This document shows, piece by piece, positions 1 to 64,000 of a stretch of DNA of 64,000 bases. The notes beneath the pieces are model-generated. The model was not told the origin of the DNA. It made no database searches and saw only the letters and a program-made list of their open reading frames with translations. The stretch spans positions 224,001 to 288,000 of the forward strand of contig CAWFJP010000031.1 in the NCBI GenBank assembly GCA_963816145.1, in the 5' to 3' direction. The position numbers were made by a program, and so were the translations under genes. This DNA comes from an uncultured delta proteobacterium (GTDB lineage: Bacteria > Desulfobacterota > Binatia > UBA9968). Position 1 is the first letter of the stretch, and each line of letters starts with the position of its first letter.

Positions 1-249
1 ATAAGTACCGACATCCATTTTTGCCGCTTCCTCGTCCGTCACGTCGGGGAGCATTGGACGCATGTCGTCCAGACTGTTGTACGTGAAGCGAAAGCCGCCG
101 CCGGAAAATCGCGTGTTGCCCCCGCGTGCCGGTTTGGGACATTTGTCCAAAAGCAGCACGCGCGTTTCCCGTTGTCGTGCCGCCAGAGCCGCCGTCAATC
201 CAGCATTGCCCGCGCCGACCACGATCACGTCGTAAATCTCTCCTGCCAT
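1..249 (-). CDS. tcuA: FAD-dependent tricarballylate dehydrogenase TcuA-like flavoprotein, N-terminal part (runs off the window edge)
   Basis: Manual translation from ATG at 249: MAGEIYDVIVVGAGNAGLTAALAARQRETRVLLLDKCPKPARGGNTRFSGGGFRF. Has the GxGxAG FAD motif and the RGGNTRF motif of the TcuA/flavocytochrome c family. Not in the ORF track. Confidence 0.75.
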   Translation of the reverse strand, partial: MAGEIYDVIVVGAGNAGLTAALAARQRETRVLLLDKCPKPARGGNTRFSGGGFRFTYNSLDDMRPMLPDVTDEEAAKMDVGTY

Positions 250-394
250 ACTTATTCAATCTCCTCGCTGACTCAAGCCGTTACCGGGGTGAAACTAAAG
301 GGTCTTTACATTGGGGGAAACGCCCGGCGGCCGACTTTTGCTTCTAGAGGTTCTTGCTTTTTGTTCCGTTCACCCCGCGCAGGCACTTTTGAAT

Positions 395-1600
395 TCAACT
401 CCATAGCTTCTTGCTCGCAATCGCCGCGCCTTCGCGCAGCGCGCGCAGCTTGGCCCAAGCGATCTGGGGATGGACGCGGCCGCCCAGGCCGCAGTCGGTG
501 CCGGCGATAACGTTTTCTTGGCCGACGAGATCAGCGAACGCGATGATGCGGTCGGCGACCAGTTCCGGGTGCTCGACGAGATCGGTGGAGTGGCTGACGA
601 CGCCGGGGATGAGAATTTTTCCGGCGGGCAGCTTCATATCGCGCCAGACTTTGTATTCATGTTCGTGGCGGACGTTGCCGGCTTCGACCAGGTACGCCTG
701 GGCGTTGACCCTGAGCATGATATCGACGATGTCGCGCAGCGGGAAATCGGTGGTGTGCGGACCATGCCAGCTGCCCCAACAAATGTGAAAGCGCACGCGC
801 TCCGTTGGGATTCCTTGGAGCGCGTGATTCAAGATCTCGACGCGCTGTGATGCGTAACGCCTGTACTCCGCGACGTTCGGCTGGGGATCGAGCATGTCCC
901 AGGCGCCGGGCAAGCCGGGGTCGTCGAGCTGCAAGATAAATCCCGCGTCGATGATCGCGCGATATTCTTCGCGCAGCGCCGCGGCGATCGCCTCTAAGAA
1001 CTTCTCCGTTGTCGGGTAGTAGCAGTTCTGATCGCGGCAGAACATCTCCAGGCTGCCGGGGGCGATGGCGCTGACGAATGCTTCGTCGATGCCTGCCGCA
1101 TTGGCGGCTAACTTCAAGTTCACAAGCTGATCGTGCAAAAAAGTTTGCCCAGTGTAGGCGATGGGCCCAGTGCACGTCGGTCGCATGGCGGCGGTGCTCG
1201 GTGCCCCGAGGCCGGTGTCGGCGTAGAATTCAGCGAACTCGCGCTGCTCCCAGCGCACGCCGACGATGCGCATCGCTGCTCCAGGCGCAGCGGTGTCGGG
1301 GGCGATGGTCTGCGCCGAAGTTGCCGTGAAGCCGGAGAGGCGGTCGAAAATGTAGTTGCCCCAAGCGCCGCGGTCGGTGGCCGCACGCATGGGCTTGCCG
1401 AACTCGCCGTCGTTGGGAATATCGATGCCGGCGCTTTTCTGCGCGACCACGACCTCGCCGATAGCGGAGCGCAGCCGCGTTTGCAGTGCGGCTTCGTCCT
1501 CAGGCGCGCTGGATTTCTTCGCCCACATGACGCGCAGGTCGGCCGGCCGCGGCAGACTGCCGACGTGGGTGGTGAGAATTCGTTCCGTGCTTCGTTTCAT
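395..1600 (-). CDS. Cobalamin-independent methionine synthase II family protein (short MetE-like / epoxyalkane:CoM transferase-like)
   Basis: TTHVGSLPRP N-terminus, NDGEFGK, LQLDDP, Zn ligands HICWG and GTDCG; single barrel only (401 aa). Confidence 0.9.
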   Translation of the reverse strand: MKRSTERILTTHVGSLPRPADLRVMWAKKSSAPEDEAALQTRLRSAIGEVVVAQKSAGIDIPNDGEFGKPMRAATDRGAWGNYIFDRLSGFTATSAQTIAPDTAAPGAAMRIVGVRWEQREFAEFYADTGLGAPSTAAMRPTCTGPIAYTGQTFLHDQLVNLKLAANAAGIDEAFVSAIAPGSLEMFCRDQNCYYPTTEKFLEAIAAALREEYRAIIDAGFILQLDDPGLPGAWDMLDPQPNVAEYRRYASQRVEILNHALQGIPTERVRFHICWGSWHGPHTTDFPLRDIVDIMLRVNAQAYLVEAGNVRHEHEYKVWRDMKLPAGKILIPGVVSHSTDLVEHPELVADRIIAFADLVGQENVIAGTDCGLGGRVHPQIAWAKLRALREGAAIASKKLWS

Positions 1601-1814
1601 AGGCGCTGCCTCGCGGCTGTTTATCTGTAAACTTGGCCAAAGATGTTGGCCGAGGAACCGGTTATGTTTCCAGCAATCGAACCCTTGCGCGATCTGGACC
1701 GCTTTGCGAAACCTACATATCCTATTGACTCAAAGTTGGTTGACGGTCAACAAGCGACGGCGCCAATGAAGCAGAGAATGAAGCAGAGGATTTGACTTTG
1801 AGAACCCGACTATT

Positions 1815-1936
1815 TTGCAATTCGGAAAAGGAGAGCACTCATTGATGCACTCGGTCGCGGCGCAATCCAGAAACTCGTGCGCGAAGATTCCGAATTCCAA
1901 AAAGGCGTCGAACTCGGCTTTTACGAACACCGGCAA
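1815..1936 (-). pseudogene. Degraded IS91-family (rolling-circle) transposase fragment, Zn-binding region
   Basis: Reads LPVFVKAEFDAFLEFGIFAHEFL followed by decayed Cys-containing sequence; resembles the conserved LPxFVxxEFxAFLxCGILAHGFLRLRC segment of IS91/ISCR-like transposases. Confidence 0.6.
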
Positions 1937-1982
1937 GGTCAGACCAATCGACGGATTGTTGAGCGGGGATTGAACCCCACTC

Positions 1983-2017
1983 AAGACCAAAGGGGATGTT
2001 TAATCCCCTTTGGTCTT
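1983..2017. terminator. Perfect 15-bp hairpin downstream of the nitroreductase gene
   Basis: aagaccaaaggggat-gttta-atcccctttggtctt. Confidence 0.6.
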
Positions 2018-2080
2018 CTCGGTAATTTTGTACCTACCTCAAAAGTCAGGGTTTACTGATAATTTACTCAGGTGAGATTT

Positions 2081-2677
2081 TCACGCCTCGGTGTACCAGG
2101 TGGTGTGGCGATCGACTGGAAGGCGCTTGGCCATGGTCGCCTGTTCGGAGTAGCCCAAGAATATACACGCCACCGGCCGCTCTTTCTCTGTGAGTCCGAG
2201 GACTGGGCCAACGAAGTTTTGGTCGATCCAGTCGCCGGTGCTGGGATAGCTGCCCAGGCCGCGCGCGTTGGCGGCGACCAGCAGGTTCTCGATCGCGCAC
2301 CAGCAGGCGGCGTAGTTCTCCTGGTCGGTGATTTTTTTTTCATCGCCGACCATGGAAACGATGATCAGGACCGGGGACGAGAAACATTTATCCCGAGCAA
2401 ATTTGAGCGCTTCTTCGCTCGCCTGCTCGCCCTTTTTCTCCGCGGACCAACGCACTGCCGCCTGCCGAGCTCCGACCAATTTCTCGCGCCCCGCTCCGGA
2501 GAACACGTGGAAACGCCAGGGATGGGTCAATTTGTGGTTGGGCGCCCAGTGGGCGGCGTCGAGCAGCTCTTCGATCCACTCCCGAGGAATCTCGGTCTGA
2601 AGGTACTCCTTCACCGAGCGGCGCGTCTTGATTGCAGTGAGCGCATCAGCGATGGGGCGCTCCGTTGTGATTGACAT
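2081..2677 (-). CDS. Nitroreductase family protein (YdjA-like)
   Basis: TRRSVK, WAPNHKLTHPWRF, AIENLLVAANARGLGS; RBS ggagg upstream. Confidence 0.9.
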   Translation of the reverse strand: MSITTERPIADALTAIKTRRSVKEYLQTEIPREWIEELLDAAHWAPNHKLTHPWRFHVFSGAGREKLVGARQAAVRWSAEKKGEQASEEALKFARDKCFSSPVLIIVSMVGDEKKITDQENYAACWCAIENLLVAANARGLGSYPSTGDWIDQNFVGPVLGLTEKERPVACIFLGYSEQATMAKRLPVDRHTTWYTEA

Positions 2678-2896
2678 GATCCGACCTCCTAAGTCTTGTA
2701 CAAATTATAGGTGTTAGAAATTTAAGCCAACTTTATTTCTGGTTCGAGGAATATCCCTGGATCAGGGAGTTGTCAAACTAGGGCTCAGGGACTTTTATAA
2801 CCTGCCTATCTGGCAAATCAAGTTTCCGCGTCAGGTCGTCCAGCGGCATATTCCGGGCGATTGCACGTCGCCAACTGAAAATAGACTCCCACCGCA

Positions 2897-2957
2897 TTTT
2901 TAGGTTTCGTTTGGCGATTTTTCCGGCCTCGTCGCGATCCATGATCATCGGTGTGTC
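2897..2957 (-). pseudogene. Short scar of a class II aldolase paralog (C-terminal part)
   Basis: Reads TPMIMDRDEAGKIAKRNLK versus APMFMERDEAEKIAKRTFK in the intact gene at 34599-35261; nucleotide similarity is also visible. Confidence 0.6.
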
Positions 2958-3077
2958 GCTATGCCGATTCGTCTAAAAACAGTTTGAGAATACAAACTTT
3001 GCCGATCGACTTCGCAAAAAATCGCGCTTTGGCTGTGGGAATTATGCCAATGGCTGGCCCCGACTGTCTTTTGGTTC

Positions 3078-4640
3078 TTATAGACTGATCTTGAGCCTGT
3101 CAGAGAAGTAACGTGACAGTGCCGTCGGGTCGAAATGAACCCCGCAAAGTCCGACATGACCGTCGGGACGCAGGAGGTAAAATGAGGGCTGAGGGATTTG
3201 CGCGCGTGCAAGTTCCCGGTCGTTGGCTGGATCGTTCGGAACGCTGTGGATGCGCAAGAGGTCGCCGAGGTCGGGCATGCCGGCTGGTGGCGTTTGCCCG
3301 AACCGCAGCAAGGTGAATCGCGTGTCGTCGAGTTTACCGAACAGGTCTTCGGTGGGGCCATTGGGCATGAGCTTGAGCCGCAGCCACGGAAAACGATCGC
3401 CAGCATGGGGTGCTGTCTTAGGCAGGCCCGGCAGTGTTTCCGACAATGTGCTGTCGGGGTAGCGAATGCCGATTTGCGAGATGGTGCGAAAGGCCAGCTT
3501 GCGAATTCTGGCGAAGCCCATCGCGAAGGCTACCATCCTCGCCATGATTCTCGTGCGAAACAGTCCGGCTAGCCGACTGTCTGAGACGATCAGCGAAAAC
3601 ATCCGGTCGGTCGTGCTCAGCAGTCGCTCAGCAACCGGGATGCGTTCTTCCTCGTAGGAGTCGAGCAGCCCTGCGCCCGCGCGTCCCGAGACGACAAGGG
3701 CCAACTTCCACGCCAAGTTGTAAGCATCCTGCAGGCCCGTGTTCATGCCTTGGGCGCCCACTGGGCTGTGAATGTGCGCTGCGTCACCCAATAGAAAGCA
3801 GCGGCGATCGCGAAAGCGTTCGGCGCGCCGGTGATGGATGCGATAGGTGGAGAACCAGCTGCACGTTTTGAATGACAGCTCGGTCCCCGCTTCCTGGTGC
3901 AGCGAGGGAATTACTTCTTCGAATGTCAGATTGTCGTTATGCCGCAAGCTTGGCGGCAGAATACCGACGAGCCGCCAGTGATCAGTGCCGCGCATCGGAA
4001 AGAACAGGTGAAATCCTTCGCGCCACAGATAAACATTGAGTTCCTCCGGCACCATCGGTCCGGTCGCTTGGGTATCGGCGACGAAGAACACATGCTCGTA
4101 AGGCGCGCCCTGAAATGCGATGCCGTTCAGATCGCGCACCGCGCTGTGAGCGCCGTCGCAGCCGGCCATCCAAGTCGCTGTGACTTTACGAATGCTGCCG
4201 TCCGCTTGCTTGAGTGTCGCCGAGACCTGATTGGTTTCCTGCTGAAGGCCAATCAGTTCGGTGTTCCACTGAATCGTCATCCCTGAGTTCAGCAGGGCGT
4301 CGCTCAGAAGCCGTTCGTTGTCGTCCTGTCCCAGGATCAGGACAAAAGGGTAGGGACTCAGATCGCGTCCAATGTCCCCTACCGGGACTCGCGCCGTCCG
4401 CCGCCCTTGCGCCCACAACTCGGCAGCTACGGTGCGTTTACCAAGCGCGAGCGCCTGATCGACGATACCCAGGTGGGAGTAGATTTCCAGCGTGCGCGCC
4501 TGCACGCCGAGCGCTCTGGTCTGGAGAGTCGGACCTGAGTGTCGGTCGATGATCAGCGCTTGCATACCGCGCCGCGCCAGTTGATTGGCGAGCATCAGCC
4601 CAGTCGGGCCGGCGCCGATGACGAGAACATCCGTATCCAT
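3078..4640 (-). CDS. FAD-dependent monooxygenase (PheA/TfdB/pentachlorophenol hydroxylase-like, FAD_binding_3)
   Basis: MDTDVLVIGAGPTGL, GCDGAHSAVR, GDAAHIHSPVGAQGMNTGLQDAYNLAWKL, LLRPDGHV; start placed at 4640. Confidence 0.92.
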   Translation of the reverse strand: MDTDVLVIGAGPTGLMLANQLARRGMQALIIDRHSGPTLQTRALGVQARTLEIYSHLGIVDQALALGKRTVAAELWAQGRRTARVPVGDIGRDLSPYPFVLILGQDDNERLLSDALLNSGMTIQWNTELIGLQQETNQVSATLKQADGSIRKVTATWMAGCDGAHSAVRDLNGIAFQGAPYEHVFFVADTQATGPMVPEELNVYLWREGFHLFFPMRGTDHWRLVGILPPSLRHNDNLTFEEVIPSLHQEAGTELSFKTCSWFSTYRIHHRRAERFRDRRCFLLGDAAHIHSPVGAQGMNTGLQDAYNLAWKLALVVSGRAGAGLLDSYEEERIPVAERLLSTTDRMFSLIVSDSRLAGLFRTRIMARMVAFAMGFARIRKLAFRTISQIGIRYPDSTLSETLPGLPKTAPHAGDRFPWLRLKLMPNGPTEDLFGKLDDTRFTLLRFGQTPPAGMPDLGDLLRIHSVPNDPANDRELARAQIPQPSFYLLRPDGHVGLCGVHFDPTALSRYFSDRLKISL

Positions 4641-4890
4641 GGGACACCTTGTGAACAAAAATGCTAGATATCGAATCGATCTTATCGCCGCACCGCGAGA
4701 CACAGCGTGCGATCGAAATTTCATTTCGCATGATTCCCTGGCCAAGGCAAATTCGTTTTACCGCGGTTGGTTGACTGTCGATCGACTTGCACTCCTTCGT
4801 CATTGACTGGGGCGACCGCATTCGTGTAGCTAGGACCAACGACATGGGTATGGTTCGGAGTGATTTCGTTTCGGGTGCATGGATGCGGAT

Positions 4891-4957
4891 AGATTTCTCG
4901 CTTTGCTCGAAATGACGGATTTAGGAGCGCTGTCATCCCGAACGTAGAGAGGGATCT
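4891..4957. repeat. REP-like inverted pair (GTCATYYCGARC...GAGRRATCT family)
   Basis: agatttctcgctttgctcgaaatgac ... gtcatcccgaacgtagagagggatct form an imperfect hairpin with G-U pairs. Confidence 0.65.
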
Positions 4958-5055
4958 CGCCACCCTGAAACACCACCAGGGCATGGGTTTTATCCGTTCT
5001 AATCTGCTTTAGCTGGGAGGAAGCTGCTATGCGGCAAGATCGCCGTTTGTACCGG

Positions 5056-5657
5056 TGGGCCGGCGTCATCAATCGATTGGACGGAGACTTCGTGGCGTCG
5101 ACGAAAATTTTGACGCCTGCCGATCTCAAAGGGAAAAATCTCGGCGTCCAGAGCATCGGCGGCGGCATCTGGACATTTTCGATGCTGGCGCTCGATCACT
5201 GGGGTCTGGTGCCCGAGCGCGACAAGATTCAGTTTCGCATCCTCGGCGATCAGTCGGTGATCGCCCAGGGGCTGGTCGCCGGCACCGTCGATGCCGCCTA
5301 TCTCGGCTACACCTTCAGCAAGACCGTGCAGCGTAATGGCTTTCACGTTCTTCAAGACTTCGCCAATATCGATATTCCGTGCCAAGGTATCGGCGTCGTC
5401 GCGCGCAAAAGTTTTTTAGATCAGTCCCCCGATATCGCCGAGCGGACGCTCAAATCCTTGAGCGCTCGATCGCCTACTATCAGGACCCGGCTAATAAACA
5501 AACTATCGTGGCGATCATGTCGAAGTGGCTGCGTCTGCAAAGAAGCCAAGATGCGGCGGCGGCGGGGTTCGATCCCAAGTTCGGCCGCATGAAGGCGGAG
5601 ACACTCGTCGACGAACGGATCGTGCGCAAGCTCGAACGGGAAGGTGTTTTCAAATGA
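5056..5657 (+). pseudogene. ABC substrate-binding protein (NMT1/SsuA-like) pseudogene: 5' truncated, frameshifted, internally deleted
   Basis: Aligns by eye to the paralog at 8926-9921 (TPADLKGK, WGLVPERD, LGDQ). No signal peptide or N-terminus, frame change near 5461, about 25 codons missing before FDPKFGRMKAETLVD. Confidence 0.8.
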
Positions 5658-5822
5658 TCGACGCAATCGCCGAGGTTGCGAGCGTGCTAACCACAACAGT
5701 CTCGCGCAGGTGCGCTTACTATCGGTACAGATAGCCAGGTGAAACGGGAGATCGAAGATTTATACTGCCAAAATGGAGGGTAGGGGGGCTCGACTGCAGA
5801 ATCCTCGATCGCGATCGTCGCT

Positions 5823-7499
5823 TCACCGGGAACCGATTTCAAATGCGTAGTCTCCAGTCGCCGGGTTGCGCGGGTTACCCACGGTCAAGGTGTAGGTGCC
5901 GCCTTTGGTCAAGGTCTGGACTCCCGGCTCGCTGCATGCGAGGCAGGCATTGAAAACTTCCATGCCATTGTCGTCGACCAGGCGCCAGTTGATATATTCC
6001 ATTCCCTTGGCGCGATCTAAAAGATGAAGGTAAACTTTCTGACCGGGCGCGGCGCTGAACGTGTATATGTCCTCAGCGCCCGGAGCTTCGATCCGGCCCG
6101 CTCCAGCTGACGGCATTCCCGGTTTGATCTTGTCGCCGATTTTGATCGGCAGGCGGTCAGGCAGCGGAATATTGTACAGCTGCAGGCGATAGGTCCCGGT
6201 CGAAGGATCTTTTTGATTCCCTACCGTCAAGGTATAAGTGCCGCCGCGCACCAACAATTGAGCGCCAGGTTCGCTGCAACCCAGGCAGCTGTCGAACAGC
6301 TCCATGCCATTGTCATCGACCAGCTTCCATTTGACGTAGGATAGCCCGGTGCTGAATTCCCAGACGCGGAAGTAAACGTTCTGCCGAGGCGCCGCGTTGA
6401 AAGTGTAGACATTTTCCGCGCCGGGGCTCTCTACGACGCCGGCGCCCGCGCCGGGCACCGCTTCTTTGATCGCATCGCCGATCTTGATCGAAAACTGTTT
6501 GGGCTCGGGCACGGCGAACAATTGCAGCTCATAGGTTCCAGTGCTGGGATCGTTGTCGCCGGCTACGGTGAGCGTATAGTTGCCGCCTTTGGTGAGGATT
6601 TGCACGCCGGGATCGCTACAGCCGAGGCAGGTTTTAAATACTTCGGTGCCGTCCGTGTCGGTCAATCCCCATTTGATGTATGACATGCCCGTGCTATGGC
6701 GCAGTTGGCGGAAGTAAACCCGCTGCTTGGGCGCGGCGTTAAAGGTGTAAACATCCTGGTTATAAGGTGACTCGATAGTTCCCGCACCCGGGCCGGGAAT
6801 TCCGTCGGCGATTTTGTCGCCGAGCTTGATTGCGAACGCGCCCTGGGTCGTGATCGCTTTGCCGGCGCCGGCCGGCGGTGTGGCGGTCGTCGACGGGGAG
6901 CTAGCGGGTTGCGAGTTTCCTGCCGGATCATTTGACGAACTTTGCGGCGGGGCGGCTTTTTGAAATGAGTTCTTTACCGCGAAGGCGCCGGCAATCACAA
7001 TCACGACTGCGGCAACGGCGATCAACAAGCGACGATTGGTTAGCGACGCGGGAGCGTGGCGGGGCGCTTTTTCGCTCCCCGGAGACAGCAGTGGCTGCGG
7101 CGGTTCTGGCTGCCCAAGCAGTCGCCGGACCGCCTGAATGAGCGGCGCGAACTCGGGCGCTGCCGGATCGCCTTGCCAGTTCATCAGCTTGGCGGTCTGG
7201 ATGCGTTTGAACTCGAAGGGAATCGCCACGTCTTCGATCAACACCGGTATGAGGCGTTCCCGATCGACGGCGGCCGCCGCTTCGGTTTTCACCCACCTCG
7301 ATTGCACCGCATCCCTCGACCACAAAACGATGACGCAACGCGCCGCCTTCAACTCTTCCTCGATGACCTGATCGAAGGCCTTGCCGAGCGGGATCTCGCG
7401 ATCCCACCACACCGTCCAGCCGAGGGATTCCAGGGCATCGGCATATTTCTGCGCCGTCGCCCGGTCCGCACTGCCGTAACTGATGAAAATATCGTTCAT
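5823..7499 (-). CDS. TIR-domain membrane protein with three 114-aa PPC-like beta-sandwich repeats, each with CxxC
   Basis: N-terminal TIR_2 (DIFISY, VWWDREI, VIVLWS, SRWVKTEA), hydrophobic helix LLIAVAAVVIVIAGAFAV, low-complexity linker, repeats starting at 6836, 6494 and 6152 (342-nt period). Confidence 0.88.
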   Translation of the reverse strand: MNDIFISYGSADRATAQKYADALESLGWTVWWDREIPLGKAFDQVIEEELKAARCVIVLWSRDAVQSRWVKTEAAAAVDRERLIPVLIEDVAIPFEFKRIQTAKLMNWQGDPAAPEFAPLIQAVRRLLGQPEPPQPLLSPGSEKAPRHAPASLTNRRLLIAVAAVVIVIAGAFAVKNSFQKAAPPQSSSNDPAGNSQPASSPSTTATPPAGAGKAITTQGAFAIKLGDKIADGIPGPGAGTIESPYNQDVYTFNAAPKQRVYFRQLRHSTGMSYIKWGLTDTDGTEVFKTCLGCSDPGVQILTKGGNYTLTVAGDNDPSTGTYELQLFAVPEPKQFSIKIGDAIKEAVPGAGAGVVESPGAENVYTFNAAPRQNVYFRVWEFSTGLSYVKWKLVDDNGMELFDSCLGCSEPGAQLLVRGGTYTLTVGNQKDPSTGTYRLQLYNIPLPDRLPIKIGDKIKPGMPSAGAGRIEAPGAEDIYTFSAAPGQKVYLHLLDRAKGMEYINWRLVDDNGMEVFNACLACSEPGVQTLTKGGTYTLTVGNPRNPATGDYAFEIGSR

Positions 7500-7765
7500 A
7501 GGTTCGCTTCAGGATCGTGCTATGGAATCGGGCGTGGATTGATTATTAATCCGGCAGTGTGTCGATTAATAAGCAGCGCCCTGCGAGTTGTCGGCAAAGT
7601 ATTGGCAACCGGCATCGAGAGAAAATGTACGCTGCGGGTTATAGCTTGTAAAGGTTTGAGACTGACGCCGGTCCTCGATCCGCCGCATTGGTAAAATATC
7701 GCCCTTGACCGGCTATCGGCCGCGCAATAAAAATGAATCCATCTGGTCGGTCGGCTGGAGTATCC

Positions 7766-8316
7766 ATGTCGCAACCCAATCGATTCATCTTGACGATCGC
7801 GCTCGCACTGTTCCGCTGCCTGGAGGATTCATCCGACAACGTCGGTCACGTCGCCGAAGCGAAGCCGGCCTGGCAAATGGAATGGGACAAGACCGTCAAA
7901 GCCGCGGAAGAAGAAGGCGCGGTGGCGCTGTTCATCACTGGAGCCTTCGAGCCGGTGTTTCGCGAAGCGTTTCAAAAGAAATTTCCCGAGATCAAAGCGA
8001 CCCTGGTCACCGGGCGCGACCCTACAACGGCACATTGAGCTATTTCAATCGCGCGCCCCATCCCAATGCCGCCAAGGTCGCGGCCAACTGGCTCCTATCG
8101 CGCGACGGACAGGGCGCCTGGCTCGATGCCAATCAAAAGAGCGACGGGCTCTACGATTCCTTGCGCGATGACATTGCCAAGGACAAAGTCAGCGAACGCG
8201 CGCGGCGCGTCAAGGGCGCCAAGTTTCTCTGGCTCGATCCGGCATGGATCGGCGACCTCGATGTGATCCGGGACATCATCAAGAAAGCTCTTGCCAGTAG
8301 GGGCAAGGGGAAATGA
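7766..8316 (+). pseudogene. Extracellular solute-binding protein pseudogene with a large internal deletion
   Basis: N-part (EWDKTVKAAEEEGAV...LVTGR) joins out of frame near 8020 to the C-part (NRAPHPNAAKVAANWLLSRDGQ); about 195 codons absent relative to the paralog at 38109-39239. Confidence 0.8.
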
Positions 8317-8493
8317 AGACCGAATGCCACAACTCCGATGGCAATCTGGTGCAGGTGGCAGAGTCTGTCAACGACGCGAGAGCGGTAAGTAGATTACGAA
8401 CGCCTGACACTAAGGCGCGTTCCCGGATCAGAGATAGCCCGCGTCGTCGTGCCGCATGAGTGCCGCCGCTCCACACGAATCTCGATAAATCAG

Positions 8494-8703
8494 CTAGTCG
8501 TCCAGGCGAAATCCCAGTTTGATCGTCACCTGCCAGTAGTCGACTTTGTTATTGGCGACGTAACCGCGCGTGTCGACCACTTGAAACCAGTGGATATTGT
8601 GGAGCGTCTTGCCCGCCTTGGTGATGGCGTTTTGAACGGCGTCTTCCATAGAAGTGTGAGAAGAGCCGGTGAGTTCGACCTGCTTGTAAGTATGATCATC
8701 CAT
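8494..8703 (-). CDS. Dodecin (flavin-binding protein)
   Basis: HTYKQVELTGSS...AITKAGKTLHNIHWFQVVDTRG...WQVTIKLGFRLD, 69 aa; RBS ggagg. Confidence 0.93.
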   Translation of the reverse strand: MDDHTYKQVELTGSSHTSMEDAVQNAITKAGKTLHNIHWFQVVDTRGYVANNKVDYWQVTIKLGFRLDD

Positions 8704-8925
8704 TGGAGCCTCCGTTTAGATTAAGTTCGGAACAAGCCCGTTTGCATAACCAAGGTCTTCCGCTACCAATTATTCAAGCATGGCAGAATGGTGAGTCAAG
8801 CTGAAGAACGAGATTGTTGTGCGCTGAATGTTAGCACCGATGGAGCGGTCTTCCGGCGGCAAGATTGTTGAAACTGCGCCGCTTGACCTCAGCACCCATT
8901 CTTTAACGAGCTCGACTGCCATGCG

Positions 8926-9921
8926 CTAAAACCGGCCTTCTTTTTCCAGCTTCTTCACCGAGCTGTCGTTGACCAGTTCTTCGGCTTTCAAGCGGCGAAT
9001 CTTTTCGTTGTTTTTGCCGAGCAGGCGAATGACGTTCCGGATGCCGTCGACGCTCGGATAGATTTTTTTCTCATAGAGCCCGAGCATGATCTGATAGCCT
9101 TCCTCGGCTTCCTCGACACGCCTGAGGCGCAGTCCTTTGGCGAGACTCTTCATCACCGCCGTCTTGTTCGCCGGGTCGCGAATAAAGGCGAGACTGTCGA
9201 GCAGTCCGCGCAGCACGTTTTCGACGATCGCCGGCGACGACACAGCAAAGCTGCGCCGCGCCATGATTCCCGATCCCTGATAAGGGATCGGCAGCTTTTC
9301 GACGTCGGCGAGGATACGAAAGCCTTTGCTCTCGAGCGCTTTGCCATATGTATAGCCCAAGAAAGCCGCGTCGACGGCGCCGGCGGACAGCCCTTGCGCG
9401 ATCACTCCTTGGTCGCCGAGCGCGCGGAACTGAATGTTGTCGCGCTCGGGCACCAGGCCCCAGTAATCCAACGTCAGCATCGCGAAGATCCACGCGCCGC
9501 CGCTCAAACCGTTGACGCCGATGCTCTTACCCTTCAAGTCCACCGGAGTTTTAATCTTGGGATTGACGACGAAGGCGCCGGTCAGCTTGTTGATAAAGCC
9601 GGCGAGAAAAACCAGATCGGTTCCTTCGGCGATGGCACCGATGTTGGCCGCCGATACCGAGCCCCAGTGGACCTGCGATTCTCCGGAGCTCACCGCGGCG
9701 ATGCCGACCGCGCCGTTGCGCACCTGTACGAGGGTAAGATCGAGCCCATGCTTGCGGAACAATCCTTGATCCTGGGCGACATAAACCACGCCCTCCCGTT
9801 CGCTGATCGCGCCGATGGTCATTACCACCTTGGTCAGCGGCGTGGCGATTTGCGCCATTGAATCGTCGGGAACCGTTAGAAAGATCAGGAGAGTAACCAA
9901 GACGACCCGATGAAGATTCAT
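8926..9921 (-). CDS. ABC transporter substrate-binding protein (NMT1/SsuA-like)
   Basis: Signal peptide, YVAQDQGLFRKHGLD, DLKGKSIGV; start placed at MNLHRVV. Confidence 0.85.
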   Translation of the reverse strand: MNLHRVVLVTLLIFLTVPDDSMAQIATPLTKVVMTIGAISEREGVVYVAQDQGLFRKHGLDLTLVQVRNGAVGIAAVSSGESQVHWGSVSAANIGAIAEGTDLVFLAGFINKLTGAFVVNPKIKTPVDLKGKSIGVNGLSGGAWIFAMLTLDYWGLVPERDNIQFRALGDQGVIAQGLSAGAVDAAFLGYTYGKALESKGFRILADVEKLPIPYQGSGIMARRSFAVSSPAIVENVLRGLLDSLAFIRDPANKTAVMKSLAKGLRLRRVEEAEEGYQIMLGLYEKKIYPSVDGIRNVIRLLGKNNEKIRRLKAEELVNDSSVKKLEKEGRF

Positions 9922-10202
9922 GCTTGCAGGACTCCTAGCGCATTTGTTTGCCGGCAAATTAGGCCTACGAATGCCATATCGGCATCCGCTGAAATTGGCA
10001 ACGCGCGCCATGACGAAATACGCTCGGCATCAACCATCCGGTGACAAAGCGCGCGACCCAATGAGATTGAGCAATCCTCCAACGTAACCTCATTAGAGTC
10101 TTTCAACCTATCGCCGCGTAAGTTATCTGTAGACGATTCGCAGCTGGCCGGCTGTTGTATTGCCGACGCGAGAGCCGGCCGGAGCATCGCGGTATTGAAC
10201 GG

Positions 10203-11423
10203 ATGAATCCTGCAAATTTTTTGACGGCGATCCGCGCCATGGGCAAAGAGCGCATCCGGCTCCTCGGGGTTCTCACCGCCGGCCATTTTGTCATTCACTG
10301 GTTCCAGCAGTTCTATCCGGTGATTTTGCCGGCGCTCAAGTCGGGATTGAATCTGACCAATGTCGAAGTCGGCGCACTGACTTCGGCCCAACAAGTCGTG
10401 GTTGGTCTCGGCCAGTTGCCCACGGGCATGGCCGCCGATTCGATGGTGCGCCATCGCGGCGCGATTCTCGCGTTGTCGCTGGTCTCCATGGGGGCGGCCT
10501 ATTTTCTTTTGGGCCTGCCGCTTTTCATCTGGGCATTGCTAGGCTCGGCTCTGATCGGCTTGGGCACGGCCCTTTGGCATCCCACCGCCGCGGCATCTTT
10601 GTCGAACAGTTTCCCGGAGCGGCGCGCCACCGCGCTCTCCATTCACGGCACCGGCGCGACGCTCAGTGACACGATCACACCGCTGTTGGTCGGCGTGCTG
10701 TTGGCAAATCTTTCGTGGCAGACGGCCGCGCAGGTGCAATTGCTGCCCGGGCTATTATTCGCGTTTCTGCTCTGGCGCGCCCTGGCTGGGGTATTTAGCG
10801 ACAGCAACGCTCCGCGCCAGCGCGTTTCGGCTCAATTTCGCGATGTCGCCGCCGTCGTCAAAAATCCGGCCTTCTTGGGATTGTCGGTTGCCACCGGTCT
10901 GCTTTCCATGTCGCGGCTGATCGTCCTGACTTTCTTGCCGATTTACCTGCAGGAGCATTTGCACTACTCGAGCGTCGCGCTGGGGATTTACATCGCCCTG
11001 CTGCACGCGCTGGGAACCATCTCGCAACCTATTTTGGGCCTGCTCTCCGACCGCTTCGGGCGCAAGGCGGTGCTGCTGCCCTCCTGTCTCTTGCTCGGAT
11101 TGTTTTTCGCTCTATTGGCCGTGGCGCCGCCCGGCATCCCGCTCGGCTTGGTGATCGTCGCCATCGGCCTGTTTTTCTACACGCTTTTTAATATCTTCAA
11201 TGCCGCGGTCATGGACGTTGCCGGCTCGCATGTCCAGGCGGCCACCTACGGGCTGACGTCGCTGATGACTCAACTCGCGGTCATTCCCGCGCCGATGATC
11301 ACTGGTTATTTGATCGGCGCATGGGGCATCAAGTTCGCCTTCGTTTTGGCGGGAGCGTTTCTGGTTATTGCCGGGTTGGTGCTTGCGCCCTTGCAGTTGT
11401 ATCGAGGGACGCAAAACTCGTAA
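10203..11423 (+). CDS. MFS transporter (FSR-like)
   Basis: About 12 hydrophobic segments, GHFVIH, GLLSDRFGRK motif. Confidence 0.88.
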   Translation: MNPANFLTAIRAMGKERIRLLGVLTAGHFVIHWFQQFYPVILPALKSGLNLTNVEVGALTSAQQVVVGLGQLPTGMAADSMVRHRGAILALSLVSMGAAYFLLGLPLFIWALLGSALIGLGTALWHPTAAASLSNSFPERRATALSIHGTGATLSDTITPLLVGVLLANLSWQTAAQVQLLPGLLFAFLLWRALAGVFSDSNAPRQRVSAQFRDVAAVVKNPAFLGLSVATGLLSMSRLIVLTFLPIYLQEHLHYSSVALGIYIALLHALGTISQPILGLLSDRFGRKAVLLPSCLLLGLFFALLAVAPPGIPLGLVIVAIGLFFYTLFNIFNAAVMDVAGSHVQAATYGLTSLMTQLAVIPAPMITGYLIGAWGIKFAFVLAGAFLVIAGLVLAPLQLYRGTQNS

Positions 11424-11471
11424 GGCATTTCTCGATCGCATCGCTGCGCGGTTTAACCGAGTGTCGATACG

Positions 11472-12108
11472 CTAGATATCTGGCGTCGAACTTTCTCGAG
11501 GTTGATCTAGTGAATATCCGCGAGGCGGCATGATGCCGCGCCCGGCGTATTCGAGGGTTCGGCGCAGATAAGTCAGGAATGAGCCGCTATAACGGTAGCG
11601 CCGGATGCAAGCATCGAGCTGTTTTTGCATTTCCTCCTCATAACCCCGCCACCGAGAGACGAGATAGTGCCGCTCGATCCAATCGTCGATCGTATATTTG
11701 AGAAGTTCCATAAGCTGCAGCCGAGCGAGCAGATTGCCGGTCTGCGCAAGTCGTACGAAACTAATGCCGATAATGTCTCTGATCCGTCTGTCGTTTTGGT
11801 CTGGTGCGGCGATGAATACGTACATTTTATCCCGGTACTTATCGACGTATGGTTTGAACTTGAGCGTGGTCTTCATACGGAATCGGCTTCTTCCCAATCC
11901 TTTGGGGTCTCCACAATCGCTGAAAGCGCCGGTCTAATGCGTAGGTAAGCCGATCCCAATCGATGCCGCCGTATTCACGGCGAACGTTTGCCCGGATGAA
12001 TCGATAGCAGCTCGGGGCGTTTCTCCGTATCCACGCGCTGTCGAATGTAGCGGGTTGTTTTCTTATTAGTAAGTCATTCAACGTCGCAACAGCCGTTGCA
12101 AAATCCAT
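11472..12108 (-). pseudogene. Frameshifted hypothetical protein with a sigma70 region-2-like C-terminal half
   Basis: ORF from ATG 12108 stops at 11839; removing one C near 11848 (ata c gtc) fuses it to the 11472 ORF, giving about 212 aa. C-part VRLAQTGNLLARLQLMELL...RRYRYSGSFLTYLRRTL. Confidence 0.5.
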
Positions 12109-12298
12109 GCTTTGACTCCGAGCTAGCTCATTGAAAAACAGCAAGTCTCATTACCTTTACTGGAGATCCTGAAAAGCGAACGGTGCGTGCCAAGCCGAGT
12201 TCGAAGGAACCGCGGCCACCGCGTTTGCGGGAAAGTTTAGAGCCTCAACTTTGAAACGTGATTGAAGTAAAATGCCTGCGCGACGCACCACAGGCTAT

Positions 12299-13600
12299 TT
12301 AGAAGCGCGCGTTGATCCATTTTTGCATGTAATCGAAGGTGTTTTTGACCGTGTTAGAATACTGCCCTGGCGTCGTCTCGCAAATCCTGCAAGGGCGAAT
12401 GCCGTGAGAAGCGCCCTCGATGATGATGTATTCCTTGTCCGCGCTGGCCGAGACCTCGTAGTGGATTTCGTTGTCGCGTAAAAAATAATGGCCGCCCATG
12501 CCGAGGATCAGGATCGGCACGGTGATCTTTTGCAAATGACAGGGCGTCGAGTTGTTGTTCGAGCAATAATCGATATCGTCGAGCGCATGTTTGGCGCGGA
12601 TCGCGCGGGTGCCGAGGAAAGATCTGACCGTCAGGAATTTCGAGCCATCGTAGAATGATTTGGCGCGCTCGGGGTTCTTGGTATCGGCGACGCGCACGCT
12701 TTTGACAATTTCGGTTACGATGGTGCCGTCGTTCTTCAGCAGCTTTTGCGGTTTGACCGTGCCGGGATGAATCGTCAAATCCATTTCCGACAGCCGGCCG
12801 GCCTCGCTCTTGTGGATGACGAAGGCGTCATCGTCCTTGTAAGAATATTTGCCGGCTTCGATGGCGCGCAGTTTTGCCAGGGCGGCGTCGACCAGCCGAT
12901 TCATGCGCGCCGCCTGGGCCTTGAAGTAGCGCTCTTGAAATTCCCGCGAGTAGGCGCTGGGTCCGGCCGCATTGAAACCGTTCTTTGGGCTAAACGGATC
13001 GAGCGCGGCGATGATCGGGTCCGGCCTATCGTCGCGCTGCACCGACGGATTGATCGAGCGCAATGTGTTGACGGCGGTGCCCGGATGGGCGTCGCGCAAG
13101 ATGATGCCGTCGGCCGGCGGCAGGCCGGCAAGTTCGTTGGTGCAAGGGATCAGTTTGTTTGCGCCCTGGCAAACCGACGGGCCATTTTGCGCGACGTTTT
13201 GATAGAAGGTCATCAACGGCGCGCCGCCGCTGCCACCGTAAAGCAGAATCTTCGACGCCTTCACAGTGTCTTTCAGATATTTGACGCCGGTGGCGACGTC
13301 GAGCGGCAGGTCGTTCCAATAATCCATCGCTTCGTTGTTGTCCGAGCGGCCGTTCATGCAGAGCACGTAATAGCCGCGCTTGACCAGCTCGGTGCAGGCG
13401 ATGTCGTTCAAGCGGTTGCCGTCTTCGTGCATGTTGACCACCGCGACCCGCGCTTTTACGCTCGCATCCGGCGTGTACAGCACGGCTTTGACGGTCGGAC
13501 TGAGTTGCAGATAGACCGGCGCGTTTTGCGGGAGAGCATCGCGCGCGAGAATCGCGCTGAAGGCGACCATTAAGGAGATTGGGCAAAACCATCGGCGCAT
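12299..13600 (-). CDS. Secreted alpha/beta-hydrolase fold protein
   Basis: Signal peptide MRRWFCPISLMVAFSAIL, nucleophile elbow YGGSGG, C-terminal IEGASH; start placed at 13600 after ggag RBS (the longer ORF overlaps the upstream gene). Confidence 0.8.
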   Translation of the reverse strand: MRRWFCPISLMVAFSAILARDALPQNAPVYLQLSPTVKAVLYTPDASVKARVAVVNMHEDGNRLNDIACTELVKRGYYVLCMNGRSDNNEAMDYWNDLPLDVATGVKYLKDTVKASKILLYGGSGGAPLMTFYQNVAQNGPSVCQGANKLIPCTNELAGLPPADGIILRDAHPGTAVNTLRSINPSVQRDDRPDPIIAALDPFSPKNGFNAAGPSAYSREFQERYFKAQAARMNRLVDAALAKLRAIEAGKYSYKDDDAFVIHKSEAGRLSEMDLTIHPGTVKPQKLLKNDGTIVTEIVKSVRVADTKNPERAKSFYDGSKFLTVRSFLGTRAIRAKHALDDIDYCSNNNSTPCHLQKITVPILILGMGGHYFLRDNEIHYEVSASADKEYIIIEGASHGIRPCRICETTPGQYSNTVKNTFDYMQKWINARF

Positions 13601-13637
13601 AACGAGCTCCTTCGATATAAAATTTAGCCCCCGAGCT

Positions 13638-14657
13638 TCAGCGAAAATAGCGCAACATCTCGGCGTTGTACTTGTTGTAGACGGCGCTCGACGCCGGCTT
13701 GATGACGAAGAGCTTGCGACCTTGCATGAGCCGCGGCGGGTTCGGCAGGACGTCCTTGCGCGCCGGGATGCGGCTGAGTTGGCGCATTGACGTTTGTCCT
13801 TCTTCGGAGAGAATGAAGTCGACGTAGAGCCGCGCCGCGGCGGGATGGGAATTCTTCGCGGTGACGGCGATGCCGATGGGATAGACGAACCAGGGGTCAA
13901 GCGGCACCCAGTCGATGGGCGCGCCGGTTTTTTTGAGCTCTTCGACGCCGGTCGGATACTGCGAGATCAATAATGGAAACTCGCCCGCCATCATCAGCTG
14001 GTTCATCAGCGAGCTGCCGATGCGCGAGTGAATTTTTTGCTTGCTGAGCGCCTCCATGTATTGCCGCCCCCTGTCCTCGCCCATCGACTGGAGCATGGCG
14101 AAGTACCATTCGGTATGGCTCAGGACAAAGCCCATTTTCTCTTTCCACTTCGGCTGCAGCAGCTCCTGATAACTGTTCGGCACTTCATCGGGCTTCAGCA
14201 TGCGCGAGTTGTAGGCCATGGTCACGGCGTTCAAGTAGGTCGCGTGCCAGATAGCCGTCCTTGTCGCGCAGTGCTTCGATATAATCCTTCGCGCTCCGGC
14301 GAGTAGTACTTGGCGAGCAGTCCTTTCTCCGACCAGGTTCATGATTGGAAACACGCTCGATTGATAAACGTCGGCAAGGTTGCTGTTGGTGCGCGCTTCG
14401 AGCAGGTAGCGTGTCAGAAGCGCGTCCTTTCCCGAGCTGTAGAACTCCATGTTGACGAAGGGATATTTTTTCTCGAAGGCGGCCTCCAGCGCTCTGGCAT
14501 CCGAAGCGTTGGAGGAGACGTAGACCATCACCTTGCCTTCTTTTTTCGCGTCCTCGATGAGTTTGGCCCGCTCTTTGGTTTGGGCTTGACCAACGCCAGG
14601 ATTTGTCAATGTAAGAGTAGCCAGTATGGCAAATCTCGCTGTGAGACCGATCTTCAT
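13638..14657 (-). CDS. Extracellular solute-binding protein (Fe3+/polyamine-type)
   Basis: AKKEGKVMVY, LLQPKWK, HPAAARLYVDFILSEEGQ; contains a locally frame-shifted stretch at 14250-14330. Confidence 0.85.
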   Translation of the reverse strand: MKIGLTARFAILATLTLTNPGVGQAQTKERAKLIEDAKKEGKVMVYVSSNASDARALEAAFEKKYPFVNMEFYSSGKDALLTRYLLEARTNSNLADVYQSSVFPIMNLVGERTARQVLLAGARRIISKHCATRTAIWHATYLNAVTMAYNSRMLKPDEVPNSYQELLQPKWKEKMGFVLSHTEWYFAMLQSMGEDRGRQYMEALSKQKIHSRIGSSLMNQLMMAGEFPLLISQYPTGVEELKKTGAPIDWVPLDPWFVYPIGIAVTAKNSHPAAARLYVDFILSEEGQTSMRQLSRIPARKDVLPNPPRLMQGRKLFVIKPASSAVYNKYNAEMLRYFR

Positions 14658-14748
14658 GGTTATTCCCTCCGAGCGCCGTTGAATAGTTCGATTAACTTGC
14701 CGGGCTGTCGCCAAACTAGGCAATGCCGGCCGGTTCGTCAATGCAAAA

Positions 14749-14975
14749 ATGGCCGGCGCGGATTCTCCCACGATTACGTTCCGTCGACTGCCGCGGCCCG
14801 ACTGCCTGGCCTTCGACAGCAGCCTTTGCGAAGCGTGCTGTCAGGTTTCCGTGCGTATCGCCGCAAATTGTTTGATGCCGTATCATTGGCATCATTTGTT
14901 GTGCCCACGAAGCGACGGCGAGCTATCGCAAGCCGATTATCGTTTGTGGTGAAACGATTCGGTCTGGAGTCCGAA
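14749..14975 (+). pseudogene. REP-associated / IS200-like HUH (Y1) tyrosine transposase remnant
   Basis: VRIAANCLMPYHWHHLLCPRSDGELS resembles the RAYT motif AYCLMPNHWHLLLWP; then jumps to a C-terminal-like VKRFGLES, so most of the gene is deleted. Confidence 0.7.
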
Positions 14976-15232
14976 GCAAACAGTGGAAAACTCGTAGCCC
15001 GGATTTGATGGCCGCCAATAAAGGGGTAAAAACCTCCAGAAACGGTGTTCGATGACATAGCGTAATAGCTTTAGCCCGGAGTTCAAGCGAGAAGCGAGAA
15101 ATTTGAATGCATCGAACTTTTCTTTAACCTCCGACGACCACATCAATCGCTGGATTATCAGAAGCCTATGAAGTATGACTTCGATAAAAGTGCTACCGAT
15201 TTAACTGTCCGCAAAAGTCGGGGTAGCTCACC

Positions 15233-18200
15233 ATGTCGAACGCCGACCTTATTCCCCAATCTGTTGATTGCCCCAAACCTCTAAGCATCCACCACATGCT
15301 GGAAATTCAGGCGGACCGAAGGGCCAGCGCTGTTGCCATTGCCGGGTTGGGAGATCGTCCGCTCTCCTTCCGTCAGCTTCTTTTACAAGTAGAGCAAGCG
15401 GCGAAAACACTAAACGCCCTGGGTATCGGCAGAAACGACCGGGTTGCGATGGTAAGTCCAAACGGACCGGAAATGGCTTCAGCCTTTCTCGCCTTATCCT
15501 CGGCCGCTACCTTTGCCCCGCTCAACCCGTCGTGTCGGACCAACGAATTTGAATTCTACCTCACGGATCTCGGTGCCAAGGCGTTGATTGTTCAATCCTC
15601 GGCGGACTCCGCCGCTATCGCAGTCGCTAGAAAACATTCCATTGCCATCATCGAATTGTCGCCATTGGTGGAAGGCGACACGAGGGGTTTTTCTATCCGA
15701 GGTGAAAAGCGGCCAGCCATATCCCAAGGTGGGTTTGCACAAGCAGACGATGTCGCGTTGATCCTCTACACTTCCGGCACAACCGCTAGGCCGAAAATGG
15801 TTCCTTTGACCCATTCCAACCTCTTGGCTTCTGCGGGCAACATTGCAGCCACTCTCCAGCTTAGTGAACTGGACCGCTGTCTGAACGTTATGCCGCTTTT
15901 TCACATCCATGGACTTGTCGGCGCCGTCCTTTCCTCGATCGTGGCGGGTTCCGAAGTGGTTTGCACCTCAGGCTTCGACCTCGAGCAATTTTTCCCTTGG
16001 GTGGCGGAGTTCCGTCCCACCTGGTACACGGCGGTTCCGACCATGCATCAAGCAATCCTAAAACGAGCCCATCGAGACGTCCTATTGGGCCATTCCCTGC
16101 GGTTGATCCGTTCATCGTCCGCCCCATTGCCGCCAACAGTCAAAACAGAACTAGAAGACCTCTTCAAAGTACCGGTCATTGAAGCTTACGGGATGACGGA
16201 AGCGTCCCACCAAATAGCGAGTAATCCACTACCCCCGCGCCAGCGCAAGGCGGGCTCCGTGGGTGTGGCGACCGGTTCGGAGATCGCCATTGTCGACGAG
16301 CAGGGCAAGTTTTTATCAGCGGGCCGGCCAGGGGAGATCCTCATCCGTGGCGCGAATATCACCCCGGGTTACGAGAACCATCCAGAGGCCAACAAAGAAG
16401 CCTTTACCGACGCGTGGTTCAGGACGGGCGACCAAGGCTATCTGGATGAAGACGGCTACCTTTTCATCACAGGTCGTCTCAAGGAAATAATCAATCGCGG
16501 TGGGGAAAAGATCGCTCCACGGGAAGTGGACGATGTGCTGATCGATCATCCTGCGGTTGCACAGGTTGTAACTTTCGCTGTTCCTCATCCGACTCTCGGT
16601 GAGGATGTGGCGTCCGCGATCGTTCTCCATGAGCGCGCATCGGCCACGGAAAGAGAAATTATCGAGTTTGCCGCCGAGCGACTTAGTGATTTCAAGGTGC
16701 CGCGTAAGATCTTCATCGTCGAAGAGATTCCTAAAGGCCCCACCGGAAAACTGTTTAGAGTGGGTCTGGCCGAGAAACTAATGAAGTCGCCCGATCATCC
16801 ACAGAACCTGCCAAAAGCAGAATACACCGCGTACCGCACGCCGTTAGAAAAGGCACTGGCTGGGATCTGGGCCGAGGTATTGCACCTGGAGCGGGTGGGC
16901 GCACAGGACAATTTTTTCTATCTGGGAGGCGATTCTATACTGGCCACTCTAGTGGTCTCTCGGGTGCGCCGAGTTTTGCACCTGGAGCTGCCCCTGATCA
17001 ACTTCTTTGAGAAACCCACCGTGGCGGAGATGGCCTTGAGCCTTGAGACTACCGGTCAGGCAGCACCAGCCCCGCAACCTCCAACTCTTGAGCCGATTTT
17101 CAGAGATAGAGAAATACCACTTTCTCATGGACAGGAGCGCATGTGGTTCATTGATCAACTTGAGAAAGGCACGTCGATTTACAATCGTCCGGTCTTTATT
17201 CGACTCGACGGCGACCTGAAAGTGCCAGTTCTTGAACAATGCCTCAATGAGATCATTAGCCGTCATGAAATCTTTAGGACCACCTTTCCAGCCGTGAACG
17301 GGCAACCGCTCCAGGTCATTTCCCCACTTCAGCCTCTGACCCTATCTGTGAGAGATATCAGTCGTTTGCCAGAAGGCGAGAGAGAAGGCGAAGTGCGACG
17401 TCAAGCTACCGATGAGACCGCGCTTTCATTCGATTTAGACCGAGGGCCGCTGATTCGGGCCGGATTGCTCCGCCTGGGCGAGCAGGAGCACATACTGTTC
17501 CTGACGATGCATCACATTATCTTTGACGGTTGGTCTGAGGGAATACTATTTCAGGAATTGTCCGTGCTCTACGACAGTTTCTCCGCAGGTCAATCGTCGC
17601 CGCTCTCGCCACTTCCTATACAGTATGCAGACTTCGCTGTCTGGCAAAGGCAGTGGCTTCAGGGAGAAGTATCTGACTCACAGCTGGCCTATTGGAAAAA
17701 GCAGCTTGCCGGCGCCTCGGTATTGGAGTTGCCCACGGATCATCCCAGGCCGCCCATTCAGACTTTCCGCGGATCGAAACAATGCTTTTTCGTGCCTAAG
17801 TCCCTGACCGAGCGGCTCAAGGCCCTCAGCCGTGAGGAAGGGACGACGCTGTTCATGACTCTACTTGCGGCCTTTCAGACCTTGCTGCATAGGTACACCG
17901 GAAAAGATGAGATCATTGTCGGCTCACCCGTTGCGGGCCGAAACCGGACTGACATCGAAGGTTTAATCGGGTTCTTCGTCAACACTTTGATCCTGCGCAC
18001 GGATTTTTGCGGTGATCCCAATTTTCGCGAGCTGCTGGGGCGGGTGCGCAAGGTAGCCCTGGACGCTTATGCCCATCAAGATCTGCCCTTTGAGAAATTA
18101 GTAGAGGAACTGCATCCGCAGCGTAATTCGAGCCACTCGCCTCTGTTTCAGGTGCTTTTCGTACTCCAGAATGCCCCAACGAGGGCTCTACGGCTTGCGG

Positions 18201-20395
18201 GACTAACGACGACTCCCCTGCATGCGGAGAGCGACACGGCAACATTTGATTTGAGTCTCTTGATGGTCGAGGAGGCAAACTCACTGAAAGGGACAATAGA
18301 GTACAATACCGATCTGTTTGACGAAGGCACCATCAGTCGGATGATTGGACACCTCCAGATTCTACTGGAGCATATCGTGACCGATCCCGGAACCCCCGTT
18401 TCGCGGATGGCACTATTGACTGGTTCCGAGCGGGATCGATTGCTCGGCGACTTGAATAACACCAACGGAGAATACCCCAAGGACAAGTGCATCCATCAAC
18501 TCTTCGAGGCTCAGGTAGAGCAAACACCGGAGGCTATCGCGGTGGTCTTCGAAGACCGGCAGCTAACCTATCGGGAGTTGAACGCCAGGGCCAATCGGCT
18601 GGCTTACGATCTCAAAAAACTCGGGGTCGGGCCGGAGATGCTGGTGGGCCTTTGCCTGGAGCGCTCCTGGGAAATTGTCGTTGGCATCTTAGGTGTGCTC
18701 AAAGCTGGCGGAGCCTACGTTCCAATGGACCCAGCGTATCCCAAAGAGCGACTCGCCTTCATGCTGGAGGATTCAGACATTCAGGTATTGTTGACACAAG
18801 AACGAGTGATTTCCCATTTACCGCCACATAATGCTCAAGTAGTCTGCCTGGATACGATAGATCCAGCGGCTGAGTGTGAAGCCTCTCAGGCGCCAACCAA
18901 CCCTGTCAACAGAATCACAGCGGATAACGCCGCCTACGTAATCTATACCTCCGGCTCGACCGGGAAACCTAAAGGCGTCTTGATCACTCATTACAACGTG
19001 ACTCGTTTGTTCCAGGCAACTCATTCCTGGTTCCACTTCGACCAGAATGATGTCTGGACAATGTTCCACTCCTATGCGTTCGACTTTTCAGTCTGGGAGA
19101 TTTGGGGATCGCTGCTTTATGGCGGACGCTTAGTGGTCGTGCCCTACTGGTGCAGTCGCTCGCCGGGAATGTTTTACAAACTTTTGAGCGAAGAAAAAGT
19201 GACGGTTTTGAACCAGACACCGTCGGCCTTCGGGCAACTGATTGAGATTGATAATAGCTCAATGAATTCACAGGATCTTGCGCTTCGACTCGTCCTCTTT
19301 GGTGGGGAGGCGCTGGATTTCCAAATTTTAAAGCCATGGTTCGATCGCCATGACGACCGGCATCCACAGTTGGTCAATATGTACGGCATCACAGAAACTG
19401 CGGTACACGTGACCTATCGCCCAATCACAAAAGAAGACCTATGCACGGGCAGGGGCAGCCTAATCGGTGTGCCGATACCCGATCTGCAACGATACGTGTT
19501 GGATCAAAGCCTGAATCCAGTGCCGATCGGGGTGCCCGGTGAACTCTATGTAGGCGGAGCCGGGTTAGGCCGAGGATATTTAAACCGCCCCGAACTGACG
19601 GCCGAGCGTTTCATTGCCAATCCGTTCCGTCCAGGAGCGGGAAACAGGCTCTATCGGTCGGGCGATCTAGTACGTTATCTTGCCAACGGGGACATGGAGT
19701 ATCGGGGTCGTGTTGATGGTCAGGTCAAGATCAGGGGTTTTAGGGTTGAGCTAGAAGAGATTGAGGCGGTACTGCGCCAGCACGCCGATGTGCGGCAGGT
19801 TGTGGTGATCTCACGCGGCGAGAAGCCGGCCGAGAAACGGCTAGTAGCCTATGTGGTTCCCGCTCGGCAGGCGCCCACGGTCAGTGAGTTAAACGGTTTC
19901 TTAAGGCAGAAGCTACCTGAGTACATGGTGCCTTCTGCCTTCATGCTCTTGGACACGCTGCCCCTTACTGCTAACGGCAAGATCGACCGCCGGAGCCTTC
20001 CGGTTCCCGATCAGAACCGACCGGAACAGGACAGTTCGTTCGTAGCACCCCGCACTCCAGTAGAAGAGTTACTAGCACGGATCTGGGGCGAGGTGCTCAA
20101 ACTCGAACAGGTGGGCGTACATGACAACTTCTTCGAGCTGGGCGGTCATTCACTATCACTCACTCAAGTTGCCTCTCGGATCCAACGGGACTTTCTGGTG
20201 TTACTACCGTTACGGTTTCTCTTTGATGCGCCGACGATCGCCGACCAGAGTGCGGCAATTGCCGCAGCTCAACTGGGGCAGGAAGACGCGGCTGAAGTGG
20301 CTCGAGTGCTGGAGGAGTTGAAACAACTCTCGCCGGATGAAGTGACGGCACTACTCGACGCGGAGTGTGGGTCAGGAATATCGGACGACAAATAA
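15233..20395 (+). CDS. Non-ribosomal peptide synthetase: oxalate-CoA-ligase-like adenylation domain, T, C, A (Thr-type), T; no thioesterase
   Basis: A1: YTSGTTARPK, PLFHIHGL, LIRSSSAPL, EAYGMTEASHQIASNPLP. T1: GGDSIL. C: MHHIIFDGWS. A2: FDFSVWEIW, VLNQTPS, VLFGGE, NMYGITETAVHVT. T2: GGHSL. Confidence 0.93.
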   Translation: MSNADLIPQSVDCPKPLSIHHMLEIQADRRASAVAIAGLGDRPLSFRQLLLQVEQAAKTLNALGIGRNDRVAMVSPNGPEMASAFLALSSAATFAPLNPSCRTNEFEFYLTDLGAKALIVQSSADSAAIAVARKHSIAIIELSPLVEGDTRGFSIRGEKRPAISQGGFAQADDVALILYTSGTTARPKMVPLTHSNLLASAGNIAATLQLSELDRCLNVMPLFHIHGLVGAVLSSIVAGSEVVCTSGFDLEQFFPWVAEFRPTWYTAVPTMHQAILKRAHRDVLLGHSLRLIRSSSAPLPPTVKTELEDLFKVPVIEAYGMTEASHQIASNPLPPRQRKAGSVGVATGSEIAIVDEQGKFLSAGRPGEILIRGANITPGYENHPEANKEAFTDAWFRTGDQGYLDEDGYLFITGRLKEIINRGGEKIAPREVDDVLIDHPAVAQVVTFAVPHPTLGEDVASAIVLHERASATEREIIEFAAERLSDFKVPRKIFIVEEIPKGPTGKLFRVGLAEKLMKSPDHPQNLPKAEYTAYRTPLEKALAGIWAEVLHLERVGAQDNFFYLGGDSILATLVVSRVRRVLHLELPLINFFEKPTVAEMALSLETTGQAAPAPQPPTLEPIFRDREIPLSHGQERMWFIDQLEKGTSIYNRPVFIRLDGDLKVPVLEQCLNEIISRHEIFRTTFPAVNGQPLQVISPLQPLTLSVRDISRLPEGEREGEVRRQATDETALSFDLDRGPLIRAGLLRLGEQEHILFLTMHHIIFDGWSEGILFQELSVLYDSFSAGQSSPLSPLPIQYADFAVWQRQWLQGEVSDSQLAYWKKQLAGASVLELPTDHPRPPIQTFRGSKQCFFVPKSLTERLKALSREEGTTLFMTLLAAFQTLLHRYTGKDEIIVGSPVAGRNRTDIEGLIGFFVNTLILRTDFCGDPNFRELLGRVRKVALDAYAHQDLPFEKLVEELHPQRNSSHSPLFQVLFVLQNAPTRALRLAGLTTTPLHAESDTATFDLSLLMVEEANSLKGTIEYNTDLFDEGTISRMIGHLQILLEHIVTDPGTPVSRMALLTGSERDRLLGDLNNTNGEYPKDKCIHQLFEAQVEQTPEAIAVVFEDRQLTYRELNARANRLAYDLKKLGVGPEMLVGLCLERSWEIVVGILGVLKAGGAYVPMDPAYPKERLAFMLEDSDIQVLLTQERVISHLPPHNAQVVCLDTIDPAAECEASQAPTNPVNRITADNAAYVIYTSGSTGKPKGVLITHYNVTRLFQATHSWFHFDQNDVWTMFHSYAFDFSVWEIWGSLLYGGRLVVVPYWCSRSPGMFYKLLSEEKVTVLNQTPSAFGQLIEIDNSSMNSQDLALRLVLFGGEALDFQILKPWFDRHDDRHPQLVNMYGITETAVHVTYRPITKEDLCTGRGSLIGVPIPDLQRYVLDQSLNPVPIGVPGELYVGGAGLGRGYLNRPELTAERFIANPFRPGAGNRLYRSGDLVRYLANGDMEYRGRVDGQVKIRGFRVELEEIEAVLRQHADVRQVVVISRGEKPAEKRLVAYVVPARQAPTVSELNGFLRQKLPEYMVPSAFMLLDTLPLTANGKIDRRSLPVPDQNRPEQDSSFVAPRTPVEELLARIWGEVLKLEQVGVHDNFFELGGHSLSLTQVASRIQRDFLVLLPLRFLFDAPTIADQSAAIAAAQLGQEDAAEVARVLEELKQLSPDEVTALLDAECGSGISDDK

Positions 20396-20617
20396 TGACG
20401 CCTTTTGGCCACGGTGCGTTGGCATTTTACCGCGGAAGATTTTTTCCGGTTGGGGGGTCTCATAGCCCGCGTCGTAGGACGCTGGTGGCGATGACTGCTC
20501 GATGTCAAGCGAGCGCCGGGGTTAAACCGTTGCCGTATGGTTCAAGGGCTGGCCGCGAACAGCTCAGGCAGATGTTTCAAATCTAATCCTGTCAAAACAA
20601 TGCCAGGACGATCTCCG

Positions 20618-21781
20618 ATGAGTAGATCGCTAATCATCTCCGGTCACTATCGCCGTCCCACCGGTTATGGGGGCCATGTCAGAGAAATTGTCCGCGCGTT
20701 GCACAAACTCGGAATCCATGTGCAGCTCGTGGATCTTCCCACTGGTAGCCACGGTGCCTTGCCTGAAGGCAAGCGTGATTCCTGGTTCGATAAATTGCAC
20801 CGCCCGGTCAGTGCCGGCGCCATCCTGCACATTTGTTTACCAAATCAGGCGGAAATTGTTGACGGGATACTCAACGTCAACTGGACAACCTTCGAATCGA
20901 CGCGAATTCCCGAAACCTGGGCAAAGCGCAGCTTGCGACAGGATCTAGTCGTGCTGCCCACCCAATCATCCAAGAAGGCTTGGATGGCAAGCGGGATTAG
21001 CGAAGAGCATGTCAGGCTCTGTCCGCTGGCGGTTGACTCGGGCCGGTTTCATCCGGGCGTCCAGCCATTGGGGCTAGGGCGCCGAAGGGGGCGCAGCGTT
21101 CTTGAATACAAAACAAGATTCCTAAATATTTCTGATTTTATCTCCGCGCCGAGAAAAAATATTCTCGGCATGTTGCGGGTCTGGATAAAAACAACCAGCG
21201 CGAATGATGACGCAATTCTGATCTTGAAGCTAAGTGGTTATAGGTATCGGTGGTGGCGGCCCGATCGATTCAAGCGCACCCTCTCGGCAATCGAGAGAGA
21301 GATCGGCAAGTCGAGAAAGAAAGCCGCTCCGGTAGTTTTTTACGACCAAGTTTTGTCCGAGTCTCAAATGCCCAGTCTCTACGCCGCAGCGACGCATTAC
21401 TGGAGCATGTCCTGTGGAGAAGGTTGGGACTTACCCATGATGGAGGCGGGAGCCATGGGTTTGCATCTCATCGCCCCCGAACACAGCGCGTATACCGCTT
21501 ACCTCGATGAGTCTGTCGCTCAAATGATACCCTCTCAAAGAGTTCCAGCAGATTTTAACGGGGGCAAGGGCTTCATAGGAGGGCTTTTTAATGGCTCTGA
21601 TTGGTGGCAGCCCGATGAAGAAGCCGCGGCGGACTTTGTACGCCAAGCCATTAAAACGGCGGGTAACGGATTGCCGACGGCGAGGGCGCGTATTGCCAAC
21701 GAATTCACCTGGGAACAATCGGCAAAGTGTCTCATCAAGATACTTGAAGAACTGTACGAGCGACATGGCAAGAAGTTTTGA
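20618..21781 (+). CDS. Glycosyltransferase family 4 (GT-B)
   Basis: PTGYGGHVREIVRAL, WTTFES, PRKNILGML, GEGWDLPMMEAGAMG. Confidence 0.85.
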   Translation: MSRSLIISGHYRRPTGYGGHVREIVRALHKLGIHVQLVDLPTGSHGALPEGKRDSWFDKLHRPVSAGAILHICLPNQAEIVDGILNVNWTTFESTRIPETWAKRSLRQDLVVLPTQSSKKAWMASGISEEHVRLCPLAVDSGRFHPGVQPLGLGRRRGRSVLEYKTRFLNISDFISAPRKNILGMLRVWIKTTSANDDAILILKLSGYRYRWWRPDRFKRTLSAIEREIGKSRKKAAPVVFYDQVLSESQMPSLYAAATHYWSMSCGEGWDLPMMEAGAMGLHLIAPEHSAYTAYLDESVAQMIPSQRVPADFNGGKGFIGGLFNGSDWWQPDEEAAADFVRQAIKTAGNGLPTARARIANEFTWEQSAKCLIKILEELYERHGKKF

Positions 21782-21950
21782 ATCGGCCCAAAAAATTTTC
21801 CCGGGCAGAGAAATTTGCAAGTAACCTCAAATCTGCCGGACGACATGAGCGAGTCTTTAGCCAGATGACGCAGTCGAACGAATTTTTATAAATTTTTCCT
21901 TGAAAGAAATCTAAAAGCAGCATTTTTTTGCAACTGTCCAGAGAGATCTG

Positions 21951-23300
21951 ATGAAGATTCTGTTGACGATGAACCTGCCGTATACGCGCGTGTATGGCGG
22001 CGCCAACCGGTCCAATCGCAGCCTGGCCGAAGCGCTCGCTGGTAGACATCATTCTCTGCGGGTGGTGGTGCCTGCGCTCGCCGCCCTCAGCCCAATAAGT
22101 CATCAACAGCTCCTTGAAGAGCTAGCGGCTGAAGGGATTCGCGTGGTCTCTAACGGCGAGATCGACGTTTTCAATTTGCATGGTGTCGACGTACACGCAG
22201 TGGTAGACCCATCCCGACTCCACAGCTATCTGGTGGAGCAAATTCGTGAGTTTACGCCGGATTGGACGTTGGTATCTTCTGAAGATCGGTCACAGAGCTT
22301 GTTGGAGACCGCGTTAAAGGTTCAGCCTTCCCGGGTAATCTATCTGGCGCATACGCCGCAGATGTTTCCGTTTGGGCCGGCCGGTTTATATCCCGGGAAG
22401 AGAAGAACTGAACTTATCGGGCAAGCAAGCGCCGTTGTCACTATTAGCCGGTTTGTCGCCGATTACATTCAAAAATGGACTGGAATCGAGTCGTTCATAC
22501 ACCACCCGCCTCACTACGGTTCCGGGCCGTTTCCGCAATGCGGTCGTGCCGACAACGGCTATGTATTGATGATGAATGCTTGCGCGGTGAAGGGAATCTC
22601 AATTTTCCTAGCACTCGCGCGGGCGCTGCCCGATATACAATTTGCCGCCCTTCCGGGCTGGGGCACGACCACTGTGGACCGGGCGGCCCTCAGCGCGCTA
22701 CCTAACGTGAATTTGTTAGAAAATCGCAAGAATCTCGATGAAATTTTACATCGGACTCGCGCCCTGCTCATGCCTTCGTTGTGGGTCGAGGGATTCGGCA
22801 TGGCCGTGGTAGATGCCATGCTGCGCGGGATTCCTGTCTTAGCAAGTAACTATGGCGGTCTCGTCGAGGCCAAGTTAGGAACGGATTACTTGCTGCCTGT
22901 ACACCCGATCGAACGGTTTGAAGATTATCTTGATGAAAATATGCTTCCGGTCCCGCTGGTTCCAAAGCAAGAGATCGCTCCCTGGCAGGATGCGCTTAGC
23001 CGCTTACTTTCGGATCGCGCATTGCATGAGCGGCAATCGGCCGCGGCGCATGACGCGGCATTGAGATTCGTCTCTCGCCTCGGTGTCGAACCTTTTGAAG
23101 ATTTCTTGCTTCGCCTGGTTACCGAACCGAAGGCAAGCCGCCGGCAAATTTCGGTTACACTGAAAGATCAAGGTGCACAAGGCGCGGAGTCAGGCACAGA
23201 GGGGAGGAGCGAGGCGATCGCCGACCTCACTCCAGAGCAGCAAGCGCTGCTGATATTACGACTGCGTAAAAATGCCGCTAGCCGGGAAAAAAAGCGCTAG
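21951..23300 (+). CDS. Glycosyltransferase family 4 with a C-terminal NRPS docking-like helix
   Basis: YGGANRSNRSLAEAL, VKGISIF, PSLWVEGFGMAVVDAMLRGIPVLASNYGGL; tail IADLTPEQQALLILRLRK. Confidence 0.85.
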   Translation: MKILLTMNLPYTRVYGGANRSNRSLAEALAGRHHSLRVVVPALAALSPISHQQLLEELAAEGIRVVSNGEIDVFNLHGVDVHAVVDPSRLHSYLVEQIREFTPDWTLVSSEDRSQSLLETALKVQPSRVIYLAHTPQMFPFGPAGLYPGKRRTELIGQASAVVTISRFVADYIQKWTGIESFIHHPPHYGSGPFPQCGRADNGYVLMMNACAVKGISIFLALARALPDIQFAALPGWGTTTVDRAALSALPNVNLLENRKNLDEILHRTRALLMPSLWVEGFGMAVVDAMLRGIPVLASNYGGLVEAKLGTDYLLPVHPIERFEDYLDENMLPVPLVPKQEIAPWQDALSRLLSDRALHERQSAAAHDAALRFVSRLGVEPFEDFLLRLVTEPKASRRQISVTLKDQGAQGAESGTEGRSEAIADLTPEQQALLILRLRKNAASREKKR

Positions 23301-23336
23301 CGGTTCAGCGCAGCCAGGCGGCGAAAAGCCGAAAAT

Positions 23337-24362
23337 TCAATGATCGGAAAAATTTTCACGAAACGAATAAATCTTGATACCGTGTTCGGGACTGCATACA
23401 GCTAAACGATTCTTGTGGATGGCAACTCCTTTGGGCCCTCCTTCCATTTTATTGCTCGCGTTAACTGCTTGAAAAATATTGTCCGGACCGACAATTTTTT
23501 GCAACACGGGCGATTGTGACCAGCGCATTTTCCAAAAGCGCTTTTTGGGCTCGTAGACGCTGAAATAGTTAGCTCCCGCATTCGTGACAACTAAATGATT
23601 GGTCTCGGGGGTAAATCCTACGGAGTGCGGGTATCGGAATCCCCGGTCTTTGATGATCGTCACCGGTCGCGGTCCATATGTGAATTTCAGCCGTGAGAGA
23701 ATCGGTTTACGGCGTTGATAAATGCTCACCGTGTGATTGCCATGGTTGGCGATGGCAAGCCAGGTTCCGCATTGCGAAAAAGCCAAGCCATCCGGCCTGA
23801 AGACGCCGTGTTTTAATTCGAAGACAGGTTCCAAGTTAAAGCCGATTGAAGCGCCGGAGGCTTTTCGGTAAAAAATTATTCTGCTGCTTCTCAGATTGCA
23901 CGCTGCCAGGTAATCATTGTCCGGCGGGACAAAAGCAACGCCATCGGTGTAATTTAATCTCGTCTCCGGGCCGCGAATTTCAAAGGCAGGAACCGGACCA
24001 TAATTATCGTTGGCTCGATTTTTTTCATATATGGCAATTGATCCGGCGCGTTGAGCGACAGCGAGCAGTTCGGTGTCGCCCGACAGTGAAAATGACAGAT
24101 CGTGCGGATAGTTTAGTCTCGAGGCAGGTCCGTTGATGCTCCAATAGGGTGTATCTTCGAATGATCCGTCTGGTTTTCTGCGAAACAGAAAGACCGTGTT
24201 AGTATCTGAAGTAGCGACGCCTAGTATGTTCCCCGAAGCCGAAAAGGCTATGCCTTCAAATCTTTGTAAATTATTTGGCGGCGCAAGATTCTGAACGGAA
24301 GCATCACTTGCTTCAATCTCGACTCCGGAGTTGCCAACCGATCCATTTCCATCTCGCATCAC
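23337..24362 (-). CDS. Beta-propeller repeat protein (lactonase/YncE/NHL-like)
   Basis: Repeated blades FEGIAFS, YPHDLSFS, YTDGVAFV, RPDGLAFS, YPHSVGFT, GPKGVAIH. Confidence 0.75.
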   Translation of the reverse strand: MMRDGNGSVGNSGVEIEASDASVQNLAPPNNLQRFEGIAFSASGNILGVATSDTNTVFLFRRKPDGSFEDTPYWSINGPASRLNYPHDLSFSLSGDTELLAVAQRAGSIAIYEKNRANDNYGPVPAFEIRGPETRLNYTDGVAFVPPDNDYLAACNLRSSRIIFYRKASGASIGFNLEPVFELKHGVFRPDGLAFSQCGTWLAIANHGNHTVSIYQRRKPILSRLKFTYGPRPVTIIKDRGFRYPHSVGFTPETNHLVVTNAGANYFSVYEPKKRFWKMRWSQSPVLQKIVGPDNIFQAVNASNKMEGGPKGVAIHKNRLAVCSPEHGIKIYSFRENFSDH

Positions 24363-24830
24363 ATTGCCCTCTCATTCAAGTTTACAAATTAGGTAAACTC
24401 GGCAATCTCTTTAATGGCTGGATACTCAGGCCATCCACCTAACAGTTTTTCAATTCGAAAACAAAGGTTGATTTGACGCAGGAGAATTGGCCTATAACCA
24501 GAAGCGCCCGTCTGATTGGGGTCAATTGTTGTTGGTTGAGAACCTCGGGGCTAAACCTTTCACCAATCCTAGCGGATTACGTTAGCCGTGTGAGAGAAGT
24601 AAGCAAACAAACAACGCCTGACACCGAAGCTCGCCCTTGACAGCGAGGCTCGCGTTCGACGTTTTCGCGTTCTAGCAACCGAAGGTTCGTTGTCCTTGAC
24701 GGGTGAATTAGATTTGCCTTATGTTGCGCGCAGCTGACACCGACTTACTTGCTCGATGGCGTCCGATCTCTTTTGCTCCCGCAGCGTCGACGGCAGGCGG
24801 AGGAATCGGATCGATGGCAGGACGGCTTTG

Positions 24831-25814
24831 ATGAAATCGGTGAAATATTTGGCAGCATTTATTCTCGCTGTCGTGTGGCTGACGGCGCGTTGGACGACAA
24901 GCGCGCATGCGCAGGGTAAGAGTCCGGCTGTCAAGATCCGGCTCGCCACACCTTCGGCATCGCTGAGCTATTTGCCGATCCATGTGGCGCTCCAACGGGG
25001 CTTCTATGCCAAACGGGGTTTCGATATCGAAGTCATTCAGATGGCAGCGGGTTTGGTGGCTCCGGCGCTGCTTAACCGGGCGATCGATTACACGACAATT
25101 CCCAGCGGCCCGGCCACGGCGGGGGCGCGCGGCGCGCCGCTGAAAGTGATTTGCTTTACATCCGTGAAACTCCAGCATGTGCTGGTCGCCCGGCCGGAAA
25201 TCCTGGCGGTCAGCGATCTCGCCGGTAAAAGGATCGGCGCCGGGAGCCTTGGCACTCTGCCGGCTTATGAGGTTCGGGTGCTTATCGACAAATATCACTT
25301 GGGCGCGAACACGATCATCATCCCGTTGAATTCGACCAACGATCGGATGATTGCGACGCAACGGGGGACGATCGATGCCACCGTGGTGCCGGTGCCGTCC
25401 GACTTGAAGGCCGAAGAGCTGGGGTTGCGACGGCTGCTACAGATGGGCTCGATACTGCCGATTCCCCAAGCCGGATTCGCCACCAGCGAGGAAAAAATCA
25501 AGACCGCACGCCAGGAGATTGTCGAACTTCTCAAGGCGACGATCGAAGGGATCGATTACACTTGGACGCAACGCGAGGGGACCATCGAGATCATCGCCAA
25601 ATGGATGAAGCTCAATCCTGTACAAGCGGCCAAGGCGTATGACTCGGTGCGCGACACGTTCTCAAAAATCGGCGTGCCCACCGAGGAGCAGGCGAAAGCC
25701 TACATCGCGATGCTCAGCTCGACGGCGAGTTTGAAGGGAGATGTGGCGGCGGGGTCGATCTTCGATTTCTCGCTGGCCGCGGAGGCGGCCAAAGAAATGA
25801 CGCAGAAAAAATAG
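24831..25814 (+). CDS. ABC transporter substrate-binding protein (NMT1/SsuA-like)
   Basis: Signal peptide, YLPIHVALQRGFYAKRGFD, DLAGKRIG. Confidence 0.85.
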   Translation: MKSVKYLAAFILAVVWLTARWTTSAHAQGKSPAVKIRLATPSASLSYLPIHVALQRGFYAKRGFDIEVIQMAAGLVAPALLNRAIDYTTIPSGPATAGARGAPLKVICFTSVKLQHVLVARPEILAVSDLAGKRIGAGSLGTLPAYEVRVLIDKYHLGANTIIIPLNSTNDRMIATQRGTIDATVVPVPSDLKAEELGLRRLLQMGSILPIPQAGFATSEEKIKTARQEIVELLKATIEGIDYTWTQREGTIEIIAKWMKLNPVQAAKAYDSVRDTFSKIGVPTEEQAKAYIAMLSSTASLKGDVAAGSIFDFSLAAEAAKEMTQKK

Positions 25815-26006
25815 CGCCAAGACGATAGAGGCTCGGGATTGGATTGGTTGTTAAGCTTACGCCATGTGCGACATTCGCCGCCACCTCTTGAACGAACGGG
25901 CCATGGACAGAGCTCATGCGCCGTTTTAGCATGTTTCAATGCCTGAGCCTTGTTCCGTCTCCTTACGGGCGATGGTTCTATGTTCGGGAAGTTCGCGAGA
26001 CGCGCC

Positions 26007-27563
26007 ATGAAGAATCGTGAAATCGACGCCGCCTGGGCTTACCATAACGGCACGAAACATTCGTATCAAAGTATCCGGGCCAATCCCCACTATTTGGACT
26101 TTGAGAACCAGCCGCTTCCCTTTAAAATTTACTCTGAGTTAGAGCCAACCGCTTTGCCCCCGCATCTGTCCTCTTCGGGGATGCCATCCCTGGCCGCGAT
26201 TTCGGCGGCCGATGCGCGGCGGGATCGTCAAGTCACACCCACGCGGCAAACCCTCGCGGAGATTCTGTTTCTCAGCGCCGGCGTCACCAGACGGCGAAAA
26301 TATCCAGGCGTTGAAATGTTGTTTCGCGCTGCGGCTTGCACCGGTGCCCTATATCACATCGATCTGTATCTTGTTTGCGCCGATCTCCAAGATCTTCCCG
26401 CCGGAATTTACCACTTCGGCCCCCATGACTTCGCGCTGCGCCGCCTGCGCCAGGGGGATTTTCGCGGCGTCCTGACTCGGGCGAGCGGTCAAGAACCCTC
26501 GGTCGTCGACGCCCCGGCGGTTTTGCTTTGTGCTTCGACGTTCTGGCGCAATGCCTGGAAATATCAAGCCCGTGCTTATCGCCACTGTTACTGGGATAAC
26601 GGCACGATTCTCGCTAATCTTTTGGCGGCCGCGGCGGCGCGCGCGCTCGCCGCGAAAGTAGTCGTTGGTTTTGTCGATGCCGCGATCAGCACGCTGTTGG
26701 GGTTAGATCCTAAACGCGAGGCAGCGCTATCGTTGGTCTCGCTTGGTTGCGGTGCGGCTCACCCGGTCCAATCCTCGACGCCGCTAGAGCCGCTGGTTTT
26801 GCAAACCGAGCCGCTATCCAAGACGGAAGTCGACTATCCTGCCATGCGGGCGATGCATGAGGCTTCGTCGTTGGCGAGCGAAGACGAGGTCGTTCGGTGG
26901 CGCGCAGCGAGCGACAACCACAGCGGTGAGAAAGACGATCGGAGCGCTAACGGCGGCCGCCGATTTTTCCTCCACGCGCTGAGCGATGACGAGGTGCCAT
27001 CCGAAACGATCGAGGACGTTATCGTTCGGCGCGGTTCGACGCGCCAATTTGCCCGCGAGTCGATCACCTTCGGTCAACTTTCCATACTGCTCGACCGGGC
27101 TACCCGCGGCATCCCTGCTGATTTTCTCAGTGCCGGTGACTCGCTCAACGAGCTTTACCTAATCGTTCATGCGGTGGACGATCTTGCCTCTGGGGCCTAC
27201 GTCTACCGGCGCGATCTGCACGCGCTCGAGTTGCTCAAGGAAGGCGACTTTCGCCGTGAAGCGGGTGATCTCGGCTTGGGTCAGGACATTCCAGCGGATT
27301 GCAGCGTCAACGTATATTTCCTGGCGGACCTCAATCGAGTCTTGGGCCGTTTCGGCAACCGCGGCTATCGCGCCGCCCAGCTCGAAGCCAGTATCATGGG
27401 CGGCAAGCTTTACCTGGCGGCCTACGCCCAGGGCCTGGGCGCCTCCGGCCTAACGTTCTTCGATGATGATGTGACCGAGTTCTTCTCGCCCCACGCGGCG
27501 GGCAAGAGCGTGATGTTTTTGATTGCGCTGGGAAAGTCGGTCAAGCGTAAAAGCCAGCTGTAA
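26007..27563 (+). CDS. SagB/ThcOx-family dehydrogenase with two nitroreductase-like domains
   Basis: YHNGTKH, RAAACTGALY, WKYQARAYRHCYWDNG; second domain RRGSTRQF and RGYRAAQLEA. Confidence 0.85.
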   Translation: MKNREIDAAWAYHNGTKHSYQSIRANPHYLDFENQPLPFKIYSELEPTALPPHLSSSGMPSLAAISAADARRDRQVTPTRQTLAEILFLSAGVTRRRKYPGVEMLFRAAACTGALYHIDLYLVCADLQDLPAGIYHFGPHDFALRRLRQGDFRGVLTRASGQEPSVVDAPAVLLCASTFWRNAWKYQARAYRHCYWDNGTILANLLAAAAARALAAKVVVGFVDAAISTLLGLDPKREAALSLVSLGCGAAHPVQSSTPLEPLVLQTEPLSKTEVDYPAMRAMHEASSLASEDEVVRWRAASDNHSGEKDDRSANGGRRFFLHALSDDEVPSETIEDVIVRRGSTRQFARESITFGQLSILLDRATRGIPADFLSAGDSLNELYLIVHAVDDLASGAYVYRRDLHALELLKEGDFRREAGDLGLGQDIPADCSVNVYFLADLNRVLGRFGNRGYRAAQLEASIMGGKLYLAAYAQGLGASGLTFFDDDVTEFFSPHAAGKSVMFLIALGKSVKRKSQL

Positions 27564-27803
27564 TGCATCGTGTTGTCGGGCAGTAAAATCCTGAGCGTTG
27601 CAAGCGATAGGCTGGATGGTGCGGGTTTCGCGGAATCGCTGCTCGATTGCGGGCAAAAAAATCCGGCTGTCGTACCGCGGCCACTGCTGGCAATTCTATC
27701 TAATGGCATAGCCAAATAGCTTGCGGTATTTCTAGAGCAACCTATTGCGGATATACGTTCGAACGCAATATACATTGGCGCAGACTAATCCGGGAGAACT
27801 AAC

Positions 27804-28607
27804 ATGGCTTTACGCATCAATGATTCGGAATTTTACGCGATCGACGCTCACTCCCATTTGGGACGTCGCAAGACACCGTTGGGACATGGCGTGGCGAGCT
27901 TCCTTGGCGAAGACTTGGTGCGCAACTTGGACGAAGCCGGCTTGGACTGTGCCGTGGCATTTCCCTTGGGAGCTTCTTACACCGACTATTCGGAAGCGAA
28001 TCAGATCATGGCCGAGGAAATGGCCAAGTATCCCAAACGGATCATCAGCTTTTGCCGTATCAATCCGAATTTCGGCCCCGAAGCCACTGTGAAAGCTCTC
28101 GATCATTGTCTCGGCACTTTGAAACTCAGGGGCATCAAACTTCATCCGGAGATCGAGTTCTTCGATCCCAATGAGGCCGAGCTCATGGAGCCCATTTATG
28201 ACGCGGCGCGCCGCTACCATGTGCCGATTATTTTCCACACCGGGATGTCGAGCAAAGCATCGCCGGGTGTGATCGCCGAGCTTGCGGCCCAGCATAAAGA
28301 TGTGCCGGTTATTCTCGGCCACATGGGCGTGTCGGAATATGTCAAACTGGCGGTGGCCGTCGCGCGGCAGAACGAGAATATATTCTTGGAAACTTCCGTG
28401 GTCGGTTGGATGCCGCTGCTATTGGAAGCGTTTCGCGGCGTCGGCACGAGCAAGATTCTCTTCGGCTCTGATCACCCTTATAATCCTCTACCCATGGAAG
28501 TGGAGAAGATCGCCAAACATGTGACGAAAGCCGCCAAGCTCAAACCGGACGATTTGAAAAAGGTGTTTGCCGATAATTTCTTATCCATTTTGAAGCATGA
28601 CCGCTAA
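27804..28607 (+). CDS. Amidohydrolase 2 family protein
   Basis: IDAHSH, GIKLHP, IFHTG, ILGHMG, FGSDHP. Confidence 0.9.
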   Translation: MALRINDSEFYAIDAHSHLGRRKTPLGHGVASFLGEDLVRNLDEAGLDCAVAFPLGASYTDYSEANQIMAEEMAKYPKRIISFCRINPNFGPEATVKALDHCLGTLKLRGIKLHPEIEFFDPNEAELMEPIYDAARRYHVPIIFHTGMSSKASPGVIAELAAQHKDVPVILGHMGVSEYVKLAVAVARQNENIFLETSVVGWMPLLLEAFRGVGTSKILFGSDHPYNPLPMEVEKIAKHVTKAAKLKPDDLKKVFADNFLSILKHDR

Positions 28608-28705
28608 GTCCGATGTTCGAATGCTTGTGTTAAAGATGAGGAGCAACGTCCACTCCTCTGTCATGCTCCCTGGCAATTTAGCAATGGCAACGATACGGAG
28701 GTTAA

Positions 28706-29710
28706 ATGAAACCGTCTGAGGAATCGCTTCGATTCAGTTTATTGACAGTTTTAATAGGGATGTTTTTCGTTTGCGTCACCGTTTCATCCCGAGCGCGCGC
28801 CGCTGAGGTGGCCTCGGTGCGGGCGAACTACGCGGCCTTTAGCGGCGCCTTCGCTCCGCTGTGGATCGCGGCGGATAGAAATCTGTTCACCAAATACGGC
28901 TTGAACGTCGACATCCGCTACATCGCCCCGGCCACGGCGACTCAGGCGCTCATCGGCAAGAACCTCGACATCATAAATCCCGGAGGCGAGATCGTCGAAG
29001 CAGGATTGAACGGCGAACCGGTCGTCTATATCGCCGGCATTATGAATCGCGCGGTGATGTCGATCTATGCGAAACCGGAAATCGGTTCACTGGCCGATCT
29101 GAAGGGCAAGGTGTTGGCGGTGACTGTGCCGGGGTCCACCACCGACTTCGCCGCGCGGGTTTTGCTTCAGCAGGCGCGCTTGACGCCGGGTAAAGACGTC
29201 AAACTTATCTATCTAAAAGGCATGGTGGAGATCCTTACCGGCATCAATCAGGGCAACGCAGATGCGGGCATCTTCACGTCGCCAACGACTTTGAAAGCGC
29301 AACACGCCGGATTGAAGGAATTGGTCAACGTCACCGAGCAGAATATTCCGATGATTCACGCCGCTCTTGCCAGCACCAAAGATTATGTCAAAAGCCGCCG
29401 CGACGACGCGCGGCGATTTTTGCAAGCATATCTGGAAGGCATCAAGATCTCCCGCACCGAAGCCGACTACACCAAGCAAATCATCGGCAAGTATACCAAG
29501 ACCACCGATGCGGCCGACCTGGAGAATTCCTATCAGACATTCTTGCCGGCATGGGAACGATTGCCGTTGGTGCCGGCCGCGGCGGTGCAGACGATGCTCA
29601 ATTTTGCCAGCCATCCCGGCGCAAAAACAGCGAAGCCCGAAACGTTCATCGACAATTCGATCCTTGTAGAAATCGACAAGTCAGGATTCGTCGATAAGCT
29701 TTACAAATAA
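28706..29710 (+). CDS. ABC transporter substrate-binding protein (NMT1/SsuA-like)
   Basis: Signal peptide, APLWIAADRNLFTKYGL, DLKGKVLAV; RBS ggagg. Confidence 0.87.
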   Translation: MKPSEESLRFSLLTVLIGMFFVCVTVSSRARAAEVASVRANYAAFSGAFAPLWIAADRNLFTKYGLNVDIRYIAPATATQALIGKNLDIINPGGEIVEAGLNGEPVVYIAGIMNRAVMSIYAKPEIGSLADLKGKVLAVTVPGSTTDFAARVLLQQARLTPGKDVKLIYLKGMVEILTGINQGNADAGIFTSPTTLKAQHAGLKELVNVTEQNIPMIHAALASTKDYVKSRRDDARRFLQAYLEGIKISRTEADYTKQIIGKYTKTTDAADLENSYQTFLPAWERLPLVPAAAVQTMLNFASHPGAKTAKPETFIDNSILVEIDKSGFVDKLYK

Positions 29711-29983
29711 GCCCGAATCTCAGCATGAGATTGGCAGCCGCACGAATGTCGCCTTTGATGTACGGCAGTCTGGTGTCGATCCTGGGAAGAATGGGGTCTT
29801 GGCCCTGCACACTATCCGTTGTTAGTTCGCGTTCTGAAATCCTGCATTGTTGGAACTAAAAATTAACGGTCTTAACCCGGTTGCTGGAGACGGAAGGCCG
29901 AGGCGCAATTTTTCATGGCGCACGAGGATGCCGACGATAACAGAACAATCAAATCCAGGAGGATCAACGTAGTTTTCCCACGG

Positions 29984-30841
29984 TCAAGAGAGTCCCTGCT
30001 TGAGAAAATACTCGATATTGCGCTTGACCATATAGGTCTTGCCCATCTGCGCGTAAGAACCAGATTTCATGTGGCTTTCAACTTCGCCTGAAGTTGTTTT
30101 GCCGGCCTTCATTTCCAGCAGTTTCTGGTGAAAGTCGCTCAAGTAGGCGCGAAACTCGGCGAAGGCGGTTTTGTACGCTTCCGCGCCTTCAGAAACCGGC
30201 CCATGGCCGGGAACCACCGAAGCATAGCTCTGGGCCATCAGCTGATCGATGCTGCAAATCCAGTTCGGAATTTCGCCGTAAACCGTCACCGGATGATAGC
30301 GGGTGTAGAGCAGATCGCCGGCGTACAGGATGCGATCCTGCTCGATATAGGCGATCGAATCGCCCAGGCTATGGCTTTTACCGTTGTGCGCCGAGTGGAG
30401 CACCTGCACTTTCACGCCCGATAAATGAATCGTCATCGACTTGGCGAACGTCAGCTGTAATTGGCCCATCTTGAGATCGGGATAACGGCTCTTCAGTCCC
30501 GGCTCCCGGCCGGCCATCTCGGCGAACTTGGCGTCGCCGTCCATCTGCAATGCTTCCCAGCAACCATCGCTGCCGATGATCACCGCGCCGTTTTTCTCGA
30601 AGTAGTGATTCGCCGAGCTGTGATCGAAATTCTCGTGCGTGTTGAGCAGGTACTTGACCCGCGTGCAACCGGCGCGGCGCAAGCCGTCGTCGATCTCGTC
30701 GATTCTACGAATATCGGCGTCGATCAACAGGGCGGAACCGTCAGTGCCTTTGACCAGACCGAAATTGGTCAGGCCGTCGGCGCCGATGATGGCGAACGCC
30801 GAGTCGTTGAACTTATGAAGATTCGCGTTGTTCTTGCCCAT
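29984..30841 (-). CDS. MBL-fold metallo-hydrolase (cyclase-like)
   Basis: NTHENFDH (variant of HxHxDH), SHSLGD, AGDL, VPGHG. Confidence 0.85.
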   Translation of the reverse strand: MGKNNANLHKFNDSAFAIIGADGLTNFGLVKGTDGSALLIDADIRRIDEIDDGLRRAGCTRVKYLLNTHENFDHSSANHYFEKNGAVIIGSDGCWEALQMDGDAKFAEMAGREPGLKSRYPDLKMGQLQLTFAKSMTIHLSGVKVQVLHSAHNGKSHSLGDSIAYIEQDRILYAGDLLYTRYHPVTVYGEIPNWICSIDQLMAQSYASVVPGHGPVSEGAEAYKTAFAEFRAYLSDFHQKLLEMKAGKTTSGEVESHMKSGSYAQMGKTYMVKRNIEYFLKQGLS

Positions 30842-30997
30842 ATCAATTGTTTCTCCATTCAAAATCGCGTCGTACTATTATCGTCATGCCCGGTTGCCGT
30901 CAAGATTCATCAATTCACCCTAATCCGACACTAAATTCGCTTCCACTTGGCATCAGGTGAAAGATGAACCCTTCTCTCCGGGCGATCTGGAACAAGA

Positions 30998-31094
30998 TTT
31001 CCTTCCCCCGTCTCGGGGGAAGGTAGGATGGGGGTCGTCTCTTGCCGCGACTGTTTGCCCCCACCTTCATCCTCCCCCGAGGCGGGGGAGGAAA
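30998..31094. repeat. REP-like inverted pair (CCCCCACC..CCTCCCCCG..CGGGGGAGG family)
   Basis: ttccttcccccgtctcgggggaaggtaggatggggg ... cccccaccttcatcctcccccgaggcgggggaggaa; each unit is itself palindromic. Confidence 0.75.
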
Positions 31095-31298
31095 TAAGAA
31101 GTCACCGCTCGTGATGCTTCTCGGCCTCCGTGAACTCCAACTCTGTGCTCTCAAACTCAAAAAGTATACGCTTCAGCTATTGTCGGTTTAGGGTTCACTG
31201 CGCGCCGCCGCAAGCTGCTTGTTAAGCGGAAAATCTTCGTGGTAGAGGACAGATAGTGCAACGATCGAGAATCATATCTTTTCAGCGCGAGGAGACCC

Positions 31299-32405
31299 AT
31301 GCTCAGCCGCGAAGCCAATGATCTTTTGATCCGAGTCGGGCCGCAGACTCTTTGTGGAGAGTACTTGCGCCGTTACTGGCACCCGGTGGCGTTAGCTGCG
31401 GAACTGACCGATGACAAGCCCAAAAAACGGATTCGCGTGTTGGGCGAGCAGCTGGTTTTGTACCGTCTTCCCGATGGCAGCCACGGCCTGATCGAGGAAG
31501 CCTGCTTGCATCGCCGGGCGTCGCTTTACTACGGCTTTATCGACGATGACGGACTGCGCTGCGCTTACCACGGCTGGAAATACGGTTTGGACGGCCGCTG
31601 TCTGGATCAACCCTTCGAAAAGGATCCAAATTTCAAAAGCAAAGTTTGCCATCGCGCCTACCCGGTGGAGAAGCTCGCCGGGCTGCTGTTTGCGTATCTC
31701 GGACCACCGGACAAGAAACCGCTGCTGCCGCGCTGGGATTACTTGGTGCGCGACGACTGGCCGCGCAAGATCGAAGTGCATCCGGTGCTCAACTGCAACT
31801 GGCTGCAGCCGATGGAAAACGCCGTCGACCCGAGCCATACCCGCTATCTCCATGGCGAAAGTTTCCGGCGCAAAGGGATGCGCCGGGACGTGTCGTACAT
31901 TCTGAAAAAGGTCGACCATTTCGAATACGACGCCAACCCATGGGGGATCATGAAGCGCCGGGTATTCGAAGACGGCGACAAAGAGATCGGCCATCTGCTG
32001 CTGATGCCGAATATGCTGCGTCATCCCGGTTCGCTGCACTTTCGCGTTCCCATCGATGACACGCATACACAGATTTACCGCATTATCCGACTGCTCGACG
32101 GCAAGAAGACCGCCGGGGATCTCGACGCCGACTTCGTCACCTACAAGAACGACGAAGAAGAGTTTCACATGGAAACCTTTCCGAGCCAGGACGCCATGGC
32201 TTGGGAAACCCAAGGGGCGATCACCGATCGAACCCAAGAAACCCTCGGCGACTCGGACCGCGGCATTACGATCTTTCGCAAGCTCCTGCGCGAGCAGATC
32301 GAGCTGGTCGCAAGCGGAGGCGAGCCGATGGCGCTGGTGCGCGACCCGGCAGTGAATCGGGTGATCAACTTCGTCACCACCGAATGGAAGGGCACCGAGG
32401 ACTAA
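31299..32405 (+). CDS. Rieske non-heme iron oxygenase, phthalate 4,5-dioxygenase / LigX-like oxygenase subunit
   Basis: Rieske ligands CLHR and CAYHGW; mononuclear Fe motif ENAVDPSHTRYLH; QDAMAWETQG. Confidence 0.9.
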   Translation: MLSREANDLLIRVGPQTLCGEYLRRYWHPVALAAELTDDKPKKRIRVLGEQLVLYRLPDGSHGLIEEACLHRRASLYYGFIDDDGLRCAYHGWKYGLDGRCLDQPFEKDPNFKSKVCHRAYPVEKLAGLLFAYLGPPDKKPLLPRWDYLVRDDWPRKIEVHPVLNCNWLQPMENAVDPSHTRYLHGESFRRKGMRRDVSYILKKVDHFEYDANPWGIMKRRVFEDGDKEIGHLLLMPNMLRHPGSLHFRVPIDDTHTQIYRIIRLLDGKKTAGDLDADFVTYKNDEEEFHMETFPSQDAMAWETQGAITDRTQETLGDSDRGITIFRKLLREQIELVASGGEPMALVRDPAVNRVINFVTTEWKGTED

Positions 32406-32441
32406 GCGCGCGCCACGCCACAAGAGAAGGGCAGGAAGCAC

Positions 32442-33566
32442 ATGATCTTCATCGACAACCAAACCGTCGCGAAAGTCCTAACCATGCAGGACACGCTTCG
32501 GGTAATCGAAAACGGCCATCAGGAATTGGCGCGTGGCGAGCTTGCCGGCAGGCCGCGGGTGGATGTCTATACGGAGACCCGGCGGCCGGAGGCGTTCCAC
32601 CGCTGGGGCACCATGGAGGGGTCGAGCAAAAGCTTGCAACGATTCGCGATCCGCATGAAGTCCGACGTGGTCAGCTGGCCGGTCAAACATGGCGTCAAGG
32701 TCGAAGATAAATATTGTGTCAAGCCCGGGCTTTATTGCGGCTTGATTATGCTCTTCAGCACCGACAACGGCGAGCCGCTGGCGATCATCAATGACGGCTA
32801 TCTGCAGCATCTCCGTGTCGGCGCGCAGTACGGCCTCGGCGCCAAATACTTGGCGCGCCAAGACGCTGCGGTGGTCGGCATGTTGGGTTCGGGTGGCATG
32901 GCGCACAGCCATCTGTTGGCGTTCGCCGCGGTGCGCAAAATTCACAAAGTGAAAATCTTCAGCCCGAACCGCGAGCATCGCGAACGCTTCGCGCGCGACA
33001 TGGAGCAGCAGCTCGACGCCGAGATGATTCCCTGCAATAGCGCCGAAGAGGCCGCCAAAGATGTCGATATCCTGGCCACCTGCACCAACGCCAAAGAGCC
33101 CACGGTGCATGCACGGATGCTCGAACCGGGCATGCACCTGACGCAGGTGTCAGGCGAATTCGCGGCTGACGTTTATGCCAAACTCGATGTCTGCATCGGC
33201 GGCGGTCCGGCGAGCCAGGTGGTCGAAGGCATTGGGATTGACGACGCCAGGGGATTTCCCACCTATCTCGCCGGCAGCGGTGCTGCGCTTGAGCAAGCCA
33301 AGGGGCGCGCGCGGCCGCGCGCCGGCAAGAAACAAGACTTCTCCGGCCGGCTGGTCTCCCTAGCGCACCTGATCACGGGCGAAACGGCGGGGCGGTTAAA
33401 CGACCAGGAAATCTCTGCGTCGAGCGGCGTGAAGGTCGGCGGCGAGGACAGCGTGAAGGGATTGCAGTTTGTTACCGTCGGCTCGCTGGTTTACGATCGC
33501 GCCAAAGCCGCTGGACTTGGACGAGAGCTGCCGACCGAATGGTTCTTGCAGGATATTCGCGATTAG
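32442..33566 (+). CDS. Ornithine cyclodeaminase / mu-crystallin family protein
   Basis: GEPLAIINDGYLQHLRVGA, GMLGSGGMA, ATCTNA, GLQFV. Confidence 0.87.
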   Translation: MIFIDNQTVAKVLTMQDTLRVIENGHQELARGELAGRPRVDVYTETRRPEAFHRWGTMEGSSKSLQRFAIRMKSDVVSWPVKHGVKVEDKYCVKPGLYCGLIMLFSTDNGEPLAIINDGYLQHLRVGAQYGLGAKYLARQDAAVVGMLGSGGMAHSHLLAFAAVRKIHKVKIFSPNREHRERFARDMEQQLDAEMIPCNSAEEAAKDVDILATCTNAKEPTVHARMLEPGMHLTQVSGEFAADVYAKLDVCIGGGPASQVVEGIGIDDARGFPTYLAGSGAALEQAKGRARPRAGKKQDFSGRLVSLAHLITGETAGRLNDQEISASSGVKVGGEDSVKGLQFVTVGSLVYDRAKAAGLGRELPTEWFLQDIRD

Positions 33567-33584
33567 GCGCGAACGTAGATAAGA

Positions 33585-33673
33585 ATGGCCGCAAAGAACT
33601 TAGCGCAGCAGAGCCGCAACCAAAGCAGAAACTGGGATTTCACCGCGGAGGCGCGGAGCTCACAGAGTTCGGA
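33585..33673 (+). repeat. Half copy of the composite 9-bp-periodic intergenic repeat
   Basis: ggccgcaaagaac-ttagcgcagcagagccgcaaccaaa-spacer-atttcaccgcggaggcgcggagctcacagagttcgga; same architecture as the reverse complement of 53827-53916. Confidence 0.7.
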
Positions 33674-33850
33674 TTGGCATTTCAATAAATATTCTTAGCT
33701 CCGGGAAGCGAAGGACTAGGGTGCCGGGTCAGACTTTATAGCTTAACGGGAAAGCCCCAGCATCAGCTCTAAGGTCGTCGCAAAAACAAGACGGTCGCCA
33801 TTACAAGCGATATTCCCTGCTCGGATCACCGGCATCCAGTTAAAGAGTAT

Positions 33851-34261
33851 TCAGGACGGCAACTTGCAGGGAACCGTCTGCCGGCTGTGGCGGCGATAAA
33901 TGCGGAAATCCGAGTCGGTGGTGAGGATTATCGGATCCGGGAACGTTTCGCTCATGCGCACAAGGCAGGCGTCGGCGAGGCTCATAGGAACGTCTGAATA
34001 TTTCTGAAGAAGCTTTGTTACTGATTCCACGTCATTGTCCAGATCAAAAGCCGCGACCAGCGCCCGGCGACGAAGCAGCTCGCTGAGTCCAGGGGCTCCG
34101 CGCGGGCCGAGAAGATAGAAGGCTTCGGATAATACGGCTTCGCAAGTGCGCCAGGGCGGAGCGTAGTCGGGCGCGATCGTCGCCGCCCACTCGTGCTGGG
34201 AGTCACGGCGACTTAGCAGCGCCACTAAGAAGCCCGCGTCAACCAGAACGCTTCTGGCCAT
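33851..34261 (-). CDS. vapC: PIN-domain toxin (VapC family)
   Basis: VLVDAGFLVAL, EAVLSEA, MSLADACLV, TTDSDFRIYR. Confidence 0.88.
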   Translation of the reverse strand: MARSVLVDAGFLVALLSRRDSQHEWAATIAPDYAPPWRTCEAVLSEAFYLLGPRGAPGLSELLRRRALVAAFDLDNDVESVTKLLQKYSDVPMSLADACLVRMSETFPDPIILTTDSDFRIYRRHSRQTVPCKLPS

Positions 34262-34496
34262 ACCCGGTGGCTTTCAGGTAGCGCTTCTTTCGCGAGCTCA
34301 GATCAACTGGCAAACCATCGACGGAACCAATGAGATCGGCAATGGCGTCCAGCGGCGTGGATTGACCTCTGGTTGGTCGAGCGGCGCGTTGCAAGCGCTG
34401 GCGAACGACGTCGGATTTCGAACACTTGCGGCCACGCGACTCCCGCTCGATCTCGGCGACGAGCGGCTCCGGCAAGCGTACCGTCAAAGTTTTCAT
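34239..34496 (-). CDS. Ribbon-helix-helix (CopG-like) antitoxin
   Basis: MKTLTVRLPEPL...SKSDVVRQRL; overlaps the vapC start by 23 nt. Confidence 0.85.
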   Translation of the reverse strand: MKTLTVRLPEPLVAEIERESRGRKCSKSDVVRQRLQRAARPTRGQSTPLDAIADLIGSVDGLPVDLSSRKKRYLKATGYGQKRSG

Positions 34497-34598
34497 AGCA
34501 TGAGAGTATTACAGTCCTGCCGGGTATGCAAGACATTTTGTAGCGGGCGCAGGGTTAGGATGTCTTCGAAGTTTGACAGGGGAAATCCTGTATCTGAT

Positions 34599-35261
34599 TC
34601 ACCCGGTGCATTTCGCTGCGAAATGATCCCAGGCGCGTTCCACCGACGTTGGTTTGAAAGTCCGTTTGGCGATCTTCTCGGCCTCGTCGCGCTCCATGAA
34701 CATCGGGGCGCCCAACCGCATAGCTTCGGTTTGCAGCCGTGCCGACTCTTCCAAGAAAAGCCCCAGCATGCAGACTTCACGGATCGACTGGCCGACGACT
34801 ACCGCACCATGGCCGCGCAGCATAAGTGCCTTGGCATCGCCCAAGAGCTTGGCCATTTCCCCGGCTCGCGCCGGCGACTCGACCTGGCCGGTGCCGGTGT
34901 AGAGCGGCACGCCTTGGTAGAAGATCGCGCTGTAGTTGTGCATCGGCCGGATGGTTTGGCCGACCACGCTCAGGAGCACCACCGCCGGCGAATGAAAGTG
35001 AAAAACTGCCTTGACGTCGGGACGGGCTTTGTAAATCGCCTGATGCAAGGCGGACTGCGGCACCGGTCTGTCGAAGTCGACGAAGAACAACTCGTCCTTC
35101 TGCACCAGCGCCGGGCTCTTGCGCGGCATGAACATCATTTCGTTGCCGTCATGGCTGCGCGCGCTCAAATGGGCAAAGGCGTCGCTCAACCCTTCACGAT
35201 AGATAATCCGCAGCGCCGTGATGAAATCGCTTTTTACCGGAGTGTAGGTATCTTCAATCAT
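34599..35261 (-). CDS. Class II aldolase/adducin family protein
   Basis: AHLSAR, LHQAIYKARPDVKAVFHFHSP, LMLRGHG. Confidence 0.9.
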   Translation of the reverse strand: MIEDTYTPVKSDFITALRIIYREGLSDAFAHLSARSHDGNEMMFMPRKSPALVQKDELFFVDFDRPVPQSALHQAIYKARPDVKAVFHFHSPAVVLLSVVGQTIRPMHNYSAIFYQGVPLYTGTGQVESPARAGEMAKLLGDAKALMLRGHGAVVVGQSIREVCMLGLFLEESARLQTEAMRLGAPMFMERDEAEKIAKRTFKPTSVERAWDHFAAKCTG

Positions 35262-35535
35262 GCTTCACTTTCCTTTTTGGCTGGACGAGTCATGAGTCAC
35301 ACCTCAAGGGTTCAATTGCCCAATTGGCGCGTAGTCAACGAGCGGCTTTCGCATCGCCTTAAGTTTATTCTCTCCCAGCATCAAAGATCAACCGCGGCAG
35401 TGGCAACGGCAAGATGCAAGACAGGATGGCGCCGGTAAACGGTTTTCATAGGCGGACGGCTGGCTACCTTTAAACGGGGTTTTTGGGATATGTCTAGGGG
35501 CAAGATCTTCGCATATAAAAAAGGAGGACTCATCC

Positions 35536-35928
35536 ATGGCAAAGACGACGCTCAATCCGGACGGACTTGCGGTGCCGCGTGGGAGTTATTCGTTGGTCAA
35601 TATCGCCCAACCTGGCCGTATGGTATTCATCGCCGGACAAACGGCTTCGGATCATGAAGGCAAAGTCGTCGGCGACGGCGATCCGCGCGCGCAGACGCGC
35701 GCTGTGCTCGGCAAGATCAAGCTGGCGGTGGAAGCCGCCGGCGGCGCGATGGCGGACATCGTGGCGATGAATGTGTTCACCACGGATGTGCGTTATCACC
35801 GCGACATTAACGAGACCCGCCGTGAAGTGTTGGGCGCAAACTTCCCGACCAGCACGATGGTCCAAGTGGTGGCGCTGGCGCGGCCCGAATTGTTGTTGGA
35901 GATCAACGCCATCGCGGTGATCCCTTGA
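35536..35928 (+). CDS. RidA/YjgF family protein
   Basis: VFIAGQ, FPTSTMVQVVALARPELLLEINAIAV; RBS ggagg. Confidence 0.88.
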   Translation: MAKTTLNPDGLAVPRGSYSLVNIAQPGRMVFIAGQTASDHEGKVVGDGDPRAQTRAVLGKIKLAVEAAGGAMADIVAMNVFTTDVRYHRDINETRREVLGANFPTSTMVQVVALARPELLLEINAIAVIP

Positions 35929-36075
35929 AGCGCCGCAATCGCGGCGCCGGCAGACCCGCTCAGGTCATGCAATGCCATAATTCGCGAACTCGGCGCGTCG
36001 AGCGCCAGGTCCATGCATTGACTGAATGGTTATCTAGTAGCCTGGCTAATCTCGGGTCAATCTCGCTCGCGGATT

Positions 36076-36645
36076 TCAGCACTTCCGGCAGATGAGATCG
36101 CCCTTGGGAAACGGTAATAAAACCGCGTCGACGCGCGGATCGTTGTAGGCGCGTTTGATGAACTCGCTCTGCATGCGCGGCGAGGTGACGTTATCGACCA
36201 CCAGCCAGCCGCCGGGCACCAGGCGCGGCACGACGAGTTCATAAATTTTGGCGTTGTTCTCCGGCGGTTCGATGTCGGAGAAGCAAAACGCTAGCGGTTC
36301 CGGCTGATTCGCGAAGTCGAAGGCGTTGCCCTGGTGAACTTGTACTGAACCGTCCGCGCCGGCTTTGGCGATATTGGCCCGGGCCAAGGCGACCTTCTTT
36401 TCATCGAGATCGACCGTGGTCAGGGTGACGCCTTTGGCGCGCGCCGCCAGCGAGAGCCAGATACTGGAATAGCCGCCGCTGCTGCCGAGCTCGAGAAAGG
36501 CGCCCGGCGGCGCCGACATAGCTAGCAGCGAGAGCACCCGCGCGACATCGGTGTCGACGCTGCGCAGCGACCGTTGATCGCGCGCCAGTTGCTCTTCCAT
36601 GGTCTGCATCACCTCCCGCATGCCGGCGGAAATGTCATGAAACAT
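36076..36645 (-). CDS. Class I SAM-dependent O-methyltransferase
   Basis: LELGSSGGYSSIWL, GGWLVVDNV; start overlaps the radical SAM stop by 11 nt. Confidence 0.87.
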   Translation of the reverse strand: MFHDISAGMREVMQTMEEQLARDQRSLRSVDTDVARVLSLLAMSAPPGAFLELGSSGGYSSIWLSLAARAKGVTLTTVDLDEKKVALARANIAKAGADGSVQVHQGNAFDFANQPEPLAFCFSDIEPPENNAKIYELVVPRLVPGGWLVVDNVTSPRMQSEFIKRAYNDPRVDAVLLPFPKGDLICRKC

Positions 36646-38053
36646 GAGCGCCCTCCGCGATGTTCTCCCATGGCACGCTGCGCCGGTCGATCTGCGCTTG
36701 GACATCGGCCGGGAATAAATTTTCCTTCAACATCACATAGTCGCCGTAACAGCCATGCACCGGACCGAGCAGATTGCGCTCGGCCAGGAGGCCCCCCTTG
36801 CGTGTGCCGAACTTCGGCAGCTTGTCGCGATATTTCTGGTACAGCTCGTACCAAGTGCGCGTCATCAGAATGTAATAGTCCAACGGCACCGGCGGCTGCT
36901 CGGCTTCCTTGCACAGTGCCGTGGACGGCTCGCGGCGCCACTGCTGCGGCCGCGGGAAAATGCCGCGTGACATCAAGTATTCGAATCCGGAAGTCGTCGA
37001 CTTGACCGCTTCCTCGACGGTCTTGAAGCCATGGGGCCGCGCCATTTCGATGCCCGAGACGAAGCTCGGCTGGACCATGCCATTGCCGAACACTTCCACC
37101 GCGTCTTCCATCCAGCGCACCCAGTTGTCCCAGCCGACCCGCTCGGCCTTGCCGGGATTGATCCAGGGAAAGAGATCTTTGTCCCAGATTTCCATGTTGA
37201 AGTGGATATGGTCGGCGCCGGCGTCTTTGTAGCGCTGCACTTCGTCGCGCGGCCGGGCGTTGACTTCGAAAGTGATGCGCGGTTTGGTCGGGATGTTTTT
37301 GATCGCGCGGATATACTCTTCGTAAAAATCGACTTCGCTTTTGCCGTGCAGCGTCTTGGTGATGCTGCCGCCGCTGAGCACGAAGCCTTGCCCCGCGCCG
37401 ATCTTTTGCGCGTCGCCGGCGACATGCTCGCATACCGTGACCACGTCGGCCACCGATTTCACCGGCGCGTTGAGCGTGAAATCGCGCGACAGCTTCATCT
37501 GGCGCGCGTTCTCGTTGATATCGCAGAACTTGCATTCTTCCTTGGCGCCCCAGTACTGGCAATTGCGAAAGATCGTGATGAACGAACCGAAGGCGACGAT
37601 CTCGTGATAGGGTGTGCCGTCGGGCAGGCTCTTGAAATAGTAATCCGGCGTTTTGGGAATCCGCACATGAGATACGACTTGCCCGTCGACGGTCAAAACC
37701 AGCCGCCCGTCGACGACGTCGACCAGATACGGTGAATCGGGCGATAGCGATGTTTGGATCGCCACCGGCCGCATGTCGTAGGGGCCATTGAGCAAAACAA
37801 AATGCTCCGGCACGCGCCGATGCTCGTTCCTTTTAAAATACGACATCGGCACCAGGTCGTACGAGAACAAGCGATAGGATTTGACCAGCGCTCCTTCCGA
37901 GGCATCCAATGCTGCATCGCTGAACCAGTGGCCGAGGCTCAACATATGCTGCTTGAGAATCGTCTCCTTCGGAACATCGGGGTACTTGTTGAAATAGCCC
38001 TCGAGGATTTCGAGATTGGACTTGGCTGTCGTCGCGTTCTTAACCATATGCAC
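36635..38053 (-). CDS. Radical SAM protein with a non-canonical CX8CX2C motif
   Basis: NCQYWGAKEECKFC, LSGGSI, FNMEIWD, NPGK, FVSGIE. Confidence 0.85.
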   Translation of the reverse strand: MHMVKNATTAKSNLEILEGYFNKYPDVPKETILKQHMLSLGHWFSDAALDASEGALVKSYRLFSYDLVPMSYFKRNEHRRVPEHFVLLNGPYDMRPVAIQTSLSPDSPYLVDVVDGRLVLTVDGQVVSHVRIPKTPDYYFKSLPDGTPYHEIVAFGSFITIFRNCQYWGAKEECKFCDINENARQMKLSRDFTLNAPVKSVADVVTVCEHVAGDAQKIGAGQGFVLSGGSITKTLHGKSEVDFYEEYIRAIKNIPTKPRITFEVNARPRDEVQRYKDAGADHIHFNMEIWDKDLFPWINPGKAERVGWDNWVRWMEDAVEVFGNGMVQPSFVSGIEMARPHGFKTVEEAVKSTTSGFEYLMSRGIFPRPQQWRREPSTALCKEAEQPPVPLDYYILMTRTWYELYQKYRDKLPKFGTRKGGLLAERNLLGPVHGCYGDYVMLKENLFPADVQAQIDRRSVPWENIAEGAHVS

Positions 38054-38108
38054 GGACCCTTTCGTTGCCGGCTTCGTGAATAGTTTTAACCCGGCGCCTT
38101 CGTTCTGT

Positions 38109-39239
38109 CTACTTTAGCAGCGCATGCGCCGCCTTCAACGCCGGTTTGCGCACCTTATCGAATTTTTCTTCCGACTGATTCTCGACTTGCCAAAACTCAT
38201 CCGCCGACATCACATCTTTGGCCGCGATGGTGCCGGTTTCTCGCAACCAGCGGGTATCGACATCGTTGCGCCGCGTCGCTTGCGCCAGGCCGCGGGAGAA
38301 AACCTCTTGGCCGTCGCGGCTGAGCAGCCAATTGACGAATACCTTGGTGCTGTTCGGATGGGCCGGCGCTTTGATGATCGCCAGATTACCGCTGCCGCCG
38401 GTGCCAAACGTGCCTTCTTTCAGAGTCGGCAGCGGCTTCACCGGCAATCCGGCTTTCACGAACGGGAGAAAAGAATAGTAGGTGTTGCCGATCAACAAAG
38501 CGACGCGCCCCTTGGCCAGACCTTCCGAGAGCACCCGCTGATCGCGGCCGATATATAAATCCTGCGCCGCGAGACTCTTGAGATACTCCTCGCCTTTGAC
38601 CTGCCACATGTAGGACCAGTTGGCGTCGCCGCCGCCGGGCGTGCGCGGATCGAGAATGCCGATCTTGCCTTTCCACTTCGGGTTGAGGAAATCGTCGAAC
38701 GAACGAAGCTCATTCAGCTTGACCAGATCGGTGTTGTACCAAATACTCTCCGGCAGATAGGCTTGGAACATGTAAACAAAACGCTTGGCAGCATCAACCC
38801 ACAGATGGCCGCCCCACCACTGTTTGGGATCTCTAACTTCGGGCAGCACGAGCCAGGGATCGATTGCATCGATAATGCCTTCGTCGAGCATGCCGGAGAT
38901 GATCGAAGAAGAACCGCCGATATGGAGATCGAAATAGCGCACACCGGCTTTGAATTCGTCCGCCATCCGGCGCACGCCGGTGCTGCCGCGCGCCGTGAAG
39001 ACCTCCACTTCGATACCGTAGCGTTTCTTGAATTGCTCCTCGATTTGTCGTTTCAACTCGGCGCTGGCCGGGAGCGATACCGTGACCTTGCCCTCTTTGC
39101 GCGCGGCATCGACCAACTTGTCCCATTCCGGCGCGCTTGCGGCTTTGCTTGGTTGGCCGTAAACCGCGGGAGCCAAAATTAGGGCGCCGAAAAGCGCGAC
39201 TGCTAACACACTTCTCGCGATGATGATCGGGACTGGCAT
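38109..39239 (-). CDS. Extracellular solute-binding protein
   Basis: Signal peptide, EWDKLVDAARKEGKV, LNPKWKGKI, AHPNSTKVFVNWLLSRDGQ. Confidence 0.87.
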   Translation of the reverse strand: MPVPIIIARSVLAVALFGALILAPAVYGQPSKAASAPEWDKLVDAARKEGKVTVSLPASAELKRQIEEQFKKRYGIEVEVFTARGSTGVRRMADEFKAGVRYFDLHIGGSSSIISGMLDEGIIDAIDPWLVLPEVRDPKQWWGGHLWVDAAKRFVYMFQAYLPESIWYNTDLVKLNELRSFDDFLNPKWKGKIGILDPRTPGGGDANWSYMWQVKGEEYLKSLAAQDLYIGRDQRVLSEGLAKGRVALLIGNTYYSFLPFVKAGLPVKPLPTLKEGTFGTGGSGNLAIIKAPAHPNSTKVFVNWLLSRDGQEVFSRGLAQATRRNDVDTRWLRETGTIAAKDVMSADEFWQVENQSEEKFDKVRKPALKAAHALLK

Positions 39240-39457
39240 CCTGCGATCTCCACTACGCCAAAAAAATTACGCGCGCGCTAAGTGAATACATCTGTGGAAG
39301 CTTTTTGCTTGACGGAGTATTAGTTCTTTTAATGGAATCTATTGATATGTCAAGGATATTTGCGATGGACGTCAATGTCTTTGGGTGACGATGTGGCAAC
39401 CTCGAATAAATCGAAGTTGCACCGTTGTCGAGGCAGAATGAATGGCCGCAAGCAGTA

Positions 39458-40033
39458 TCATTTGCCGAACTTCATCGCCTTCGGACGGGCCAGGAGTCGA
39501 TCGACATAGGCCTCGAGCGCCGGCCGGCCTGGGGGCGCGCCGAAGATGCGCTTCCAAATGAACATGGAGCCGATCATGACGTCGGCGGCGGTGAACCAGT
39601 CGCCGAATAAATAGGGCCCCTTGCCGAGCTCCCCCTCGACAACGTCCTGCGCCGTCGCGAAATCAGTCCAGCCGCGTTGGGGCAAGTGTTCCACTTTCAA
39701 CAACGCGTCGCCCATCGCCGGTTCGAGTTGGGAGGTCGAGTAGACCATCAACGACAGATAGCGGCCGCGCTCGGGCGCGCCGATTGCGGGTGCCAGGTTG
39801 GCGTGGGAGAATTTGTCGCCAAGATACAAGCAGATCGCCGCCCCCTCGAAGATTTTCGCATCGCCGTCTTCGAGTGCGGGCAGCTTGCCGGCCGGGTTGA
39901 TCTTGAGAAACTCCGGCGTCTTGTGCTCGCGCTTGGTAAAATCGATGGGCACGATGTCATATTGCGCATCGCACTCGTCGAGCATCCACTTGGCGATCAC
40001 GGCGCGGCTTTGCGGATTGTAGTAGAGCTTCAT
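39458..40033 (-). CDS. Glutathione S-transferase family protein
   Basis: MKLYYNPQSRA, INPAGKLPAL, FTAADV. Confidence 0.92.
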   Translation of the reverse strand: MKLYYNPQSRAVIAKWMLDECDAQYDIVPIDFTKREHKTPEFLKINPAGKLPALEDGDAKIFEGAAICLYLGDKFSHANLAPAIGAPERGRYLSLMVYSTSQLEPAMGDALLKVEHLPQRGWTDFATAQDVVEGELGKGPYLFGDWFTAADVMIGSMFIWKRIFGAPPGRPALEAYVDRLLARPKAMKFGK

Positions 40034-40182
40034 GGCATCACCTTTCATTCGAATTTACGGTTCGATGTTCTTCATAAAGTTTCTAAAGTAAGCGGTGTGA
40101 AATCAACCCGGCTCGGGAAATTTTGACTTTAGACGATCTGCTCAAGCGCCGTCGCTGCATGAGGATAATCCGCGGACCATGT

Positions 40183-40728
40183 TCAATGTTTGCGAAATTG
40201 TCGCCGCAAGCTGTTTGGGGCGTTAGCGCAGTTGCCGCTTCTGCGGCAACGCACGACAAGCCAACAATAGACAATCAGCAAAGCGGCGTAATTGGCGGCC
40301 ATGAGCCACGGCGTAGTCCACGGGACGCCGTCGACGAACGGTGTCGGCAATGGCCAGAGAAAAGGCGTCGGGAAGTAGCGCGTAACATGGGTGGGAATAT
40401 CGCAAACGATATGCAGCAGCCATGCAGCGAGCAGCCATGGAGGTTTCTTGATCAGCGCCCACAGCAACATGAAAGCGGCCGCCCAAACGATCAGACTGTG
40501 CGTCATATTATACGCGTGAAAGACGTACGGCGGCAGCGTCGACAGGGCCGGCGGTCCGGAGATATTTCCCAGTAAACGTTCGGTGATCCACCCGGGATGG
40601 GCGACGTGGAAAACCCCAAACGATAATAGGTCCGGCGCCATGCCGAGCGTGGCGCCCGCTAGGAACTGCTTGCGCCCCTGCGAATAAAATAGCGCGCCGC
40701 CCCACAGTCCATGTGCAACGACGTCCAT
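40183..40728 (-). CDS. Membrane-bound metal-dependent hydrolase (YdjM-like)
   Basis: AHGLWG, MAPDL, THSL, LHIVCDIPTH. Confidence 0.75.
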   Translation of the reverse strand: MDVVAHGLWGGALFYSQGRKQFLAGATLGMAPDLLSFGVFHVAHPGWITERLLGNISGPPALSTLPPYVFHAYNMTHSLIVWAAAFMLLWALIKKPPWLLAAWLLHIVCDIPTHVTRYFPTPFLWPLPTPFVDGVPWTTPWLMAANYAALLIVYCWLVVRCRRSGNCANAPNSLRRQFRKH

Positions 40729-40965
40729 ACGAGTTAACGATAGCGTGGTTTGCCGGTGATCGCAGAAGAGTTTTGAAATCGAGGCATGGGGCGAGAACGT
40801 TGTTTACGTTCGTTTCACTGTAATCAGAAAAGCGTTGGTGTGAAAGAGCCGGAGTTCCGGCGATGGGGGTGAAGAGTGACGGGATGTTACCGGAGCAAAA
40901 TAATCTCGCGTACCAAGAGGACCAGCGGCGCGCGGCCGGAACCAGCGCGCAGCAAATTGCGCAGT

Positions 40966-41000
40966 AGCGGCAAGGGAGGCGTTTTGTCTCCCTTGCCGCT
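40966..41000. terminator. Hairpin downstream of hsp20
   Basis: agcggcaagggaggc-gtttt-gtctcccttgccgct, 20 nt past the hsp20 stop. Confidence 0.65.
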
Positions 41001-41019
41001 TTGCGTTACAAGCAGCTAA

Positions 41020-41460
41020 TTAATGCACGCTAATGGCGATTTGTCGCGGTTTGGCCTCTTCAGCTTTGGGTACGCGGATCTCCAGTATGCCATCTTTGTA
41101 GGTAGCTTCGATGCCGTCGGCTTTCGCGGTCTCGGGCAGTGAGAACGAGCGCCAAAACTTTGCTGCGACCCGTTCGACATGGCGGTATTCAACGCCGTCA
41201 GCCGGTTTCTCGGATTTGGTTTCGCCGCTGAGCACCAGCTTGCCGTCCTTAACCTCAACTTTTATCTCATCCCGTTTCATTCCCGGCAGCTCGGCGCGAA
41301 TCAAATATGCGTCCTTACTTTCCAGCACATCCACCGCGGGATGCCAGTGGCGCACACTTGGCCGGGCTGACGAGCGCCCTAAATTCTCATCGAACAAATC
41401 GTTAAACAACGAACGATAGTTACCAACGTGAGCAAACGGTTCAAATCTTACTAGTTCCAT
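41020..41460 (-). CDS. Hsp20/alpha-crystallin small heat shock protein
   Basis: PAVDVLE, AELPGMKRDEIKV, FWRSFSLP, ATYKDGILEIRVPK; RBS aggagg. Confidence 0.95.
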   Translation of the reverse strand: MELVRFEPFAHVGNYRSLFNDLFDENLGRSSARPSVRHWHPAVDVLESKDAYLIRAELPGMKRDEIKVEVKDGKLVLSGETKSEKPADGVEYRHVERVAAKFWRSFSLPETAKADGIEATYKDGILEIRVPKAEEAKPRQIAISVH

Positions 41461-41638
41461 AAATCGGTGACCTCCTTGTGATGAGCAGAAAAGTAAGCAT
41501 GGGCCGCTGGGGCGTCAAGCGGCTTGACAAATAGCGATGTCGTGCTTATTGGCGCGCTCTCGATAAATCGGTGCTTGAGGAAAAAATGATGGCGACTTGA
41601 ACCGGTGTGCGGGATTCAGCCGGTCTATCGAGCCGGAA

Positions 41639-43990
41639 TCAATCTCGGAATGAATCGAGGTCCCGTTCGGGACGCGCCGGCGCGGGCGCCGGTGCGCTGT
41701 TTTCGCCGAGGCCCCAATCTTTAAGTATGCCGCCCAACCATTCCTTGGCGGTGTCGAGAACCGGGTCCCAGATACTTGGATAGGGCCGCTCATAAGGGAA
41801 GCGGGCGGCGCTGGCGATAAATTGCGCGTCGAGAGCGTGCTGAAAAAAATCGCCCACCAACAGCAAGGCAGTATGCGCTCCCTGGCCCCAGTAGTCGCTG
41901 CGCATGGTAATGCGCGAGTCGTTGAAGCCGACCCATGCGCCGGCGACAAGCCGGGAATGCATCAAGATAAACCAGCCGTCGGTGTTTTCTTGAGTCGTGC
42001 CGGTTTTTCCGGCGACATCGGCGCGCACGCCGAACTGGGCGCGCACCGCTTGGCCGGTGCCCAGGTCGACCGCGTCGCGCAGCATGTTGATCAGATCTCC
42101 AGCGCTCTTGTCGGAAAGGACGCGCTGCGGTTCGGTGACGAAGCTGGCCAGCACTGCGCCATTCTTATCGGTGATGCGGGTAATGAAAATAGGCGGCCGG
42201 TATTGACCGCCGGCGGCAAGGGTGCCGTAAGCGGAAACCATTTCCAGCAGGGTGACCGGGCTGGTACCGAGCGCCAACGCCGGTACCTCATCGAGCTTAC
42301 TGAGCGTAATTCCCATCAGGCGCGCCAGTTCGGCGGTTTTGCGCGGGCCGACTTCCTGCATGACCTGGGCGGTAATGGTGTTTTTCGAATAGATCAGTCC
42401 TTCGCGCGCCGTCATCGATCGGCCAGTGGGCGCAGTTCCATCGGTGGGGCGCCAGACCTTGCCGCCGGGCAGGGAAATCTCCACGGCGCGGTCGACGAAG
42501 CGTTTGTCGGGCGACATACCTTGCTCGAGCGCGGCGCCATAAACGAACGGTTTGAAGGTCGAACCTGGTTGACGCCGCGCTTGCACAACATGATCGAATT
42601 GATCGATCCTGAAGTCGCGGCTGCCGACCCAGGCCTTCACGTGGCCGTTGGCCGGATCGACGGCGACGAATCCCGCCTGCAAGCGGGTTTTGTCGGCGCG
42701 CAACTTGGTGAGAAATTCTTTGTTACTCTTCAATTGAGCGAGCGCCGCCGCCGGGGTCGCGCCGGCCTCGACCGCGGTGTGATAAGCCGGCGACTCGCGG
42801 ATCAGCACGTCGAGCAAGGCAGACTGAGTTTTCCAAAAATAGCCAAACGGCTGCACGCGCCGGCGCTGCTCGATGTAGGCGTAGGGGCTGGTCGATAGCA
42901 GCCGCCCCGAGCTCATGCCCCACTCGACATCCGCGACCGCCTGCAAAGTCTCCATCTGGCGGTTTACCGATTGATTGGCAAGCGCCTGCAAACGCGAGTC
43001 GATGGTGGTGTGGACGATCAAGCCGTCAGTGTAAATATTTTTGTCGTTGCGGTCGGCCCAATCGATCAACCATTTGCGAATCTGCGCAGCGAGATGAGGC
43101 GCGGGGCCGACCAGCTCTAGACGGGGTTCGAAATCGAGCCGTATGGGCCGGCGCCTTTGCCGATCGAATTCGGCCTGGGTCAACACGCCGCGCTTGACCA
43201 TTTGCGCCAGCACGACATTGCGCCGCGTGAGCGCGCGTTCGGGATTGAGCACCGGATTGTAATAGGCGGTGCCTTTCAGCATGGCGATCAGCGTCGCGCT
43301 CTCGGCGACATCGAGTTTGCGCGCCGGTTTGTCGAAGTATGTGCGCGCGGCCATTTCGATGCCGAAGGCGTTGTAAAGAAACGGCATGGTGTTGAGATAG
43401 GTCTCGAGGATCTCTTTTTTGCTGTAGGCATGCTCGATCTTTAACGCGGTGATCGTTTCCTTGATCTTGCGCAACAGTGTGCGCCGCCGGCCGATTTCCC
43501 GCGGGTAGAGATTGCGCGCCAGCTGCTGGGTGAGCGTGGAACCTCCCTGCGGGTCGCCGATCAGCGCGCCCAGCATGCCGCTTACGGTGCGCCGCCAGTC
43601 GATGCCGAAGTGATCGTAAAAACGGTGGTCTTCAGTGGCGATCAGGGCGTTGATGACATGCGGCGAGACTTGATTCAGCCGGACCCATTCGCGGTTCATC
43701 GGCTTGAGCGTCGCCAATTGCCTTCCATCCGCGGACAACAGCACGCTCGGGTGGTCAATTTTTGCCTTTAGTAGATCGGCAATGCTCGGTGTGAAGGGGA
43801 TCAAAACAATGCCGTACACCAACACGAGCGCGAGCCCCAACGCGGCGAGAAGCGCCAGTGCCTTGGCGGCATGGACCATCCGGACGCGCCGGCTCACGTC
43901 CGGATCGATCGCTGCCCTGAAGATCGCCAACAGCCGACGGTATAAGCGTTCCCACCTTCCCTCGGGGCGAGCGGCTTCAGCCACGATCAT
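41639..43990 (-). CDS. Class A penicillin-binding protein (PBP1A family transglycosylase/transpeptidase)
   Basis: ATEDHRFYDHFG, QGGSTLTQQLARN, RKIKE; SxxK GSTFK, SKN, KTGT. Confidence 0.93.
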   Translation of the reverse strand: MIVAEAARPEGRWERLYRRLLAIFRAAIDPDVSRRVRMVHAAKALALLAALGLALVLVYGIVLIPFTPSIADLLKAKIDHPSVLLSADGRQLATLKPMNREWVRLNQVSPHVINALIATEDHRFYDHFGIDWRRTVSGMLGALIGDPQGGSTLTQQLARNLYPREIGRRRTLLRKIKETITALKIEHAYSKKEILETYLNTMPFLYNAFGIEMAARTYFDKPARKLDVAESATLIAMLKGTAYYNPVLNPERALTRRNVVLAQMVKRGVLTQAEFDRQRRRPIRLDFEPRLELVGPAPHLAAQIRKWLIDWADRNDKNIYTDGLIVHTTIDSRLQALANQSVNRQMETLQAVADVEWGMSSGRLLSTSPYAYIEQRRRVQPFGYFWKTQSALLDVLIRESPAYHTAVEAGATPAAALAQLKSNKEFLTKLRADKTRLQAGFVAVDPANGHVKAWVGSRDFRIDQFDHVVQARRQPGSTFKPFVYGAALEQGMSPDKRFVDRAVEISLPGGKVWRPTDGTAPTGRSMTAREGLIYSKNTITAQVMQEVGPRKTAELARLMGITLSKLDEVPALALGTSPVTLLEMVSAYGTLAAGGQYRPPIFITRITDKNGAVLASFVTEPQRVLSDKSAGDLINMLRDAVDLGTGQAVRAQFGVRADVAGKTGTTQENTDGWFILMHSRLVAGAWVGFNDSRITMRSDYWGQGAHTALLLVGDFFQHALDAQFIASAARFPYERPYPSIWDPVLDTAKEWLGGILKDWGLGENSAPAPAPARPERDLDSFRD

Positions 43991-44292
43991 TCCTTTGTGT
44001 TCTTGCCATGGTGTCGCAGTTCCTGCGCGGCAATCTCCTTAGACGAACGGACCGTCACCTAAGTTAATGTTCCCACAACTTATTGTATGTGATGGTGCGC
44101 AGAACTAAAGAGCACGGACGCTTTCGGGCCCAAACGCGGGAGCGCTCGTCAGCAGCAGCGGAAAAACCTGCCGATCATCGGCATAGTCGCTGCAAAATGC
44201 TTCGAAGCTCTTCATCTCAATCCCTAGGAATGGGATAATCGGCTGTCGACCGTGATACGCGGTTGCTGTGAACGAGTCCTGTCTGGATACCC

Positions 44293-45573
44293 ATGCAATT
44301 GAAATTAACCAGTTCATCGCCGCTTTGGCGTTCGCTGCGCCATCGCAATTACCGTTTGTATATCACCGGCCAATTGGTCTCGGTCTGCGGCACCTGGATG
44401 CAACAGGTGGCGCTAAGCTGGTTGGTCTACCGCCTGACTAAATCCGCCACTCTGCTCGGCGTGGTCGGTTTCGCATCGCAGATTCCGATCCTCGGTTTGG
44501 GCCCCATCGGCGGCGTCATCAGCGACCGCTACTCGTGTCATCGGGTTGCGGTCTGGACCCAATGCGCGGCCCTGGTCCAAGCAGTTCTGTTGGCGTCGTT
44601 GACGTTGATGGGTTGGATTCAGCCCTTGCATATTATTCTGCTGGGCGCCGCGCTCGGGGTGGTCTACGCCTTCGACATGCCGGCGCGCCAAGCGTTGGTG
44701 CACGAGTTGGTTGACACCGAGGACTTGGCCAACGCAGTGGCTCTCAATTCCTCGATGATCAACGCGGCGCGCATCGTCGGACCCGCGCTCGCCGGTCTGG
44801 TCGTCGCCAAATTCGGCGAAGGGGTTTGTTTCGTAATCAATGCCGTCAGCTACATCGCGACGATTACAGCGTTGCTGATGATGAAGCTCGCCGCGCGCCC
44901 ACCGCGCGAGACGGCGCCCTTTTCCATCAGGCGGTCATTGCTCGAAGGTTACCGCTACACGCTGGCAACCACGCCGATACGGGATCTGCTGATACTACTG
45001 GGCGTGGTCGGCGTCATGGGAATGCCCTACATGACCTTGATGCCCGTGTTTGCATCTCAAGTGCATCGCAGCGGCGCCGATACCCTAGGATTGATGTTCG
45101 GCGCCGTCGGCTTGGGCGCGCTCGTCGGCGCGCTGTTTCTCGCCCAACGCAAAAACATTATCGGCCTGGGCCGGGTGATCGTTTTCGCCGCCTTGGGATT
45201 CGGCGCGGGACTCATCTTGTTTACATTTGCACGGCTGTTTTGGCTTTCGTTATTGCTGCTTGTCGGCGTCGGCTGCGGTTGGATGGTGCTGATCGCGGCG
45301 AGCAATACGGCGCTGCAGACCCTGGCCGACGATAACATGCGCGGCCGGGTGATGAGCCTTTTCTCGATGATGCTGGTCGGCATGGCGCCGTTCGGCAGTT
45401 TGCTGGCAGGTTGGGCCGCCGATCAAGTAGGCGCTCCGTTGGTGGTGGCGATCGGCGGTGGCTTTTGCGCTCTTGCCGGGATCGTTTTCGCCCGCCAGCT
45501 GCCCCGGCTGCGCGAGGCGGCCAAGCCGATCTTGGCCGCACGCGGAATCATTCTGGAAAGCGACGTGAAGTAG
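44293..45573 (+). CDS. MFS transporter (DUF894/EntS-like)
   Basis: LRHRNYRLYITGQLVS, FDMPARQA, ALNSSMINAARIVGP, RGRVMS. Confidence 0.9.
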   Translation: MQLKLTSSSPLWRSLRHRNYRLYITGQLVSVCGTWMQQVALSWLVYRLTKSATLLGVVGFASQIPILGLGPIGGVISDRYSCHRVAVWTQCAALVQAVLLASLTLMGWIQPLHIILLGAALGVVYAFDMPARQALVHELVDTEDLANAVALNSSMINAARIVGPALAGLVVAKFGEGVCFVINAVSYIATITALLMMKLAARPPRETAPFSIRRSLLEGYRYTLATTPIRDLLILLGVVGVMGMPYMTLMPVFASQVHRSGADTLGLMFGAVGLGALVGALFLAQRKNIIGLGRVIVFAALGFGAGLILFTFARLFWLSLLLLVGVGCGWMVLIAASNTALQTLADDNMRGRVMSLFSMMLVGMAPFGSLLAGWAADQVGAPLVVAIGGGFCALAGIVFARQLPRLREAAKPILAARGIILESDVK

Positions 45574-45717
45574 GGAAACCCGTCAAGCTGAAAGCGAAAC
45601 ACTGATGATGGCGGCGAGCGGCTGTGACATAACCTGGCTAAAATGAAATCGCCCAACCGTCGGCGGAGCGAATGGAGGCTTGGGCAGATCTCATTCCGCC
45701 GATCTAGCCAGCGCAGG

Positions 45718-47007
45718 TCATTTTATCGGTGGCCGGAGGCAAAGGCTGAGCACGGCCGAGGTGAACAGCATGCCTATGAAGATGCTGAAGGAGAGGTAGT
45801 AACTCTGCGTGTAGTCGAAGAGCAGGCCGAAGAACGGCGGACCGCAGGCGGAGAAGATGCTGGTCACGAGCGAGCCCATGCCGCGGATTTTTCCCAGCGA
45901 GATGCGGCCGAAAAAATCGGCCCAAATAGTTTCCGCCAAGACCGCCGTGCCGCCCATGCCGATGCCGTAGATAAAAAAGCCAATATAGAGCGGCGCCATT
46001 CCGGGCAGTAACAGCGCCACTAACAGGCCGGCGCCTTGGAACGCGCATTTGGCCATATTGAGAATGCCGTTATCCATGCGGTCGGCGAGCGTGCCCCAGA
46101 CGATCGGCGTGCTGAGCTGCATGACTGCGATGATGCTCATCACCGAAGCGGCCACCAGGGTTGGATGGCCTTGATCGGTGACGTAGGAAAACACATGGAG
46201 ATTGAGCCCGGTGACGCCGATCTGAGCGACGCCGAAGGTGCTGGCGATGAGCCAGAAGACCGGTGTGCGCAGCGCTTCGCGCCGGCTCCACTCGACATTG
46301 TCGGCGCCGGTGCGCTTGGCGTGGCGGGTTTTTTTTGGGGTTGCGACTTCCGCTTTCACCGGCACCGGTCCGCCGTCGGGTAGCAATCCCATTTCTTCCG
46401 GGGCGCGCCGCATGAATAGCAAGGCCGGCGCGACCACCAACAATAAGGCGAACACGCCGAAGACCACCCACGCGCCACGCCAGCCGACGTACAGCATCAA
46501 GGTCGCCGCCGCAACCGGCATACAAACTTTGGCCAGGCCATGGCCCATGCCGGCGATGGCCAGGGCGCGGCCGCGCATGCGCACGAACCAGCGCGAGATC
46601 GACACATTCACTACCATGGAGCCCATGAGCGAATCGCCCGGACTGATGAGCAGCCAACGCACCAGCATGAACTGTATGAAACCCTGCGCTTGACCGAGGC
46701 AGATAAAGCCGGCGCCGGAAATCAATCCACCGGCCGCCATCAGCCAGCGTCCGCCGTAGCGGTCCATCAACGTGCCGACCACGGGCGCTGCCGCCGCGCC
46801 GATGAGGATCTCGCCGGAACGGATGAGCGAGAACATACCGCGGGAAATGCCCAAGTCGCTCGACAACGGTTTGAGAAATACGCTGAGCGTGCTCGAGATC
46901 GAAAATGCCGAAGCGATGTGGGCGAGAAAGCCGACGATGACGATAACCCAGCCGTAATAGATCGCTGCCTTTTTTACCGGTTGCTCGACCAAGGGTGAAA
47001 TGGACAT
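45718..47007 (-). CDS. MFS transporter (OFA/MCT-like)
   Basis: YYGWVIV, GTLMDRYGGR, RWFVRMRGRALA, ALRTPVFW. Confidence 0.88.
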   Translation of the reverse strand: MSISPLVEQPVKKAAIYYGWVIVIVGFLAHIASAFSISSTLSVFLKPLSSDLGISRGMFSLIRSGEILIGAAAAPVVGTLMDRYGGRWLMAAGGLISGAGFICLGQAQGFIQFMLVRWLLISPGDSLMGSMVVNVSISRWFVRMRGRALAIAGMGHGLAKVCMPVAAATLMLYVGWRGAWVVFGVFALLLVVAPALLFMRRAPEEMGLLPDGGPVPVKAEVATPKKTRHAKRTGADNVEWSRREALRTPVFWLIASTFGVAQIGVTGLNLHVFSYVTDQGHPTLVAASVMSIIAVMQLSTPIVWGTLADRMDNGILNMAKCAFQGAGLLVALLLPGMAPLYIGFFIYGIGMGGTAVLAETIWADFFGRISLGKIRGMGSLVTSIFSACGPPFFGLLFDYTQSYYLSFSIFIGMLFTSAVLSLCLRPPIK

Positions 47008-47258
47008 TCCTAGCTTGTAACAAGGTTCGCGGCAAAACTACAAGGCAACGCGGCACATGGTAAGACCGCACAAGGCGCATCTAAAGCTGTTAGTACTTGG
47101 GATATTCAATGCAAGGTCTCTGCCCCACTAGAACAACCGAATGGTCAAAGCCTACACCCAGGCCGTTGCCACTGCAGGCCGAGCACAAATAGGTTGACAG
47201 CTGCACCGTCGGTTGATACTTCTGCGGTCGACTCAGCGATTCATGCCACGATAGCACT

Positions 47259-48032
47259 ATGGAAAACCTCGGCGATAGATTCACTCTTTTCACTCAGCCC
47301 GGTTGAAGCAGTTGCCTAAGAGCGAAAGAGTTTCTTTCGAAAAAAGGCATCGACTTCATCGCGCTCGATATCTTGAACGATCCAACGGCGCTAGAGCGAT
47401 TGGGCAGGCTTGGCGTGCGCACCGTACCGGTTTTGGCCAGCGGTGATCAATACATCTTTTGCCAGAACCTGGAAGATGTCGCCGAGTTCGTCGGCTTGCA
47501 AGGCAGTGGGCATACAGCGCTCCCGCCAACTGTATTGATGACGAAATGGACCACGGTGCTACGCGCGGCGCAGCGCTATATTCGTCAACTCCCCAGCGAC
47601 CGGCTGGCCGAGCGCGCGATCGAAAATCGTGATCGCTCGCTTCGACTCTTGAGCCACCACATCTTTCGCGTCGCCGAAGCCTTCCTCGAAACCGCCATTG
47701 ACGGTGTCGAATACCGGACCAACAATGCCAACATCCCACCCGAAGACGGAACCTGCACCACCGGCGAGGAAATTGCAGCCTACGGTGACGGCATTGTTGC
47801 GCGGCTTGAGAAGTGGTGGAGCCAACTTGAGGACCGATCCTGCCAGCGACCGGTGAAAACCTTCTATGGCACGCCGCCGATGCATCAGCTTTTCGAGCGC
47901 TCCACCTGGCACTCGGCGCAGCACACGCGCCAGTTGATGGCCGTTCTCGAGCGCTTCGCTATCGAGCCCCGGGGGCGGCTCACGGCCGAAGATCTAGCCG
48001 GGCTGCCTCTGCCGGAAGGCCTGTGGGAATGA
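47259..48032 (+). CDS. Putative selenoprotein: glutaredoxin/NrdH-like domain (U-S-S-C) fused to a DinB-like domain
   Basis: ATG 47259, MENLGDRFTLFTQPG-[TGA 47304-47306]-SSCLRAKEFLSKKGIDF, in frame with the 47373 ORF (TVPV cis-Pro motif, then HHIF and WHSAQHTRQL). Confidence 0.85.
47313..47349 (+). promoter_or_regulatory. Candidate bacterial SECIS element
   Basis: tgcct-aagag-cgaaaga-GTT-tctttcg-aaaaa-aggca; apical loop begins with G about 23 nt after the UGA. Confidence 0.7.
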
Positions 48033-48046
48033 CCAGAAGAAAAACG

Positions 48047-48086
48047 CGTTCCAGTCGTTCCAAACGTTCAAGCTGTTCAAATCGTT
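48047..48086 (+). repeat. Degenerate 9-bp tandem repeat
   Basis: cgttccagt cgttccaaa cgttcaagc tgttcaaat cgtt, 15 nt after the selenoprotein stop. Confidence 0.6.
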
Positions 48087-48274
48087 AACCGAAGAAGATT
48101 GGCAATCGCCGCCTTAACCGCAAGGCGCCAAGGCAATTGATTTTGTGCCAACGCGGGAGACGGCCATTTTATGCCCAATTATCCTCTTGAACTTGATCGT
48201 TCGCCGGTGCGGGGTTGCGCGAAAGCGGCACGGTAAAACGTTTTCTCCAAGAGAGTAACCGCCGGGAGGGTCGG

Positions 48275-49741
48275 ATGGGACTGACGCAAGAAGTTGCCCA
48301 CTTTGTCGCGCGGACACGCTACCGGGATATTCCCAAAGAGGTTGTCCAACTGGCGCGCGGATTCATCCTGGACGGACTCGGCGTCGCCTTAGCTGGTTCC
48401 ACTGACGAGTGCTCGCGCATCGTTCAAGCGCAAATCCGCCAAATGAACGGCAAGGGCGAGTCGTCGATTGTCGGCACCGGGCTCGCAGCGCCGGCAGCGA
48501 AAGCGGCTCTGGCCAACGGCGTGGCCGGCCATGCGATGGATTACGACGACACCCAGCTGTCAACTTCCAAGGAAGCAGTTTACGGTCTCTTGACGCATCC
48601 GACCACGCCTGTGCTCGCCGCCGTGTTGGCGATCGCTGAGAAAGAAAAAATCTGCGGCGAGGAACTGGTTTTGGCCTATCTCTTGGGCGTCGAAGTCGAG
48701 TGCCGCATCGCCGATGCGATCAACCCACGCCACTATCAAGAGGGTTTTCACTCCACTGCGACCATGGGCGGCATCGGCGCCGCCATGGCGGTGGGCAAAA
48801 TGCTCCGGCTCAAGGAAGAGGAGCTGATTCGCACCTTGGGCATTGCCGCCAGCATGGCGTCCGGCTTGCGCGAAAACTTCGGCACCATGACCAAGCCGCT
48901 GCACGCCGGACGCGCTGCTGAGAACGGCGTGACCGCCGCCGTGTTGGCGCGCGACGGCTTCACGGCGGCGGCGAATATTCTCGAAGCCCGCCGCGGCTTT
49001 TTCAACGCCATGGCCGGCGGTTGCGATGAGAGCAAGATCACCGGGCGGCTCGGTTCGCCTTACTTCATGAAGGAGCCGGGAATTTCCATCAAGCCGTATC
49101 CGTCCGGCTCACTCTCGCACCCGGCGCAAGATTTGATTCTCGACCTGGTCAAACAGCATGATCTTGGCGCGGACGATATCGATCACATCGACGTCGGCAC
49201 CAATTCCAACGTGCCCAATGCGCTGATCTATCCGGTGCCCAAGACCGCCTTGGAAGGAAAGTTCAGCATTCCGTTCTGCATGGCGATCGCTGTCTTGGAG
49301 CGCAAGGCCGGCATCGCGCAGTTCCAAGACCTCAAGGTGCGCGACAAGAAGGTCGTCGAATTGATGAAGCGGGTGACGCTCTACGTCGACGATGAACTTG
49401 AAAAGCTCGGCTACGATCAGGTGCGTTCGCGGATTCGCATCAGACTCAAAAATGGCCAGGTGATCGAAGGGCGCTATGATGTCGCGCGTGGACACCCGGA
49501 GAAACCGATGAGTTGGGCCGAACTGGAAGACAAATTTCGCGACTGCGCCGGGCTCGTGCTGGCGGACAAGGACGCGGAAACGGCGATCCAATTGGTCGCC
49601 CGCATCGAAGAACTGAAAAGCTTAAGCCCCCTGTTCCGTGCTCTGACCAGCGCGCGCGCCAAGAGTGGTAAAAAAAATAAATCTTCTGGGATACCCGTGA
49701 AGGCGTATTCACCACCAAGGACACGACGAGCACGAAGTTAG
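48275..49741 (+). CDS. MmgE/PrpD family protein
   Basis: ANGVAGHAMDYDD, GFHST, TKPLHAG, KPYPSG, KFSIPF, RGHPEKPMS. Confidence 0.92.
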   Translation: MGLTQEVAHFVARTRYRDIPKEVVQLARGFILDGLGVALAGSTDECSRIVQAQIRQMNGKGESSIVGTGLAAPAAKAALANGVAGHAMDYDDTQLSTSKEAVYGLLTHPTTPVLAAVLAIAEKEKICGEELVLAYLLGVEVECRIADAINPRHYQEGFHSTATMGGIGAAMAVGKMLRLKEEELIRTLGIAASMASGLRENFGTMTKPLHAGRAAENGVTAAVLARDGFTAAANILEARRGFFNAMAGGCDESKITGRLGSPYFMKEPGISIKPYPSGSLSHPAQDLILDLVKQHDLGADDIDHIDVGTNSNVPNALIYPVPKTALEGKFSIPFCMAIAVLERKAGIAQFQDLKVRDKKVVELMKRVTLYVDDELEKLGYDQVRSRIRIRLKNGQVIEGRYDVARGHPEKPMSWAELEDKFRDCAGLVLADKDAETAIQLVARIEELKSLSPLFRALTSARAKSGKKNKSSGIPVKAYSPPRTRRARS

Positions 49742-49792
49742 GAGCATTGATTATCCGAAACCTTCATGTCCTTCGTCATCTTCGTGGTGAGA
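49707..49792. repeat. 9-bp-periodic hairpin repeat overlapping the MmgE/PrpD stop
   Basis: ttcaccaccaaggacacgacgagcacgaag ... cttcatgtccttcgtcatcttcgtggtga. Confidence 0.75.
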
Positions 49793-49888
49793 TATTCATA
49801 TTGACTGAAAGACTAATTCCGCGATAATGGCCCGGCCCGGAAGTAACTTAGACACGAGAGGATCTAACTGAAGGACTAGGAGGCAATC

Positions 49889-50911
49889 ATGAAAAAGATT
49901 GGCATTTACTTCGTCATTCTCACCGGGATTTTCGCCCTAGCGTCGCTGGCTGCGGCGCAAGATGCCGCGCTATTCCAGGCGGCCAGAAAAGAAGGATCGG
50001 TGGTTTGGTATACGTCTTTGGCGTTACCATCCTCGACGGCAATTTCACATGCCTTCAAGCAAAAATATACCGGAATCGACGTCGAGCTTCATCGCACGGG
50101 CTCGCAGCGGGTCCTGCAAAGATTCATGCAGGAAGCGGCGTCGGGAATTAAGAATGGCGATATCGTGCATACCTCGGATGCTGGCAATTTCGAGCTTTTG
50201 AAGGACAAAGGGATGCTGCTGAAATTTACGCCCCAGGGCGTATCCACATTCCCCGACGGCTTTAAGGACAAGGCCGGTTTTTACTATGGCATGCGGGCGA
50301 CGCTTTCCGTGATCGCTTACAATCCGAAGATCGTCGCGGACAAAGACGCACCTAAAACCTGGAAGGAACTTCTAAATTCCAAATGGAACGGCAAGATGGT
50401 TACCGCCCATCCGGGCTACAGCGGCATCATCATGACCCATGTGCTGGCGCTGGTGAATCTCTACGGTTGGGACTACTTTCGCGATCTGGCGAAAAACAAA
50501 TTGCATATCGTGCAGTCGGCCAATGATCCGGCCGGTGTCGTCGCGTCGGGAGAACGACCGGTAGGCGTGAACGGCGCGGAATATTTCTATTACAAAACCC
50601 AAAAACAGGGTAATCCGGTCAAGATCATCTATCCCAAAGAGGGCGTACCGCTCGTCGTCTCGCCAGTGGCGATTGCCAAGGACGCGCCCCATCCCAACGC
50701 GGCGAAACTCTTCACCGAGTTCATTTTTTCCAAAGAGTCGCAGCAGTTGCTGGCGGACAAAGAAGGTCTTTATACCGGCCACCCTGACGTCACCTATCCG
50801 GCGGACAAGCCGAAACTCAAAGACCTCAAGTTATTGGCGCCGAACGCCGACGAGCTCGAAAAACGCAACGCCGAGATTAAGAAACGCTTCACTGAATTCT
50901 TCGGCGCGTAG
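49889..50911 (+). CDS. ABC transporter substrate-binding protein (Fe3+/AfuA-like)
   Basis: Signal peptide, ARKEGSVVWYTS, APHPNAAKLF; first gene of a complete ABC operon. Confidence 0.9.
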   Translation: MKKIGIYFVILTGIFALASLAAAQDAALFQAARKEGSVVWYTSLALPSSTAISHAFKQKYTGIDVELHRTGSQRVLQRFMQEAASGIKNGDIVHTSDAGNFELLKDKGMLLKFTPQGVSTFPDGFKDKAGFYYGMRATLSVIAYNPKIVADKDAPKTWKELLNSKWNGKMVTAHPGYSGIIMTHVLALVNLYGWDYFRDLAKNKLHIVQSANDPAGVVASGERPVGVNGAEYFYYKTQKQGNPVKIIYPKEGVPLVVSPVAIAKDAPHPNAAKLFTEFIFSKESQQLLADKEGLYTGHPDVTYPADKPKLKDLKLLAPNADELEKRNAEIKKRFTEFFGA

Positions 50912-50925
50912 TAGGGGAAACATTC

Positions 50926-52653
50926 ATGCCCGCTGCTCAAACCCGGACGCTCAATCGGGCCGGCCATACTGGTCGGTCTGCTTTTCGCTTCCGAGATCCG
51001 ACTTTTCCCGTGTGGATCGGCGCGGCGCTTCTTCTAGTTTTCCTCATGCTGTTCCCGCTGGGTGCGATTTTCCGCGCCAGTCTGTGGGGCGACAACGGCA
51101 TCACGCTCAACCGATATCTTGAAGTCTTTACCAACGAACAATTTCTCAAGGCGATCTGGAACACCTTGATCATTTCCACTTGGGTGGGAGCGATCGCGGT
51201 GATCATCGGCGGGCTGCTCGCCTGGTTGGTGGCGCGCACCGACCTACCCTGGAAAAAAACCATCCGCGCGCTGGTGATGGCGTCGTTCGTAACGCCGCCG
51301 TTCCTGGGCGCGTTTGCCTGGACGCTGCTTGCCGGACCCAATGCCGGGGCGCTGAACAAGCTTTACCGAGCCGTGACCGGCTCGGAAAATGCGCTGTTCA
51401 ACATCTTCTCGATGCCCGGGCTGATTTTCGTCATGGCGCTCTACAGCTTCCCCTACGTCTTTTCGATGATCGCCAACGTCTGCGAGCTGATCTCGTCGGA
51501 TCTCGAAGACGCCGCGGAGATACTCGGCGCGAACAAGTGGTGGACCGCGTGGACCGTCACGCTGCCCCTGGCGCTGCCGGCCCTGCTCGGCGGCTTCATC
51601 CTGGCTTTTCTGCAATCGCTGTCGCTCTTCGGCGCGCCGGCGATTCTCGGCCTGCCGGCGGGCCTGCACACGATCACGACGCAGATCTGGGCGCTCTTTC
51701 AGTACCCGCCGCGGTTGGATATGGCCGCGGCCTTTTCCGTGCCGCTCCTGCTCGCGACCATGGCGCTGATTGCCGTGCAAAAAAAAATCCTCGGTCGCAA
51801 AGGCTACAGCACGGTCGGCGGTAAAGGCGGACAGAAACGATTGATCCGGCTCGGCTGGGGCCGGGTTCCGGTGTTGCTTCTGGTGCTCGGCATTCTATCG
51901 CTTTCGGTGTTCTTGCCATACTGGATTCTGCTGAAGGCGGCGCTCTCCAAAGCCTGGGCAGTGCCTTTAACCTGGGATAATTTCACGCTGAAAAACTTTT
52001 CGTTCACTTTTCTGGAGTATGGCGATACCCAGCGGGCGATCTACAATACTTTCAAATTGGGCCTGCTAACGGCGACGCTCGGCACGCTGTTAGCGACTCT
52101 CATCGCCTACATTACCAATCGCGATCTGTTCCGCGGCGCGCGCTATCTGACTTTCTTCGCCCTGGCTCCTCTGGTTATTCCCGGCATCGTCTTGGCGGTT
52201 GGCTTGTTCATCGCTTACTCGCGGCCGCCTTTAGTGCTCTATGGCACAATCTGGATTCTCTTCGTGGCTTTTTTAACCAAAGAGATGCCGATCGGGTTTT
52301 CCCAGGCGGAGTCCACCTTCAAGAGCATTCACCTAGAGCTCGAAGACGCCAGTCGGATTATCGGCGCCAACCGGCTTATGTCCCTCAAAGATATAACCGC
52401 GCCGCTGGCGCGCTCGGGACTGATCGCCGCCTGGTCCTTTATCTTCATCGGCGTCCTCCGCGAGCTCAGCGCCGCCATCCTGTTATTTGCGCCGAGCTCA
52501 AAAGTGGTGTCTGTAGTCATTTTCGATCTTAAAGAAGAAGGCCAGGTGGGAGTCATCGCGGTTTTAGGAATTCTTCTACTGGTGGTTTCTTTCGCGGTCA
52601 TACTTGCGGTCCAGGGGCTCGCTGGACGTGATCCAGTGGCGGCTCGGGAGTAG
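50926..52653 (+). CDS. ABC transporter permease (FbpB/AfuB-like, duplicated domain)
   Basis: Two EAA loops: LEDAAEILGA and LEDASRIIGA. Confidence 0.92.
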   Translation: MPAAQTRTLNRAGHTGRSAFRFRDPTFPVWIGAALLLVFLMLFPLGAIFRASLWGDNGITLNRYLEVFTNEQFLKAIWNTLIISTWVGAIAVIIGGLLAWLVARTDLPWKKTIRALVMASFVTPPFLGAFAWTLLAGPNAGALNKLYRAVTGSENALFNIFSMPGLIFVMALYSFPYVFSMIANVCELISSDLEDAAEILGANKWWTAWTVTLPLALPALLGGFILAFLQSLSLFGAPAILGLPAGLHTITTQIWALFQYPPRLDMAAAFSVPLLLATMALIAVQKKILGRKGYSTVGGKGGQKRLIRLGWGRVPVLLLVLGILSLSVFLPYWILLKAALSKAWAVPLTWDNFTLKNFSFTFLEYGDTQRAIYNTFKLGLLTATLGTLLATLIAYITNRDLFRGARYLTFFALAPLVIPGIVLAVGLFIAYSRPPLVLYGTIWILFVAFLTKEMPIGFSQAESTFKSIHLELEDASRIIGANRLMSLKDITAPLARSGLIAAWSFIFIGVLRELSAAILLFAPSSKVVSVVIFDLKEEGQVGVIAVLGILLLVVSFAVILAVQGLAGRDPVAARE

Positions 52654-52656
52654 CCC

Positions 52657-53745
52657 ATGGCGATCGTTTCAATCCGGGGACTGACAAAAAAGTTCGCCGA
52701 CGCCGCTGCGGTCGACGATCTCCATTTGGAAATCGGCGACGGTGAATTCGTGTCACTGCTCGGCCCATCCGGTTGCGGTAAAACTACCACGCTGCGTTTG
52801 CTCGCAGGCTTCTTGCAGCCAGACGGCGGGGAGATTCGCGTCGGTGGCGCAGTTGTTTCATCGCCGTCCCTTGTTGTGCCGCCCGAGCGGCGCAATATGT
52901 CGATGATCTTTCAAAGTTATGCTGTCTGGCCGCACATGACAGTGTTTCAGAACGTCGCCTACGGACTAAAATTCAAGAAACTAACCAAACCAGAAATCTC
53001 GGCGAAGGTTACCACGCTGCTCGGCGTCGTGCGCTTGGCGGATTTGCAAGATCGCTATTCGGCGGAGCTGTCGGGCGGGCAGCAGCAGAGGGTGGCCCTG
53101 GCGCGCGCGCTGGTGGTAGAGCCGCAGATTCTCTTAATGGATGAGCCGCTGAGCAACCTCGACGCCAATCTGCGCGAAGAGATGCGCTTCGAGATCCGCC
53201 GGCTGCATGAAGAATTCAAGATCACCACAGTCTACGTTACCCACGATCAGGCGGAGGCGATGGCGACCTCGGACCGGATCGCCGTGCTCAATCGCGGCCG
53301 TCTGGTTCAGGTCGGACCCCCTGCGGAGATTTTTGACCGGCCGAAAACCCGGTTCGTCGCTGAGTTTGTCGGCAAAGCGAATATCTTGAGCGGGCGCCTT
53401 GACGGCGATGGTCGGTCAATGCTTTCCGACGGCGTAAAGATTCGCCTGGCTGACGGCGGCGCCATCGCGCCGTCAAGCGAGGTGTCGGTGTGCTTGCGTC
53501 CGCATAATATCAAGCTGGTCGGCGGACAAGAGGCAGCGCGGCAGCTGACTGATCAAGGCTGCAATGTTTTCTCCGGCGTCATTCGCCGCTCCATTTATTT
53601 CGGCGACGCGGTCGATTACACGGTCGGGCTTGCTTCGGGGAGAGTTTTACACGTCATAGCGCCGCCATCCCAACGATTCGAGCCCGGCCAATCGATCTGT
53701 GCGGCAGCCCATCCCGAACATTGCGTCGTCGTGCGTGAAGATTGA
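52657..53745 (+). CDS. ABC transporter ATP-binding protein (PotA/FbpC-like)
   Basis: GPSGCGKT, LSGGQQQR, LLMDEP, C-terminal TOBE-like region. Confidence 0.93.
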   Translation: MAIVSIRGLTKKFADAAAVDDLHLEIGDGEFVSLLGPSGCGKTTTLRLLAGFLQPDGGEIRVGGAVVSSPSLVVPPERRNMSMIFQSYAVWPHMTVFQNVAYGLKFKKLTKPEISAKVTTLLGVVRLADLQDRYSAELSGGQQQRVALARALVVEPQILLMDEPLSNLDANLREEMRFEIRRLHEEFKITTVYVTHDQAEAMATSDRIAVLNRGRLVQVGPPAEIFDRPKTRFVAEFVGKANILSGRLDGDGRSMLSDGVKIRLADGGAIAPSSEVSVCLRPHNIKLVGGQEAARQLTDQGCNVFSGVIRRSIYFGDAVDYTVGLASGRVLHVIAPPSQRFEPGQSICAAAHPEHCVVVRED

Positions 53746-53746
53746 C

Positions 53747-53916
53747 GCGGCACAGTCGCAACCGAAGAGAATTAGGATTTTCACCACGAAGGCACGAAGG
53801 ACACGAAGGGTTCGGATAATTAATTTTCCGAACTTCGTGCTCTTCGTGTCCTTCGTGGTGAAAATCTCTTTCCCATTTGGTTGCGGCTCTGCCGCACTGG
53901 GTCCTTCGTGGTGAGA
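53747..53916. repeat. Complete composite nested-hairpin repeat (9-bp-periodic family)
   Basis: Outer arms gcggcacagtcgcaaccgaa / ttggttgcggctctgccgc; inner arms gattttcaccacgaaggcacgaaggacacgaagggttcgga / tccgaacttcgtgctcttcgtgtccttcgtggtgaaaatc. Confidence 0.85.
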
Positions 53917-53976
53917 TGAGATCTCCTCATTAAGCGCAAAGTACACGGAGGGTGAAGACAAACGGAAAGGTAAGAT

Positions 53977-55050
53977 ATGGCATTGGATTTTGTTACCAAC
54001 CAAGAGATCATCATGGCGGCGCGGCGCAATCTTAGCGATAATGTTTGGCACTATTTGACCGGCGGGGCCGAGTCTGAAACCACCATGCGGCGCAACCGAT
54101 TCGGCCTGGATGGTCTCGCGTTTCGCCCGAGGGTGCTCGTCGATGTATCCGTGATCGATCCCTCGACAACTTTTCTCGGACATAAACTTGCCATGCCCGT
54201 CATGCTCGCGCCGATCGGCTCGCTGCAGTCGATCACGCCCGAAGGCGGAGTCGCCGTCGCCAAAGCCGCCGAAGAATTCGGCACCGTCAACTTTGTCAGC
54301 TCGGTAACTCAACCCAGCCTGGAAGAGATCGCCGCGGCCAGCCGCAACCCAAAAATCTTTCAGCTTTACGTGCAAGGCGACTTGAACTGGGTCGGCCAGC
54401 TTCTGACCCGCGTCAAGCAGGCCGGCTACTCGGCACTCTGTCTTACTGTCGACACCGCGCACTATGGCCACCGCGAGCGTCAGATGATGGACCGCTGGTT
54501 GCCGCCGAGCCGCCGCGGTGTCGGTTACGAATACCGAGCCGGCCTTACCTGGGCGACCCTGGACGCGATCAAGGAGATGGCCGGGCTGCCGTTGATTTTA
54601 AAGGGCGTGGCGACAGCCGAAGACGCCACCCTCGCCGTGGCCCATGGCGTCGGGACGATTTACGTATCCAATCATGGCGGGCGCCAGCTCGACCATGGGC
54701 GGGCGACCATCGACATGCTGCCGGAAATCGTCGCTGCGGTCGGCGACAAAGCGGAAATCTTGCTCGACGGCGGCATCGTGCGCGGCAGCGACGTACTCAA
54801 GGCTATCGCCCTGGGGGCGCGCGCTGTAGCTATCGGCAAGCTCCAAGGCTGGGGACTCGCCGCCGCCGGTCAGGCCGGCTTGGTACGGGTGCTCGAAATA
54901 CTCAAAAGCGAGATCGTCACCACCATGGGATTGCTCGGCATCACGCGGCTCGATCAACTCACCAGGGCTTACTTGGACAATGTTCAACCGTTAGCTCCGG
55001 CCCATGAAATGAGCGCCTTTCCACATATGCCCGGCGGCCAGTTGCTGTGA
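53977..55050 (+). CDS. FMN-dependent alpha-hydroxy acid dehydrogenase/oxidase
   Basis: FRPRVLVDV, LTVDT, LKGV, SNHGGRQLD, DGGIVRGSDVLKAIALGA. Confidence 0.93.
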   Translation: MALDFVTNQEIIMAARRNLSDNVWHYLTGGAESETTMRRNRFGLDGLAFRPRVLVDVSVIDPSTTFLGHKLAMPVMLAPIGSLQSITPEGGVAVAKAAEEFGTVNFVSSVTQPSLEEIAAASRNPKIFQLYVQGDLNWVGQLLTRVKQAGYSALCLTVDTAHYGHRERQMMDRWLPPSRRGVGYEYRAGLTWATLDAIKEMAGLPLILKGVATAEDATLAVAHGVGTIYVSNHGGRQLDHGRATIDMLPEIVAAVGDKAEILLDGGIVRGSDVLKAIALGARAVAIGKLQGWGLAAAGQAGLVRVLEILKSEIVTTMGLLGITRLDQLTRAYLDNVQPLAPAHEMSAFPHMPGGQLL

Positions 55051-55277
55051 GTTGGGGGGGATCGGAACGAATTCAATAATAACAAGGCTATCATTTCATA
55101 AATTATGTCGGGTCTGAGTGTTGAACTGTTGCGCACGAACACGCTGATGGTTTGAAACATTTACAGTTCTACGGGTTCAAAACTTGTCATTGATCCACTT
55201 CAACGTATAGCCGGTAAAGTTTTTCCTTGCATTACTCTACTCTGACGCGGGCTTCGCGTGGTTGTTGCCGCCACTGT

Positions 55278-56054
55278 TCAGTTCTTCAACCGGTAGCCGG
55301 TCTTGAAAATCCAGCCGACGACGGCCAGGCAGAGGGCGAAAAATCCCAGGGTCATTGCTAGGCTAATTTCTACGCTCACGTCGGCCGATTCGTAAAAGCT
55401 CCAGCGGAAGCCGCTGATCAGATATACCACAGGATTGAACAGAGTGACGGTGCGCCAGGCCGGCGGCAGCATGTCGATGGAATAAAAAGCGCCGCCGAGA
55501 AAAGTCAGCGGCGTAATGATCAGCATGGGGATGAACTGCAACTGCTCGAAGCTCTTGGCCCAGATGCCGACGATGAAACCGAACAGGCTGAAGGTCGCCG
55601 CGGTGAGCACGAGAAAGACGATCATCCACAGCGGGTGCTGGATGCGCACCGGCACGAACAGGGCGGCGGTGGCGAGAATAATCAGGCCCAGGGCGATGGA
55701 CTTCGATGCGGCGGCACCGACGTAAGCGATGACGATCTCCAAGTACGAGACCGGCGCGGACAAAAGCTCGTAGATCGTGCCGGTGAATTTCGGGAAGTAA
55801 ATGCCGAACGAGGCGTTGGAGATGGACTGGGTAAGGAGCGAGAGCATGATCAGCCCCGGCACGATGAACGCGCCGTAGGCAACGTTGTCGACCTGGGCCA
55901 TGCGCGCGCCAATGGCGGCGCCGAAAACGACGAAATAAAGCGAAGTTGTGATCACCGGCGCAATCACGCTCTGAAACAGCGTGCGCAGCGCCCGCGCCAT
56001 CTCGAATTTGTAGATCGCCCAGACGCTATGCCGGTTGAATGCCAGGTTGCTCAT
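55278..56054 (-). CDS. ABC-2 type permease (YadH-like)
   Basis: [32 protein letters not shown]. Confidence 0.9.
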
Positions 56055-56083
56055 AGTCTTACGTGAGTCTATTCGGAACAGGG

Positions 56084-56233
56084 AATTTCACCACAAAGAG
56101 CACAGAGACCACAGAGGGTTGGGTAATACTTCGGGTGTTTTGAACCTCAACCACGAGCCACGGGCACGACTCGAAAGAAGGTAAAATCTCCAGCCAAGTT
56201 TCCTACTCTGTGATCTCTGTGTGCTCTGTGGTG
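56084..56233. repeat. 9-bp-periodic hairpin repeat between the ABC ATPase and permease genes
   Basis: tttcaccacaaagagcacagagaccacagag ... ctctgtgatctctgtgtgctctgtggtg. Confidence 0.75.
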
Positions 56234-56266
56234 CATCCTTCCGGTCTTTCGCGTGCCGCCTTGACC

Positions 56267-57193
56267 TTAATTACGATCGCTGACCAGGCTGACGAAGATA
56301 TCTTCAAGCGAGCTTTGGCGCGTGTTCAAATCCTTGAAGCGGATGCCGAGGTCGCTCATGCGTTGCAAGAGTGCCGGGATGCCGGCTCGTTCATCGGCGG
56401 CGTCGAAGGTATATTCCAATTCTGTTCCGCCGGCGTTGAGCGCCAAGTGCCAGTCGCGGAGCTCCGGCGGGACCACTGCCAGTGGCTCGAGGAGATTGAG
56501 CGTCAATTGTTTCTTGCCGAGCTTCTTCATCAGCTTGGTTTTTTCTTCCACCAGGATCAGTTCGCCTTTGTTGATCACGCCGATGCGGTCGGCCATCTCC
56601 TCGGCTTCGTCGATGTAGTGTGTGGTCAAGATGATCGTCACGCCGTTGTCTCGCAGGCGGCGCACCAGGCCCCACATGTCCCGGCGCAGTTCGACGTCGA
56701 CGCCGGCGGTGGGTTCGTCAAGAAATAGAATCTGCGGCTCATGGGCGAGCGCCTTGGCGATCATCACGCGCCGCTTCATGCCACCGGAGAGCGTCATGAT
56801 CATATTTTTGCGTTTATCCCAAAGCGACAGCTCGCGCAGCACCTGCTCGATGTAGGCTGGCCTGGGCGGGTGGCCGAACAACCCGCGGCTGAAGCTCACC
56901 GTTGCCCACACGGATTCGAAAGCATCGGTGCTGAGCTCTTGCGGCACCAGTCCAATTTTGGCGCGCGCGGCCCGATAGTCGCGCTGGATATCGTGGCCGG
57001 CGGCAATGATGGTGCCCTCGGTGGGTGTGACGATGCCGCAGACGATGCCGATCAGTGTGGTCTTGCCGGCGCCGTTGGGGCCCAGGAGGGCGAAGATCTC
57101 GCCTTTATGGATCGCCAGATCGACGCGCTTGAGTGCCTGGTGGCCGGAAGCGTAGGTCTTGGTCAAGTTCGAAATCGCAATGATTGGCGCCAT
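56267..57193 (-). CDS. ABC-2 type ATP-binding protein (YadG-like)
   Basis: [32 protein letters not shown]. Confidence 0.92.
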
Positions 57194-57486
57194 CGCGTGA
57201 TCTTAGCGTAATCGTGCGACCTCTTTAAGCGCTGCGTGAAACTGTTTGAGTATTGCGCGGGAGTTCTTCATGCGATTAAGCCACGCTGGTCAATGGATCG
57301 CCGCAGCACGGGCGTTTGCCGCGAAAAAATAATTCTCCACTATTGTCTATTATTAGACAGAAACCGCTGTCGACTCCGTTTAGCATGGCAGAGAATGCAT
57401 AGGTTCGAGTTGTCGCGCGGAACGCGGCGGGCAAGAGCCAAGATAATAATTCTGGTGCAATTTCTATCGAAGCCGATGAAAAAACA

Positions 57487-57657
57487 ATGATTGAGGCAAA
57501 AGTTGCGGATGATCCAACGACCGCCGTCAAATGCGAGTCCTGCGGACATCGATATTGCTCGGTTTGCGAGGAGTGCTCGCTGTCGCAACGTTACTCGGAC
57601 TACTGGATTTGCCACAGCTGTGCATCGCTAACTCTATGGATTCCCGGTGTGGTTTAA
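57487..57657 (+). CDS. Putative 56-aa Cys-rich zinc-finger microprotein
   Basis: MIEAKVADDPTTAVKCESCGHRYCSVCEECSLSQRYSDYWICHSCASLTLWIPGVV; three CxxC pairs; ends 17 nt before the next gene; below the ORF track cutoff; no clear RBS. Confidence 0.5.
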   Translation: MIEAKVADDPTTAVKCESCGHRYCSVCEECSLSQRYSDYWICHSCASLTLWIPGVV

Positions 57658-57674
57658 AATAACGGAGGTGTTTT

Positions 57675-58025
57675 ATGGATTGGGACAAAGTTAAGCTCGG
57701 TGGCTGGAGCGCCGCCGGCGGCGCGGTACTGGCGATGATCGTCGGTTTTAACTGGGGTGGCTGGGTGACCGGCGGCACTGCCGATGTGTTGGCCAAAGAG
57801 ATTGCCGAAAATGCCGTGGCCAAACGTTTCACGCCGAGCTGTGTGGCTCGCTTCAACCAGGACGCGAAGAAAGAAGAGAAGCTCAAGGAGATCAAGGCCA
57901 AGGATGCTTGGGACGGACAAAAGTTCGTCGAAGAGCAGGGGTGGGCGACGCTGCCCGGAGAAGAAAGACCTGACAGCAAGGTCGCCGAAGGTTGTGCCAA
58001 AAGTCTCATGGAAGTTAAGTCGTAA
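57675..58025 (+). CDS. Conserved hypothetical membrane-anchored protein
   Basis: RBS ggaggtg; TM followed by GFNWGGWVTGGTA; two Cys (SCVARF, AEGCA). Confidence 0.8.
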   Translation: MDWDKVKLGGWSAAGGAVLAMIVGFNWGGWVTGGTADVLAKEIAENAVAKRFTPSCVARFNQDAKKEEKLKEIKAKDAWDGQKFVEEQGWATLPGEERPDSKVAEGCAKSLMEVKS

Positions 58026-58094
58026 ATTTTTGCGACCCATTCGGCTCGCAGTCAAAGCGCCGGCCGGATGAACATCGGCGGTAGGAGAATTTAA

Positions 58095-58214
58095 ATGGGC
58101 GACAAAAGCAAAAAGGATAAAGACAAGCACCAGAAGCAGAAGCAAATCCAGCAGCAAACCGCGGCAAAAACTGCGCTGGCGAAGCAAACGGCACCGGTCC
58201 CCAAAACCAAGTAG
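58095..58214 (+). CDS. 39-aa Lys/Gln-rich basic microprotein
   Basis: RBS aggaga; MGDKSKKDKDKHQKQKQIQQQTAAKTALAKQTAPVPKTK; not in the ORF track. Confidence 0.65.
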   Translation: MGDKSKKDKDKHQKQKQIQQQTAAKTALAKQTAPVPKTK

Positions 58215-58309
58215 GGGCTATCTTTATCATCCTCATCTGCTACAATCATAGATACGATTACTGACCTGACGTTCAAATAGAACAAACTCGGTTTATTTCC
58301 CCCGAGTCT

Positions 58310-58350
58310 CGAAGAGGCGGTACCTAGGGTAACCGCCTCTTCGTGTTTGT
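58310..58350 (+). terminator. Intrinsic-terminator-like hairpin just upstream of the GT4 gene
   Basis: cgaagaggcggt-acctagggta-accgcctcttcg followed by tgtttgt. Confidence 0.6.
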
Positions 58351-58360
58351 GGGCCGGAGC

Positions 58361-60694
58361 ATGACCGAGAACCGCAAGGCATCACCGCCAGCTAGGAGCG
58401 CTTTTCCGTTGACACAGGGTCTAAAAAATACCGCGATCAATCGCATCGCCTTTGTCGGCAACTACTTGCCGCGGCAATGCGGCATCGCCACCTTTACCAC
58501 TGACCTGTGTGAAGCGATCGCCGCCGAGCATAGCGACACGACCTGTATCGCGGTGCCGGTCAACGATATCGAAGGCGGTTACGCTTATCCGTCGCGGGTG
58601 CGCTTCGAACTGACGGAAAAAGACCTCGAGTCGTACCGCCGCGGCGCCGATTTTTTGAATATCAATAGTGTCGACCTTGTCTGCCTGCAATTCGAATACG
58701 GCATTTTTGGCGGCCGGGCCGGCAGCCACATCTTGACGCTGCTGCGCGACCTGCGCATGCCGATCGTCACGACGCTGCACACGATCCTGCGCGAACCCGA
58801 TGCGCAGCAACGGCGCGTGTTGACTGAAGTCGCAGGCCTGTCGGACCGTTTGGTCGTGATGAGCAAGCGCAGCGCGGAGTTCTTACAAGAGATTTATCAG
58901 GTTGCGCCGGAGAAGATCGATCTCATTCCCCATGGCATTCCCGATCTGCCGTTCGTCGATCCGAGTTTTCACAAAGATCTGTTCGGCGTTGAAGGCAAGA
59001 TCGTGCTTCTCAGCTTCGGCCTGCTGTCGGCGAACAAGGGGATCGAAACTGTCATCTCGGCCCTGCCGGCAATCCTGGCCAAGCATCCCAACGTGGTCTA
59101 CTTCATCGTCGGCGCGACCCATCCGCATGTGCTGCGCCACGACGGCGAAAGCTATCGCTTATCGCTGCAATGGTTGGCGCAAGAAAAGGGCGTCGAAGGC
59201 CAGGTGATCTTTTACAACCGCTTTGTCAGCTTGGAAGAACTCGTCGAGTTCATTGGCGCGGCGGACATTTACATCACACCTTATTTGAACGCGGCGCAGG
59301 CGGTCTCGGGCACGCTGGCCTACACGGTCGGCGCGGGCAAGGCGGTCATTTCAACGCCCTATTGGCATGCCGAAGAGATGCTCGCCGAAGAACGCGGCGC
59401 GCTCGTGCCATTTCGCGATCCGGCGGCGCTCGCCGAACAGGTCATCGATTTGCTCGACAACGAGGCCAAGCGTCATAGTATGCGCAAGCGCGCCTACCTT
59501 TATGGGCGGGAAATGGTCTGGCCGCAGGTGGCACGCCGCTATATGGAGAGTTTTCAGCGCGCGCGCGCCGAACGGCGCCACTTTACGCCGCCCGATTTTG
59601 TCGTCAAGCCACTGGACAAGCGGCCGGCCGAGCTGCCGCCGCTCAAGCTCGATCACTTGCGCCGCATGACCGACGATACCGGCATGTTTCAACATGCGAT
59701 CTTCACCGTGCCCAATTACCACGAGGGTTACACCATCGATGATAATGCGCGGGCGCTCACCGTCAGCGCGCTTTTGGAAGAACTCGGCAATGAAGAGACC
59801 GCCGATCTCATGTCGCGTTACTTCGCGTTTGTCTGGTACGCCTTCAATGCCAAGACCGGCCGCTTCCGCAACTTCATGAGCTATCAGCGCGACTGGCTGG
59901 AGGAGATCGGTTCCGATGACAGTCATGGCCGCGCCCTCTGGGCGCTCGGTACGGTGTTGGGCCGTTCCAACACGCCGGCACTCCAGAACATGGCCGGCTG
60001 GGTCTTCGAGAAGTCGTTGCCGGCGGTGCTCGATACGACTAGTCCGCGGGCGTGGGCCTTCGCGCTGATCGGTATCAACGAATACTTGCAGCGATTTGCC
60101 GGCGACCGAACCATCACTCAAGCGCGCGAAGTTTTGGCCGGGCGGTTGCTCGATCTGTACCGGCAAAATCGCTCGGACCGATGGCGTTGGTACGAATCCT
60201 CGTTAAGTTATTGTAATGCCCTTCTGCCGCACGCCTTGCTCATGTGCGGCCGCGGCATACCCAATAGCGACATGACCGACGCCGGACTGGAGTCGCTCAC
60301 CTGGCTGGCCGACTTGCAGCGCGCCGAGGTGCCCGGCGGCCATTTCGTGCCGATCGGCTCCAATGGTTTTTATCGCCGTGACGGCGAACGCGCGCGCTTC
60401 GATCAGCAGCCCGTGGAAGCGCAGGCGATGGTGTCGGCTTGTCTCGAAGCGAAGCGGATTACCGGCGACAAGGGCTGGTCCAAAGAAGCGCGACGGGCGT
60501 TCGATTGGTTCCTCGGTCACAATGATTTAAACCTGCCGATCTACGATCCGACCACCGGCGGCTGCCGCGATGGTTTGCATCCCGACCGTACGAATGAAAA
60601 TCAAGGCGCGGAATCTTCGCTCGCGTTTCTCCAGGCGATGCTGGAGCTGCGCTTGGCTGAAACCGCATTGGCATCCGTAACCACAGGAGTTTGA
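58361..60694 (+). CDS. GT4 glycosyltransferase fused to a C-terminal (alpha/alpha)-barrel glycosidase-like domain
   Basis: GNYLPRQCGIATFT, FGLLSANKGIE, YITPY..QAVSGTL; C-domain HLRRMTDDTGMFQHA, YTIDDNARAL, FDQQPVEA, NENQGAES. Confidence 0.88.
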   Translation: MTENRKASPPARSAFPLTQGLKNTAINRIAFVGNYLPRQCGIATFTTDLCEAIAAEHSDTTCIAVPVNDIEGGYAYPSRVRFELTEKDLESYRRGADFLNINSVDLVCLQFEYGIFGGRAGSHILTLLRDLRMPIVTTLHTILREPDAQQRRVLTEVAGLSDRLVVMSKRSAEFLQEIYQVAPEKIDLIPHGIPDLPFVDPSFHKDLFGVEGKIVLLSFGLLSANKGIETVISALPAILAKHPNVVYFIVGATHPHVLRHDGESYRLSLQWLAQEKGVEGQVIFYNRFVSLEELVEFIGAADIYITPYLNAAQAVSGTLAYTVGAGKAVISTPYWHAEEMLAEERGALVPFRDPAALAEQVIDLLDNEAKRHSMRKRAYLYGREMVWPQVARRYMESFQRARAERRHFTPPDFVVKPLDKRPAELPPLKLDHLRRMTDDTGMFQHAIFTVPNYHEGYTIDDNARALTVSALLEELGNEETADLMSRYFAFVWYAFNAKTGRFRNFMSYQRDWLEEIGSDDSHGRALWALGTVLGRSNTPALQNMAGWVFEKSLPAVLDTTSPRAWAFALIGINEYLQRFAGDRTITQAREVLAGRLLDLYRQNRSDRWRWYESSLSYCNALLPHALLMCGRGIPNSDMTDAGLESLTWLADLQRAEVPGGHFVPIGSNGFYRRDGERARFDQQPVEAQAMVSACLEAKRITGDKGWSKEARRAFDWFLGHNDLNLPIYDPTTGGCRDGLHPDRTNENQGAESSLAFLQAMLELRLAETALASVTTGV

Positions 60695-61662
60695 TGAACA
60701 ATCAGCACCCCGAACTGTTTCGCCGTAACAAACTCAATCCGATATTGAGCGCGGCCGATTGGCCCTATCCGGTCAATAGCGTTTTCAACGCCGGCGCGAC
60801 GCGCTTGGCGGACGGCACGACGTTGCTGCTGTGCCGCGTCGAGGATCGCCGCGGCCATTCGCATTTTACCGTCGCCCGTTCCGACAACGGTGTGGACAAC
60901 TGGCGCATCGAATGCCGGCCGACGCTGCAGGCCAATGCGGAAAATTTTCCCGAAGAAATATGGGGCATTGAAGACCCGCGTATCACGTATCTCCCGGAGT
61001 TAAGCAAGTATGCGGTTATTTATACCGCTTTCTCACGCGATGGACCGGGCGTATCTTTAGCGCTCACGGAAGACTTCCACAGCTACGAGCGCTACGGCGT
61101 CATCATGGCGCCGGAAGATAAAGACGCGGCACTGCTTCCGCGCCGTATCGGCGGGCAGTGGGCGTTAATTCATCGGCCGGTCAGCGCGCCGCGGGCGCAT
61201 ATGTGGATGTCGTTTTCTCCGGACTTGCGTCATTGGGGCAATCACAAGCTGATGCTGGAAGCGCGTAAGGGCTCGTGGTGGGACGCGAACAAGATAGGTC
61301 TTTCGCCCCCGCCCATCGAAACCGCGCAGGGCTGGTTGGTGATTTATCATGGCGTGCGGCAAACCGCAGCCGGATCGATTTATCGACTGGGGCTGGCCCT
61401 CTTTGACTTGCAGGCACCGGAGTCCTGTATTAGGCGGGGCGATGAATGGATTTTCGGCCCGCAAGAGGTTTACGAACAACGCGGGGATGTAGACAACGTA
61501 GTGTTCCCTTGCGGTTACACGATTGCGCCGGACGGCGATACGGTTCATCTCTATTACGGGGCGGCGGATACTAGCATCGGTTTGGCGACGGGGAGCATTC
61601 ACGCCATGCTCGAATGGCTTGGACGCCACGGCGACCAAGCGACGACAACTCTAAGTGACTGA
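60694..61662 (+). CDS. GH130 / PH1107-like glycoside phosphorylase or hydrolase
   Basis: NPIL, VFNAGA, GIEDPRIT, EDKDAAL, NVVFPCG, YYGAADT; ATG overlaps the upstream TGA. Confidence 0.88.
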   Translation: MNNQHPELFRRNKLNPILSAADWPYPVNSVFNAGATRLADGTTLLLCRVEDRRGHSHFTVARSDNGVDNWRIECRPTLQANAENFPEEIWGIEDPRITYLPELSKYAVIYTAFSRDGPGVSLALTEDFHSYERYGVIMAPEDKDAALLPRRIGGQWALIHRPVSAPRAHMWMSFSPDLRHWGNHKLMLEARKGSWWDANKIGLSPPPIETAQGWLVIYHGVRQTAAGSIYRLGLALFDLQAPESCIRRGDEWIFGPQEVYEQRGDVDNVVFPCGYTIAPDGDTVHLYYGAADTSIGLATGSIHAMLEWLGRHGDQATTTLSD

Positions 61663-61673
61663 AAGGAGCAGTT

Positions 61674-61874
61674 ATGGGTACTGAGACATTTCAAAAACGG
61701 CAAAAGGAAAATGCTCGGAAAGAAAAACATAAGCTGAAATTAGCCCGGCGGCTCGAACGCAAGAATGAAAAAGTGCCGGGCGAAAACAGCTTGGATGTGG
61801 ATATCTTGGAGCTCGAGCGGGCTGCCGAGAAGTCGGCGGACCAATCTTCGGGGCAGGCCGGACCCACGAACTGA
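61674..61874 (+). CDS. Small basic coiled-coil protein (TFQKRQKE-type)
   Basis: RBS aaggag; MGTETFQKRQKENARKEKHKLKLARRLERK. Confidence 0.7.
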   Translation: MGTETFQKRQKENARKEKHKLKLARRLERKNEKVPGENSLDVDILELERAAEKSADQSSGQAGPTN

Positions 61875-62055
61875 TAAAACTCCGAGTTGCAAAAGAATCT
61901 AAATTTCGATCGGGGCGGCCATTTTAGACATTCGGTAAATCGGCCGCTGACGGAAATGTAGTGCAGCGCCGCGAGTTCACGGCTGTTCTTGAAGAATATC
62001 TATGAAGCGTCCGACCATTAAGTCGCGCGGCGCGCAGTTAAAAGAGGAGAATCGC

Positions 62056-62568
62056 ATGACATTGAGTATTGGTGAAAAAGTCAGTCTTCCGAGTCACGGA
62101 CCATGTGTGATCGGTGCGGTGGTCAACAAGTTGGTTGGCGGCACGTCAACGGCTTTCTACCGGTTGGCGCCCCTCGAAGATAATGGCGGGGAACTGTTCA
62201 TTCCGGTCGACAAGATCACCGGATTGGGCATCCGGCAGTTGTTGCAAAAATCGGAGATTCCCAAGCTGCTCGGCCGGTTGAGCCAGCCGGGCAAACCAAT
62301 ACCACCGCCGTCCACGGCGCGCAATTGGAAACAGCGCGCCCTCGATAACGGCAAGCTGTTGTCTTCCGGGTCGGCGTCGGATCTGGTGCAGATCGTCGAG
62401 TCGCTCACCGACTTGAACGAGACCAAAACGCTGGCACCGCACGAGCGCCAGACTTTGGAGCGGGCGAAGAAGCTGCTGGTTTGCGAGATCACCGAAGTGT
62501 TGGGTGAATCTCGGAGTGCGGTGGCGGAACAGCTCGAAAAGGCGCTGCAAGCACGCAAAGTCGGTTGA
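62056..62568 (+). CDS. carD: CarD/CdnL family transcription factor
   Basis: IGEKVSLPSHGPCVI, LFIPVD, GIRQL, NWKQR (conserved Trp), ERAKKLLVCEI; RBS gaggag. Confidence 0.85.
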   Translation: MTLSIGEKVSLPSHGPCVIGAVVNKLVGGTSTAFYRLAPLEDNGGELFIPVDKITGLGIRQLLQKSEIPKLLGRLSQPGKPIPPPSTARNWKQRALDNGKLLSSGSASDLVQIVESLTDLNETKTLAPHERQTLERAKKLLVCEITEVLGESRSAVAEQLEKALQARKVG

Positions 62569-62888
62569 AACGATTAAAGCGAGGAAAACGAGTCCGGATG
62601 ATTGTCAGATCTGTGACAATTCACTGCTGAGATTTCTGGTGCGATGGGCAATGGCGCTTGATAAACGTTCAGTCCCCAGTTCAAACGGGTCGGCCAAAGC
62701 ACAGTGCGTTTACCAGCTTTATCTTCCCGGCATCGTCTAAATATAAGACCGCGAATAAAACGCAGCGTACCGCAGTTCGAGTGCCATCGAGGAGGAATCG
62801 ATTATTAAAGCTATTCATCCGACAATTTTCGTCGTCCTAAGGCTAATCATCATGTTCGTTGTCCAGTTCGGCGATGGGGAGGTGATCG

Positions 62889-63923
62889 ATGTCCGCTGAT
62901 ATTAGTGCCGTCGCAATGACCATGACTAAAAGTGCTTGGTATCAGTCGACCAGTGCGTATGTACGGCCATGTCTGGGCAAATCGGTCTGGCAGTTGGTCA
63001 ATACCTTCGTGCCCTATTTCCTACTCTGGGCGCTGATGATTTTCACCGTGCGGCGGAATTATCCCTACTGGACTACTCTGCTGTTGGCGTTGGCGGCAGG
63101 CGGTTTGCTGATTCGCATATTTATTCTTTTCCATGATTGTTGTCATGGATCGTTCTTCGCGTCGCGCCGGGCCAATACTGTGCTCGGCTATGTCACCGGC
63201 GTGCTGACGTTCACGGCTTTTGAAGACTGGCGGTTGGCGCATAATCGCCATCATGCGACGGCGGGCGATCTAGATCGCCGAGGGGCGGGCGACATTTGGA
63301 CGATGACGACGGACGAATATCGGTCAGCGTCTTTTTGGCGGCGCTTCGGCTACCGGGTTTACCGCAATCCTTTTATTCTCTTCGGTCCGGGAGCGGCGCT
63401 GCTGTTTTTATGCTTCCACCGTTTCGGCACCAGAGGCGCCGGGCGGCTGGAACGGCGCAGCGTGTTGCGCACGAACCTGGCGCTGTTAATTGTGGCGGTT
63501 GTGGCGACTTGGAGCATCGGATGGAAAACCTATTTGCTGATTCAGCTGCCGATCATTGTCATTGCCGGCGGGCTAGGTGTGTGGTTGTTCTACGTCCAGC
63601 ACCAGTTCGATAACGCCTATTGGGTGCGCCATGACTCTTGGGACCCGCTGAACGTCGCGCTGGAGGGCAGCTCTTACTTCAGGCTACCGAAACTCTTCCA
63701 ATGGCTGACCGGTAACATCGGTCTGCATCACATTCATCATGTGCGGCCGAATATTCCCAACTACAATTTGCAGCAATGCCAAAATGAAGTGCCGGCGTTT
63801 CAAATCGTCAAGGCGATGACGTTTGCCGCGAGTCTGCGCTCGCTGCGACTCAGTCTGTTCGATGAGAAGTTGGGAAAACCAGTGGGGTTTCGTTCGTTGA
63901 CGGCGCTTGGTGCGGGGAAATGA
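62889..63923 (+). CDS. Membrane fatty acid desaturase (Des-like)
   Basis: His boxes HDCCH, HNRHH, HHIHH, plus FYVQHQF; RBS ggaggtg. Confidence 0.93.
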   Translation: MSADISAVAMTMTKSAWYQSTSAYVRPCLGKSVWQLVNTFVPYFLLWALMIFTVRRNYPYWTTLLLALAAGGLLIRIFILFHDCCHGSFFASRRANTVLGYVTGVLTFTAFEDWRLAHNRHHATAGDLDRRGAGDIWTMTTDEYRSASFWRRFGYRVYRNPFILFGPGAALLFLCFHRFGTRGAGRLERRSVLRTNLALLIVAVVATWSIGWKTYLLIQLPIIVIAGGLGVWLFYVQHQFDNAYWVRHDSWDPLNVALEGSSYFRLPKLFQWLTGNIGLHHIHHVRPNIPNYNLQQCQNEVPAFQIVKAMTFAASLRSLRLSLFDEKLGKPVGFRSLTALGAGK

Positions 63924-64000
63924 TGCGACGTTGGTAGGATTTCCCGGTCTATTAAGGTTTCGCTCGGGAATCGCAGAAATTACTCGTTTCTTCGAACTTT

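Follow-up and report, generated by a model that had tools for sequence, protein, structure and literature searches.

The glycosyltransferase gene at positions 21951-23300 of the window (the whole 64,000-nucleotide stretch of DNA that was analysed) ends in a docking-type helix, and the nonribosomal peptide synthetase (NRPS) encoded upstream of it ends in an acidic two-helix tail. We consider it probable (roughly 0.6) that the glycosyltransferase (GT) docks on the last carrier domain of the NRPS, T2, and glycosylates the acyl-amino acid tethered there. The enzyme is also likely a member of a large glycosyltransferase family that is integrated into NRPS assembly lines. Observed directly were the two motifs and how well they are conserved, the domain fusions, the order of the genes, the matching of carrier tails with helical heads and a breakpoint in DNA homology; physical binding and action on the carrier are what we infer. 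The features concerned are as follows.

15233..20395, + strand: NRPS, 1720 aa, with A1 (fatty-acid-ligase-like), T1, C, A2 (amino-acid) and T2 by Pfam and NCBIfam
20054..20272, + strand: T2 carrier domain of the NRPS, residues ~1608-1680 (Pfam PP-binding 1613-1676)
20273..20392, + strand: acidic two-helix NRPS tail after T2, core AEVARVLEELKQLSPDEVTALLDAE
20537..21781, + strand: divergent GT-B-like protein, 414 aa, between the NRPS and GT4, without a docking helix
21951-23300, + strand: GT4 gene, 449 aa, with four GT4 Pfam families above their cut-offs
21951..23126, + strand: GT4 catalytic domain of GT-B fold, residues 1-392, by Pfam, model and Foldseek
23127..23216, + strand: disordered, poorly conserved linker of GT4, residues 393-422
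23217..23300, + strand: docking-type helix IADLTPEQQALLILRLRK, basic end (NAASREKKR) and stop codon
23301..23336, no strand: breakpoint region; L081 and L082, two fused relatives, are homologous at the DNA level up to about nt 23307
23337..24362, - strand: convergent beta-propeller gene with weak lactonase/NHL matches

The Pfam order of domains in the NRPS is AMP-binding, PP-binding, Condensation, AMP-binding and PP-binding, and no thioesterase (TE) was found by Pfam in its 1720 residues, in agreement with the first-pass annotation. By NCBIfam, a fatty acid ligase of FadD7 type comes closest to A1 with 430 bits, which is below cut-off; for A2, TIGR01733 exceeds its cut-off. T2 has its serine motif, GGHS, at residue 1637, and the tail runs on directly from this domain. 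The acidic terminal helix reported in the first reading was recovered: the tail core AEVARVLEELKQLSPDEVTALLDAE occupies residues 1687-1711 (nt 20291-20365), and the net charge over the final 45 residues is -8. This tail can be aligned with those of 47 carrier domains encoded ahead of GT genes, and the consensus across 48 sequences is LxELxxLSxEEVxALL.

GT4 exceeded the cut-offs (in brackets) of PF20706 with 46.1 bits (26), PF00534 with 44.3 (26.4), PF13692 with 41.3 (27) and PF13439 with 30.0 (28.5). Its AlphaFold model has the two-Rossmann GT-B fold (pLDDT 87.9, pTM 0.83), and Foldseek gave a probability of 1.00 against BshA, MshA, PimA and glycogen synthases. In an alignment of 27 sequences G17, K214 and E280 are invariant, and the window has D288 at the second acidic position; the Gly-rich N-terminal loop, the Lys and the E-x7-E motif are what we take to be the donor-binding and catalytic residues of GT4 enzymes. 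The retaining GT4 enzymes BshA, MshA and PimA share the GT-B fold (best Foldseek TM-scores ~0.72-0.74, with BshA 3mbo and PimA), and weak NCBIfam matches to BshA and MshA were obtained; according to PDB titles the acceptors of these two are small hydroxy compounds. However, identity to the window's enzyme is only 15-17%, and all three are free-standing, with neither a docking helix nor NRPS fusion partners. Beyond the catalytic domain, the earlier description of a flexible linker followed by IADLTPEQQALLILRLRK proved accurate. Model pLDDT falls below 50 at residues 395-426, IADLTPEQQALLILRLRK covers residues 423-440 (nt 23217-23270), and helices are predicted at 418-424 and 428-448, flanking P428. 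The tail is amphipathic, with a net charge of +3 over the final 29 residues; no Pfam family matches the helix, and TubC_N (PF18563) is absent there.

The NRPS and GT4 genes are not directly adjacent because a helix-less GT gene intervenes. This ORF, 20537-21781, has Pfam GT4 matches below cut-off (E 0.0017) and an NCBIfam match to TIGR04047 that is also below cut-off (E 6e-10); its true start is likely near nt 20618, since homologs align from residue 27. Homologs lie between the NRPS and the GT in L001, L002, L081-L083, L087, L113, L127, L129 and L130. On the other side, the convergent beta-propeller gene also follows the GT in L083, L084, L086, L096 and L124 and bounds the cluster at this end in the stand-alone lineage. 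No product-releasing enzyme was found.

A search of 1.84 billion representative sequences with GT4 recovered 507 proteins at E<=1e-30, and the best 150 of these were mostly long NRPSs with an N-terminal GT. Pfam analysis of 16 of these relatives revealed the architectures GT-C-A-T, GT-GT-C-A-T, GT-GT-TE and an internal A-T-GT-C-A-T, and in one-genome-per-species data 482 of 535 candidate stretches contained a gene for a relative. We then counted the helix in 265 family proteins, 232 of which, N-terminal or stand-alone, extend for 25 residues or more past the GT. A helix-profile match was present in 189 of the 232; many of the other 43 show a degenerate helix by eye. None of three forms with a carrier domain fused upstream has the helix, a small count in which the three may be related. 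The remaining 30 relatives end or continue within fewer than 25 residues after the GT (28 of the 265 end there, some of them partial). The helix is retained in GT relatives down to ~40% identity. Fused relatives carry it ahead of C, TE or T domains (GT-helix-C-A-T, GT-helix-TE), and it also stands at the N-terminus of GT-less subunits that start with C; in T-GT-C fusions the GT sits between the carrier and the next catalytic domain. A cassette that recurs among the relatives consists of FkbH-T with an acidic tail, GT-helix and GT-helix-TE, and a reduced FkbH-T plus GT copy occurs in the window's own genome. We count this cassette and the T-GT-C fusions as evidence for action on carrier-bound substrates. 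The GT family, the acidic carrier tail and the post-GT helix of the cassette are all as in the window; its loader, in contrast, is FkbH (glycerate) and its second GT carries a TE, whereas the window has an acyl-amino-acid NRPS and no TE.

Helices of the L(S/T)PE(K/Q)xALL type commonly begin NRPS subunits and pair with acidic LSxxEV tails of the preceding subunit. The first-pass annotation had stated this rule, and although no statement of it for this helix motif was found in the literature examined, it held empirically. Among 60 carrier-ending ORFs from other genomes that have a GT directly downstream, 57 carry the acidic two-helix tail, and five of six acidic tails that seemed to precede a 'plain' C domain were found on inspection to precede a helix-type head. 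Carrier tails with a short motif, not acidic two-helix tails, precede TubC_N heads (4/4 checked by Pfam). Structure prediction of the NRPS tail with the GT tail, as the annotation had proposed, lends weak support to tail-helix binding, with an ipSAE of 0.55 against 0.00 for the best of three controls; the runs share at least 92% of contacts, and partner pLDDT is at least 56. The mark used is one that 116 of 157 solved complexes attained, as did 2 of 215 mismatched pairs; these counts hold only roughly, given the use of own alignments. At values of 0.60 or less it was attained by only 18 of the 157 solved complexes and by both of the passing mismatches.

The annotation had offered docking and a lost fusion as alternatives. 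The two are not mutually exclusive, and parts of both stood; its suggestion of off-loading onto a glycan found no support. At 88-89% identity, L081 and L082, and at 73-74% L001, L002 and L087, run on past the helix into a condensation domain. When window positions 23101-23700 were compared by blastn with L081 and L082, only query positions 1-207 aligned, so that homology ends ~7 bp past the GT4 stop codon; beyond this breakpoint it persists in the stand-alone relatives L083, L084 and L086. With close relatives entering a C domain and DNA homology ending at the stop codon, the downstream modules were therefore lost, and the helix is C-terminal in the window because of that loss. Many GT homologs thus do continue into C, TE or T domains, as the annotation had asked, but the stand-alone clade does not: the window's GT ending is common to 30 stand-alone relatives, so the case in which every close homolog continues and this copy is a lone truncation does not apply. 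On the tree this clade is nested among fused forms, and the stand-alone GT-helix was in all likelihood derived from a GT-helix-C-A-T subunit that lost everything past the helix, a loss by which an elongation junction would have become a terminal glycosylation step.

The same events could have left the helix as a mere leftover, the former N-terminal docking element of the lost subunit that now binds nothing, with the GT using a free substrate. The continuation of close relatives into C, the position of the breakpoint and the nesting of the clade are all as expected from this, and some distant stand-alone relatives are tail-less. We nevertheless think it unlikely. Mean pairwise identity among 26 stand-alone relatives is 0.922 in the helix, 0.844 in the core, 0.448 in the linker and 0.524 at the end, making the helix the best-kept part of the C-terminal third; moreover, GT-helix proteins that stand alone are seen again in many distant lineages, adjoining acidic-tailed carriers. 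Conservation of the helix after the loss and the acidic-tail junctions speak for the docking option, to which the fold test adds weak support.

An equally improbable alternative is that the helix works and that its partner is not, or not only, the neighbouring NRPS: any of some 30 acidic-tailed carriers might serve. The window's own genome encodes at least 31 carrier-ending proteins with a similar acidic tail (LxELxxLSxEE), many of them stand-alone A-T proteins. A helix-profile search of the six-frame ORFs of this 7.8-Mb genome returned GT4 as the only strong match (43.1 bits; runner-up 12.5 bits among 39,697 ORFs). With so many tails and one strong GT helix, the acidic tail must have other partners or roles. 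For other docking classes, promiscuity is documented (PMC9113145). Against a partner elsewhere, the neighbouring NRPS tail ranked clearly first among 52 own-genome carrier tails (36.7 bits, next 26.2) when scored with a profile of the 47 GT-partner tails, all taken from other genomes, and the order NRPS / helix-less GT / GT-helix is kept in at least 10 related loci.

Membrane-binding amphipathic helices occur in GT4 enzymes, and the amphipathic, basic tail of this one might serve, as in some GT-B enzymes, for membrane anchoring or self-association; we regard this as very improbable, as the same helix lies between GT and C domains of soluble megasynthases and begins GT-less C subunits, its type tracks that of the upstream carrier tail, and several lineages with a basic tail have a neutral or acidic helix, which fits a protein partner and not a membrane. 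As further evidence for tail-helix pairing, across 68 distinct pairs, with shared ancestry uncorrected, tail and helix net charges are anticorrelated (Spearman -0.56, p 8.6e-7; Pearson -0.73), sign reversals included. A phylogeny-controlled version of this test was underpowered, as supported branches yielded only 4 independent pairs (same direction ~2.5, opposite ~0.1, median p 0.5).

No docking-domain PDB chain was matched at E<=10 by phmmer with either tail or by a 49-sequence profile. Class 2 PKS docking domains, in which the acceptor side is a coiled coil ahead of a KS, were considered (CurG/H type) and rejected: a KS partner is absent, and the profile misses 4MYY, 4MYZ and 6TDN. The closest likeness is to the PAX-peptide NRPSs. 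In PaxA T1-CDD / PaxB NDD (PDB 7B2B, 7B2F), the last carrier helix and a short helix at the C-terminus make up a V, which interlocks with an N-terminal helix, proline kink and helix ahead of the C domain (PMC8251938). Both PAX-type features (7B2B, 6TRP) recur here, the acceptor in the predicted helices 418-424 and 428-448 about P428 and the donor, by sequence, in helices that follow the carrier directly. Unlike PaxA, whose tail has 19 residues, the window's NRPS has a tail of ~40, and the acceptor helix here follows a glycosyltransferase and does not start a subunit; the likeness is one of predicted structure. In the three-helix bundle of PaxB/PaxC (PDB 6TRP), one acceptor helix docks into a two-helix post-carrier donor tail through hydrophobic Leu/Val contacts and salt bridges (PMC9113145), and such salt bridges fit the charge matching of tail and helix pairs; the window's tails have no sequence match to it. 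COM domains, in which according to the same text the donor helix follows an epimerisation domain and the junction is E/C (PMC9113145), were rejected for an NRPS that ends in T and has no E domain by Pfam. Docking by SLiM and beta-hairpin (TubC_N) recruits TE, MT, reductase and halogenase, with one tail serving several partners; no glycosyltransferase is among the partners listed in the portion available (PMC9113145). The window's carrier tail would likewise recruit any protein with a matching head, but the pair is of a different structural class and the GT tail has no TubC_N domain.

In the mechanism we favour, docking on T2, the NRPS would build an N-acyl-aminoacyl thioester on T2. The proline-kinked, basic amphipathic helix at the GT C-terminus would form the acceptor side of a helical docking pair, and the acidic two-helix extension after the carrier domain its donor side. 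The T2 tail would capture the helix, hung on a disordered tether of ~30 residues, and by holding it would keep the GT4 active site beside the phosphopantetheine arm. GT4 could then move a sugar from a nucleotide sugar to an assumed hydroxyl of the tethered intermediate, the acceptor atom and the sugar being presumed; the helix-less GT-B of 20537-21781 probably adds or extends a sugar, and a separate enzyme would presumably release the product.

Glycosylation of nonribosomal peptides is usually regarded as a step that follows release. No account of a GT domain of this kind, or of the cassette, turned up in the literature searched, mostly outside subscription journals. Tentatively, and at slightly less than even odds, we propose that this GT4 family represents a so far uncharacterised domain for in-line glycosylation in NRPS lines that acts on carrier-tethered intermediates across Acidobacteriota, Chloroflexota, Verrucomicrobiota, Cyanobacteria, Bacteroidota and others. 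It may be fitted into junctions through a helical pair for which Pfam has no model, the acidic two-helix carrier tail and the proline-kinked basic helix, this same helix allowing one tail to recruit by turns a GT, the next C domain or a second GT-TE; module loss, as in the window, would turn it into a terminal sugar-capping step. Being short, portable and apparently charge-tunable, the helix/tail pair is a candidate means of coupling tailoring enzymes to engineered assembly lines. With a single dimodular NRPS, a pair of GTs and no TE, the window would offer a minimal test system. If the proposal is true, a GT between carrier and condensation domains, or docked on a tail, means that sugars are added on-line, and structure prediction would change for hundreds of orphan clusters.

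The genes considered here are arranged in the window as follows, with the NRPS, the middle GT-B-like gene and the GT4 gene all on one strand:

5823-7499, -, TIR-domain protein (558 aa) with N-terminal PF13676 (E 1e-24) and a weak ThsB-TIR match
8926-10011, -, NMT1/THI5-like solute-binding protein
12299-13900, -, ORF with a weak Hydrolase_4 match below cut-off and no NCBIfam match
15233-20395, +, NRPS (1720 aa) with Pfam AMP-binding, PP-binding, Condensation, AMP-binding and PP-binding domains and no thioesterase
20537-21781, +, divergent GT-B-like protein (414 aa), every GT4 match below cut-off
21951-23300, +, GT4 glycosyltransferase (449 aa), passing four Pfam GT4 models
23337-24362, -, beta-propeller gene, lying 36 bp beyond the GT stop codon
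24756-25814, +, NMT1/THI5-like solute-binding protein
28706-29710, +, NMT1/THI5-like solute-binding protein

The TIR-domain gene is found upstream of the NRPS at a distance of about 8 kb, and the three solute-binding protein genes flank the NRPS-GT genes and span within 21 kb. The window yielded no thioesterase (TE) or other enzyme for product release; the ORF at 12299-13900 (-) has only its sub-cut-off Hydrolase_4 match. The first adenylating domain of the NRPS is nearest to fatty-acid ligases (best match FadD7-type, 430 bits, below the model's cut-off), and the second, an amino-acid adenylation domain, matches TIGR01733 above cut-off. As a whole domain, the latter has LgrA's second A domain as its nearest match (656 bits), and its pocket region is nearest to ObiF1, 5n9w and CytC1. 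Its first pocket residues, counted from the standard positions, appear to be D-F-W-N, which might point to threonine.

The NRPS ends in an acidic helix, as the first-pass annotation had proposed: the motif AEVARVLEELKQLSPDEVTALLDAE occupies residues 1687-1711, and the final 45 residues carry a net charge of -8. The GT4 protein ends in IADLTPEQQALLILRLRK (residues 423-440) followed by NAASREKKR. An AlphaFold model based on a 27-sequence alignment (mean pLDDT 87.9) bore out the proposal that this end is a helix behind a flexible linker, with a confident GT-B core up to residue 391, disorder at residues 395-426 and a helix at 428-448. By Foldseek the core groups with BshA, MshA, PimA and glycogen synthases.

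Relatives of this GT were numerous, with 1676 recovered out of 8000 candidates scored in a word-indexed search, and 4861 at E<=1e-3 (507 at E<=1e-30) in an exhaustive search of representatives. Most of the top 150 representatives were long NRPSs with the GT at the start. Pfam analysis of 16 top representatives gave the architectures GT-C-A-T, GT-GT-C-A-T, GT-GT-TE, GT-C-TauD and a GT1-GT4 fusion (A, adenylation; T, carrier; C, condensation), as well as three proteins with an in-line GT (A-T-GT-C-A-T). Domain searches and an iterated helix profile were then applied to all 265 family proteins; 30 of them, in which the protein end or the next part lies less than 25 residues from the GT, were left out of helix scoring. 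Of the 232 proteins whose GT is N-terminal or stand-alone and is followed by 25 or more residues, 189 have the helix by profile; what comes next is a C domain in 71, a TE in 5, a T domain in 2 and the protein end in 111. Among the other 43, many have a degenerate version by eye. GTs with a carrier domain fused upstream had the helix in 0/3 cases, a count that is only a hint since there are so few of these internal forms and they may be related to one another. A GT inside the subunit (C-A-T-GT-C-A-T) and without the helix was also seen in L047:2966-10216 and L050:5328-12578 (both Bacteroidales) and in proteins P0145, P0155 and P0179, where a tail of the short-motif kind and a TubC_N head join the next subunit instead. 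Three stand-alone GTs of about 485 aa (P0076, P0088, P0093) carry the basic helix and, beyond it, have an acidic tail of the LSEEEAQALLEKE type themselves, and P0066 (575 aa) reads GT-helix-T-acidic tail; these four look like adapters that could dock on both sides.

To place the helix in its genomic setting, one genome per species was scanned, yielding 482 relatives in 535 candidate stretches, and 80 loci were kept (Acidobacteriota, Chloroflexota, Verrucomicrobiota, Cyanobacteria, Bacteroidota, Nitrospirota, Myxococcota and others). For 59 GT genes, the adjacent same-strand upstream gene ends in a carrier domain plus a tail of 19-62 residues, with a gap between the two genes of mostly <40 bp. 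The aligned tails follow the pattern LxELxxLSxEEVxALLxxE and are continuous with the carrier domain. A first acidic-tail profile, drawn from paralogous tails of the window's own genome, was too narrow (25 of the 59 tails called) and was replaced by a looser, less specific pattern. With the latter, the acidic two-helix tail was found in 57/60 carrier-ending ORFs directly before a GT, compared to 6/16 control ORFs preceding a C domain without a profile-detected helix. On inspection, five of these six acidic-tailed controls are followed by a head with the same kind of helix, e.g. LSQEKRRLLELLLLEEKG. The remaining 10 controls have different tails, and TubC_N-type beta-hairpin heads follow five of them. 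Pfam assigned TubC_N to 4/4 heads tested and no family to three helix-type heads and the window's GT tail; a jackhmmer search from the TubC_N head of P0179 against the locus ORFs gave no matches. Judged by sequence, these loci thus hold two docking systems side by side, and the type of the tail matches that of the head.

The docking classes named in a review (PMC9113145) are COM, PAX three-helix, beta-hairpin/SLiM and PKS class 1 and 2. Among these, the PAX type (6TRP; PMC9113145), in which one acceptor-side helix docks into a donor tail of two helices, is closest in kind. Closer still than 6TRP to the NRPS tail and GT helix is the PaxA T1-CDD/PaxB NDD interface (7B2B), in which, according to PMC8251938, the last helix of the carrier and a short C-terminal helix interlock with a helix-proline kink-helix element; that paper describes T1-CDD/NDD-like interfaces as widespread, cyanobacteria included. 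When the NRPS tail, the GT tail and a 49-sequence helix profile were searched against PDB sequences, only designed repeat proteins and chance matches came back and no docking domain, so a likeness of design to the PAX type is shown, membership is not. Docking heads of the beta-hairpin class are known to recruit tailoring enzymes (PMC9113145). In the literature searched, neither a GT as docking partner nor an acceptor-type helix after a catalytic domain was found.

The genome that contains the window comprises 7.8 Mb in 31 contigs. Among its 39,697 six-frame ORFs, the helix profile scored 43.1 bits on the window GT and 12.5 on the next best. The acidic tail is not private to the NRPS/GT pair: it occurs on at least 31 proteins that end in a carrier domain, mostly stand-alone A-T proteins. 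Scored with a profile built from 47 tails of GT partners in other genomes (window row excluded), the window NRPS tail ranks first of 52 (36.7 bits; next 26.2), a ranking to which shared ancestry of the NRPSs may contribute. About 25 paralogous A-T didomain proteins of ~650 aa, all stand-alone, are spread over many contigs (e.g. C11:146162-148129, C13:225174-227162, C3:262533-264545), including two on the window's contig outside the window (C31:113534-114991, C31:177509-181117). They share an acidic LDELESLSDEEAQRLV-type tail and the N-terminal motif LPPEQEAIRAKCFHPSGxFVEF, which opens like the docking helix (L-P-P-E-Q-x-A-I).

The pairing of NRPS tail with GT tail anticipated in the first-pass annotation received weak support from structure prediction: folding the last carrier domain plus tail (48-row alignment) with GT residues 396-449 (27-row alignment) gave an ipSAE of 0.55, against 0.00 for the best of three controls, with contacts agreeing at >=92% between runs and a partner pLDDT of >=56. 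In the benchmark the mark was reached by 116/157 solved complexes and 2/215 mismatched pairs, and passes at <=0.60 comprised only 18 of the 157 solved complexes and both passing mismatches; these counts hold only roughly here, since the alignments were self-built. Tail and helix net charges were anticorrelated over 68 distinct adjacent pairs (Spearman -0.56, p 8.6e-7; Pearson -0.73, shared ancestry not taken into account), and lineages with a neutral or basic tail carry a neutral or acidic helix. A phylogeny-controlled test on the GT-domain tree was underpowered, with four independent contrasts on supported branches (helix follows tail ~2.5, opposes ~0.1, median p 0.5). Given the uncorrected ancestry and the four contrasts, charge matching of tail and helix is suggestive, not established.

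Continuation of GT homologs past the helix into further domains, the check proposed in the first-pass annotation, was seen for some relatives and not for others. The helix is followed by a C domain in L081 and L082 (88-89% identity), L087 (73%), L001 (74%) and L002 (73%), while five metagenome contigs (L083, L084, L086, L096, L124; 79-93%) have the window's ending and its convergent propeller gene. Truncation by an assembly or frame error was rejected, as these five independent contigs agree in the stop and in the convergent gene downstream. The helix-less GT lies between NRPS and GT in both fused and stand-alone kinds. A quick maximum-likelihood tree was built from 79 GT domains (rows with <330 aligned residues or several GTs excluded). 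The window falls in a supported 32-row clade (SH-aLRT 98) of 30 stand-alone rows plus the fused L081 and L082, and the nearest neighbours of this clade are fused. Homology of the window to L081 or L082 at the DNA level spans the helix and ends ~7 bp beyond the window's stop codon. The simplest reading of these sequences, with the tree rooted by midpoint only, is that the GT was once fused, as had been proposed, and that the downstream modules were lost after the helix. Among 26 stand-alone relatives, mean pairwise identity was 0.922 in the helix, 0.844 in the catalytic core, 0.448 in the linker and 0.524 in the last eight residues, a pattern indicating that the helix remained under constraint after module loss. 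In L002 (Gammaproteobacteria MAG), the GT-helix-C ORF at 7899-9884 ends ~180 residues into the C domain although the contig continues; it may be a fusion in decay, at a stage between fused and stand-alone.

A three-gene cassette, FkbH-T (acidic tail) / GT-helix / GT-helix-TE, in which two helix-bearing proteins accompany one acidic tail, was observed mainly in Bryobacteraceae and other Acidobacteriota (L025, L026, L039, L043, L045, L052, L053, L056, L061, L065, L066, L068, L080, L100-L108 and L128); its FkbH domain matches TIGR01686 (E 2e-92). A second carrier/GT pair in the window's own genome (L131, C30:152000-166000; ORFs 8815-11016 (-) and 7475-8776 (-)) consists of an acidic-tailed FkbH-T protein (TIGR01686, E 2e-88) and, directly after it, a paralogous GT4 whose helix, LPAEKLAALAAHLKK, is divergent; lacking the GT-TE, the pair represents a reduced form of this cassette.

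Nothing relevant on an NRPS-embedded GT domain or carrier-bound glycosylation was found in the literature searched; PtmJ of pactamycin biosynthesis reportedly glycosylates a carrier-bound polyketide and would be a precedent for the latter. In T-GT-C fusions the GT is placed between a carrier and the catalytic domain that follows, and the GT-helix-TE fusions and the FkbH-T cassette point in the same direction, toward a tethered substrate. From this architecture we infer that the GT would act on carrier-tethered substrates.

Follow-up and report, generated by a model that had tools for sequence, protein, structure and literature searches.

Annotation and structure of the locus

The window, that is the whole stretch of 64,000 nucleotides analysed here, contains on its forward strand a single frame that holds an ATG at 47259, a TGA at 47304–47306 and a terminal TGA at 48030–48032. 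The preliminary description of this DNA had stated that the frame opens to the upstream ATG via one in-frame TGA and that the open reading frame track sets in at 47373; re-reading the sequence confirmed both points. Across the TGA, the frame encodes the peptide FTQPG-U-SSC-LRAKEFL. Judged from its sequence, the stretch 47259–48032 (+) is almost certainly a real selenocysteine (Sec)-encoding gene with a glutaredoxin-DinB architecture (Table 1).

Table 1. Features of the putative selenoprotein gene within the window
Feature	Position	Strand	Basis
Predicted full selenoprotein coding sequence, 257 residues and stop, UGA at 47304 read as Sec	47259–48032	+	One frame; relatives match residues 1–257
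Start codon ATG	47259–47261	+	Met 13–16 codons before the TGA in most related loci
Predicted Sec codon UGA (U16), opening the U-S-S-C motif (47304–47315)	47304–47306	+	TGA in 79/79 loci
TTG-start 219-aa open reading frame given by gene callers instead	47373–48032	+	Longest table-11 open reading frame of the frame
Glutaredoxin/NrdH-like redoxin, residues 9–66 (Pfam)	47283–47456	+	PF00462, E 1.1e-12
Conserved putative SECIS core, 7-bp stem CGAAAGA/UCUUUCG, loop GUU	47323–47339	+	Fold, invariance, bSECIS model
Lower tier, UGCCU (47313–47317) with AGGCA (47345–47349), enclosing the core	47313–47349	+	Fold
DinB/YfiT-fold helical domain, residues 88–257	47520–48029	+	Foldseek, profile match, conserved His
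Conserved His H134, H218, H222	47658–47660, 47910–47912, 47922–47924	+	59-sequence alignment

The expectation that standard pipelines truncate the gene was borne out by the databases. A word-index search returned 3683 proteins at E values up to 0.001, so the family is large. The best 120 of these were 202–238 aa long, most of them 219 aa, and none of the 120 extended as far as the UxxC motif; the query residues shared with them began at or after position 20. A simple scan of 46950–48300 revealed no convincing promoter for the gene starting at 47259. Its two hits, a promoter-like site within the gene itself and a terminator-like site on the opposite strand, were uninformative.

Conservation of the in-frame UGA

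In a scan of a genome collection, 206 stretches were found to encode a relative, and 80 loci were kept, in most of which tblastn matched residues 1–257 across the TGA. The related loci were 65–92% identical to the window protein, and the window's own frame was wholly intact. TGA occupied the Sec site in all 79 loci that cover it; one locus (L053) was left out of this count because a contig end cuts it. The upstream peptide F-x-L-F-T-Q-P-G was conserved, so that conservation extends to both sides of the TGA. The terminal stops of the related genes drifted (TAG in 40, TAA in 26 and TGA in 12; n = 78). Since the in-frame TGA is fixed while true stops vary, and since the flanking peptide is conserved, we read this UGA as coding. 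One relative (L068) has a 1-nt insertion just past the hairpin described below.

The TGA had been proposed to stand where the first Cys of a glutaredoxin CxxC belongs, and the comparison with homologues that the preliminary description had asked for agrees with this. The site was covered by 67 of the 150 best cluster representatives, all of them more distant relatives; 66 of the 67 carried C..C at positions 16/19 and one S..S; the remaining representatives were 52 N-terminally truncated proteins with a complete C-terminus and 31 fragments. C16 was conserved to 90% or more in two alignments, one of 51 and one of 59 sequences.

A TGC or TGT at 47304 would have spoken for a sequencing artefact, yet among the matches listed, both from the contig of another run and from the contigs of relatives, no other letter occurred at 47304–47306. 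The DNA contig from the other run spans 47100–47662 and is near-identical to the window, with 4 differences, none listed at the TGA. The TGA was also bridged by contigs from relatives in two RNA libraries, a type of library that can hold DNA. The RNA runs held 0.05–0.06 of the words of the stretch, all from relatives, and gave no expression signal for the gene of the window organism.

A hairpin that fits the bacterial SECIS model

A two-tier stem-loop had been described directly after the TGA; both tiers are present in the window, but only the upper one is conserved across the family. In the upper stem, CGAAAGA (47323–47329) pairs with UCUUUCG (47333–47339) over 7 bp. The stem closes a loop of 3 nt (47330–47332) that begins with G followed by U, and the spacing between UGA and loop is 23 nt. 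For the 49-nt stretch 47304–47352, the minimum free energy (MFE) was -14.3 kcal/mol, and 5 of 200 shuffled sequences folded as low; a 66-nt stretch gave -22.7 (z -2.79, equalled by 1 of 200 shuffles), and the 17-nt core alone only -5.2. The bacterial SECIS (bSECIS) model, as stated in the legend to Fig. 2 of PMC13188914, comprises a loop of 3–9 nt, a stem of 4–16 bp, a G in the first two loop positions, a UGA-loop spacing of 16–37 nt and an MFE of at most -7.5 kcal/mol. The hairpin lies within every constraint given in that legend, in keeping with its earlier description as a bacterial SECIS with a G early in the apical loop.

Across 78 distinct rows, the upper stem was invariant at the nucleotide level except for one A>G change, which keeps a G-U pair. 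No compensatory change, and thus no covariation, was detected in the core stem among these rows, because the stem never varies. The lower tier paired in 82.8% of cells family-wide, with one pair showing a compensatory change (CG 41, UA 11, UG 9, other 17), and was lost or replaced in many Betaproteobacteria-type loci. Codon usage points to a constraint on the RNA: in 75 in-frame genes, codons 23–27 were AAA (74/75), GAG, TTT, CTT and TCG (75/75 each). Their synonymous entropies of 0.1, 0, 0, 0 and 0 bits compare with 0.11–2.14 bits for all other conserved degenerate codons, and the same amino acids use mixed codons elsewhere in the gene. Since the synonymous sites are invariant, the core stem appears to be constrained as RNA.

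Sec machinery of the genome

The preliminary description had also called for a search for selA, selB, selC and selD, and all four were recovered from the window's genome. SelA (616 bits), selB (417 bits), selD (380 bits) and tRNA-Sec (74 bits) scored above curated cut-offs and were all located on one contig (C30); selD itself contains one TGA. Within the window, TGA is an ordinary stop, since it ends 15 of the 38 long open frames, and it terminates the present gene as well. An alternative genetic code was rejected on these grounds. The genome holds a second candidate, a stand-alone protein of 77 aa with the motif YTQPG-U-GPC. As in the Grx-DinB gene, its hairpin carries a GUU loop that is formed by GAG-UUU codons and lies at an equal distance.

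A redoxin fused to a DinB/YfiT-type domain

The N-terminal part of the product was assigned to the glutaredoxins by Pfam (PF00462, 48.3 bits against a gathering score of 22.9), with the alignment running across the TGA, and 50 of 51 family members gave a Glutaredoxin match. An AlphaFold2 model (pLDDT 95.4, pTM 0.92) extended the thioredoxin-fold elements to about residue 77 and placed U16 immediately before helix 17–28. For residues 8–87, the PDB matches by sequence and by Foldseek were chains named Glutaredoxin (7c10, 7c12), BC3987 and NrdH. P57 of the motif R-T-V-P-V, which we take to be the cis-Pro position, was at least 90% conserved among 59 sequences. Narrower models did not reach their cut-offs: NrdH-redoxin (TIGR02194) scored 36 against 85.75 and YruB (TIGR02196) 42.4 against 88.55, cut-offs that were also missed when three Cys homologues and a Sec form of the Betaproteobacteria type were scored. 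The UXX-star Grx-like model (NF041212) scored 38.6 against 66, and in that class Sec lies 3 residues before the C-terminus, whereas here it is residue 16 of 257. A reading of the whole chain as glutathione S-transferase (GST) was rejected, because GST/CLIC matches in Foldseek gave TM scores of 0.25–0.34 at an rmsd of 10–17 Å and only the domain order is alike.

The proposed C-terminal DinB domain was recovered by fold and at the level of the family, but not by Pfam in the window's own protein. Foldseek matched 6iz2 with a probability of 1.00 (TM 0.85 on the target, rmsd 2.9 over 156 columns), followed by 1rxq (YfiT), 2qe9 and 2nsf. The family profile matched 6iz2 at E 2.8e-4, and DinB_2 (PF12867) was found in 39 of 51 family members, but residues 88–257 of the window protein alone gave no Pfam match, even at E values up to 10. 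A narrow C-terminal profile built from 14 Sec-form sequences (A5) retrieved no DinB structure from the PDB sequences; its matches were at chance level (designed helical proteins and DNA polymerase II, E >= 0.015). The His motifs noted earlier are present as HHIF (H133, H134) and WHSAQH (H218, H222). Among 59 sequences, H222 was invariant and H134 and H218 were at least 90% conserved; in the AlphaFold2 model, H134 lies in helix 128–148 and the other two in helix 208–232. Their positions may correspond to the YfiT metal triad, as the fold match suggests. The DinB-type domain may possess thiol-transferase activity.

Gene neighbourhoods and family spread

Neighbours of the 80 loci were surveyed by tblastn with four named genes (selA, selB, mnmA and NUDIX). 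In Betaproteobacteria-type loci, the gene immediately precedes selA-selB in the same orientation; of the 80 loci, 28 had selA and 22 had selB downstream in that orientation. One genome (G002) shows the complete strand-wise block of mnmA, the Grx-DinB gene, selA, selB, a thioredoxin reductase (TrxR)-like gene and tRNA-Sec. The TrxR-like gene followed selB, in the same block as the Grx-DinB gene, in all five Burkholderiales-type genomes examined. It contains a CADC motif and scored 245.8 bits against TIGR01292, below the cut-off of 343. In four of the five genomes, TIGR01553 and TIGR01591 detected no TGA-containing formate dehydrogenase. The Grx-DinB protein may therefore rank among the principal clients of the Sec trait in these bacteria of soil and freshwater.

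Within 3 kb, none of selA, selB, mnmA and NUDIX was detected in 30 loci (L021–L051 without L041), which are 69–92% identical to the window copy and labelled Binatia, Deltaproteobacteria, Thermodesulfobacteriota, Chloroflexota or Syntrophobacteraceae. The window copy does not stand beside sel genes either: its neighbours, two MFS transporters, a PrpD/MmgE protein and a solute-binding protein, suggest no link. A close copy of the TrxR-like gene of the block was not found in the window's genome, where the best match, located elsewhere, was 33–34% identical. Since such a copy is lacking and the gene is not near sel, the link to a reductase rests on gene order in another lineage.

The family is widespread in soil and freshwater. 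Of 301 genomes sampled from one order, 36 carried it, including the unpublished genome G510, and 41 of the matches bear a TGA; some genomes have 2–4 copies, and Cys forms are common. On the family tree, Cys forms are intermixed with presumed Sec forms, which makes the family a good case for the study of Sec/Cys exchange. No model of NCBIfam release 20 reached its cut-off for Sec or Cys forms, and the Sec forms stand in the databases only without their active site.

Discussion

Decoding of the UGA by SelB and tRNA-Sec, which yields a two-domain product of 257 residues, is strongly supported by the sequence analysis. SelB and tRNA-Sec would be recruited by the mRNA hairpin at 47323–47339 and decode the UGA at 47304 as selenocysteine. 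The predicted product would consist of an N-terminal redoxin with the active site U16-S-S-C19 and a C-terminal DinB/YfiT four-helix bundle with the His triad H134, H218 and H222. U16 might act as the attacking nucleophile and form a selenenylsulfide with C19, to be re-reduced by a flavoprotein of the thioredoxin reductase type or by glutathione. The Se-S pair could then serve the metal site in the DinB part of the protein, and this domain would bind and activate a thiol or electrophile substrate. Such an enzyme would be a self-contained Sec-dependent thiol transferase or reductase. We propose this catalytic scheme, taken as a whole, tentatively, at somewhat less than an even chance of being right. 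A Sec gene with a two-domain product is very probably the best overall explanation of the locus.

Could the TGA be a true stop? In that case the gene would start later (at TTG 47373 or at an earlier non-canonical start), the 15 upstream codons would be leader or non-coding sequence and the hairpin an unrelated regulatory element. Gene callers do output post-TGA proteins in the best 120 database matches, but a glutaredoxin fold starting there would lose its first strand and its active site. Moreover, Pfam aligns residues 9–66 through the TGA, the upstream peptide is conserved, the codon is fixed where real stops vary and full-length homologues have Cys exactly at this position, all of which makes a true stop highly improbable. 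Read-through without selenium, by near-cognate Trp or Cys insertion or under another code, would turn the hairpin into a stimulator, and structured RNA after a stop can indeed promote read-through. We consider this very improbable, since the full Sec machinery is present, the hairpin fits the bSECIS model, and the aligned residue of the homologues is the CxxC Cys, a classical Sec/Cys pair. In addition, TGA acts as an ordinary stop in the window, and Burkholderiales-type genomes keep the gene in one block with selA-selB. The 1-nt insertion in L068 is what a mistake in assembly or sequencing, or a pseudogene in decay, might look like. For the window's genome, the chance of either is close to negligible, given that the same TGA recurs in 79 loci of independent assemblies and in the contig from another run, and that the frame is intact and 65–92% identical to its relatives.

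A further alternative leaves Sec insertion untouched and concerns function only: instead of a general thiol transferase or reductase, the protein might be an accessory of selenium metabolism that acts for SelD, for example on selenide, selenite or a Se-S intermediate. The proximity of selA and selB in the loci counted above, the block in G002 and the four of five such genomes in which no TGA-containing formate dehydrogenase was detected would all suit an accessory role. But adjacency to sel genes is equally expected of a main client selenoprotein, sel clusters being usually linked to formate dehydrogenase, and neither the window copy nor the 30 loci mentioned above have selA within 3 kb. Cys forms are common, and the 2–4 copies in some genomes are more readily explained by an enzyme diversified in its substrates than by one trafficking step. 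We regard the accessory role as improbable. A bolder proposal, which we think rather unlikely to hold in full, is that the protein represents a new class of selenoenzyme. A selenolate on its redoxin arm would be brought to the His3 metal centre of the DinB domain, or would ligate it. The protein would be the main reason why many uncultured soil and freshwater Burkholderiales retain the Sec machinery, and its gene would be cotranscribed there with selA, selB, the gene of a TrxR-like enzyme devoted to its recycling, and tRNA-Sec.

Comparison with known systems

Sec-containing glutaredoxin (Grx) is listed among bacterial selenoproteins in passages of PMC13188914 and PMC9312934, and the Sargasso Sea and GOS surveys name 'Grx' and 'Grx-like' selenoprotein families (PMC1088965, PMC2398784). 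The window protein shares with these the PF00462 domain and the Sec position in UxxC, but here the redoxin heads a protein of 257 aa with a DinB/YfiT domain. The word DinB has no occurrence in the two reviews (PMC13188914, PMC9312934). The passages on Sec-Grx in these papers name neither a DinB domain nor a Grx fusion, the fusions in the 2008 paper being others, and their sequence supplements may hold such entries. In the searchable published selenoprotein lists, the Grx-DinB family was not found. Selenocysteine would join two well-studied folds of thiol chemistry, glutaredoxin and DinB.

On the DinB side, passages of PMC4360819 describe YfiT/BstA and Mst of the DinB family as thiol S-transferases and the chemistry of the family as thiol-dependent. 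The structures of DR0053 (6iz2), YfiT (1rxq), YizA (2qe9) and the mycothiol-dependent maleylpyruvate isomerase (2nsf) have the four-helix bundle in common with our model. In the present family, one conserved His lies in the second long helix and an H-x3-H pair in the last, which would match the YfiT type. Known DinB/YfiT members, whether single-domain or joined to further domains, work with bacillithiol, mycothiol or glutathione in free form; in the literature searched, no fusion to a redoxin and no tie to selenocysteine is described for any of them.

Among solved structures, the small redoxins NrdH-redoxin and BC3987 (1h75, 3zij/3zit) come closest to residues 8–87 in both sequence and fold. 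NrdH-type redoxins are reduced by thioredoxin reductase, which fits the TrxR-like gene of the Burkholderiales-type block. The window protein differs from them in its motif U-S-S-C, in not standing alone and in scoring below the NCBIfam cut-off for NrdH. As for gene order, a formate dehydrogenase gene beside selA-selB is the known client-linked sel cluster, and the Betaproteobacteria-type loci resemble it in that a selenoprotein gene lies beside selA-selB. There, however, the client would be the Grx-DinB gene, and the block adds a TrxR-like gene and tRNA-Sec, an arrangement that the window copy does not share. That one lineage offers a compact and testable block of selenoprotein, Sec machinery and candidate reductase.

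Reading frame and domains

Under translation table 11, the longest ORF in the frame of the gene opens at TTG 47373 and encodes 219 aa. The preliminary description, which started from an ORF track beginning at 47373, had extended this frame to an upstream ATG through one TGA, and the extension was confirmed on the sequence (see table). The read-through product has 257 residues with the N-terminus MENLGDRFTLFTQPG-U-SSC-LRAKEFL, and Pfam places a Glutaredoxin domain across the TGA, at residues 9-66 (E 1.1e-12, 48.3 bits versus a cut-off of 22.9). No NCBIfam model reached its cut-off for the window protein, the top scores being YruB-type (42.4 versus 88.55) and NrdH (36 versus 85.75). The feature at 47259-48032 is real, while the function we ascribe to it is putative.

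Coordinates of the gene, its hairpin and the sel-linked block of genome G002 (L108, a locus of G002; all other positions refer to the window)
Feature	Position	Strand	Remark
full read-through CDS	47259-48032	+	ATG 47259 to TGA stop 48030-48032, one frame, one internal TGA
internal TGA	47304-47306	+	sole in-frame stop codon between ATG 47259 and terminal stop
lower stem	47313-47317 with 47345-47349	+	RNA folding
upper stem	47323-47329 with 47333-47339	+	RNA folding
apical loop GUU	47330-47332	+	RNA folding
mnmA	L108:8413-9564	minus	G002 block
glutaredoxin-DinB selenoprotein gene	L108:7533-8303	minus	G002 block
selA	L108:5923-7332	minus	G002 block
selB	L108:3926-5926	minus	G002 block
pyridine-nucleotide disulfide oxidoreductase, 301 aa	L108:3008-3913	minus	G002 block
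tRNA-Sec	L108:2585-2675	minus	G002 block

Identity of the internal TGA

With each species represented by one genome, a scan gave 226 pattern matches; 206 of them code for a relative, and the analysis kept the best 80 of these. Among them, the aligned codon is TGA in all 79 loci that cover the site (L053 ends at a contig end), within a peptide conserved on both sides (F-x-L-F/Y-T-Q-P-G-U-S/T-S-C-L-R/K). Since the terminal stop of the related genes drifts (TAG in 40/78, TAA in 26/78, TGA in 12/78) while the internal TGA is fixed, the latter does not behave like a real stop. Within the window, TGA also terminates 15 of 38 long open frames and is therefore not a general sense codon in this organism. 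When 1.84 billion cluster representatives were searched exhaustively with HMMER, 1087 matches were obtained (E <= 0.001). Among the best 150 of these, 66 carry C..C at residues 16/19, in line with the earlier proposal that the TGA takes the place of the first Cys of a glutaredoxin CxxC, and one has S..S; 52 are N-terminally cut (implied starts at residues 20-56) with a complete C-terminus, and 31 are fragments. In both the 51- and the 59-sequence alignment, P14, G15, C/U16, S18, C19, K23 and E24 reach at least 90% conservation.

A miscalled base was considered by comparing four public runs with 47100-48100. Among the differences listed (40 of 110), none falls at 47304-47306 or within 47323-47339, so that neither TGC nor TGT, nor any other letter, appeared at 47304. 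A DNA contig from another study spans 47100-47662 with 4 differences, and depth in the contigs of relatives peaks over TGA and hairpin. Relatives' contigs from two RNA libraries bridge the TGA, which is weak evidence of transcription because RNA libraries can hold DNA.

The preliminary description had proposed looking for the selenocysteine (Sec) machinery, and selA, selB, selD and tRNA-Sec are all present in the genome, each exceeding its curated cut-off. The three protein genes adjoin on contig C30 (562492-566803), and tRNA-Sec lies about 10 kb downstream (576761-576851). Because it contains one in-frame TGA, selD is itself probably a selenoprotein.

The SECIS hairpin

A two-tier hairpin lies directly 3' of the TGA (49-nt stretch, MFE -14.3 kcal/mol; 66-nt stretch, folding energy -22.7, z -2.79). 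The bacterial SECIS model, as given in a 2026 review (PMC13188914), comprises an apical loop of 3-9 nt with a G in its first two positions and usually G or U after it, an upper stem of 4-16 bp, a UGA-loop spacing of 16-37 nt and an MFE <= -7.5 kcal/mol. The window hairpin, with its GUU loop, 7-bp stem, 23-nt spacing and MFE of -14.3, lies within these values throughout. Across 78 distinct sequences the upper stem is identical, bar one A>G that retains a G-U pair, and therefore no compensatory change can be counted. However, constraint on the core at the RNA level is visible at synonymous sites. In 75 in-frame genes of the 79 (L023, L058 and L089 were left out for length differences, L068 for a frameshift), codons 23-27 (K-E-F-L-S) read AAA in 74/75 and GAG, TTT, CTT and TCG in 75/75 each; their codon entropies are 0.1, 0, 0, 0 and 0 bits, versus 0.11-2.14 bits for the remaining conserved degenerate codons, and elsewhere in the gene TTC is favoured for Phe and CTT is rare for Leu. 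The lower tier is weaker (82.8% paired, compensatory change at one pair). Of the two-tier stem-loop described previously, both tiers do fold in the window, but in many Betaproteobacteria-type loci the lower one is gone (L054) or a different lower stem takes its place (L086). In L068 (3043-3108), one extra base right after the hairpin shifts the frame, reflecting either a homopolymer assembly error or a decaying copy.

From TGA conservation, Cys homologues, SECIS fit, synonymous constraint and machinery, which together support the selenoprotein reading of the preliminary description, we conclude that the UGA at 47304-47306 is very probably a Sec codon with its own SECIS element.

Outside the window, contig C14 of the same genome carries a stand-alone 77-aa glutaredoxin-like ORF (L102:1489-1722) with the motif YTQPG-U-GPC. 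Its hairpin is two-tiered (-20.9 kcal/mol, z -4.23, 0/200 shuffles as good) and has in common with that of the fusion the GUU loop, formed from the same GAG-UUU codons at equal distance to the UGA. This ORF is a second candidate selenoprotein and looks like the single-domain relative of the fusion head.

Protein fold and conserved residues

The AlphaFold2 model, computed from 59 sequences, is of very high confidence (pLDDT 95.4, pTM 0.92) and shows a thioredoxin-fold head (strands 8-12, 33-37, 58-61 and 64-67; helices 17-28, 42-50 and 71-77), followed by four long helices (90-110, 128-148, 169-189 and 208-232). In Foldseek searches against the PDB, the head resembles glutaredoxin, NrdH and BC3987, whereas the helical part matches the DinB/YfiT protein DR0053 (6iz2; probability 1.00, TM on target 0.85) as well as YfiT (1rxq), YizA (2qe9) and mycothiol-dependent maleylpyruvate isomerase (2nsf). 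A likeness to GST/CLIC was discarded (rmsd 10-17 Å, domain order alone in common). The family profile gave corresponding matches, residues 8-87 to Glutaredoxin chains (7c10, 7c12), BC3987 (3zij, 3zit) and NrdH, and residues 87-220 to 6iz2 (E 2.8e-4). Pfam detects Glutaredoxin in 50/51 and DinB_2 in 39/51 family members; in the C-terminal half of the window copy itself the DinB match is below detection. The DinB-type C-terminal domain suggested from sequence motifs is thus borne out by fold and family. In the 59-sequence alignment, G204, H222, R224 and Q225 are invariant, and conservation is 90% or more for R126, H134, W186, E213, R214, W217, H218 and Q221 as well as for the tail G-L-P-x-P; C68 and C195 are conserved among close relatives of the window protein, not family-wide. 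H134 together with H218-x3-H222 has the pattern of the YfiT metal triad and may be equivalent to it. Our data show or strongly support a two-domain protein in which a UxxC redoxin with Sec as its attacking residue is joined, always in the same orientation, to a domain of DinB fold bearing three conserved His.

A sel-linked gene block

In G002, a Burkholderiales-type genome, the gene is part of a one-strand block without large gaps (L108:2585-9564, minus strand). The encoded oxidoreductase has a CADC motif, and among NCBIfam models it scores best with thioredoxin-disulfide reductase (245.8 bits versus a cut-off of 343). The reductase gene follows selB in 5/5 genomes (G001-G005); orthologues 60-70% identical to the G002 protein are located between selB and tRNA-Sec in G001, G003 and G005, and in G004 where the selB end is expected on the contig. 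Each of the four genomes searched with the G002 protein (G001, G003, G004 and G005) has a second, remoter homologue elsewhere (31-42% identical), and the window's genome has reductase homologues of only 33-34% identity, elsewhere. Since thioredoxin reductase is the electron donor of redoxins of the NrdH type, a dedicated reductase for the glutaredoxin-DinB protein is plausible on the basis of gene order.

Searching the 80 loci by tblastn with four neighbour proteins, we found mnmA upstream in 38 and a NUDIX gene in 21, and same-strand downstream selA in 28 and selB in 22, all within L052-L100. The selA start is less than about 600 nt away in 18 of the 28 loci, with one or two intervening genes in the other 10; five selA-less loci have <1 kb of downstream sequence. 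Sixteen loci carry a possible extra gene between mnmA and the glutaredoxin-DinB gene, an ORF of about 195-263 aa without Pfam match (L065:2155-2946; cluster example L062:2146-2733), which is missing in L086. Around the window gene, the neighbours (44293-47007 and 48215-50911) encode two MFS transporters (one divergent), a PrpD/MmgE-family protein and a solute-binding protein, and only one neighbour ORF has counterparts at related loci, in a cluster of 9 loci.

A TGA-containing selD and tRNA-Sec were found in 5/5 of G001-G005. Using two formate dehydrogenase models, TGA-containing matches were obtained in G001 only; since all matches in G002-G005 lack TGA, the Sec machinery there is apparently kept for something other than formate dehydrogenase. 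The formate dehydrogenase alpha gene of G001 (contig C15:6372-9415) is in three consecutive pieces, two of which contain a TGA; this points to frame breaks, possibly from assembly errors, in addition to a probable Sec codon.

Distribution and evolution

The preliminary description had expected standard pipelines to truncate the protein. A word-index database search gave 3683 proteins (E <= 0.001), and the best 120 are indeed 202-238 aa long, mostly 219; of 15 aligned, none reaches N-terminal of residue 20. The database names seen were 'hypothetical protein' or 'glutaredoxin'.

Thirty of the 80 loci (L021-L051 without L041) are 69-92% identical to the window protein and labelled as something other than Betaproteobacteria, namely Binatia, Deltaproteobacteria, Thermodesulfobacteriota, Chloroflexota or Syntrophobacteraceae. 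L041 bears the label Candidatus Udaeobacter, and most of the remaining loci are labelled Betaproteobacteria or Burkholderiales. Among genomes sampled from the phylum of the window, only 3/301 have a match at E <= 1e-20, the window's included, the other two being 35-39% identical with one TGA each. Genomes with the label Binatia, Thermodesulfobacteriota or Deltaproteobacteria contain copies of 86-92% identity, whereas the one other genome of the window's family has a copy just 35% identical. This contrast between close copies and scarce matches in the phylum could stem from inconsistent labelling, a patchy distribution, transfer or mis-binning; contamination of the window genome is estimated at 6.72%.

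In the order of G002, 36/301 sampled genomes have a match, giving 52 match rows, 41 with one in-frame TGA (counted at any position) and 11 with none (one partial, site uncovered); without the unpublished genome G510, the counts are 35/300 genomes, 38 TGA rows and 10 TGA-less. A genome can have as many as four copies, and the 2-4 paralogues of, for example, G467, G311 and G542, mostly with in-frame TGA, suggest family diversification within one genome. A quick maximum-likelihood tree of residues 58-257 included 52 Cys forms and 51 N-truncated forms, with N-truncation as Sec proxy and the window protein labelled with the truncated group. The tree required at least 21 label changes (34.9 with shuffled labels), and well-supported branches enforce 9 of these 21. 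That is, Cys and presumed Sec forms are interleaved.

Proposed mechanism and comparison with known selenoproteins

In the mechanism we propose, U16 and C19 would cycle via a selenenylsulfide, and the DinB domain would bind a divalent metal plus a thiol or electrophile substrate. The redoxin arm may supply the nucleophile, or else recycle the DinB site. The DinB-family proteins YfiT/BstA and Mst are described as thiol S-transferases (PMC4360819).

Sec-containing glutaredoxin (PF00462, UxxC) is, according to two reviews, an established bacterial selenoprotein (PMC13188914, PMC9312934). The term DinB occurs in neither text, and maleylpyruvate, mycothiol, YfiT, bacillithiol and PF12867 do not occur in the 2026 review (PMC13188914). 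DinB is likewise absent from a 2009 survey of glutaredoxin domain combinations, and a full-text literature search combining selenoprotein or selenocysteine with DinB gave, in the texts it covers, unrelated papers only. The fusions listed in the 2008 paper are Prx/PP2C, UGSC/Unknown_1, Prx-like and SelD fusions (PMC2398784). Both the fusion of a known Sec redoxin head to a DinB domain and the sel-linked gene block in one lineage are undescribed in the texts searched. 'Grx' and 'Grx-like' UxxC families are known from the Sargasso Sea and GOS metagenomes (PMC1088965, PMC2398784), and some of these marine entries may be N-terminal reads of the glutaredoxin-DinB fusion.
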